Sequence record: SRR31156797_2545
Strand: one strand, 5' to 3'
Length of the DNA: 35,594 bases
Part shown: piece by piece, positions 1 through 35,594 of the stretch
Layout: each line of letters opens with the position of its first letter
Numbering within the stretch: the first letter of the stretch is position 1
Program-made: the position numbers and the translations under genes
The notes under the pieces: model-generated
What the model saw: the letters and a program-made list of their open reading frames with translations, nothing else
Told to the model about the DNA's origin: nothing
The model's database searches: none

Positions 1-1392
1 AGCAATATTTCCTATCATTTCACCCATTGAGATAAGTTTGGTTTGTTCTTCTAAAAATTTCAATTCAGTTACATTTTTTGTAGAGACTAAAATTCTTTTT
101 TTATCTGGCATCAAAGCAAAAGACATATTAACTTGAAGAGTTTCTCCATTCTTAATAATACAAGTTTTTTCAAAGTTTTCATAATATCCTTGCTCTTTGA
201 CAATTTTCATCACTTCTATACTTTTTAAAATATCTTGTGGTATAGTAAGATCAATACAAGATTTTGTAAGAAATTCTTCTTTGGAAAATCCAGACATCTC
301 AACATATGCCTGATTACAATCTAAGAATTTAGAATCTAAATCAAATATTGCAATACCATCTTTTGAGGTATTAAAGATTGTTTCGAACTCTTCTTTTTGC
401 TCCAAAAGCTTTTCGTTTTGGATTTTAATCATTGTAAAATCTCTTCCAACTCCTAATACTCCAATGATATTGCTATCTTCATCTTTTACTGCAGTTTTTA
501 CCGTTTGAAGGTACTCTTTATGTCCATCAGATGCAAAAGTGATCTCTTCATAGTTTTCAACTGGGGTAGAAGAGTGCATAGCATTTGTATCATGTTTTCT
601 AAAAAATGTCGCAAGCTCTTGATCTACAAAATCAAAATCTGTTTTTCCTACGATCTCATTTTCCTTGGCACCAAAAAAATCTTCAAATCTTTTATTACAA
701 TGAAGATAAACTCCCTCTTTATCTTTCATCCATACTAAATCTGGAATAGAATTAAGAAGAGCATTTAATTGCAATGCTAAGTTTTTAATAGGCTTACTAA
801 AGTAGATTGATAATCGATGAATTACAAAATAAGAGATAACTACAAGTATTAAAACCAGTCCTAATAAATAGAGCAAGCCATTGAACTTTAGATTATCAAA
901 AGAGTCATTTAAAAGAAAAACTCTAATAATACCTACCGTTTCATTTTTATACCCTTTTTTATATGGTATATCTATCTCCATAAGATTATTATATTGTTGA
1001 ATATAAAAAGTATCTGTCTTTATTACCTCTTTTGATTTTTGAAAAAAGGTATCATCTAATATTTTACCATTATACTTGGAATCAGTATGTCCGATAACAA
1101 ATCCTGTCATATCTTGAATAATGATTTGATTAATATTTTGATTTTGTTTTTTTAGACTTTCTATTAAAAGTCTTGCTTGGTACTTTCCAGAAAAACTTAC
1201 ACTATTAACTGCAGTTCCTATACCATTAGCAATAACTGAACCATATCGATTTTGTTCTTTTGAAATGATATAATTAAAGTAAATTGTTGATGTAAACAAT
1301 ACAGTTAACAAAACCAAAAATATTACTAATCCAAAAAATAAAGAAAGTTTCTTATCTATCTTTGAAAAATCTTCATTATATCTATTGTGCAT
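1..1392 (-). CDS. Membrane PAS-domain sensor histidine kinase, 3'-truncated by the window edge
   Basis: Not in the ORF track; I translated its ends by hand. ATG at 1392 gives MHNRYNEDFSKIDKKLSLFFGLVIFLVLL (TM1), followed by a second hydrophobic segment and PAS-like segments. The same frame ends ...KFLEEQTKLISMGEMIGNIA at base 1, just before the H-box seen in the kinase at 21300-23099. Confidence 0.88.
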   Translation of the reverse strand, partial: MHNRYNEDFSKIDKKLSLFFGLVIFLVLLTVLFTSTIYFNYIISKEQNRYGSVIANGIGTAVNSVSFSGKYQARLLIESLKKQNQNINQIIIQDMTGFVIGHTDSKYNGKILDDTFFQKSKEVIKTDTFYIQQYNNLMEIDIPYKKGYKNETVGIIRVFLLNDSFDNLKFNGLLYLLGLVLILVVISYFVIHRLSIYFSKPIKNLALQLNALLNSIPDLVWMKDKEGVYLHCNKRFEDFFGAKENEIVGKTDFDFVDQELATFFRKHDTNAMHSSTPVENYEEITFASDGHKEYLQTVKTAVKDEDSNIIGVLGVGRDFTMIKIQNEKLLEQKEEFETIFNTSKDGIAIFDLDSKFLDCNQAYVEMSGFSKEEFLTKSCIDLTIPQDILKSIEVMKIVKEQGYYENFEKTCIIKNGETLQVNMSFALMPDKKRILVSTKNVTELKFLEEQTKLISMGEMIGNIA

Positions 1393-1396
1393 CTTA

Positions 1397-2410
1397 TTAC
1401 TTTTGTTTGAGATTATTATTCCAATAAGGATTCATGGATTTCCACGGCTTTTTAAAACTTTCCGGTATTGGAGCAAGCCACCCTTTATAGATATGTTGTG
1501 TCTCTCCCGTAATAGGGAAAACCGGCAATAAAATATGTTGTGAAATATTTTTTCTCATCAGTTTATTATAAGTAACTTGAAGGGCAACAGCTCCCATTTC
1601 CCCACAGAACTGGGCTGAATTAATAATAATATTGTTTTTCTTCTTTAATAGTTCAACAGATTGAGGATCCCCATCTACTGTTGCAACTGCAATCTCATCT
1701 CTATTTGCGGATACAAGTTCTTTTGTCAAACTAACTCCACCACCATCATTAATGGTAAAAATAAGATCCAAAGAATTTCTTTGAGGAAAGTCTTTTAATA
1801 TCTGTTTTCCTACATTTGATCCAGCAATAGGTTCAACAGCTTCATAGCGCTTGAGAATTTTATAATTAATGTTATATTTTTCTAAGGCATCAATAAATCC
1901 ATCTACTCTTTGTACAGTAGAAGATACATAAGGATATTCTACAAGAACAATTTTCAATTCTTTTTTATCTTTAAATTTATCACTAACATATTCTCCATCT
2001 AAAAATCCAGCTTGGTAATTGTCACTTGTAATAAATGAAGCCAATTCTCCTTGTGAAATATACTGATCATATGCAATTACAGGTATTGATTTTGCATTTG
2101 CTTCTAGGAGTGCAGGGACTAATACAGCATTATCTGTAGGCTGTACGATGATTGCATCTACATTTTGAGATAAAAGTTTATAAAACTGTTGGAGTTGATT
2201 TTCCATTCCTTGTTCACCATCTCCAGCAATATACTTGATAAGTTCAATTTTTTTTGAAGCTTTGTTATTAATTTTGATAGCTTCATTTTCAAGCCCTTGT
2301 TTCATGGCAACTTGTCCTTCAATAGTATTTGACCAAAATAGAACACCAATTTTAAAAGTACCTGATCCATATAACAAACACGAAAATATAATAAGCAGAA
2401 GAAACTTCAT
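1397..2410 (-). CDS. Periplasmic sugar-binding-type (RbsB-like) solute-binding protein, probably a sensor partner of the adjacent kinase
   Basis: Signal peptide; VDAIIVQPTD, IPVIAYD, FITSDNYQAG, IFTINDGG and VATVDG motifs of type I sugar-binding proteins. No permease nearby; 4 bp from the kinase. Confidence 0.85.
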   Translation of the reverse strand: MKFLLLIIFSCLLYGSGTFKIGVLFWSNTIEGQVAMKQGLENEAIKINNKASKKIELIKYIAGDGEQGMENQLQQFYKLLSQNVDAIIVQPTDNAVLVPALLEANAKSIPVIAYDQYISQGELASFITSDNYQAGFLDGEYVSDKFKDKKELKIVLVEYPYVSSTVQRVDGFIDALEKYNINYKILKRYEAVEPIAGSNVGKQILKDFPQRNSLDLIFTINDGGGVSLTKELVSANRDEIAVATVDGDPQSVELLKKKNNIIINSAQFCGEMGAVALQVTYNKLMRKNISQHILLPVFPITGETQHIYKGWLAPIPESFKKPWKSMNPYWNNNLKQK

Positions 2411-2412
2411 AT

Positions 2413-4290
2413 TTAAGTTCTTTTTTTCATATCAATATTTAAGTGTAAAATATCCACAGCTGATGGTGTCACCCCAGAAATTTGACTTGCATTAAAAAGC
2501 GTTGGTGGCTTATGAATTTTAAGCTTTTCAATCACTTCACTTGAAAGCCCTGGCAATCCATCATAGTTAAAATCTTCAGGGATCTTTAGATCAAGCATCT
2601 TTCTCATCTTTTCAATTTGTTTTGCTTGTTTTTGCACATATCTAAAATATTTTGCTTCGGTGATCACTTGCTCTTTTAGATACTCATCAAGATCAGCTAA
2701 AGATGGAACTAACCTATCAAACTTTTCACTTGTGATAGTATTTCTTCCAACTACATCAATAAGAAGTGTTCTATCGGCTATCTTATCTTCTCCAAGCTCT
2801 TCTAGAAGGGCAAGGTTTTCTTTTTTTGGAGTAAACCATTCATTTGACATAAACTCTACTGCATCTTCAAGAGTTTTTTTCTTATGTTGCATCTTTTGAT
2901 AGGTTTCTTCATCTACAAGCCCTATATCGTATCCATACTCCATAAGACGAAGATCTGCACTCTCTTCTCTTAAAAGAAGTCTATATTCCGCCCTACTTGT
3001 AAACATACGATATGGCTCATTTGTCCCTTTAGTAACCAGATCATCGATAAGCACTCCAATATAGCTTTCATCTCGTCTTAATACTAATGGTTCTTTATCA
3101 TCAAGTGAAAGTACTGCATTAATCCCAGCCATAAGTCCTTGAGCTGCTGCTTCTTCATATCCTGTCGTTGCATTGATCTGTCCTGCAAGGTAAAGGTTTC
3201 TTACTTTTTTTGTTTCAAGTGTATGTTTTAGTTCAGTCGGGTCTATATAATCATACTCTATCGCATAGGCATATCGTACAATCTGTGCATTTTCAAGCCC
3301 TTTAATAGAGTGTATCTTTTGTTTTTGTACATCGATAGGAAGTGATGAACTTAATCCATTGATATAATACTCTTCAGCTCGAATAGTTTGTGGTTCTAAA
3401 AACAGCTGATGTCGATCTCTTTCACTAAATCTATTTACTTTATCTTCTATACTAGGACAATATCTAGGACCTGTCCCTTCAATTTGTCCAGTAAAAAGAG
3501 GAGCTCTATCAAAGTTTGTTCGGATAATATCATGAGTATCAACATTTGTATAGGTTACATAACATGGAAGCTGGGTAGGATTGAACTCTTGTTTATTCGT
3601 TCGAAAACTAAATGGTTTTGGATTTTCATCCCCATCATGCACTTCCATTTCACTAAAATCTATTGAGTTTTTATTGATACGTGCTGGTGTTCCAGTTTTA
3701 AGTCGCCCTACATTTAATCCTAAGATCTTTAACTGATCAGATAAAGTACTTGATGGAAGCTCCCAAGCTCTTCCTGCTGGATACTGATTTTCTCCTATAT
3801 GGATAAGCCCTTTCATAAAAGTTCCAGTGGTAAGGATCACTTTGTGTGCTTCAAACTCTTCACCAAGCTTAGTGGTTACCCCAAATACTTCTAAGCTATC
3901 TTCCATAGCTTCTACTTTCAGTGCACTTACTTCATCTTGGTATACATCAAGGTTTGGAGTATTGAGAGTTACATTTCTCATATATTCACGATAGGCATCC
4001 ATATCTATTTGAGCACGACTACCTTGAACAGCTGCACCTTTACTTGCATTTAATATTCTAAATTGGATCCCAGTAGCATCCGTACATAATCCCATCTCTC
4101 CACCAAGAGCATCTACCTCTCGTACCAAATGCCCTTTGGCAAGTCCACCAATAGCTGGATTACAACTTGCTGCTCCAATTTGTTCTACAAGCATAGTAAT
4201 AAGTAAGGTTTTTTTACCCATCCTTGCACTTGCTAGTGATGCTTCGATCCCTGCATGACCACCACCAACAACTATTACATCATATTTCAT
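2413..4290 (-). CDS. mnmG: tRNA uridine 5-carboxymethylaminomethyl modification enzyme MnmG (GidA)
   Basis: [18 protein letters not shown] motif, [64 protein letters not shown]. Confidence 0.98.
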
Positions 4291-4317
4291 TGTTTACCTT
4301 TTACGATTCTATGGCGT

Positions 4318-4323
4318 ATTATA
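4318..4323 (-). promoter_or_regulatory. Putative sigma70 -10 box (TATAAT) for mnmG
   Basis: Perfect TATAAT on the minus strand about 28 bp upstream of the mnmG ATG, in the 89-bp intergenic gap. Confidence 0.5.
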
Positions 4324-4379
4324 GTTAAAAACCATTTAGTTATTTATGAAAAAAACATATTACTATTTAAAGAGGTGGA

Positions 4380-5561
4380 TTAAAACTCTTTGAGGGCTAT
4401 TATCGGCTGAATATTAGAAGCTCTCATTGCAGGATAGATACCAAAGATTACTCCTGAAAGTAGAGTGATAAGGATCCCTATTAAAAATGGCTCTAATGAA
4501 AATGCTATATAAAGATCAGTAAAAAGAAAAAGGATTATTAAAATGATATATCCAAATACTCCACCTATCATCCCTCCAACAAAAGCTAAAAAAGAGGTAT
4601 AGAGTAAGTAGTATCTTATGATTCTTTTTTTTGTAGCTCCCAAAGCCATTTTAAGTCCTATCTCCCTTGTTTGTTCATTGATATTAGAAAGTACAGCATT
4701 CATTACACTTATTCCACCAGTAAGAAGTGATAAAATAGCAATAGAGATCAAAATGATATTAAAAGTTTTTTGTGCCTCTTTCTCTTGATCTAAGATCTCT
4801 AAAGGGATACTAACTGTAAAGTTGTTGATATTAAAGTTCTCTGAGCTTATTTTATTTTTTAAAATATTTGCTAAAAGGGGAATATTTTGTTGATTTTTAA
4901 TAAATATATTGATCTGATCATAGATCTGGTTACTAAACTTTAAAGTACTATAGGGAACAAAAATAAAATTATTAAGATTATTTTTAATAGTACTGATCCC
5001 TACAACCTTATAAGTTGTACCATTAAAAACGATATTTTCATTGATCCCTATATTATATTTAAAGGCTATATCTTCACTGACTACTGCATTAAACCTATTA
5101 TTGTCTATATCATTTTGTAAAAGTGGCCTTCCTTTGATAACATCTAAATTCTCGATCAATAAAAAAACTTCATTTGAGCCTATCACTGAAGCAGTTGTAT
5201 CCCCTTTTTTTAAAAATATTGATTGATTTTTATCATGAATCATCATTGATGTATATCCATATTTATTAACAATACGCTCAATCAACTGATAATTTTTATG
5301 ACTTAATCCCTCAAAACGGTTTTTACTCATACTTGAAGCATTTGAAAATGGTTTATTGATTATTCTAATGGTATTGATCCCAAGATCTCTAATATTTTCA
5401 AGTGTTTTTTGTTTTGCCCCATTACCAATAGAGATCATTACAATAATGGAGACGATAAATATCATAATACCCATCACACTTAAAAGGGAATGGATCCATT
5501 TTTTTTTAAAATTATTAAAAGCACTTAAAACATCATAATGTAAAAAAGAGTGATATTTCAT
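4380..5561 (-). CDS. MacB-type ABC transporter permease (periplasmic core plus FtsX domain)
   Basis: SLLSVMGIMI TM1, large periplasmic domain, GGISVMNAVLSNINEQTREIGLKMALGA and GVIFGIYPAMRASNIQPIIALKE. Confidence 0.92.
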   Translation of the reverse strand: MKYHSFLHYDVLSAFNNFKKKWIHSLLSVMGIMIFIVSIIVMISIGNGAKQKTLENIRDLGINTIRIINKPFSNASSMSKNRFEGLSHKNYQLIERIVNKYGYTSMMIHDKNQSIFLKKGDTTASVIGSNEVFLLIENLDVIKGRPLLQNDIDNNRFNAVVSEDIAFKYNIGINENIVFNGTTYKVVGISTIKNNLNNFIFVPYSTLKFSNQIYDQINIFIKNQQNIPLLANILKNKISSENFNINNFTVSIPLEILDQEKEAQKTFNIILISIAILSLLTGGISVMNAVLSNINEQTREIGLKMALGATKKRIIRYYLLYTSFLAFVGGMIGGVFGYIILIILFLFTDLYIAFSLEPFLIGILITLLSGVIFGIYPAMRASNIQPIIALKEF

Positions 5562-6208
5562 TATAACTTCTCAATTTCAATAATTCGTGAACAATAGGTG
5601 ATCACCAAAGGATCATGGGTCACTATAACAACAGTTTTCCCCTCTTTTTCTACTAATTCTTTTAACATATCCAAGATCTGAATAGAGTTAGCTTCATCAA
5701 GGTTTCCTGTGGGTTCATCTGCAAAGATTATTTGAGGATCCATCACTAAAGCTCTAGCAATTGCAACTCTCTGTTGCTCTCCTCCTGAGAGGTATCTGAC
5801 TTCTTTATTTTCATAATGTTCTAAGCCAACTCGAACTAAAGAGTTTTTTACAATCGTATCTACAGATACTTCTGGAAAGTTTTTTCCATAATAAAAAGGC
5901 AAAGCTATATTCTCTTTGACATTCAAATGCATCAACATATTAGAATGCTGAAAAATAAAGCCAAACTTTTCATTTCTAATAGAAGCAACCTCTTCAGAGG
6001 AAAACTTTAAAAGATTTTCACCCTCAAATACTACCTCTCCACTATCTGGTAGATCCAATGTTGCTATAATTGAAAGAAGCGTTGATTTTCCACTTCCAGA
6101 GGGTCCAACTATTCCTAAAAATTCACCTTTGTTTACTTGTAAATCAAACTGATCAAATACAGTTTTTTGCTCATATGTTTTTACAATATTATTAAGTTCC
6201 AGAATCAT
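5561..6208 (-). CDS. MacB/LolD-type ABC transporter ATP-binding protein
   Basis: Walker A GPSGSGKST, LSGGEQQRVAIARAL, IFADEPTGNLD, VTHD. Confidence 0.95.
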   Translation of the reverse strand: MILELNNIVKTYEQKTVFDQFDLQVNKGEFLGIVGPSGSGKSTLLSIIATLDLPDSGEVVFEGENLLKFSSEEVASIRNEKFGFIFQHSNMLMHLNVKENIALPFYYGKNFPEVSVDTIVKNSLVRVGLEHYENKEVRYLSGGEQQRVAIARALVMDPQIIFADEPTGNLDEANSIQILDMLKELVEKEGKTVVIVTHDPLVITYCSRIIEIEKL

Positions 6209-7620
6209 TTTACGATAACAGTCTCATTCTCTTGTAATCCATCTAGGATTTCAGTATATTTCTCTCCCATTTTACCAATTGTGATATATTTTTTCTCTAT
6301 TGAGTCATTTTGCAATACTTCTACATATTCTGATTTTCCATCATAATTAATAGCATCATTAGGAACGGCAAGTGTATCAACTACTGTATCATAGATAATA
6401 TCAACATTTGCAGACATTCCTGAGCGAAGTATAGTCTCATTTTTATCCACCTTTATAATCGCATCAAAAAATTTTATATCTTTGATATCTTCATTTTTTT
6501 TAGCAACAATATCTATATAATCAAACTGTCCATAAAATAACTTTTCTGGATATGCATCTAATTGGATAATAACTTTTATATTACTATTTACTTTATTAAG
6601 ATCTATCTCTCTTATTTTTGTTTTTACAATCATATTTTTGGTATCTGGGATTTGGATAAAAGCTTGATTTCTCCAAATACTATCACCTATATTTACCTTT
6701 TCTTTTTTCCCATTTTTATGAAAAGTATTATAAAGGATCACACCATCAATTGGTGCACGTACATCACACGCTTCTACATTCTTTTTTGCTTGTTTCAGTT
6801 CAGACTCACAATAATCAATCACTGAAGCTGCTTTTTCCAATTGAGCCTGCTTAGTATCAAGCATAAACTTGTTTTGTACTCTTTTATTTACCAGTTCCTC
6901 TTCAAGATCTTTTAACATTATCTCTTGCTCTTTGATCTGTTTTGGCCAAGTATATTTTTGGTATGTTCCTAATCTTTCTCTTGCTGTTTCTAAAGCTTCT
7001 GTTGTATTGTGTTGTTTATTTTGAACTTCATCACGTTCACGTTTGCTTATATATCCTTTTTGATATAAGGAGTTATAATCTCGAAGCTCTTCATTTACAA
7101 GATCAAGCTTTCTCTCCTCTTGTAAAATCTTTTGTTTATATTCATTCAGTTTTACAACACCTTCTCCCAACTTAATATCTTGGAGTTTTATTTTAGCAAC
7201 CTCTATAGACTTTTTTAGTTTTTCAATACTCTCAACACTTTTATTTTCATGGATCTCTAGCTCTTTTTGCGCTTTAATATGAGCCGCTTTTGCTTCTTCT
7301 AACTGATATTTCCATTTTCCCATATCATCCACAAAAGCTTTTGTATCAAAACGTGCAATAATAGCCCCTTTTGTTACTTTTGTACCCTCAGGGATTAGTT
7401 CAACTATTTTTGCTCTATTTGATAAGATGGGAGATTTTATCTGCACAAACCTCGAAGCTTCTAAAGTTCCTCTTTGAGTGAGTTTAAGGTCAAAAGAGCG
7501 TTTTATCACCTTTTCATATTTATGATTTAACTGCTCCTCTTCCAAACTAAAAAAAGATATCACTAAAATAGCGATGATTATAAATGGTACGATTAATAAT
7601 AAGTTGTTTTTTTTATTCAT
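6205..7620 (-). CDS. MacA-like periplasmic adaptor (membrane fusion protein) with a long coiled coil
   Basis: N-terminal anchor, EGTKVTKGAIIARFD lipoyl half-motif, long helical hairpin, VRAPIDGVI, LRSGMSANVDI, LAVPNDAI, EILDGLQENETV. Confidence 0.9.
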   Translation of the reverse strand: MNKKNNLLLIVPFIIIAILVISFFSLEEEQLNHKYEKVIKRSFDLKLTQRGTLEASRFVQIKSPILSNRAKIVELIPEGTKVTKGAIIARFDTKAFVDDMGKWKYQLEEAKAAHIKAQKELEIHENKSVESIEKLKKSIEVAKIKLQDIKLGEGVVKLNEYKQKILQEERKLDLVNEELRDYNSLYQKGYISKRERDEVQNKQHNTTEALETARERLGTYQKYTWPKQIKEQEIMLKDLEEELVNKRVQNKFMLDTKQAQLEKAASVIDYCESELKQAKKNVEACDVRAPIDGVILYNTFHKNGKKEKVNIGDSIWRNQAFIQIPDTKNMIVKTKIREIDLNKVNSNIKVIIQLDAYPEKLFYGQFDYIDIVAKKNEDIKDIKFFDAIIKVDKNETILRSGMSANVDIIYDTVVDTLAVPNDAINYDGKSEYVEVLQNDSIEKKYITIGKMGEKYTEILDGLQENETVIVK

Positions 7621-8980
7621 ATATTCTCTTAATAAAATCTCTATCTAAATACCCTAAAGCTTTCACAAGTTTTAAAAATGCAATATTGTGACGAACCAAT
7701 TCATTCATATATTCCACTTGTGATTGGGAATACACTGCTTCAGCATCTAATATATCTAAGTTACTTGAAAGTCCACGATTATATCTAATTTGTGCAATCT
7801 CTAAAGAGTTTTTAGATTCTATCTGTTTTAGCTGATAAATCTCTAAATTCTCTTTTGTATTGAGATAATCATTTTTCAAGGCATTGATCTCTTTTAATAT
7901 CTCTCTTTGTAAAGCATCTTTATCTCTTTGAAGTCTATTAAGATATATCTTTGCCTTTTTATATTTTATATCTTGTGCTGTTGTATTAAAGTTATAATTG
8001 GAACTCACTCCCACACTCCATTGATTTTCATCAAAATCAAAGGAATCACTTAGCTGGGTTTCACTTGATTGAAAAGTATATCCAAGATCAAGTTCTAGAT
8101 CAGGTAAAAACTCTTTTTTGATATTATATAAATCCCTTTTTGAAAACCTTTCATTTAATAGCATCTCGTTCCATCGAAGGTTAAAGCCTAATAACTCCTC
8201 ATGTGAAACTTCTCGAACACCCTCTTTTATCACTTCTATATCACTTTTATTTATTACTTTTTTTGTATCTTGATTTATATAGTAATAGAGTTCATCTAAA
8301 GAGTCTTTGTGTTGTTTAAGAGTTTCTTTGAGGTTTTTCTTTTGATCTAAAAATGACAACTTTGCTCTATGTACATCTATTTTAGAAACAATTCCACTTT
8401 TATATTTTGCTTGTGCTGCTTTATAGTTTTTTTCTGCCCTACTTAAGGCTTGTTCCTGAATAGTTATCTTTGATTCACTTAAAGTATAGTTATAATATTT
8501 GACCACTGCTTTAATGATTATATCTGCTTCAGTATCAACTTTAATCAATTTAAATAGATCAAAGTTTTCTTTTGCTCTATCTAAAGAGTTTGTGTTATAT
8601 TGTTTTCCAAACTTTTGTAACAGTGCTTGCTTATATCCGATAGAAAACTTTGGAGTATATTGAGTATACTCATCATAATCAGATCGTTTTACTTCAAATT
8701 TATTGTATAAACTTCCACCATACTGATTCTTTTGATCTCTTTGTATTCCAAGAGAGAGAGTATTAGAATCATCATTGGCATTAAAATAAGAGCTTGGAGA
8801 ATAACTACTAGAAAACTTATTTTGTTGGAGCTCATAATCAAGCTTTAATGAGAGTTCATTATCATTAAGTAGTTTTGCGTCATTACTGTTTTCTAAAGAG
8901 AGTTGAATATATTGATTTAAAGAGAAAGAGAATAAAGTTGTGTGAATAAGGCAAATAAATATAATTTTATACAAAAGCAA
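7613..8980 (-). CDS. TolC-family outer-membrane efflux protein
   Basis: Signal peptide; the two outer-membrane-efflux repeat motifs AQAKYKSGIVSKIDV and AQIRYNRGLSSNLDILDAE; adjacent to MacA/MacB genes; TTG start. Confidence 0.9.
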   Translation of the reverse strand: MLLYKIIFICLIHTTLFSFSLNQYIQLSLENSNDAKLLNDNELSLKLDYELQQNKFSSSYSPSSYFNANDDSNTLSLGIQRDQKNQYGGSLYNKFEVKRSDYDEYTQYTPKFSIGYKQALLQKFGKQYNTNSLDRAKENFDLFKLIKVDTEADIIIKAVVKYYNYTLSESKITIQEQALSRAEKNYKAAQAKYKSGIVSKIDVHRAKLSFLDQKKNLKETLKQHKDSLDELYYYINQDTKKVINKSDIEVIKEGVREVSHEELLGFNLRWNEMLLNERFSKRDLYNIKKEFLPDLELDLGYTFQSSETQLSDSFDFDENQWSVGVSSNYNFNTTAQDIKYKKAKIYLNRLQRDKDALQREILKEINALKNDYLNTKENLEIYQLKQIESKNSLEIAQIRYNRGLSSNLDILDAEAVYSQSQVEYMNELVRHNIAFLKLVKALGYLDRDFIKRIYE

Positions 8981-8987
8981 CCTTTGT

Positions 8988-9021
8988 TAAAAATAAAACT
9001 TCAAAAGAAGTTTTATTTTTA
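8988..9021. terminator. Perfect 15-bp stem-loop inside the cluster (terminator or mRNA-stabilising hairpin)
   Basis: TAAAAATAAAACTTC-aaaa-GAAGTTTTATTTTTA, between the 343-aa gene and the TolC gene. Confidence 0.65.
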
Positions 9022-9036
9022 CCGTATTGTATCTAA

Positions 9037-10068
9037 CTATCTTGTCCATACACCTGTAAAGTAAGCATTATCTGCCGTAAATTCATTAGTTGACCCTGAT
9101 GCTGTTCCACTATAATCAGTTCCTGAAGAATAAATTAAAGTAAAATAACCATTATCTAAATCCCATGTACATGTTCCATGAGTTCCAGCATCACTTCCTT
9201 GTAAAGAAGTATAGCTACAAGTTTTATCACTACTTAATACATGTTCATATACCCAAAGATCTCCTGTACTATTTGTATAATTTGTGGTCCATGTTCCTAC
9301 TAAACTTGTGTATTGTGCATCAGTAATATTCACTTCTTGTTGTGTATCAGTTGTATCATCATGTGCATCACTATCACTAGAACTACTTCCTCCACCACCT
9401 GCAGCAGCTGCTCCTCCTGCTACTACAGCTACTCCTGCAACTGCTGCTGTTGTACTTATACCTGCTGATGTTGCTGCTACTGTTCCTGCTGATGTTGTCC
9501 CAGAGCTACTAGCTGCTGCGGCAGCTGATGTACTTGATCCTGTATTTAATCCTGCTACGATACCATATCTTGCAGCTGATTCTACTGTATCCAATGCAAT
9601 ATTATCAGTAAACCCTTGTACCATCTCTGGAGCTTTTGCAAGTTCTGTTTTTACTTGAATAACTCCATCACCTGATACATCTTGATATGCTGGTGTTTTT
9701 GAACCATTTTCAAGTGTTACTGCACTAAATGTTTGTGTTTTATACACTACGTTTGCACTATTTTTTACTAAGATAAGATAATCGATCCCTTTTGTCCCTG
9801 TTGACACTGCTGGAAGTGTTGCTGAGCATTCTGTTTTTTCACAGCTCATTGGAACAAATGAATAGTTAGCCACATCTGATGATTTAAAGTAAGTTCTTAC
9901 TACATCTACTCCTGCGTTATCTTCAACATTTGCATTTATCATAATTCTTTTTCCAGCTACTATCTCTTCAATAATTGGATCTAATTCAATATTTGCACTT
10001 ACATCTGCTAATAATGAACTTGCTGCTAAACTCACACACCCTAATGTTAATAATATTCTTTTTTGCAT
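9037..10068 (-). CDS. Secreted modular protein: Ig-like N-domain, Ala/Ser/Thr/Gly low-complexity linker, small beta-rich C-domain
   Basis: Signal peptide; beta-strand-patterned N-domain with a Cys pair; linker TTAAVAGVAVVAGGAAAAGGGGSSSSD; C-domain starting LVGTW with a Cys pair; AAGGA RBS. Confidence 0.7.
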   Translation of the reverse strand: MQKRILLTLGCVSLAASSLLADVSANIELDPIIEEIVAGKRIMINANVEDNAGVDVVRTYFKSSDVANYSFVPMSCEKTECSATLPAVSTGTKGIDYLILVKNSANVVYKTQTFSAVTLENGSKTPAYQDVSGDGVIQVKTELAKAPEMVQGFTDNIALDTVESAARYGIVAGLNTGSSTSAAAAASSSGTTSAGTVAATSAGISTTAAVAGVAVVAGGAAAAGGGGSSSSDSDAHDDTTDTQQEVNITDAQYTSLVGTWTTNYTNSTGDLWVYEHVLSSDKTCSYTSLQGSDAGTHGTCTWDLDNGYFTLIYSSGTDYSGTASGSTNEFTADNAYFTGVWTR

Positions 10069-10097
10069 AACTTATCCTTTTTATTTATATGATTTGA

Positions 10098-11615
10098 CTA
10101 TTTTAAATGCTTTTGTATCTCAGCATCAAGCACCTCACCATCCAACTGAATTACCACAGTGGCTTTTCCAGTTTTTTGATCATACTTCTCAGATAGTATC
10201 TCATATCCTGAGACTATATTTTTAGCATTTGTAGTGATTCTCATCATCACATCATCATTCATAAAATTACTATATTCAGATTGAACCACTTTTCCAAGTT
10301 TTTTTGCTAATGAATTCAATGCCATATTTGTAGCCATATTAATTGCCATTGCTTCATTCTGACTTTTAAAAGTCCCTTTTGCTGTTAAGTTTTTTGCTTT
10401 TGGAACAGATGTTGTTTGTACAGGAGCAACCTTTGGTGCACTTTTTGGTTTTGATGTTGCTAAAACTTTCTTTTTTGCAACTGGTTGTTGTTTTTGTACT
10501 GCTTGTTGTTTTGCTTTTAAAGCTCTTTCCACTGATGGGGTATAAAAGACATTAGCACTTCTATAATTATTATCAATAGGTACATTTATATATAACTCTT
10601 GAAATAATGGCAAAGTATCATAACCTGGAACTTTTGATTGGGCTTTAGCTTTATATTTATCAATCATCGCTTTTGTATTCTCATCTACTTTTCCAGTCAT
10701 GTCTGCATCATATCCATGAAGATATAAAGCATTTTGAATCATTGCGACTCTATCTTCTTGGTTAGCATTCATAAACTTTCTTGAAATAGATTCAACCACT
10801 ACATTATCAACTTTCCCATTAGGTAAGATTCTCCAGTATGGAAGATCTAAGTATCGTCCTATAATCTCTATAGTACTTAGTTCAACTAGCAATCTTACAG
10901 CAGCATGTCTTCCTTGAACTTTTTTTACATTACCATTGAGTCCAAAAGATATCGCAAGTATTGAAAACCCAATCTCGGATGAAGCAACTCCACTATTTAC
11001 GCTTACTGTATTTGAAGCACTCATTTTAGGAACCATCGCCCAAGTATCAAAGTCAATTAAACTCATATCTATAGTAATATTAGAGGTTGATGTCTTACTA
11101 TTGTCTCCAAAATCAAGTCCCACATTATTTCCATTGATAGAACCTTCTGCACCTAGATCACTCCCTTTTCCTCTTACATTAAGTGATCTATCAAACTCAG
11201 TAATTCCTCCAGAGATTACTAAAGTTGGGGTAATCTTATTTTTTCCAACTTTATACCCAAGGGCTTTCATATTACTAAAGTGAGCAGGATCATAATCTAC
11301 ATATTGGACTTTCCCTCCAATCTTATTGATCGCAGTTTTGATCATCTCAGTAATATCTACAGGGATCTCTCCACCTGTTGCCTGAGCAGTTCCTGTATCA
11401 TCTGTTACACCTTTACTTTGTATTTTAGTAGGACGTACAGAATATATATCTGTCATTCTTCCAAACACATCTAATGAAGCTGTATAGTTGGATACTTTTT
11501 TTTGTACTTTTTCTTCTTTTAACTCTACATCCACTTTTTGCGGGTTACCACATCCTGTGAAGGATAAAGCAAATAAACTGATTACCAAACAATATTTAAA
11601 AATTCTAGTAGTCAT
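10098..11615 (-). CDS. CsgG/HfaB-like lipoprotein with a peptidoglycan-binding domain and a C-terminal LPP20/FlgT-N-like domain
   Basis: Lipobox SFTG-C; GGEIPVDITEMIKTAI, VISGGITEFD and NITIDMSLID resemble the CsgG core; RVAMIQNALYLHGYDADMTGKVDENTKAMI resembles PG_binding_1; Lys/Pro/Ala linker before the C-domain. Confidence 0.72.
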   Translation of the reverse strand: MTTRIFKYCLVISLFALSFTGCGNPQKVDVELKEEKVQKKVSNYTASLDVFGRMTDIYSVRPTKIQSKGVTDDTGTAQATGGEIPVDITEMIKTAINKIGGKVQYVDYDPAHFSNMKALGYKVGKNKITPTLVISGGITEFDRSLNVRGKGSDLGAEGSINGNNVGLDFGDNSKTSTSNITIDMSLIDFDTWAMVPKMSASNTVSVNSGVASSEIGFSILAISFGLNGNVKKVQGRHAAVRLLVELSTIEIIGRYLDLPYWRILPNGKVDNVVVESISRKFMNANQEDRVAMIQNALYLHGYDADMTGKVDENTKAMIDKYKAKAQSKVPGYDTLPLFQELYINVPIDNNYRSANVFYTPSVERALKAKQQAVQKQQPVAKKKVLATSKPKSAPKVAPVQTTSVPKAKNLTAKGTFKSQNEAMAINMATNMALNSLAKKLGKVVQSEYSNFMNDDVMMRITTNAKNIVSGYEILSEKYDQKTGKATVVIQLDGEVLDAEIQKHLK

Positions 11616-11640
11616 AACTTTACCTTTAAAAACTTATAAG

Positions 11641-11958
11641 TTATTCACTTATTGTTGTTATATCACCTTTATTTTCTTGGATAATATAAATATCGCCAGC
11701 CTTACCACCTATCATATTAACGCCGCCAATATTTGTACCACCGATAGCACCATCGTCTGTGATTACAGTATCACCATTCTCTATATTATTTTGAGCTTGA
11801 GCTTTTGCTTTTCTCATAATGAACTTAACGTTAATATCTTTTTGCAGATCATTCCCTGTACTGATACCATCTTCAGTACCCATTCCATCATCCAAGTCTC
11901 CAGATATTGCCGATGAGACTATAAAGAATAATCCCACCAGCCATAATAAAGTTTTCAT
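11641..11958 (-). CDS. Small secreted protein (acidic N-terminus, Gly/Ile/Asn-rich C-terminus), possible adaptor or nucleator
   Basis: Signal peptide MKTLLWLVGLFFIVSSAISG; 2 bp from the repeat-protein gene; C-terminal NIGGVNMIGGKAGDIYIIQENKGDITTIS. Confidence 0.7.
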   Translation of the reverse strand: MKTLLWLVGLFFIVSSAISGDLDDGMGTEDGISTGNDLQKDINVKFIMRKAKAQAQNNIENGDTVITDDGAIGGTNIGGVNMIGGKAGDIYIIQENKGDITTISE

Positions 11959-11960
11959 AA

Positions 11961-12245
11961 CTATTTTACTTTAACACTACCAACATTTTGTTCAGCTCTA
12001 TTTCCAAATCCAGATGCCACGTTTCTTACATCTTGAGCTTTACCTCTAATATAGATATATTCAACAGTTCCACCTTCTCCTACTTCCATAGAATGAACAT
12101 TTTGTTCAGCAGTATTCATAGTACCAGTCGCCATATTTGATGCATTTTTTACATCAGAATCAATTATAACCCCTTTTGCACTTCCTGCAAAAGCACTCCC
12201 TGCAACCATCGCACTTACGATTAAACCTAAAGCTAACTTTTTCAT
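11961..12245 (-). CDS. Small secreted tandem-repeat protein, candidate major amyloid/fibre subunit
   Basis: Signal peptide ending AFA; the mature 74 aa are 38+36-aa repeats, both containing N-x-A-[ST]-G-x2-N-x-AEQNV-x-S-x2-V; strong RBS AAAGGAGA. The gene is secure; the function is inferred. Confidence 0.75.
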   Translation of the reverse strand: MKKLALGLIVSAMVAGSAFAGSAKGVIIDSDVKNASNMATGTMNTAEQNVHSMEVGEGGTVEYIYIRGKAQDVRNVASGFGNRAEQNVGSVKVK

Positions 12246-12320
12246 GACATCTCCTTTGTTTTAACTTAAACTAATTATTTCATATATACATTTAAACCTT
12301 ACTTAATTTTCTATAATTTG

Positions 12321-12350
12321 TTTACTAATCGTTTACTAACTATTTACTAA
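12321..12350 (-). promoter_or_regulatory. Triple direct repeat TTAGTAAA at 11-bp period upstream of the repeat-protein gene
   Basis: TTTACTAA on the + strand starting at 12321, 12332 and 12343. Confidence 0.6.
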
Positions 12351-12757
12351 TTACTTATCTGTATCACATTAGCTATGACACGAGCATGACTTTTGATGAT
12401 CTTCTGCTTCAAATCTAAAGGTTGAATTTGATCTAGATCATAAACAGTGACATTTTGATCAGAAAAAGTGATCTTTTTATACTCAGCTTGTATATCAGTT
12501 TTTTTATTATATATTTTCAAAAATACTGATATATCTCTTCTTTCATTATTACTATTGATCAATACTTCTATAGGAAGATACACTTCTACATTACAATTCT
12601 CTTCACTATTCATGAAAGTTTGTAATCCTTTACTTTGAAGCTCTACCATAATAGGTAAAATGATATGTTCATTTTTAGAATTTTTAAAATTGATACACTC
12701 TTTTGCACCTAATATACTTACAAATATCAAAATAATTATAGTTATACTTTTCATCAC
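12347..12757 (-). CDS. Exported hypothetical protein
   Basis: Hydrophobic signal peptide, Cys pair, coupled to the upstream gene; the start may be the ATG at 12754. Confidence 0.65.
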   Translation of the reverse strand: MMKSITIIILIFVSILGAKECINFKNSKNEHIILPIMVELQSKGLQTFMNSEENCNVEVYLPIEVLINSNNERRDISVFLKIYNKKTDIQAEYKKITFSDQNVTVYDLDQIQPLDLKQKIIKSHARVIANVIQISN

Positions 12758-14703
12758 TATTTCACCATTGAGATATTCATAAAATAATCTGTTGCTTCAT
12801 TTACATCAAAATTAAATCTATTTTTTTCCAGTTCATCCATCACATCATCAACTGTTACACCTAAAAATGATGTTTGTACTACCAAATGTACTTTTCCTTT
12901 ATTCCCTTTAGTTTTTTTCCACTTCCCAGCATCTTTTACATCTAAGATCTCTTTTTGTGCTTTGAGTACCTTTTTCACTTTCCTTAGATCTCTATAAGAG
13001 ATATCATTGAATTGAATCTCGATCTCTCTAATTTCCCCTAAAAGATATTTTGGAATATCCCAAACTACTTTTGAGCTAATAGCCTGAGCACTTTTTTTAA
13101 TTGCATTCTCTCTTGCTGTTAATTGATCATCTAAAAGGGAAAAAGATTGAGCTTGTTCATTATATATACCTACTGTTTTTCCACTTCCTGGCATTAATAC
13201 TTTTGAGTTAATAGATGCTGTGACCAATTTTCCACTTACATCTGAAACCTCACTTCTTGATAAAGCATACACAATATTTCCACTTACAACTATATCAGCC
13301 CCTGCTTCTCTCGCAAACTCTATAGCTGCTCCACCTATTCCTCTTCTTGCTTTTAATATTCTCTCACTATCTACAATATTTCTATTGGCAAGATCATCAG
13401 ATGTGGTTACATCATATCCATACTCTTTAAGAGTTTTTGCCAAAGAAGTTTCAATTGATCGAATCTGCATCTCGTCTTTTTTAGGAATATACTTCTCAAT
13501 TGAGTTTGATTTTTGTATGGTCTTTTCAACTAATTGTTCTTCAGAATATCTCTCTTGCCCAAAAACAATAAGTACTTTAGGAGTTCCTAACATCTCTACA
13601 AATGTTTTTAATCCATTTGCAAAACTAAAATCATGTACCTCTTTATCAGCTACACAAGCTTTCATCAAAACTTCAAAGGTTCTTTTATTTTTTTCTCTCT
13701 CACTTAAAATATCATAATAAGTGATAAACCCTTTTGCCTTCTTATTGATCACACTATACACTTGTGACATACTTTGGGTCATTTTTGCTTGTGTAAAATC
13801 TTCTATATGAACTCCAGCCCCTTTACTTACTGCATTTCTATATGCATCCATAGTTGCTCTTTGTTTTGCTATATATAGACCTTTTTCTAAGCCTCCAAGC
13901 CCTGTGCTCTCAATCCATTTTCCAGGGCAATTTTCTGAGTTAGATTGCTGAGCTAATAAAGAGAATGGATCTTTTGGCTTTTCTTTTACAACTGTTTTTT
14001 TGGAAGCTTTTTCTTTAGCAGCTTTTTGGGCACTTTTTTCTCTTGTTTCATAGACATATGATTTTTGTTGTAAATAGTTTTTACTTTTCGAAGATAATTC
14101 AGGCAGACCATCTGCTACTAGTTTTGCTATACCATTTTCTAAAGCCATTGCTAAAGCTTTATTTGGAAGCTCTCCAGTGGGATTACCACTTGCCCCAAAA
14201 CCTAGTGATTGAGTGAGTTTTTTACTCGCTTCACCTTCTGAACTTACTGTTGTTAGAAGCTCATTTGTTAAAGCATCTTTTATCATTAGATTTACTTTTA
14301 CTTTTACCACTTGCTTTTTTGATTTAGAAAATGCTCCAGTTGAAAACTCTGTATCATCACTAAATGAAGGGATAGAGACCACTAAAAAATAATCAACTGA
14401 TAAAAGATCTTTTAGTCTTGATCTTTGTTGTTCACTATCTTGAAGATCTGCCCACTCTATTTTATTTCGCTCGATCACTTCTTTTAAACGTTGCCAATCT
14501 AATACATTAAAACAACGAGTTTGTTTTAATGCAACTGCAGCTTCACTTTGAATACCAGATGTGTTATAAACTAATCTTGCTGTTTTATTTGTTATTTCAA
14601 CATCTGTAACGCCAATTAGTCCTTCATAAGTTGTAGTACATAAAGAAGCCATTATACTACTTGATAAAAAAACTATTAATAAAAATTGTTGTAACACTCT
14701 CAT
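12757..14703 (-). CDS. Multidomain exported protein: CsgG-like domain, FlgT-N/LPP20-like domain, second alpha/beta domain, C-terminal domain
   Basis: ALKQTRCFNVLDWQRLKEVIE...VDYFLVVSIPSF...VKVNLMIKDALTNELL...SEGEA follows the CsgG/HfaB pattern. AKQRATMDAYRNAVSKGAGVHI...AKGFITYYDILSE is FlgT-N-like. LKEYGYDV...AREAGADIVVSGNI repeats the TolB-N/CsgG-type fold. Confidence 0.7.
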   Translation of the reverse strand: MRVLQQFLLIVFLSSSIMASLCTTTYEGLIGVTDVEITNKTARLVYNTSGIQSEAAVALKQTRCFNVLDWQRLKEVIERNKIEWADLQDSEQQRSRLKDLLSVDYFLVVSIPSFSDDTEFSTGAFSKSKKQVVKVKVNLMIKDALTNELLTTVSSEGEASKKLTQSLGFGASGNPTGELPNKALAMALENGIAKLVADGLPELSSKSKNYLQQKSYVYETREKSAQKAAKEKASKKTVVKEKPKDPFSLLAQQSNSENCPGKWIESTGLGGLEKGLYIAKQRATMDAYRNAVSKGAGVHIEDFTQAKMTQSMSQVYSVINKKAKGFITYYDILSEREKNKRTFEVLMKACVADKEVHDFSFANGLKTFVEMLGTPKVLIVFGQERYSEEQLVEKTIQKSNSIEKYIPKKDEMQIRSIETSLAKTLKEYGYDVTTSDDLANRNIVDSERILKARRGIGGAAIEFAREAGADIVVSGNIVYALSRSEVSDVSGKLVTASINSKVLMPGSGKTVGIYNEQAQSFSLLDDQLTARENAIKKSAQAISSKVVWDIPKYLLGEIREIEIQFNDISYRDLRKVKKVLKAQKEILDVKDAGKWKKTKGNKGKVHLVVQTSFLGVTVDDVMDELEKNRFNFDVNEATDYFMNISMVK

Positions 14704-14711
14704 CTCTCACC

Positions 14712-15377
14712 TCACTTTAATTCTATTGCTTGTCCTAATAGATCATCAACAACAACTTCATTAGGACCTTTTGGAAAATCTTTTAAAAGATTTTGAGCCA
14801 CTGCTTTAATTGCCTTTATATGTTTATCTGATTCTCTATTGGCAAGAATATTAAATACAATATTAAATGGATCAAAAGCTAATCTTCTTTTTGCAACTCT
14901 CTCAGAGAGGTCATACCATACAGTATCACCATTTCTAAGTTGTAGTTTTAAAGACGCAGTAAAAGCAAAACCACTATACACTGCTGCATCTTGAACATTT
15001 GCTGTTTCTATGATCCCTGAGAGTATTGCATCTGCAGATGTCATTTGGGCAAGCTTATCAAAACTCAGCAGTCTTAAATGATCTGCTTTTTGAATACCCA
15101 CATCCATAAGTGCTTTATCTAAAATCTCTTTATCAATTACCGCATACCCTTGCATAGATAATATATCATTGATATGTTGTCTAAAATAGTAAGGAAGATT
15201 TGGATACATAGTCATATTTTGAATAGGTAAAACAGCAATCTTAAAAGTACTTACTGTTTTGATCTTCTCTTTGAAAACCTCATCAATAAAACTTTTTCGT
15301 ATCTCTTCTTCTGCATTAAGAGAAATAGATAAAAAAGAAAACAACAATAAAATTAGTTTTAAAGATCTACTTAACAT
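14712..15377 (-). CDS. DUF799/GNA1162-like exported protein
   Basis: IAVLPIQNMT...LSMQGYAVI...DKLAQMTSADAILSGII...TASLKLQLRNGDTVW pattern; this family is commonly encoded next to CsgG-like genes. Confidence 0.7.
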   Translation of the reverse strand: MLSRSLKLILLLFSFLSISLNAEEEIRKSFIDEVFKEKIKTVSTFKIAVLPIQNMTMYPNLPYYFRQHINDILSMQGYAVIDKEILDKALMDVGIQKADHLRLLSFDKLAQMTSADAILSGIIETANVQDAAVYSGFAFTASLKLQLRNGDTVWYDLSERVAKRRLAFDPFNIVFNILANRESDKHIKAIKAVAQNLLKDFPKGPNEVVVDDLLGQAIELK

Positions 15378-16014
15378 TGATTTGTCCTACCTCTGTTGTT
15401 GTTGTGCTCCAACCTCCAGAAGATACGGTATTAACATTTTCTGTTTTTCCTTTGATCATTATATTTCCAACTTCTGCATCTGATTCAACATTTACTGTGC
15501 CAATATGAATATGACTATTTTCATTTGTAGAATGATGGTAGATATTTTTAGTTTTTGTTTGAACTGTAATATCTTTACTCTCATCTACATGATAATGTTC
15601 CTCTGCAGGTTCTTCTACTTTGTTATAGTGATCTTTTAATCTTTGTTTGTAGAACTTTGAATTATATTTATAATCATCAAATTTTTCAGTTTGTTTTTTC
15701 TTTTTTTCTTCGAGAAGCTGTTTTGTTGTTTTCACACGTGATATTTTATTATTCAACATAATATCACTCATCTTCTGAGTAGATTTTTGAGTGATATTAT
15801 AATTAAATCCATTATTAAAAATTATTTTAGCAGTTGTATAAGATCGTGTGTAGATGGTATCATTTTCATGAAGTTGCAATCCATTGAAACCTTTTAATAG
15901 TTTCCCATTTCTTAAAACATATACTTCACCATTGATATAACCAAATTTAGCGACGTTATATTCTGCTTGTAAATAACCAATTAATAAAAGCAATGAAAAG
16001 AATGTCTTCTTCAT
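15367..16014 (-). CDS. Secreted protein: truncated FecR-like N-domain, Lys-rich linker, C-terminal two-repeat module
   Basis: INGEVYVLRNG...LHENDTIYT...AKIIFNNG resembles the first half of a FecR domain. The C-terminus AEVGNIMIKGKTENVNTVSSGGWSTTTTEVGQINVK aligns with the repeats of 11961-12245 and 16643-17560. Confidence 0.72.
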   Translation of the reverse strand: MKKTFFSLLLLIGYLQAEYNVAKFGYINGEVYVLRNGKLLKGFNGLQLHENDTIYTRSYTTAKIIFNNGFNYNITQKSTQKMSDIMLNNKISRVKTTKQLLEEKKKKQTEKFDDYKYNSKFYKQRLKDHYNKVEEPAEEHYHVDESKDITVQTKTKNIYHHSTNENSHIHIGTVNVESDAEVGNIMIKGKTENVNTVSSGGWSTTTTEVGQINVK

Positions 16015-16026
16015 AGCTTTTTAAAC

Positions 16027-16533
16027 TCATTGTAAATAGTTTGCTTTTAAATGCCTAGCTATTGCATAGCTTGCAGCATCTATTGCACTTTCATTCACCA
16101 TTTTTTGAGTTGGGAACAACCAATATTCAACATCAATATTGATATGATAATAACCAATCTCTTTGTTATTATTATCTAAGATTGTGAATAAAACTTCAAA
16201 TTGGCTATTATCTTTTCCAAAATAGGTACCAAAGTCTGTCAAATGCTTTTTCATTTTTAAGGTATTTAAAATTTCATATTTGAGCTTTAACTGATCTCCT
16301 GGAATGAAATTTTCACTATTTTCTTCGCTGTATAACTTTTTAAACAGGTCATCTTCAAGCTGATCAAGAAACTCATTAGGAACTATCTTGTTTTGGTTTC
16401 CCTTAACAAGTTCTAGAGTACTAAACTGGTTTACACTTTTATAAGTTTTCACCGTTTTAACATTTTGAACAGTTGAACCACAACCAACCAGCATACCAAT
16501 TAAGAATGCCAATGACAATATTCTACTAAACAT
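16027..16533 (-). CDS. Lipoprotein (DUF4410-like), first gene of the leftward operon
   Basis: Lipobox LVG-C; RBS AAGGAGG; alpha/beta pattern ending in the helix AIDAASYAIARHLK. Family call is tentative. Confidence 0.62.
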   Translation of the reverse strand: MFSRILSLAFLIGMLVGCGSTVQNVKTVKTYKSVNQFSTLELVKGNQNKIVPNEFLDQLEDDLFKKLYSEENSENFIPGDQLKLKYEILNTLKMKKHLTDFGTYFGKDNSQFEVLFTILDNNNKEIGYYHINIDVEYWLFPTQKMVNESAIDAASYAIARHLKANYLQ

Positions 16534-16642
16534 AATAACCCTCCTTTTATCCTTTAAAGCAGTATATCAGTTTTTAGTTTAACTTATTGTGTAATAATAA
16601 AAGAAAAGTAAGTTATAATTTTAAGGAAGAAAGGATTGTAAC
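16534..16642. promoter_or_regulatory. Divergent promoter region
   Basis: Minus strand TGATATACT (extended -10, box at 16561-16566) and plus strand TATAAT at 16614-16619, each upstream of an RBS. Confidence 0.55.
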
Positions 16643-17560
16643 ATGTTTGTAAAACTTTTTATTTATTTATCATTAACTTTTGTCTATCTCTATTCTAATT
16701 CTGGCATCTTAATGCCTATCAAAGGTAAAGTCTCTTTAATACGAGATAGTAACCACCTTGAAGTGGTATCTAAAAAAGTCCTTCAAGAAGGGGATATAAT
16801 AGAAACATTCAATAATTCAGTAGCTAAATTACATTTTAGAGATAATACTCAAATAACTATTGGAAAAAACTCAAAATTTGCAATAAATGAATACTTATAT
16901 CAGGATAAAAAAACAAAAGCAGACTTTTCTGTTTTACAGGGAAGTTTTAAAGCGATCACTGGAAAAATATCAAAGCTTGCACCTGATAAATTTAAACTAA
17001 AACTTAAAAGTGCGAGTATAGGGATAAGGGGTACCGAATTTTATGGTGCTACTACTTCAAAAGATACTGAGAAAATCTTTTGTACAAAAGGTGCGATTTC
17101 TGTACAATCAAAAAATAAATTTAATCTCTCAGCAGGCTTTATGACTACTAATACTAATGGTACTCTCTCCAAACCAGAAAAGTTTGATAATAAAGCAATT
17201 GAAATTTTTGAACAAGAAAACTTTAACTTGAATAATACTACTATATATACAGACACAACTAGTGCTAATGTAGAACAAAATGGGATATCAAACACTACAG
17301 TTCAAACAAATGAGACAGATGGTTCAACAGGTAATGGAAAGGGATCAAATATTATTATCGATTCAAATGTAAAAAATATCCAAAATATTGTCAATGGATC
17401 TAATAATAGTTCAGAACAAAACATACATTCAACGATCATTTCAAATCGTGGAGAAGTGGAATATATCTATATAAAAGGGAAAGCAGAAGATGTATCAACT
17501 GTTATTTCAGGTTCAAATAATGCAGTAAAAACATCCATTGGAACTGTAGATGTTGAATAA
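16643..17560 (+). CDS. FecR-domain protein with a Thr/Asn linker and a C-terminal copy of the two-repeat module
   Basis: LQEGDIIET...AKLHFRDNTQITIGKNSKF...GSFKAITGKISK...ASIGIRGTEF is a typical FecR domain. The last 74 aa align without gaps to the mature 11961-12245 protein (35/74 identical by my count). Confidence 0.88.
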   Translation: MFVKLFIYLSLTFVYLYSNSGILMPIKGKVSLIRDSNHLEVVSKKVLQEGDIIETFNNSVAKLHFRDNTQITIGKNSKFAINEYLYQDKKTKADFSVLQGSFKAITGKISKLAPDKFKLKLKSASIGIRGTEFYGATTSKDTEKIFCTKGAISVQSKNKFNLSAGFMTTNTNGTLSKPEKFDNKAIEIFEQENFNLNNTTIYTDTTSANVEQNGISNTTVQTNETDGSTGNGKGSNIIIDSNVKNIQNIVNGSNNSSEQNIHSTIISNRGEVEYIYIKGKAEDVSTVISGSNNAVKTSIGTVDVE

Positions 17561-18641
17561 TACTTTTTATATAGAAGATGAATGGGAATACCACTCTTTA
17601 GAAACACATATCAATTCACTTGATACATTCTTTGAAAAAACAAATACTATTCAAGAAATAGTATTTAATTTTTCAAAACTCAAAAAAATAGACTCCTCAG
17701 GGATGGTTTTACTTATTAGATATATAAACCTTTTTAAACACAAAAATGTAAAAGTAAAGATAGAAGAGATCTCTGAAAAATATCAAAGTATGTTAGAACT
17801 GTATGAAGAAAACTATACTCATAAAGACTATACACCAGTAAAATCAGATAAAACCTTTTTATATGAAGTGGGAGAGGGTGCATCTTCTTACATTGAAGCT
17901 ACCAAGAACTTCCTTACTTTTATAGGAAAAGTTTTTATTATGTTCTTATACTCATTAAAACATCCTAGTAAGATTAGACTTAAAGCGACTATTGCTCAGA
18001 TGGATATAGCTGCAATTCAAATCCTTCCTATTACAGCTCTTGCTCTTTTTCTTGTAGGGTTTGTAACAGCCTATCAAGGAGCAGAACAGCTTGCAGGTTT
18101 TGGGGCATCTATTATTGTTATTGAGATGTCTACCATGGCTATGTTTCGAGAACTAGCTCCTTTTTTAGCTGCCGTTATTGTAGCAGGTCGTAGTGCTTCT
18201 TCCTTTACTGCTCAAATTGGAACTATGAAGATCACTGAAGAGGTAAGTGCCATGAAAACAATGGGCTTAGAAGTGGATCACTTTTTATTTATCCCAAGAA
18301 TTGTAGCTCTTATTATTGTGATGCCTTTAATTGTTTTCTTTGCAGATATGGCAGCAATGCTTGGAGAGATGGTTATCGTAAAAATCCATCTTGGGATTCC
18401 CTTTTCACAATTCATCGATAGAGTTTATGAATATATGGAGATACGACATATCCTTTTAGGAATTTTAAAAGCTCCTCTTTTTGGGCTTCTTATTGCGATC
18501 ATTGGATGCTACAGAGGGATGCAGGTACAAAAAGGGACAGATATTGGAAGATATACAACAAAAGCCGTTGTGGACTCTATTTTTTGGCTTATTATAATTA
18601 ATGCTATTATCTCTCTTCTTTCTATTAAGCTAGGGTTTTAA
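17550..18641 (+). CDS. mlaE: MlaE-family lipid ABC transporter permease with an N-terminal STAS domain
   Basis: FSKLKKIDSSG STAS motif; RELAPFLAAVIVAGRSASSFTAQIGTMKITEEVSAMKTMG. Confidence 0.92.
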   Translation: MLNNTFYIEDEWEYHSLETHINSLDTFFEKTNTIQEIVFNFSKLKKIDSSGMVLLIRYINLFKHKNVKVKIEEISEKYQSMLELYEENYTHKDYTPVKSDKTFLYEVGEGASSYIEATKNFLTFIGKVFIMFLYSLKHPSKIRLKATIAQMDIAAIQILPITALALFLVGFVTAYQGAEQLAGFGASIIVIEMSTMAMFRELAPFLAAVIVAGRSASSFTAQIGTMKITEEVSAMKTMGLEVDHFLFIPRIVALIIVMPLIVFFADMAAMLGEMVIVKIHLGIPFSQFIDRVYEYMEIRHILLGILKAPLFGLLIAIIGCYRGMQVQKGTDIGRYTTKAVVDSIFWLIIINAIISLLSIKLGF

Positions 18642-18642
18642 G

Positions 18643-19371
18643 ATGATAAAAGTAAATAATCTTTCTACCTCATTTGGCAAAAAAGTTGTCCATGATAGTA
18701 TCTCTTTAGAGATTGAACAAGGGGAGATCTATGGAATACTAGGAGGGAGTGGGAGTGGAAAAACCACACTACTTCGACAAATGATCATGCTAGATCCTAT
18801 CCAAAAAGGGGAGATCGATATCTTAGGATATAATATCTCAAAACTAAAATATAAAGAGCGTGATCTGATAAAAAAACAATGGGGAATCCTTTTTCAATTT
18901 GGAGCGCTTTTTTCTTCTCTGAATGTATTAGAAAATATCGGGTTTTTATTGAAAGAGAATAGTAAATTACCACAAAGTTTAATTGATGATATTGCCTATA
19001 CGAAACTAAAAATGGTAGGTCTTGATCCTGATGTAGGAAGACTTTATCCTGAAGAGCTTAGTGGTGGGATGAAAAAACGTGTGGCAATTGCTAGAAGTTT
19101 GGCACTTGATCCAAAAATTCTATTTTTAGATGAACCAACTTCAGGACTAGATCCAGTAAGTGCTAAAGCTTTTGATAATCTTATATTAGAACTTCGTGAT
19201 ATGCTTGATATCACTGTTGTAGTAATCACCCATGAACTTAATACTATAAAATCTGTTCTAGATAGGTTTTGCATCATATATAAAGGTGACCTTCTAATGA
19301 CTGGGGACTTCAATGATGCTTTAAATCAAAATAATGATATAATTGATAAGTTTTTAAAAATTCAAAGGTAA
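18643..19371 (+). CDS. mlaF: MlaF-family ABC ATPase
   Basis: GGSGSGKTT, LFQFGALFSSLNV, YPEELSGGMKKRVAIARSLALDP, DEPTSGLDP. Confidence 0.92.
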   Translation: MIKVNNLSTSFGKKVVHDSISLEIEQGEIYGILGGSGSGKTTLLRQMIMLDPIQKGEIDILGYNISKLKYKERDLIKKQWGILFQFGALFSSLNVLENIGFLLKENSKLPQSLIDDIAYTKLKMVGLDPDVGRLYPEELSGGMKKRVAIARSLALDPKILFLDEPTSGLDPVSAKAFDNLILELRDMLDITVVVITHELNTIKSVLDRFCIIYKGDLLMTGDFNDALNQNNDIIDKFLKIQR

Positions 19372-19376
19372 TCGAG

Positions 19377-20282
19377 TTGGAAAATAAAGCACGTTATACA
19401 ATTGTTGGTCTTTTTTTAGTTCTCTTTAGTGTTGCTATGGTGATGTTTATCTTATGGCAAGCAAGATATACATTTGAAGAGCAAAAAAAATATGAATATA
19501 GACTTTATAGCACCTCGAGTGTAGGTGGACTTAAAGTAAACTCTTTTGTAGAATATAAAGGGTTAACTATAGGAACAATAGATGCTATAGATATTGATCC
19601 TAATAATACTGAGAATATAGAGATTATTTTAAAGGTCACTAATCCAAAAGTTATCAAAGAAAATAGTTATGCAACGATTCAATCTCAAGGGATCACTGGA
19701 AATAAATATATAGAGATAGATGGGGGAACTGATAGTGCAACCTCCCTTATTCCAAAAGAGGATAGTTTTATCATTATTCCTTTACAAGATTCTTTTTTAG
19801 ATACCCTTACCAGCGAAGCTGGAGATATCACTAAAAACATCAATAAAACTCTTAATAATGTGAATATGCTTTTAAATCCTGAAAATATAAAAAAGATTAA
19901 TCAGATTCTTCATAATGTACAAGATAGTACTAATTCAATTGAGCCTTTATTTGATAATCTCAATACAACGATCACACACCTTAATACTCTTTTAGAAAAA
20001 AATGCTCCAAATACACTCAAAGGAGTTGATACAGTAACAGAAGAATGGACAGATTTAGCTTTGCAGATCAAAACCTTACTCAACGAAGATATTAAAAAAC
20101 TTTTAGCTCTTACAAGCAAAACTTTACAAGAGAGCTCAGGTATAGAAAATGTGATCACAAATATCGATACCACTTTAGAAAAAGTCAATTCAACTCTTGA
20201 TACTCTGAATGAAAATGGTGGAGATATGATCTTTAAAACAAGAGGAATAAAATATGGACCACAGGAGCATATAGATGAATAG
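19377..20282 (+). CDS. mlaD: MlaD/MCE-domain protein
   Basis: MENKARYTIVGLF TM; SVGGLKVNSFVEYKGLTIG MCE motif; QGITGNKYIEI; helical tail. Confidence 0.9.
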   Translation: MENKARYTIVGLFLVLFSVAMVMFILWQARYTFEEQKKYEYRLYSTSSVGGLKVNSFVEYKGLTIGTIDAIDIDPNNTENIEIILKVTNPKVIKENSYATIQSQGITGNKYIEIDGGTDSATSLIPKEDSFIIIPLQDSFLDTLTSEAGDITKNINKTLNNVNMLLNPENIKKINQILHNVQDSTNSIEPLFDNLNTTITHLNTLLEKNAPNTLKGVDTVTEEWTDLALQIKTLLNEDIKKLLALTSKTLQESSGIENVITNIDTTLEKVNSTLDTLNENGGDMIFKTRGIKYGPQEHIDE

Positions 20283-20871
20283 ATTACATACTTTAGTTTT
20301 TATACTTATTAGCTTTATATTTAGTGGATGTGTTTCTGTTACCCAAGAACTCCCAGCTTTTACAACCTATACTATCTCTTTAGAAAAGAGTGATCTAAAA
20401 ATGGAAGAAAGAAATAAAAAAGAATACTCTATAGAGATCACTGAACCAAAGGCTTTAAATAGTGTAAATTCAAAACTTATATCTTATCTAAAACAAAACT
20501 ATCAAAATGAAACCTATGCGTTAAATAGATGGAGTGATACCCCAACTAAACTCCTACAAAATATGATGGTACAATATTTAAACTCCACGGATCAATACAA
20601 ATATATCACTAGTTCTAAACTTAATATCAACACAAGCTATAAAATAATTAGTGAACTTGATAGTTTTGGACAAGTTTTTGAAAATGGCACTTCCTATGCA
20701 AAACTTGATATAAGAGTTTATCTAGTAGATTATAAAAATGTATTCACCAAAAGGTTTGAATATAAAGAAAAATGTGATGAAAATAATGCAGTTGGTTCTG
20801 TAAAAGCTTTAAATGAGATCTCTAATCTATTTGTAAAAGATCTTCATAACTGGATAGAAAAACAACTCTAA
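20275..20871 (+). CDS. ABC-type transport auxiliary lipoprotein (PqiC-like)
   Basis: Lipobox FSG-C; YALNRWSDTPTKLLQ motif; located directly after the MCE gene. Confidence 0.85.
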   Translation: MNRLHTLVFILISFIFSGCVSVTQELPAFTTYTISLEKSDLKMEERNKKEYSIEITEPKALNSVNSKLISYLKQNYQNETYALNRWSDTPTKLLQNMMVQYLNSTDQYKYITSSKLNINTSYKIISELDSFGQVFENGTSYAKLDIRVYLVDYKNVFTKRFEYKEKCDENNAVGSVKALNEISNLFVKDLHNWIEKQL

Positions 20872-20875
20872 ACTT

Positions 20876-20901
20876 TAACTTTTCTTCTAAAAGAAAAGTT
20901 A
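20876..20901 (+). terminator. Stem-loop after the mla operon
   Basis: TAACTTTTCTT-ctaa-AAGAAAAGTTA, an 11-bp AT-rich stem 5 bp after the stop codon. Confidence 0.5.
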
Positions 20902-20971
20902 CTTTCCCATTTAACAAAAATTATTATACTTACTTTGCTATAATCCCTCACTAAAAATCAAAGGATATATT

Positions 20972-21289
20972 ATGACTTCCATTTTATTAGAATTCTCTAT
21001 GTTTCCAACTGATGTTGGAGAGAGTAAAAGTGCTTATGTAAGTGAAGTGGTAAAGTGTGTGCGTGACAGTGGTTATGATTATCAGCTTACACCCATGGCT
21101 ACTATTGTTGAGTGTCCCAGTATGTCTGAGGCTTTAAACTTGGTAAAAGAGTGTTATGAGATCTTAGAGGCAAAAGATTGTAATAGAATCTACTCTGTAT
21201 TAAAATTTGATATTAGAAAAGGGAAAGAAAATAGACTTGTTGAAAAGATCAAATCTGTTGAAGATCATATTGGCGAAGTAAATAAATAA
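20972..21289 (+). CDS. MTH1187/thiamine-binding protein family (UPF0045)
   Basis: EFSMFPTDVGESKSAYV, YQLTPMATIVE, KFDIR...LVEKIKSVE. Confidence 0.9.
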   Translation: MTSILLEFSMFPTDVGESKSAYVSEVVKCVRDSGYDYQLTPMATIVECPSMSEALNLVKECYEILEAKDCNRIYSVLKFDIRKGKENRLVEKIKSVEDHIGEVNK

Positions 21290-21299
21290 AACTTTTATC

Positions 21300-23099
21300 T
21301 TATAGTGATAGTTCTATAAAGAACTTCGCACCATTTTCACTATTCTTTACATATAGTTTTCCATGTAAAGATTCAGTGATAATTCTATAACTCATATGAA
21401 GACCTAGTCCTGTACCCTGTGATTGATGTTTTGTGGTAAAATATGGATCAAAAATTCTTGGCATAATACTCTTTTCAATACCACCTCCATTATCTTCAAT
21501 GGTTACTCTTAATATAGTACTTTCTTGTTCTAACTCCAATTTTATCCAAGGATTCATAATTTTCTTTTCAATTAATACATCTTTAGAGTTATTAATAATA
21601 TTCATAATAACTTGTGTAAACTCCCCCTCTAACATCTTGATTCGAATGAAATTTGTATAATCTATATTATTAATAAGTTCTATATTATTATTTTTTAAAG
21701 TCGCTTTCATAATAGTCAATGCATTATCAATACAATTTTGAATAATCACTTCTTTTGATTCTTTATTTCCTCTAATAAAATTTCTAAAAGTATCAATTGT
21801 ATTTGAAAGATATTGTGCGCTTTCATTGATATTTTTTATATTCTCTTCTATCAACTCATCACTTAACTCACCATAATCTTTTTGAAGTTTCATTCCAGTT
21901 GCAGCAACTGTGATTACACTAAGAGGTTGTCTCCATTGATGAGCGATATTCCCTATCATTTCGCCTAGAGCTGCTAGTCTTGATTGTTGCTCTAATGTGG
22001 AAAGTTGTTCTTTGTTTTTTGAGAGTTCTACTGCTATTCTTTCTTCTAAAGAATCATTTAACTCTTGTAACTCTTTGGTTTTTTCACTCACATTTTTCTC
22101 TAAAAGTTCTTCATAACGTTTAGATTCTGTGATATCTTTAAAAACAACAACCGCACCTGTTGCACCTACAGGAGCAACTGTTATTGACATAGGAATAAAT
22201 TTACCATCTTTTGTGATAAAATGTTCTGTAGAATGTCTCACTTGCTTATCTCTTAAAGTTTTATATATAGGACACTCTTCCTCTGGGTAAACGTTACCAT
22301 CTAGACTATGATGATGAAATAGATGATGTTGATGAGTATTTAATATCTCATCTTCATTATATTTCAAAAGATCAAGACCCACTTTATTAATAAAAGTACA
22401 AAACCCTCTTTCATCCACTCCATATATACCATCTCCTATGGCATCGATCATTGTAGCCCTATCTATAATAAGCTCTTGCTCTTTTTTTACAGCTTCAAGC
22501 TTAAGGTTTATAAGCTGATCTTGTTGATCTTGTAAAAGTACAAAAGACTTTCTAAGATAAAGCATATTTCCGAGCATAATAAGAAGTAACAAACCGCTTG
22601 AAACCATCATTAATACCACAATATTATCAATAGATTCTATTTGTTTTTGATCTAGCATTTTATTTAAATTTTTCATCTCTTCACGTAGTTTATTATGCTT
22701 CTCTTGAGAAATGAGATAAGCTTTTCTTGCTTCTTGTAATCTGTTTTCAAGTAAAATAGATGTTGTTTCCACTGCATGTTTAAAAAACTCTATATAAAGA
22801 GTCTTTATCTTATCTACATCAAAACCTGCATTATTTAAATACAATAATCTATCAATTGCTCTATTTGATGCTATTGCAGCATTTGAAAGTAAATAATCAT
22901 CTCTAAGATTAAAACTCAATTGCAGATTTTCACTCACTTCATTAATCTCATTTGAAAAAGAAGATATCTGTTGCTTTTGTAAAATGATTTTACTGAGATC
23001 ATCATTTAACACTCGATAAATAATAAAAAATGTACTAATTACAAAGCCTACAACAATAATATTTGATATCACTATTTTTGTAAAGAATTTGCTATTCAT
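21300..23099 (-). CDS. Membrane PAS-domain sensor histidine kinase
   Basis: Two TMs, PAS (GIYGVDERGFCTFIN...YPEEECPI), H-box GEMIGNIAHQWRQPL, N-box NIINNSKD, DNGGG, FDPYFTTK, GTGLGL. Confidence 0.95.
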   Translation of the reverse strand: MNSKFFTKIVISNIIVVGFVISTFFIIYRVLNDDLSKIILQKQQISSFSNEINEVSENLQLSFNLRDDYLLSNAAIASNRAIDRLLYLNNAGFDVDKIKTLYIEFFKHAVETTSILLENRLQEARKAYLISQEKHNKLREEMKNLNKMLDQKQIESIDNIVVLMMVSSGLLLLIMLGNMLYLRKSFVLLQDQQDQLINLKLEAVKKEQELIIDRATMIDAIGDGIYGVDERGFCTFINKVGLDLLKYNEDEILNTHQHHLFHHHSLDGNVYPEEECPIYKTLRDKQVRHSTEHFITKDGKFIPMSITVAPVGATGAVVVFKDITESKRYEELLEKNVSEKTKELQELNDSLEERIAVELSKNKEQLSTLEQQSRLAALGEMIGNIAHQWRQPLSVITVAATGMKLQKDYGELSDELIEENIKNINESAQYLSNTIDTFRNFIRGNKESKEVIIQNCIDNALTIMKATLKNNNIELINNIDYTNFIRIKMLEGEFTQVIMNIINNSKDVLIEKKIMNPWIKLELEQESTILRVTIEDNGGGIEKSIMPRIFDPYFTTKHQSQGTGLGLHMSYRIITESLHGKLYVKNSENGAKFFIELSL

Positions 23100-23922
23100 T
23101 TATTTTAGCCCTGATAAATACATTTGTTTCAACTACACTTTGAGCATATTTTCCAAGTAACCAGTGTGAAAACTTTTTAGCTTCAATATTCTCTTTGTCA
23201 TACACAACATTTAATTCTAACCTAATTAAATACTCATTATTAATTATTGTCTTAATAGTAGGAGTTACATTATCAAGCTGAAGAATTTTTATTGGCATAT
23301 TATTTTTAATACTTTGGGTTGCTGCACCAAAAGATATAAAAGCAATCACATTTCTAAGTCCTCCAGTCCAAACAAGAGAATCATTATTTCCTCTAGCATC
23401 CCAAGCAGTAGGTAGAACCATTTTTGAACTGTATCTATTATTTTTATCCAATGGATGATAAAGATCAAAAACAGTCGAAAAGTTTTGCATTGTTCCACGC
23501 TCAGGGTCTTTTGAAATTAGGATTATCTCATCATTTATATTTGTTAAACTATTCCAATTTTTGATTTTTCCACTAAAAATATCTTTGATCTGTTTTGAAG
23601 TGATTGATTCAAGAGGATTTTGTTCATTTACTATAAAGACTAATGAATCATAGGCTATAGTTACATATTCAACATCTGCTTTCTCTTCTTCAAAAAGAGC
23701 CCTATTCATCATTCCTATATCTGCTTTTTTTGATTTTACTGAGTCTATACCTAGTTTTGTTCCACCACCTTGAATATTTAAAAGGATACCTGTCTCTTTT
23801 TTATACTGTTCAGCTACTTGTTCAATAATAGGTTGTACAGTAGTTGCACCAACTACAGAAAGTCTTGAAGCAGCATCTAAATAACAATAAAAAAAGAGAA
23901 ACAGTAAAAGTATACTTTTCAT
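23092..23922 (-). CDS. PstS-like phosphate-binding-family periplasmic protein
   Basis: GATTVQP, IQGGGTKLGI, ADIGMMNR, IAYDSLVFIVN, IFSGKIKNW; overlaps the kinase start by 8 bp; no pstCAB nearby. Confidence 0.85.
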   Translation of the reverse strand: MKSILLLFLFFYCYLDAASRLSVVGATTVQPIIEQVAEQYKKETGILLNIQGGGTKLGIDSVKSKKADIGMMNRALFEEEKADVEYVTIAYDSLVFIVNEQNPLESITSKQIKDIFSGKIKNWNSLTNINDEIILISKDPERGTMQNFSTVFDLYHPLDKNNRYSSKMVLPTAWDARGNNDSLVWTGGLRNVIAFISFGAATQSIKNNMPIKILQLDNVTPTIKTIINNEYLIRLELNVVYDKENIEAKKFSHWLLGKYAQSVVETNVFIRAKINE

Positions 23923-23999
23923 CTTAGCCCCCGTAATACTTATATTGTACTATAATAAATTTTTACTTTACCTAAATATTACTTTTGGCTCATTTTTAA

Positions 24000-24452
24000 T
24001 TATACGAGTTTTTCTATCTGCCTTTCATTAACAACTTTTATCCCATTATCTATTAAAAGTTTTATAGTCACTCCAAATCCATCTATTCTCGAACTTGTAA
24101 AGGTACCATCATTAACTTGTGTATTTGAACAAGATGGGGAGTTTTCTTTCATAAGAGCTTTTTTAATATTATATTTATTACACAACTCTAAAGTTTTATT
24201 TGCTCCTAGTATAAACTCTGATGTTTTATCAAATCCCTCTTTATTGATAACCTTGATAGGTTCATGAGAAATTATTTCACATGGAGTTCTAGGAGTTGGC
24301 ATACCTCCTTCCACTTCAGGACAAAAAGGATATATCTTATACTTTTTATAAAGTTTATCTATGATCTCTTGCTCAAACCCATTATGAGACCCATTATATT
24401 TTACTAATTCACCCAGTAAACAACTACTTACTAATAACTTTTCTTTCTCCAT
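24000..24452 (-). CDS. DUF523 / 2-thiouracil desulfurase family protein
   Basis: VSSCLLGELVKYNG, CPEVEGGMPTPR, KENSPSC, DGTF...G.GVT. I moved the start to the ATG at 24452 (GGAG RBS) because the longer ORF start lies inside a terminator. Confidence 0.9.
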   Translation of the reverse strand: MEKEKLLVSSCLLGELVKYNGSHNGFEQEIIDKLYKKYKIYPFCPEVEGGMPTPRTPCEIISHEPIKVINKEGFDKTSEFILGANKTLELCNKYNIKKALMKENSPSCSNTQVNDGTFTSSRIDGFGVTIKLLIDNGIKVVNERQIEKLV

Positions 24453-24463
24453 TTTTTCTCCAT

Positions 24464-24493
24464 AAAAAAACCCCAGCAAAATTGCTGGGGTTT
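24464..24493 (-). terminator. Rho-independent terminator of the por operon
   Basis: AAACCCCAGCAA-aa-TTGCTGGGGTTT stem with a T7 tract on the minus strand. Confidence 0.85.
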
Positions 24494-24508
24494 AAAACAC
24501 AAATCTCC

Positions 24509-24610
24509 AAATTTTATTTAAACAAAGAGAAAAGTGTGTTTGACGAAGGAGTTTACTCATAGTAAATGACTGAGGAAATAAACTCTTTTATCAAAGTTTA
24601 AATAAAATTT
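24509..24610. repeat. 102-bp imperfect palindromic element (REP/MITE-like)
   Basis: Perfect 15-bp terminal inverted repeats AAATTTTATTTAAAC (24509-24523) / GTTTAAATAAAATTT (24596-24610), imperfect inner arms and a central TTTACT-cat-AGTAAA hairpin. Confidence 0.65.
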
Positions 24611-25587
24611 TAAACTTTAGCTTCCTCTCTTCTTTGTAAATACTCCCACTGAGCATCAACTCTTTTTTGCCACTCTTCAATTAGATATTCATTTTCTGCT
24701 TTGAATAAGTGTTTAAATCTTGGTTGAACCCCTAAGTAATCTCTTACAGGAACAATATTTTTTGGTCTGTAAGTGATATTTAACTCTTTTCCATCAATGA
24801 TCTCATATAATGGAAATACTAATGAATCAGTAGCCATATCAGATACTTCGATTGTTTGGTGAATTGGAAATTTCCACTCAGTTGTACAAGCAGACATAGC
24901 ATTGATATATACTGGTCCTTTTGTATCAAAACCTTTTTGGATCTTTTTCACCATATCTTTCCATTTATTTGGAGCAACTTGTGCTACATAAGGAGATCCA
25001 TGAGCTGCCATGATAGCAAGCATATCTTTTTTGTTTTGTTTTTCACCATATGAATGTGATCCTGCTGGAGTAGTAGTTGCACTTGCCCCAATAGGTGTAG
25101 CTGATGATCTTTGACCACCAGTATTTGCATATACTTCATTATCAAGACATACATACATCATGTCATGACCTCTTTCAAAACATCCGCTTATCCATTGGAA
25201 ACCAATATCATAAGTTGCACCATCTCCACCAAAAGCTACAAATTTTGGCTCTGGCTCATCAGCTTTGATTCTTCCTTTTGCTCTAAGCGCTTTATTTGCA
25301 GTCTCAGCTCCAGCAATTGCTGTAGAAGAGTTCTCAAATCCAATATGGATCCATGAACAATCCCATGAAGTGTGTGGATAGATAGCTGTACAAACCTCTA
25401 AACATCCAGTTGCAGCTGATACTACTAAGTTATCATTTGTTGCATTTAAGATCTCTCTTACAATAATAGAGTGCGCACATCCTGGACAAAGTACGTGAGC
25501 CCCTTCAAATCTCTCAGCCGCAGTAGAGAAAGTCTTAAGATTCTTGATCTGCTTATTTCCTTGCGGTTTATTTAATAAACTACTCAT
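24610..25587 (-). CDS. porB: Pyruvate:ferredoxin/flavodoxin oxidoreductase beta subunit
   Basis: LCPGCAH, ATGCLEV, TPP-binding GGDGATYDIG...DNEVYANTGGQRS. Confidence 0.95.
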   Translation of the reverse strand: MSSLLNKPQGNKQIKNLKTFSTAAERFEGAHVLCPGCAHSIIVREILNATNDNLVVSAATGCLEVCTAIYPHTSWDCSWIHIGFENSSTAIAGAETANKALRAKGRIKADEPEPKFVAFGGDGATYDIGFQWISGCFERGHDMMYVCLDNEVYANTGGQRSSATPIGASATTTPAGSHSYGEKQNKKDMLAIMAAHGSPYVAQVAPNKWKDMVKKIQKGFDTKGPVYINAMSACTTEWKFPIHQTIEVSDMATDSLVFPLYEIIDGKELNITYRPKNIVPVRDYLGVQPRFKHLFKAENEYLIEEWQKRVDAQWEYLQRREEAKV

Positions 25588-25602
25588 TTTCTATCCTTAT
25601 CC

Positions 25603-26835
25603 TTATGCTTTATAGTATTTTAATTCTGGGCCTCTAACACCAATCCATCTTTGGATCGTTCCGTCAAGTTTACCAGCTTCTACTTCTTTTTGTGCGTGTC
25701 TAAAAATATCACTTAAGTTTGCAATATTGATATCTCTTCCACCTAGTCCATAAATAATGTTACTTAAAAGTGGTCTTGCACTTGTATTAAATAGTGCTGC
25801 CGCAACATCATTGTATAATAAACCAGTTTGCCCACCAGGAGCACTTCTATCCATACATACTACAGCTTTTGCGTTTTGTAATTTTTCGGCTAATGATTCA
25901 AGTTGAGTTGGTCTAAAAACTCTTGGCATTAATACACCAGCTTTGATCCCCTCTTCTCTCATCCTATCAGCAGCCACTTGCGCAGTTTGATATGTAGTAC
26001 CCATACATACGATAACAACTTCAGCGTCATCTAATTTATGAGTCTCTATCATATTATATTTTCTACCACTTACTTTTTCATATTCTGCAAATACTTCTTC
26101 GATAACTGAAACAGAGTCCATCATCGCTTTGTTTTGTTTTGCTTTATGCTCAAAGTGCCAATCTGACTCAGTTTGAACACCGTGAGTTACAGGCTTGTCA
26201 AAGTTAAGCATAGAGTTCATCTCTTTAAAATCACCTACAAAGTCATATGCTACATCATCTTGTAATGGTCTTACGTTTTGTGCTTTGTGTGAAGTTAAAA
26301 ATCCATCTTGGTTTACAATAACTGGAAGTCTTACATTATGGTTCTCACCAATTTTAAAAGCACAAAGTACTAAGTCATAAGACTCTTCAGGTGTACACGC
26401 ATCAATTGAGATCCAACCAGACTGGTTAGCAAGATACATATCAGAGTGGTCACCATTTACATTAAGTGGTGCTGCTAAAGCTCTATTAATCATACATAAA
26501 ACAATTGGTAATCTCATACCAGCTGCTTGATATAAAGTCTCAACCATCAATGCAAGACCTTGTGAAGAAGTTGCTGTTGCTGATCTAGCTCCAGCAGCTG
26601 CAGCTCCAATACATCCTGACATCGCCGCATGCTCAGACTCTGTCATGATCATTTCACCATCAACGTAACCATTAGCATGATGAGATGCATATGCTTCAAC
26701 TGTACCAGTTGAAGGAGTAATAGGATAAGCTGAAACTACATCAACACTTGCTTGTCTTAATGCATGAGAGTTGGCAACATTTCCGTCCCAAACTTCTACT
26801 TCATTTAATTCCATCTTTCTTTTATTTCTATACAT
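25603..26835 (-). CDS. porA: Pyruvate:ferredoxin/flavodoxin oxidoreductase alpha subunit
   Basis: AYPITPST, ESEHAAMS, TATSSQGL, NRALAAP, YGLGGRD. The ATG at 26835 is preferred over the track's GTG at 26847. Confidence 0.95.
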   Translation of the reverse strand: MYRNKRKMELNEVEVWDGNVANSHALRQASVDVVSAYPITPSTGTVEAYASHHANGYVDGEMIMTESEHAAMSGCIGAAAAGARSATATSSQGLALMVETLYQAAGMRLPIVLCMINRALAAPLNVNGDHSDMYLANQSGWISIDACTPEESYDLVLCAFKIGENHNVRLPVIVNQDGFLTSHKAQNVRPLQDDVAYDFVGDFKEMNSMLNFDKPVTHGVQTESDWHFEHKAKQNKAMMDSVSVIEEVFAEYEKVSGRKYNMIETHKLDDAEVVIVCMGTTYQTAQVAADRMREEGIKAGVLMPRVFRPTQLESLAEKLQNAKAVVCMDRSAPGGQTGLLYNDVAAALFNTSARPLLSNIIYGLGGRDINIANLSDIFRHAQKEVEAGKLDGTIQRWIGVRGPELKYYKA

Positions 26836-26839
26836 TGTA

Positions 26840-27298
26840 TTATTCACCTTTCTTTTGCTTCTCTGGCCACTGAGTCAGAGCATCTTCATTTTTAGTATTT
26901 TCATCAAACATGATAAGTGATTTAGGGTTTGTAGGACAAACTTCAGAACAGATCCCACACCCTTTACAGTGGTGATAATCGATTCCAACCATCTCTTTTT
27001 CTCTTGAAATAATAGAAGAATCTGGACAATATAACCAACAATTTTGACAGTCAATACAAAGATCAACATTCCAAACTGGTTTTACAACTCTCCAGTCTCC
27101 AACATATTTATTGATAGAGTTTGTTTCAGCATTTGCTCTATCTTCAGGGTGAACATCTACTACTGTATGATCGATATCACCTTCAAAAGAATAACATGCA
27201 GCTCCTAATACTAGATCATCCCAACCTTTATTCCAAATTGAATCTTCCCCAAAGTCACTTTTATATAATTTCTCTACAACTTCACTTTTATGTGCCAT
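26840..27298 (-). CDS. porD: Pyruvate oxidoreductase delta subunit (2x[4Fe-4S])
   Basis: VGDWRVVKPV, CIDCQNCWLYCP and CKGCGICSEVCP. Confidence 0.95.
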   Translation of the reverse strand: MAHKSEVVEKLYKSDFGEDSIWNKGWDDLVLGAACYSFEGDIDHTVVDVHPEDRANAETNSINKYVGDWRVVKPVWNVDLCIDCQNCWLYCPDSSIISREKEMVGIDYHHCKGCGICSEVCPTNPKSLIMFDENTKNEDALTQWPEKQKKGE

Positions 27299-27307
27299 CA
27301 GTTACTC

Positions 27308-27871
27308 CTATTGTACTTCATCGTATGCACGTTGGATAGCCAACATATTTGCATCGACAATTTTTTCTGGTAATTTACTAAGAACTTTTTTCATAGCTTC
27401 TTTAAAGTCATCAATTGGGTGCACTTGCGATATCTTCATAAATGCTCCAAGTACAGGTGTATTTGGAATTGGTCGTCCAATAGTCTCTTGTGCGATCTTT
27501 AGACAATCAACCACATATACGTTATCTTCTTTCCCATGTAATGCAGGAATTAAAGAAATCAATTCATCTTTTGGAAGGTGAGAAGTGATTATATATTTTG
27601 TTTTCTCAGTACAATCCTCTGTAATATTATCTGTATATGCTAACCCTGGATCTATAACAAATACAAAGTCTGGTACCATATATCTTTCGTGGTTTAATAA
27701 TTCGTTGTCATCTACTCTATTGTATGCAGTCATACCTGCACCCCTTTTCGCAGAACCATAAAATGAAAATGCTTGCACTTGCTTACCTGTCGCAGCCAAT
27801 ACTGATGCTAACCCCTTAGCTCCAGTAACCGCCCCTTGTCCAGCACGGCTGTGCCATCTTATTTCTAGCAT
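27308..27871 (-). CDS. porC: Pyruvate oxidoreductase gamma subunit
   Basis: EIRWHSRAGQGAVTGAK, FYGSAKRGA, IGRPIPNTPVLGA. Confidence 0.95.
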   Translation of the reverse strand: MLEIRWHSRAGQGAVTGAKGLASVLAATGKQVQAFSFYGSAKRGAGMTAYNRVDDNELLNHERYMVPDFVFVIDPGLAYTDNITEDCTEKTKYIITSHLPKDELISLIPALHGKEDNVYVVDCLKIAQETIGRPIPNTPVLGAFMKISQVHPIDDFKEAMKKVLSKLPEKIVDANMLAIQRAYDEVQ

Positions 27872-27953
27872 TTTAACTCCTATATTAAAATTAGTTTTAC
27901 AATGTTCACTAAACTGTGAGTATGAAATTTATTGTAAGCAAACGGAACTTAGA

Positions 27954-28613
27954 CTATGCTTTAGAAATAAGGCTTTTTATCAAATTAACAGCCCCTAAAG
28001 TATCTGAACAAACGTTCACTGTATATTTACATAGTTCCTCTTCTTTTCCGTATCCACATAAAACTGCTATAGAGCTTATATTTGCTTCATTTGCAGCAAT
28101 CAAATCAAGTTTTGTATCTCCTATCATAAATACATTTTTTGAAGGAGTTATTTTGAGTTTTTCACATGCTTTTATTATAGGTTCAGGATGAGGCTTTGGG
28201 TTATCTACATCTTGTCTTCCAATGACTGTATCAAAGTAGTGATCTAAGCCAAATTTTTCTAAAAGCTCTATTGTATATATTGTTGTTTTTGTAGTTACCA
28301 CTCCAAGTGTTGCGAAACTTTTTGCGACTTCTATAGATTTTTGTGCATTTTCTAAAAGAGAAGTTTGCTCACGTGCTATTTTTCGATAGTTTTTTTTGTA
28401 ACTATCCACAAAATCCCAAACTCTTTGCTTCGGTACTCCCAACTTATCAAACTTATAATCCAATGGATACCCAATGAGATCAATAATATCTTGCCTTGTT
28501 TTAGTAAATTCAAAGTTTTGATCTTCAAAAGCAAATAAAAAAGACTCCACTATCGCATCTGTGCTTTCTATTAAAGTTCCATCCATATCAAATAAAATTG
28601 TTATATTATTCAT
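27954..28613 (-). CDS. HAD-family hydrolase (phosphoglycolate phosphatase-like)
   Basis: ILFDMDGTL, VVTTKT, PKPHPEP, MIGDTKLD. Confidence 0.92.
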   Translation of the reverse strand: MNNITILFDMDGTLIESTDAIVESFLFAFEDQNFEFTKTRQDIIDLIGYPLDYKFDKLGVPKQRVWDFVDSYKKNYRKIAREQTSLLENAQKSIEVAKSFATLGVVTTKTTIYTIELLEKFGLDHYFDTVIGRQDVDNPKPHPEPIIKACEKLKITPSKNVFMIGDTKLDLIAANEANISSIAVLCGYGKEEELCKYTVNVCSDTLGAVNLIKSLISKA

Positions 28614-30111
28614 TGACTTTTATCCACTCCTCTTGATTATGCGTTATCCCTATAAATGCTGGCTTCACATTTTTTATATTTTTATTTACAGCAGTTAAAG
28701 TTTGTGGGACAAATAAAAATAAATACGGAACATCATCACTTATTAATTTATATATTCTCTTATAAATTTTACTATACTCTTTTGGGTCAACAGTTACTTC
28801 AGCTTTTTCAATTAGTCTATCTACTTCTGCATTTTTATATCCAACAAAATTAAAACCACCTTTACTATCACTTGTACTATGCCAAATTGATCTTGCATCT
28901 GGCATAAGTCCTAAACTCCATGCTAATATAACAGCATCAAAATTTCTTGGATAAAGTACTGTATTTAAAAAAGCTTGCCACTCCATCACTTGAATCTTTA
29001 CTACTACATCTATTTGTTGTAACTGATGTTGTATGATTTGAGCAACATAAGCTCCTGTTGAGCTTCCAGTACTTGTTGTAATAGTAAAAGTAAAAGGATT
29101 CTCTTTTGTATACCCAGCTTCTTGTAAAAGTTGTTTTGCTTTTTGTTGATTCTGTTTTGTGGGTTTTACATTTTCATTATAAGCTATGCTCCCTTTTAAA
29201 AAAGGCCCTGTACATACATCTGCATATCCAAAATATAAGATATCAGCCATTTGCTGTCTATCAATTCCTAAACTAATTGCTTCACGAATTTTTTTATCTT
29301 TGAATTTTACCCCTTTTAAGTTCAATCCCATATAAGAATACCCAAAGCTCTGTTTTTGAAAAATATTAAACTTCTCTTTAAATTCACTGTCAAGTTGCCG
29401 CTCTATTTGAAGAGGTTTAAGACTTCCAATATCAAGTTCAGACTGTTTTAACATATAAAATGAAGTAGTTTCATCTGGTACAAACTTATAAACAATCTTT
29501 TCAATATTTGGAACTTTTTTAAAATAATCTTTATTAACAGTGAGTTCAATATCTTTTGAGATTTTCAACTCTTTTAACATATATGGTCCAGTACCTATAG
29601 GCTTTTTATTAAATTCACTGGTCATTAAATCTTTTTCATTTTCTAAAAGATGTTTTGGAAGTATCCCTATCATCCAAATCTCCAATGCTTTAAAATAGGG
29701 TTCTTTATATTGTATCTTTAATCTATATTTATCTAAAATCTCTACTGATTTTACTTTTTTATAATTTGTAGTTCTTGGAGTATAGATCTTAGGATTCATA
29801 ATCATATTATAAGTAAATAAAACATCTTCAGATGTAAACTCTTTTTTATCATGCCATTTAACATTTTGTTTTAATTCGATGATTAATGTTGTATCATTAA
29901 TAAATTCATAGCTTTTAGCAAGATCAGGAATAATTTTTCCATCTTTGTCATAGCTGAATAATCCATTAAATATCCAATCAGCAATTTCGCCACTTGCTGC
30001 ATCAGTTGAAAGTATAGGGTTGATTCTGCTTGGATTCGTTGATAATGACAAGTTTAGACTTGCCCCTAGAGTAAAATTGAAAAATATAAGTAGTAAAAAT
30101 AAATGTTTCAT
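28606..30111 (-). CDS. Family 5 peptide ABC transporter substrate-binding protein
   Basis: IFNGL...IPDLAKS...VKWHD..FTSEDVLFT, PIGTGPY, IREAISLGIDR. Confidence 0.92.
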   Translation of the reverse strand: MKHLFLLLIFFNFTLGASLNLSLSTNPSRINPILSTDAASGEIADWIFNGLFSYDKDGKIIPDLAKSYEFINDTTLIIELKQNVKWHDKKEFTSEDVLFTYNMIMNPKIYTPRTTNYKKVKSVEILDKYRLKIQYKEPYFKALEIWMIGILPKHLLENEKDLMTSEFNKKPIGTGPYMLKELKISKDIELTVNKDYFKKVPNIEKIVYKFVPDETTSFYMLKQSELDIGSLKPLQIERQLDSEFKEKFNIFQKQSFGYSYMGLNLKGVKFKDKKIREAISLGIDRQQMADILYFGYADVCTGPFLKGSIAYNENVKPTKQNQQKAKQLLQEAGYTKENPFTFTITTSTGSSTGAYVAQIIQHQLQQIDVVVKIQVMEWQAFLNTVLYPRNFDAVILAWSLGLMPDARSIWHSTSDSKGGFNFVGYKNAEVDRLIEKAEVTVDPKEYSKIYKRIYKLISDDVPYLFLFVPQTLTAVNKNIKNVKPAFIGITHNQEEWIKVNE

Positions 30112-30125
30112 GTGTGATTGTACAT

Positions 30126-30160
30126 AAAAAAAGCCAAAAAGAAAATTCTTTTTGGCTTTT
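30126..30160 (-). terminator. Rho-independent terminator after rpsI
   Basis: AAAAGCCAAAAAGAA-aa-TTCTTTTTGGCTTTT with a T7 tract on the minus strand. Confidence 0.85.
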
Positions 30161-30185
30161 GTAAAAAATCGGATAAATTGACCGA

Positions 30186-30575
30186 TTATCTTTTCGAGAA
30201 CTGTGGGCTTCTTCTTGCTTTTCTTCTTCCTGGTTTCTTTCTTTCAACAGATCTTGAATCTCTTGTAAGAAGTCCGTAAGGTTTAAGAATAGTTCTAAAT
30301 TGCTCATCATAAGCAACTAATGCTCTAGAAACTCCGTGTCTTAAAGCATCAGCTTGTGCAGAATATCCACCACCAAGTGTTTGAGCTACGATATTTACAG
30401 ACTCTAATTGTTTAGATACTTCTAATGGTTGTCTTACTCTTTTTTTAAGAGCTTCATGACCACCAAGCCATGTATCTAAAGGTTGTCCATTTACTGTAAT
30501 GTTCCCTTGACCAACTTCAAGCCAAACTTTCGCTACTGCTGTTTTTCTTCTTCCTGTTGCATATACTTTTGCCAT
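30186..30575 (-). CDS. rpsI: 30S ribosomal protein S9
   Basis: [54 protein letters not shown]. Confidence 0.99.
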
Positions 30576-30578
30576 CTA

Positions 30579-30998
30579 TTATCCTTGTACCTGTGCTGTA
30601 TGTGGGTGCTCATTTCCTGCATACACTTTTAAGTTTTTAAGTATTTTTGCCCCAAGTTTAGTTTTTGGTAGCATACCTCTTGTAGCTAATTTATAAAGCT
30701 TTTCTGGGTTGTTAACTAACATGTCAGACATTTTGTGAGTTTTTGTACTACCAAAATATCCTGAGTGAGTATAATAGTTTTTATCTTCCATTTTTGCACC
30801 AGTGAATTTTGCTTTACTTGCATTGATCACAACAACATAATCTCCACAATCAACATTTGGTGTAAATGTAGGTTTGTGTTTTCCTCTTAGTTTTGAAGCA
30901 ACTTCTGTTATAATTCTACCGAAAATTTTTCCTTCAGCATCAATTACAATCCAGTCTTTTTTTACTTCAGCACTTGTTAAACTTTTAGTAAATTTCAT
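30579..30998 (-). CDS. rplM: 50S ribosomal protein L13
   Basis: WIVIDAEG...LRGKHKPTFTPNVDCGDYVVVINA, RGMLPK, LKVYAG.EHPH.AQ; true start is the ATG at 30998 (MKFTK). Confidence 0.98.
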   Translation of the reverse strand: MKFTKSLTSAEVKKDWIVIDAEGKIFGRIITEVASKLRGKHKPTFTPNVDCGDYVVVINASKAKFTGAKMEDKNYYTHSGYFGSTKTHKMSDMLVNNPEKLYKLATRGMLPKTKLGAKILKNLKVYAGNEHPHTAQVQG

Positions 30999-31138
30999 CT
31001 TGTACTGTTCCCTTTTTTGAATTAAGTGTGGAATAGTACGCAAATTAACCTTATATATAACTTAAATTAAGTGTATTTAAAGTTTTTAGGAAAAGAAAAA
31101 ATAATATGTTATTCAGTTGATATACTTTATAATATTGC

Positions 31139-32317
31139 ATGATTGATAAAGAATTTCTTAAAACTCTTACTATTTTATATGTTGAAGATGATCTTACTAT
31201 TCAAAAATCACTGAGTATTATTTTATCCAAGATCTTTGGAAAAGTGTTTATTTGTAATAATGGAATAGAGGCTTTAGAAAAATATAAAGCCAACCAAGAT
31301 ACGATTGATGCAGTGGTAAGTGATATCAATATGCCTCAAATGAATGGTATAGAGATGACAAGGTCAATTAGAGAACTTAATCCAGATATTCCAATTCTTT
31401 TTACAACAGCTCATGGGGAAGCCCACTACCTTATGGATGCAATAAAATTAAAAGTTTCCCACTATGCTTTAAAACCAATTGATACTACTGAACTTTTAAA
31501 AACTATCAGTGAGCTTTGTATACAAGAGCATAATAAAAAACTACTTATTAAAAAATCTCAAGAGATCTCTGAGTATACAAGTATTATAGATCAACTTGCT
31601 TTACTTATTCATACAGATGTAAATGGAAACATAGTTTTTGCCAATGAGTTTGCACAAGAGATCTCACACTATGAAAAAGAGGAGATCAAAGGTCTTCATA
31701 TCTCACAACTTTTTCATAAAGACACTCTTTTAACTAGTTTAGAATCTATGCAACAAATTGCCATTGATAATGGTTCATTCAAAAAGAAACTCAAGTTTAT
31801 TTCAAAAAATGATGATATCTTTTATCTCAATCTTACGATCATTCCTGAATATAATGACTCAAACAATAAACTAGAACAATTTGTGTATATTGGTTTTGAT
31901 CAAACAAACCAAGAATTAGAAAAGCAACAAACCATGCAACGACTTCGAAAAAACATGGTAGAACAAAGAACAAAAGAGAGTGAACTACAAAAAACTATCA
32001 CAAAACTTCAAGATGAGATAAAAACTATCCAAAGAAATAGTTTTAATGATACAGATGCTAAGATCCTTATGGATAAACTCTCTAAAGAGAAAGCAAAAAG
32101 TGCAAAACTTTCAAATCAAGTGACCCACTATGAACAACAAATCTGGATCATGGAAAAAGAGAAGGAGAAACTTGCAACAAATATTCAAAAAGAGCCTAAA
32201 AAAGAGAAAACTGAGCAAAAAAATAAAGAGTTACAAAAACTTCAAGCAAAAGTGATAGAACAACAATCTCAAATCACTCGATTAGAAAATAAAATAAAAA
32301 ACAAAAAATATGTATAG
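31139..32317 (+). CDS. Response regulator: receiver, PAS domain, long coiled coil
   Basis: ILYVEDD, SDINMPQMNG, FTTAH, LKP; TDVNGNIVFAN PAS; heptad-rich K/E/Q tail. Confidence 0.88.
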   Translation: MIDKEFLKTLTILYVEDDLTIQKSLSIILSKIFGKVFICNNGIEALEKYKANQDTIDAVVSDINMPQMNGIEMTRSIRELNPDIPILFTTAHGEAHYLMDAIKLKVSHYALKPIDTTELLKTISELCIQEHNKKLLIKKSQEISEYTSIIDQLALLIHTDVNGNIVFANEFAQEISHYEKEEIKGLHISQLFHKDTLLTSLESMQQIAIDNGSFKKKLKFISKNDDIFYLNLTIIPEYNDSNNKLEQFVYIGFDQTNQELEKQQTMQRLRKNMVEQRTKESELQKTITKLQDEIKTIQRNSFNDTDAKILMDKLSKEKAKSAKLSNQVTHYEQQIWIMEKEKEKLATNIQKEPKKEKTEQKNKELQKLQAKVIEQQSQITRLENKIKNKKYV

Positions 32318-33425
32318 CTTTTATGAAAAAGAGTTAGAAGCCCTTAAAAAAGTTGGAAGATTACGAAAAAGGCAAATCTTCGATAAAGATATCATCGACT
32401 TTGCTTCCAATGATTATTTAGGACTAGGATCAAATAAAAAAGCTTTGCAAAAAGCCTATAAACACCTCTACAACTTTAAAGAGCACTCTCCCAAAGCATC
32501 TCTTCTTGTCAATGGATACCATTCTATCCATAAAAAGTTTGAAGATAAGCTTTCAAAAATAAATGGCTTTGAAAATGGTATTGTAGTAGGAAGTGGGTTT
32601 TTAGCAAATCTTGCACTTATTGAAAGTTTAGTTCGCAAAAAAGATATCCTATTTATCGATGAAGAGTATCATGCAAGTGGTATTGTTTCTACAAAACTTT
32701 TACCTACTCAAAACGTAGTGTTTTTTAAACACAATGATTTTATAGACTTAGAAGAAAAGATCAAACAAACTAAAAACTATGATCGGCTTATAATAGCTAT
32801 TGAGGGGATATACTCTATGGGCGGGGATCTAGCACATAAAGAGTTTTATGATGTTGCCAATAAATATAATGCACTTTTAATTGTAGATGAAGCCCATAGT
32901 AGTGGTGTGATTGGAAAGAATCTTTTAGGGTGGTATGATCATTTTAATCTTCCAATAAAACAAAATCATATAAAGATGGGAACTCTTGGAAAAGCGTATG
33001 GAAGCTATGGAGCCTATATATTAGCCTCAAAACATATAATAGAGTATTTACAAAATAGAGCAAAATCTATTATCTATACTACTGCCCCCTCTTTATTTGA
33101 TATAGCATTAGCCTATGAAAACTTTAAAATTATCCAAAGAAGAAAAGTAAAACTAAAAAAAAGAATACTCAAAAGACAAGCAATTATAGAGAAATATTTA
33201 GGAATAAAAAGTGAATCTTTGATCATTCCAATTGAGATCAATGATAATAAAAAAGTGATAGAGATACAAGAGATATTGCTCAAAAATGGTTACTTAGTTG
33301 GAGCCATTAGACAGCCAACTGTGAAAAAAGCGATTATTCGACTGATCTTACGAACAAACAATAAAAACAGCGATCTTAAAACTGTTTTAGATCTTATCAA
33401 GGAGCAAATATCATGGCAAAAATAG
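32310..33425 (+). CDS. bioF: 8-amino-7-oxononanoate synthase (class II PLP aminotransferase)
   Basis: DFASNDYLGL, SGFLANL, EGIYSMGGD, VDEAHSSG, GTLGKAYG, AIRQPTV. Confidence 0.88.
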   Translation: MYSFYEKELEALKKVGRLRKRQIFDKDIIDFASNDYLGLGSNKKALQKAYKHLYNFKEHSPKASLLVNGYHSIHKKFEDKLSKINGFENGIVVGSGFLANLALIESLVRKKDILFIDEEYHASGIVSTKLLPTQNVVFFKHNDFIDLEEKIKQTKNYDRLIIAIEGIYSMGGDLAHKEFYDVANKYNALLIVDEAHSSGVIGKNLLGWYDHFNLPIKQNHIKMGTLGKAYGSYGAYILASKHIIEYLQNRAKSIIYTTAPSLFDIALAYENFKIIQRRKVKLKKRILKRQAIIEKYLGIKSESLIIPIEINDNKKVIEIQEILLKNGYLVGAIRQPTVKKAIIRLILRTNNKNSDLKTVLDLIKEQISWQK

Positions 33426-34324
33426 CGAAAAACATCAGTGATCTAGTAGGGAATACTCCCATTATCCAACTTAATAATATCGATTCAAATATTTATGGAA
33501 AATGTGAATTTATGAATCCTACAAGTTCAGTAAAAGATAGAATCGGAATGAATATGATTCAAAAATCTCTTGAAGATGGAACTATTACAAATCTAAGTCA
33601 TATTATAGAGCCAACAAGTGGAAATACTGGAGTTGCCTTAGCATCTCAGTGTGCAGCTTTAGGAATTAAACTTACTCTAACAATGCCAGAGTCTATGAGT
33701 ATCGAAAGACGAAAACTAATGGGTATCTTTGGTGCAAATATTGTACTCACTCCAGCTGAACTTGGAATGAAAGGAGCAATTGATAAAGCAAATGAACTAG
33801 CTACGATTGATCCTTTAGGTATCATCTTACAACAATTTGAAAACCCTTACAATCCTGCTATCCATGAAGTAACTACGGCAATTGAGATATTAAAAGATAT
33901 GGATAATGAGATCGATATATTTGTAGCTGCTGTTGGAACAGGTGGAACCATCAGTGGGACAGGGAAAGTATTAAAAGAGAAACTTCCAAATATAAAAATC
34001 ATCGCAGTAGAACCTGAATCGAGTCCCATTTTAAGTGGTGGTACTCCCTCTCCCCATAAAATTCAAGGGATTGGTGCAGGATTTGTACCAAAAACTTTAA
34101 ATACTTCTATCTATGATGAAGTGATCACTGTTTCAAATATTGATGCTATCAATACAGCAAAACTGTTAGCACAAAGAGAAGGCTTACTTGTAGGAATCAG
34201 TGCAGGTGCAAATGTATGGGCAAGTCATTATCTAGCAAAAAAAGAGGAATATAAAAATAAAAAGATTGTTACCATTCTTTGTGATACGGGAGAAAGATAT
34301 ATCAGTACAGAACTTTTTGAATAA
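33413..34324 (+). CDS. cysK: Cysteine synthase A
   Basis: VGNTP, NPTSSVKDRIG, EPTSGNTG, VGTGGTISG, PHKIQGIGAGF, DTGERY. Confidence 0.95.
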   Translation: MAKIAKNISDLVGNTPIIQLNNIDSNIYGKCEFMNPTSSVKDRIGMNMIQKSLEDGTITNLSHIIEPTSGNTGVALASQCAALGIKLTLTMPESMSIERRKLMGIFGANIVLTPAELGMKGAIDKANELATIDPLGIILQQFENPYNPAIHEVTTAIEILKDMDNEIDIFVAAVGTGGTISGTGKVLKEKLPNIKIIAVEPESSPILSGGTPSPHKIQGIGAGFVPKTLNTSIYDEVITVSNIDAINTAKLLAQREGLLVGISAGANVWASHYLAKKEEYKNKKIVTILCDTGERYISTELFE

Positions 34325-34380
34325 CTCTAATATAAGATTGACTATAATTAAATAATCTTAACTAAAGGAGTATCAAAATC

Positions 34381-35451
34381 ATGAAACGATTTGTCAAACT
34401 TTTAAGTGTAGTTTCTATTCTTACACTTTTATCAACCCCATTATTTGCTGCAAAAAAAGTAAAATGGAACCTTGCTATGACATGGCCAAAAACTTTAGCA
34501 CCACTGGTTACACCACCTCAACAATTAGCTGAGATGGTAAAAGAGATGAGTGGTGGAAACTTTATCATTAAAGTAGATGGGAAAGGGAAACACAAAGCAG
34601 CCCTTGGTATCTTAAATCTAGTAAAAAATAGACAATATGAGATGGGACATACCTCATCATATTATTATAAAGGTTTAGCGATGGGAACAGCTCTTATCAC
34701 TACTACTCCTTTTGGTATGACAAGTACTGAGCAATACTCTTGGTACTATTATGGTGGTGGTGAAGAATTGACAAAAAAACTGTATGATAAGTTTGGAGTA
34801 TCATGTTATCCAGGAGGAAACACAGGAGTTCAAATGGGTGGATGGTTTAGAAAAGAGATCAAATCACTCGAAGATCTTAAGGGACTTAAGATGAGAATTC
34901 CTGGGATGGCTGGAGAAGTATTTGCGAAACTTGGAGTAAATGTAACAAATATCCCTGCAGGTGAACTTTACACTGCACTAGATCGTGGAACTATTGATGC
35001 ACTTGAATGGGTAGGTCCAGGAATGGATGTAAAAATGGGATTTCATAAAGTTGCACCTTACTACTACACAGGGTGGCATGAGCCAGCTTCAGAAATGCAC
35101 TTTTTCGTAAATCAAAAAGCATACAGTAAGCTTCCAAAAGAATATCAATCTATTTTAACTACAGCAATAAAAGCAGTTACAGCAAATATGATGTATGAAA
35201 ATTTTGATATGAATGCCAATGCATGGGAGAGTATCAAAAAAGAGTATCCAAATATCAAAGTAAAAACTTTTCCAAAAGAAGTTTTACAAGCTATGAAAAA
35301 GTCAACCGATGAAGTGATGAACACTTATGCTTCAAAAGATGCACTTTTTAAAGAGATATATGAATCTCAACAAAACTACATGCAAAAAGCAAGACCTTGG
35401 ACAAAGATCTCAGAGTATGATTATATCACTACTTCCCAAACTGTAAAATAG
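34381..35451 (+). CDS. dctP: TRAP transporter substrate-binding protein (DctP/TakP family)
   Basis: GNTGVQMGGWFRKEI, KGLKMRIPG, ELYTALDRGTIDALEWVGP, YYTGWHEP. Confidence 0.9.
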   Translation: MKRFVKLLSVVSILTLLSTPLFAAKKVKWNLAMTWPKTLAPLVTPPQQLAEMVKEMSGGNFIIKVDGKGKHKAALGILNLVKNRQYEMGHTSSYYYKGLAMGTALITTTPFGMTSTEQYSWYYYGGGEELTKKLYDKFGVSCYPGGNTGVQMGGWFRKEIKSLEDLKGLKMRIPGMAGEVFAKLGVNVTNIPAGELYTALDRGTIDALEWVGPGMDVKMGFHKVAPYYYTGWHEPASEMHFFVNQKAYSKLPKEYQSILTTAIKAVTANMMYENFDMNANAWESIKKEYPNIKVKTFPKEVLQAMKKSTDEVMNTYASKDALFKEIYESQQNYMQKARPWTKISEYDYITTSQTVK

Positions 35452-35457
35452 TTTTTT

Positions 35458-35486
35458 AAAAGTGGTTGCCTAGTCTGGGCAACCAC
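35458..35486. terminator. Terminator hairpin between dctP and a convergent transcript
   Basis: GTGGTTGCCTA-gtc-TGGGCAACCAC stem; T4 follows on the minus strand and a pyrimidine run on the plus strand. Confidence 0.75.
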
Positions 35487-35499
35487 CCTCTTCTTCAAA

Positions 35500-35594
35500 A
35501 TCTTCTGATCGTACCCGAAGCATTGTCATATAAGGTAGACGCCCTGGAAGTTTTATAGGGTTAATATTTCCACTATGAACAGATTCTAACTCTT
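35500..35594 (-). ncRNA. Probable 3' part of a structured ncRNA (6S RNA-like), truncated by the window edge
   Basis: Non-coding, GC-richer than other intergenic DNA here, and convergent on a terminator. The segment TTTATAGGGTTAATATTTCCACTATGAACAGATTCTAACTC resembles my recollection of the antisense of Campylobacterota 6S RNA; not verified. Confidence 0.45.

Follow-up and report, generated by a model that had tools for sequence, protein, structure and literature searches.

In the window, by which we mean the whole 35,594-nucleotide stretch of DNA analysed here, a minus-strand gene at 11961..12245 encodes a protein of 94 amino acids plus stop (p94). Its open reading frame translates exactly as quoted in an earlier note on this DNA, which had described a signal peptide followed by two repeats. 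The signal peptide (residues 1-20; 12186-12245, minus strand) ends in ...GSAFA, and A20 and G21 are invariant among 15 aligned homologues. The mature chain of 74 amino acids is made up of repeat R1 (residues 21-58, 38 amino acids; 12072-12185, minus strand) and repeat R2 (residues 59-94, 36 amino acids; 11964-12071, minus strand). When p94 is compared with itself, 13 of 36 residues are identical at an offset of 38, as against 0-8 at the other offsets from 20 to 49, and among 20,000 shuffled versions of the mature sequence 16 reach at least 13 identities at any offset between 15 and 49. The residues previously placed in register (N17, A19, G21, N24, AEQNV at 26-30, S32 and V35) all recur at the 38-residue period, and G1 and I8 belong to the same set; inspection likewise bore out that the protein contains no proline or cysteine. 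Given its 14 homologues (55-79% identity, 87-94 amino acids) and a dN/dS of approximately 0.13-0.25 against the orthologues in two other loci (L001 and L002), the p94 gene is real and under purifying selection.

A strong Shine-Dalgarno sequence, AAGGAG (12251-12256, minus strand), lies 5 nt before the p94 ATG and also precedes the orthologues in L001 and L002, in agreement with the strong ribosome-binding site noted before. The intergenic region credited to the gene is present as a gap of 101 nt, while a promoter of its own could not be shown, because a scan for consensus promoters and terminators performed at chance level (38 found, 38.3 expected). Among sequencing runs, no RNA run carried the locus; p94 may be the major and abundant subunit that the earlier note had suggested. 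Within this gap are three direct copies of TTTACTAA (12321..12350, plus strand) at 11-nt spacing, a pattern with two overlapping matches here and none in 100 shuffles. These copies, which are absent from L001 and L002, are possibly the site of a regulator.

Downstream of p94, the minus strand carries two further genes. The first (p105; 11641..11958), which begins 3 nt past the stop codon of p94, encodes a small secreted protein consisting of a signal peptide, a GDLDDG motif, a linker rich in glycine and serine, and a C-terminal segment resembling a repeat junction. This C-terminus aligned with the inter-repeat junction of p94 at 92.5% in hhalign (E 4.9e-7, 24 columns) and, on the strength of that profile alignment, is homologous to it. 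No Pfam or NCBIfam family covers p105 (nothing in NCBIfam at E<=1). In the ESM Atlas it falls into an unnamed 'lipoprotein family' cluster with HfaA as the nearest named protein, at a score (0.76) that serves as a lead only.

The second gene (p505; 10098..11615, minus strand) encodes a lipoprotein with an N-terminal domain of approximately 330 amino acids that distantly resembles CsgG and HfaB, followed by a weak peptidoglycan-binding motif and a weakly LPP20-like C-terminus. Its best NCBIfam match is the HfaB model (NF037935; E 4.3e-5, 22.8 bits, against an equivalog cut-off of 300), to which homologues in two other genomes scored 15.5 and 14.2 bits against the same cut-off. The Pfam CsgG model (PF03783) matched p505 at E 0.01 and 15.6 bits, below its cut-off of 20.8, and matched six of 12 family members at E<=0.01 (best 3.6e-4). 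A p505 family profile aligned with Escherichia coli CsgG at 68% in hhalign (E 4.7e-5, 172 columns, lipobox included), a profile of four sequences at 1.4% only. BLASTP between p505 and CsgG found nothing, and a search of the PDB with the family profile found no CsgG chain. Taken together, these comparisons point weakly to a distant kinship with CsgG, and we propose that p505 is an outer-membrane export and anchor component. Its homologues number 558, with 206 genome loci.

Upstream of p94 lies p136 (12347..12757, minus strand), a small secreted protein that belongs to no family and occurs only in Campylobacterota, with homologues limited to L001, L002 and L009; in a Campylobacterales locus, L010, a 149-residue open reading frame occupies its position. 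It is followed by p648 (12757..14703, minus strand), a large envelope protein whose N-terminal CsgG domain passes the Pfam model (40.3 bits, cut-off 20.8) and matches E. coli CsgG by BLASTP (E 3e-5, 24% over 179 amino acids). Beyond close relatives, p648 was found in L010 only. Lipoprotein genes of the CsgG type flank p94, the kinship being clear for p648 and distant for p505. Next comes p221 (14712..15377, minus strand), a GNA1162-like (DUF799) lipoprotein (Pfam 32.8 bits, cut-off 25.9) whose L001 orthologue NCBI names a DUF799 family lipoprotein; all other orthologues in L001 and L002 are called 'hypothetical'.

Two further proteins combine a FecR-type domain with a p94-like module. The protein p215 (15367..16014, minus strand) is weakly FecR-like at its N-terminus and carries at its C-terminus a diverged two-repeat module (approximately 15370-15600) that aligns with p94 at 23% identity; proteins of the same shape and approximately 212 amino acids were matched by the family profile elsewhere (P0032, P0033, P0039 and P0046). 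On the opposite strand, p305 (16643..17560, plus strand) is a secreted FecR-domain protein (Pfam FecR, 50.6 bits) in which the final ~74 amino acids (17336-17557) form a paralogue, 47% identical, of the entire mature p94. Comparable fusions occur in P0017, P0018, P0044, L003 and L017, and BLASTP relates p215 to p305 at E 0.007. We propose that p305 is a fibre-compatible adaptor. Between the two lies p168 (16027..16533, minus strand), which bears an ...LVGC lipobox, has no family, comes first in the row of minus-strand genes and has an orthologue in L001. Farther downstream of p94, Pfam identified a MacB-like permease, an ABC ATPase, an HlyD-like adaptor and a TolC-like outer-membrane factor (4380..8980, minus strand); genes of the MacB/HlyD/TolC type are syntenic in L001, L002 and L010, and we propose them as an alternative or additional export route.

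Having described this locus, we sought relatives of p94 and of its gene neighbourhood. Profile comparisons indicate that p94 is the minimal, that is the shortest, member of an unannotated and widespread family of secreted repeat proteins, which consist of a signal peptide and 2 to ~12 tandem repeats of 36-38 amino acids with no caps and no other domain. In the long homologues the repeats are nearly identical and approximately 36 amino acids in length. A narrow search of representatives with the p94 profile gave 40 clusters, two of which (P0043 and P0049) look false on inspection, and missed long-repeat relatives that a broader profile found. Pentapeptide-repeat matches on long homologues were rejected as sub-threshold, and a CsgE match on the repeat protein of L076, a sum-score with no significant stretch, was taken as a repeat artefact. 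In the ESM Atlas p94 fell into unnamed clusters of ~100 amino acids with no common Pfam family and one label of 'putative DUF3060', a family without a Pfam match among the proteins of the p94 locus or 41 family members. Neither Pfam nor NCBIfam holds a model for the repeat subunit or for p105, and we found no description of the repeat family or its cassette in searches of freely accessible papers.

The repeat protein belongs to a conserved gene order in which it is followed by a ~110-residue "GDLDDGI" protein of the p105 type and then by a CsgG/HfaB-like lipoprotein of the p505 type. This order was seen in Campylobacterota, Desulfobacterota, Nitrospirota and Gammaproteobacteria, and the p505-type cassette occurs in at least 206 species genomes, among them those of sulfate and metal reducers, Nitrospirota, Gammaproteobacteria and Campylobacterota. 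Cultured carriers include Geomonas, Citrifermentans bremense, Desulfuromonas thiophila and Desulfobacula phenolica; in Geomonas sp. Red32 (locus L020) the repeat protein is a long homologue of 416 amino acids (3221-4471 of that locus). At 80 p505 loci, a p105-type gene immediately preceded that of the p505 type in 68 (71 by BLAST cluster). By HMM profile, a repeat open reading frame on the same strand shortly preceded the p105 and p505 homologues at 54 of the 80; of the 59 loci where the upstream sequence extended for 1.5 kb or more, 45 had one. BLAST clustering placed repeat proteins at 68 of the 80. The 26 loci with no p94-profile match upstream are in part explained by truncation or by blindness of the profile, as exemplified by L020. 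Since longer homologues of 2 to ~12 repeats take the same place in the cassette, their occurrence there fits a subunit role for p94.

The same neighbourhood may be read differently, with p94 as a non-polymerising structural or regulatory part of an envelope lipoprotein complex comprising p505, p648 and the DUF799 and LPP20-like proteins, such as a plug, spacer or adaptor in the periplasm, bound to p105 via the shared rung-like segment. We judge this fairly unlikely. It draws on the tight coupling of p94 to lipoprotein genes with peptidoglycan-binding and LPP20-like parts, on the lack of curli accessory proteins of the CsgE/CsgF type, and on L010, where p648, p105 and p505 are kept and the lipoproteins thus occur with no p94 gene in that place. 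Moreover, p105 and p94 have a single junction-like segment in common, which would equally allow a 1:1 complex. However, a sole domain of 2 to ~12 homogenised repeats would be unusual for a stoichiometric machine part, such variation in repeat number being typical of fibres and adhesins, and both the cap-less ends of p94 and the homotypic head-to-tail model described below (0.63, controls 0.01) speak against it.

The family searches also returned a toxin-like domain, Ntox22 (Pfam PF15527), at E 0.0031-0.0058 for p94 and weakly in 12 of 41 family members. All of these scores, however, fall below the cut-off (17.1-18 bits for p94, against 25), and neither a delivery domain nor an immunity-gene context accompanies them. 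That p94 is a small toxin of this kind, or a chance open reading frame with a compositional repeat, is disfavoured and appears extremely improbable in view of its Sec signal peptide, its purifying selection and its conservation across phyla in a fixed cassette.

We then assessed how the repeats might fold. With 41 sequences, AF2 gave a best model of p94 at pLDDT 78.3 and pTM 0.57, this confidence being limited to one of five models (the remaining four reached 53-62). Strands at 6-12, 15-20, 25-30 and 33-35 recur at 44-50, 53-58, 63-68 and 71-73, so that p94 models as a cap-less two-repeat unit forming a two-rung beta-solenoid. The earlier note had proposed that such a cap-less, in-register unit would be a beta-arch monomer that stacks, and had suggested predicting three to six copies; with four, the predicted chains indeed stacked head to tail. 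ESMFold2 scored four copies of residues 21-94 at 0.63 (runs 0.65, 0.63 and 0.61), against 0.01 for the best of three controls. In a calibration made for two copies, and only roughly valid for four, 21 of 30 proteins whose solved form is a pair of one chain attained this mark, as did none of 23 whose solved form is a single chain. The runs agreed in at least 98% of contacts with a partner pLDDT of at least 83, and in the predicted interface residues 55-94 of one copy face residues 21-56 of the next. The inter-copy pairs with the lowest error (66-28, 87-49, 83-45, 75-37 and 79-41) follow an i/i-38 register, such that the copies model as stacking head to tail in the register of the internal repeat.

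Structure predictors are prone to stack solenoid-like chains. A PDB search with the p94 family profile revealed no solved relative by sequence, returning designed helical repeat proteins only (E 0.001, no significant stretch), and the stacking score is therefore unlikely to be a memory of a homologous complex. Foldseek comparisons of both p94 models with the PDB gave nothing at E<=0.001; the weak rows were beta-helices, including ice-binding proteins and the luminal pentapeptide domains of SV2, and amyloid fibrils, the first row being the FapC fibril 9nqd (E 0.93, non-significant).

These weak beta-helix rows are consistent with another possibility, that the family consists of monomeric surface beta-helices (adhesins, or proteins binding minerals, ice or polysaccharides) in which repeat number sets protein length and of which p94 is a degenerate short form, exported perhaps by a MacB/HlyD/TolC-type system and not by a CsgG-like pore. 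Sub-threshold pentapeptide-repeat matches in long members, a DUF2807 adhesin-head beta-helix protein co-encoded in 34 of the 80 loci, and the synteny of the MacB, HlyD and TolC genes in Campylobacterota loci would agree with this. Nevertheless, a solenoid of 74 residues and two rungs, open at both edges, would probably not be stable by itself, none of the family members inspected had a capping segment, and at non-close loci TolC-like genes occurred in five and HlyD-like genes in three, against a nearly universal p105/p505 pair. We thus regard monomeric beta-helices as decidedly unlikely.

The repeat proteins of this family probably assemble into surface fibres. On sequence comparison and modelling together, we lean modestly towards a fibre of which p94 is a subunit, for which a CsgG-like system provides export and anchoring, and which p105 nucleates or anchors. 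Each repeat would form one beta-solenoid rung of three to four short strands, and the bottom of R2 could template R1 of the next molecule, since the mature chain runs from first to last strand with no cap, extending a head-to-tail amyloid-like fibre. In this scheme p505 would be a translocon-like lipoprotein, distantly related to CsgG and HfaB, with its peptidoglycan-binding and LPP20-like parts. The p105 C-terminus would mimic one inter-repeat junction, leaving the conserved GDLDDGI N-terminus free to dock elsewhere, and at the channel p105, which we propose as nucleator or anchor, would nucleate or anchor the first subunit, as CsgB/CsgF or FapB/FapE do. The two-rung modules behind the FecR-type domains of p305 and p215 might co-assemble with the fibre as adaptors. 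We infer that p94 polymerises, how it is exported and what p105, p305 and p215 do. Counting against this reading are the weak CsgG kinship of p505, the lack of CsgC, CsgE and CsgF homologues at the locus, L010 with no p94 gene in the expected place, the p505 loci with no profile match upstream, the single confident AF2 model, and the readiness of predictors to stack solenoid-like chains.

To our knowledge, only curli and Fap are understood in both structure and biogenesis among the secreted functional amyloids of Gram-negative bacteria, and the genome survey of a 2025 review, as presented there, rests on these two (PMC12822426). A wider reading, for which we would put the chance at somewhat short of even, is that p94, p105 and p505 represent a third and phylogenetically broad bacterial functional-amyloid system, with its own fold of 36-38 amino acids, p105 as nucleator-anchor, a divergent CsgG/HfaB-like translocon with anchoring of the peptidoglycan/LPP20 type, and display of FecR cargo via a two-rung 'fibre plug' (p305 and p215). 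Were this true, p94, whose 74 amino acids make two rungs, would rank as the smallest self-stacking solenoid subunit that bacteria are known to produce naturally. If fibres do form, both their rung geometry and the logic of their nucleation would be new, and they would partly explain the biofilm matrices of sediment and mat organisms; the 74-residue two-rung building block would be attractive for structural work and materials, and the fusions of FecR domains to the module suggest natural domain display on such fibres.

These proteins were compared with several known systems. The prion-forming domains of HET-s and HELLF consist of two pseudo-repeats of ~21 amino acids that form a two-rung solenoid, and are cytoplasmic, eukaryotic signalling elements with a fungal NLR partner; in aligned residues they are 2% identical to the mature model of p94 and 18% to the first model, and are alike in architecture alone. 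The cassette resembles the Caulobacter holdfast anchor system (HfaA, HfaB and HfaD) in that the gene of a small secreted protein immediately precedes one for a CsgG-like lipoprotein. HfaD and holdfast polysaccharide genes were not seen in the window, and we know of no tandem-repeat subunit of the p94 kind in the Caulobacter Hfa system.

The earlier note had also credited p94 with a hybrid Fap/CsgA signature, which, if meant as kinship, was not supported. The Pfam curlin and Fap search that it proposed matched nothing in p94, 41 family members or six long homologues; for Curlin_rpt, the thresholds were E<=1 for p94 and E<=0.1 for the 41 members. Against E. coli CsgA and CsgB the family profile reached 9.2% and 1.4% in hhalign, with only the signal peptide aligned. 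The motif GFGNNA does occur in repeat 5 of E. coli CsgA as stated, while GFGN is no signature of the p94 family, in which F80, G81 and N82 vary among homologues and G79 alone is invariant. By these comparisons p94 is not a curlin, and no profile match puts it in the Fap family; such likeness as there is comes down to a turn motif, the short G-x-G-N-x-A.

In Fap, the review describes repeats of ~35-40 amino acids in multi-strand layers, much as predicted for p94, and a solenoid of stacked FapC repeat layers to which Asn/Gln ladders lend stability (PMC12822426). The FapC repeats are there described as Greek keys separated by long flexible linkers (PMC12822426), whereas repeats of the p94 family abut without linkers. 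No Fap-family Pfam model matched any of 20 proteins scanned in this part of the window, and therefore neither a FapF-type barrel nor a FapD protease is found among them.

Curlin repeats, as characterised in PMC10192328, are strand-arc-strand units of 23 +/- 5 amino acids whose beta-arch carries the N/S-x-psi-x-psi-x-Q motifs a and b, and their number spans 4 to 62 between species. Unlike these, the p94-family repeat has 36-38 amino acids and, as modelled, three to four strands per rung. The differences extend to p94, which lacks an N22-like targeting segment, to its locus, where none of 10 proteins matched CsgC, CsgE or CsgF, and to p505, approximately double CsgG in size, with additional domains and only a distant resemblance to it. 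In other respects p94 is curli-like: a Sec-exported subunit made of imperfect repeats only, with abundant Asn, Gln, Gly and Ala, and predicted to form an in-register beta-solenoid with open ends, and with a G-x-G-N-x-A turn in which GFGN-A is common to p94 and CsgA repeat 5. As with curli, repeat number differs between species, CsgG-like lipoproteins are co-encoded with the subunit, and a second small protein, p105, holds a piece of the repeat, as does the curli nucleator CsgB.

The 94-residue protein that the earlier note had proposed as a fibre subunit (p94) is encoded at 11961-12245 (-) by an ORF of 94 codons with an ATG start, and its translation is identical to the sequence quoted there. 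Residues 1-20 form a typical Sec signal peptide ending in AFA, and all 15 aligned homologues share A20 and G21. The mature chain (74 residues) consists of a 38-residue repeat and a 36-residue repeat and carries 8 basic and 8 acidic residues, with Pro and Cys absent, as had been claimed. The 38-residue register also held, with 13/36 identities at offset 38 as compared to 0-8 at all other offsets between 20 and 49; shuffled mature chains reached 13 identities, at any offset from 15 to 49, in 16 of 20,000 cases. The strong ribosome-binding site is likewise present (AAGGAG, 5 nt before the ATG) and is kept in two orthologous loci. The upstream gap of 101 nt is the largest within the gene row, and a promoter consensus scan of the region returned 38 sites versus 38.3 expected by chance, so a promoter of p94's own is unsupported. 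Within this gap, at 12321-12350 (+), TTTACTAA stands three times in direct orientation, one copy every 11 nt, an array seen in none of 100 shuffles and absent from the shorter corresponding gaps of two related Campylobacterota MAG loci, L001 and L002. It may be a binding site for a regulator.

Fourteen homologues (87-94 aa, 55-79% identity) and a dN/dS of approximately 0.13-0.25 against two orthologues, with dS near saturation, indicate that the gene is real and constrained. No Pfam or NCBIfam model matched p94 above threshold. The best Pfam match, Ntox22, reached 17 bits versus a cut-off of 25 and recurs below threshold in 12 of 41 family members; that p94 represents a toxin-like domain or a chance ORF seems to us barely credible. 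Of the proposed hybrid Fap/CsgA signature, the CsgA motif stood and the kinship did not. GFGNNA is present in E. coli CsgA repeat 5, but curlin, Fap and DUF3060 models matched none of the 41 family members at E<=0.1, and when the p94 family profile was compared by hhalign with E. coli CsgA (9.2%) and CsgB (1.4%), the signal peptides alone aligned. Within GFGN, G79 is the sole residue invariant in the p94 family. The signature is thus a short turn motif, G-x-G-N-x-A, and no evidence of membership: the earlier note was right in its coordinates and description, while its family analogy is only motif-deep.

Structure prediction gave a two-rung fold. AlphaFold2 reached a pLDDT of 69.7 with 17 sequences, and for the mature chain with 41 sequences a pLDDT of 78.3 and pTM of 0.57 (other four models 53-62); both models contain the same four strands, twice. 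The continuous head-to-tail solenoid expected of several copies was borne out by ESMFold2, in which four copies of residues 21-94 scored 0.63 (runs 0.65, 0.63 and 0.61) versus 0.01 for the best control, on a mark that 21/30 proteins solved as pairs of one chain and 0/23 solved as single chains reach and that is only a rough guide for four copies. At least 98% of contacts agreed between runs, with partner pLDDT of at least 83. In the modelled interface, residues 55-94 of one copy pack against residues 21-56 of its neighbour, and the lowest-error pairs (66-28, 87-49, 83-45, 75-37 and 79-41) follow the i/i-38 register of the internal repeat, which is why we describe the model as continuous. A PDB search found no solved relative of p94 by sequence, which makes it unlikely that the predictor reproduced a homologous complex from its training; the score may nevertheless reflect a general tendency of the predictor to stack such chains.

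A profile search with a narrow family alignment (1.84 billion representatives, E<=0.001) returned only 40 clusters, among them stand-alone two-repeat proteins of ~95-120 aa, ~300-aa proteins that begin with a FecR-type domain and end with the module, ~212-aa p215-like proteins and a few multi-repeat proteins. Two large matches, P0043 and P0049, looked false on inspection. The module recurs twice within the window: p305, a FecR-domain protein (16643-17560 (+)), ends in a 74-aa copy with 47% identity to p94, and the C-terminus of p215 (15367-16014 (-)) is a diverged copy with 23% identity. The p305 gene overlaps the start of a Mla-like set (17550-20871 (+)) comprising MlaE with an N-terminal STAS domain, an ABC ATPase, an MlaD protein and an ABC_trans_aux lipoprotein. 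It may belong either to this set or to the divergent row that contains p94.

The cassette around p94 is a larger finding than p94 itself. It comprises p94, a small secreted partner (p105, 11641-11958 (-)) and a lipoprotein (p505, 10098-11615 (-)). By tblastn with the window proteins, the whole row is syntenic in L001 and L002, where NCBI labels the orthologues hypothetical. Of this row, a Desulfovibrio locus, L004, retains no more than p94-type genes and homologues of p105 and p505, the latter with 42% identity over 328 aa; L006 likewise keeps p105-type and p505-type genes. A genome scan with a 12-sequence p505-family alignment found 206 loci. Eighty were kept, and the MAGs or isolates they come from carry the labels Desulfobacterota, Nitrospirota, Gammaproteobacteria and Campylobacterota. 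Of these 80 loci, 68 (71 by BLAST cluster) have a p105-type gene immediately upstream of the p505-type gene, and 54 have, beyond it and on the same strand, an ORF that matches the p94 profile; among the 59 loci whose upstream sequence extends to 1.5 kb or more, the latter count is 45. These profile counts are lower bounds, since the 416-aa repeat protein of L020 was missed at E<=0.001; BLAST clustering placed repeat proteins in 68/80 loci. Downstream on the same strand we often found an LPP20-like lipoprotein (57 loci), two small proteins (46 and 36), a DUF2807 beta-helix protein (34) and an HtrA-type protease (18). Outside Campylobacterota, p648, p221, p215, p168 and p136 are not cassette members. 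A sigma-54 activator with FHA and GAF domains sits ~4 kb upstream of the cassette in 7/80 loci (including L059 901-2772). One p105-p505 pair, on a low-coverage contig of 2396 bp (L068), was binned as a Promethearchaeota archaeon MAG and is likely a mis-binned bacterial contig.

In the repeat proteins of the cassette, a signal peptide precedes a run of ~36-aa repeats, 2 to about 12 in number and almost identical to one another. Their consensus is roughly VKGAIINKSNVxNAANVAIGxGNxANMGSVxIxGS, to which p94 adds a two-residue insertion in each repeat. Nothing follows the last repeat, and the proteins contain neither a cap nor any further domain. Two-repeat forms also occur in Desulfovibrionales (e.g., a 98-aa protein at L017). 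Six long members fall within no Pfam or NCBIfam family; pentapeptide matches were sub-threshold, and a CsgE sum-score on one repeat protein contained no significant stretch. In the cultured isolate Geomonas sp. Red32, the subunit position is held by the L020 protein (3221-4471 (+)), which is extremely Asn/Gly-rich with about 11 repeats. In the Desulfovibrio MAG (L004), two different two-repeat genes flank the p105/p505 pair on opposite strands (7317-7598 (-) and 9857-10321 (+)) and could be a major and minor subunit arrangement.

The p105-type proteins, four of which were compared with Pfam and NCBIfam and fell in no family, are built of four shared parts: the signal peptide, an invariant-like GDLDDGI motif, a basic stretch (NIKFI..AKSKA) with a G/S linker, and the C-terminal segment GNMNSVVxGxGSxVxGDIxIIDxSKGD. 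By hhalign, this C-terminal segment aligns with the end of the first p94 repeat and the start of the second (92.5%, E 4.9e-7, 24 columns), so p105 carries about one inter-rung junction of the subunit.

The lipoprotein p505 has an N-terminal lipobox and is a distant candidate for the CsgG/HfaB superfamily. Its match to Pfam CsgG (E 0.01) falls below cut-off, and its match to the NCBIfam HfaB model (E 4.3e-5) falls far short of the equivalog cut-off; six of 12 family members matched Pfam CsgG at E<=0.01, and the 12-member profile aligned with E. coli CsgG over 172 columns (68% probability, E 4.7e-5). We do not call it a member, because a four-member profile gave only 1.4% against E. coli CsgG, BLASTP against that protein found nothing, a family profile search of PDB sequences returned no CsgG chain, and the HfaB model scored 14-16 bits on homologues from two other genomes. 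Its N-terminal ~330 aa have 558 homologues, whose C-termini vary (DUF4384, TPR or PG-binding); in the window protein a weak LPP20-like region is fused at that end. In the same gene row, p648 (12757-14703 (-)) passes Pfam CsgG at 40.3 bits and matches E. coli CsgG by BLASTP at E 3e-5.

The repeat and its family, the cassette, the homology of p105 to the repeat junction, and a two-rung fold that is predicted to stack form the observed part of a scheme in which we lean towards a fibre. After Sec export, p94 would cross or dock at the outer membrane via the CsgG/HfaB-like lipoprotein, where p105, held by its GDLDDGI part, would present a junction-like edge and template the first subunit. Further subunits would add head to tail, since neither end of p94 is capped, and p305 and p215, with the module behind FecR-type domains, may join as adaptors or terminators. 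The weak kinship of p505 to CsgG counts against this scheme. Also against it is L010 (4173-4945), from a more distant Campylobacterales, which keeps p648, DUF799, a 149-aa ORF, p105, p505, p343, TolC, HlyD and ABC genes, and in which no p94-type gene separates the 149-aa ORF from p105. Alternatively, p94 might be a non-polymerising part of the lipoprotein complex, which we regard as rather unlikely. The p343 gene, in the window that of a secreted protein of no family with a long Ala/Ser/Gly/Thr-rich tract (9037-10068 (-)), lies between p505 and the TolC-like gene both there and in L010; it is not there in L001 and L002, although a short N-terminal match occurs at the end of the L001 contig. 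The family could also comprise beta-helix proteins that stay monomeric on the cell surface, perhaps with the adjacent MacB/HlyD/TolC set as their exporter, but synteny of this set is confined to Campylobacterota and a few other loci, and we consider such a role improbable.

The idea of a secreted solenoid subunit made of imperfect repeats and paired with a CsgG-type protein is already known; the repeat family, its rung size, p105 and the p505 architecture are new. Our literature search, confined to the main texts of openly accessible papers, found no description of the repeat family or the cassette. The fibre scheme has recognizable counterparts: the proposed role of p105 parallels those of CsgB/CsgF in curli and FapB/FapE in Fap (PMC12822426), and the scheme also parallels the HfaA-HfaB gene pair (PMC6707917).
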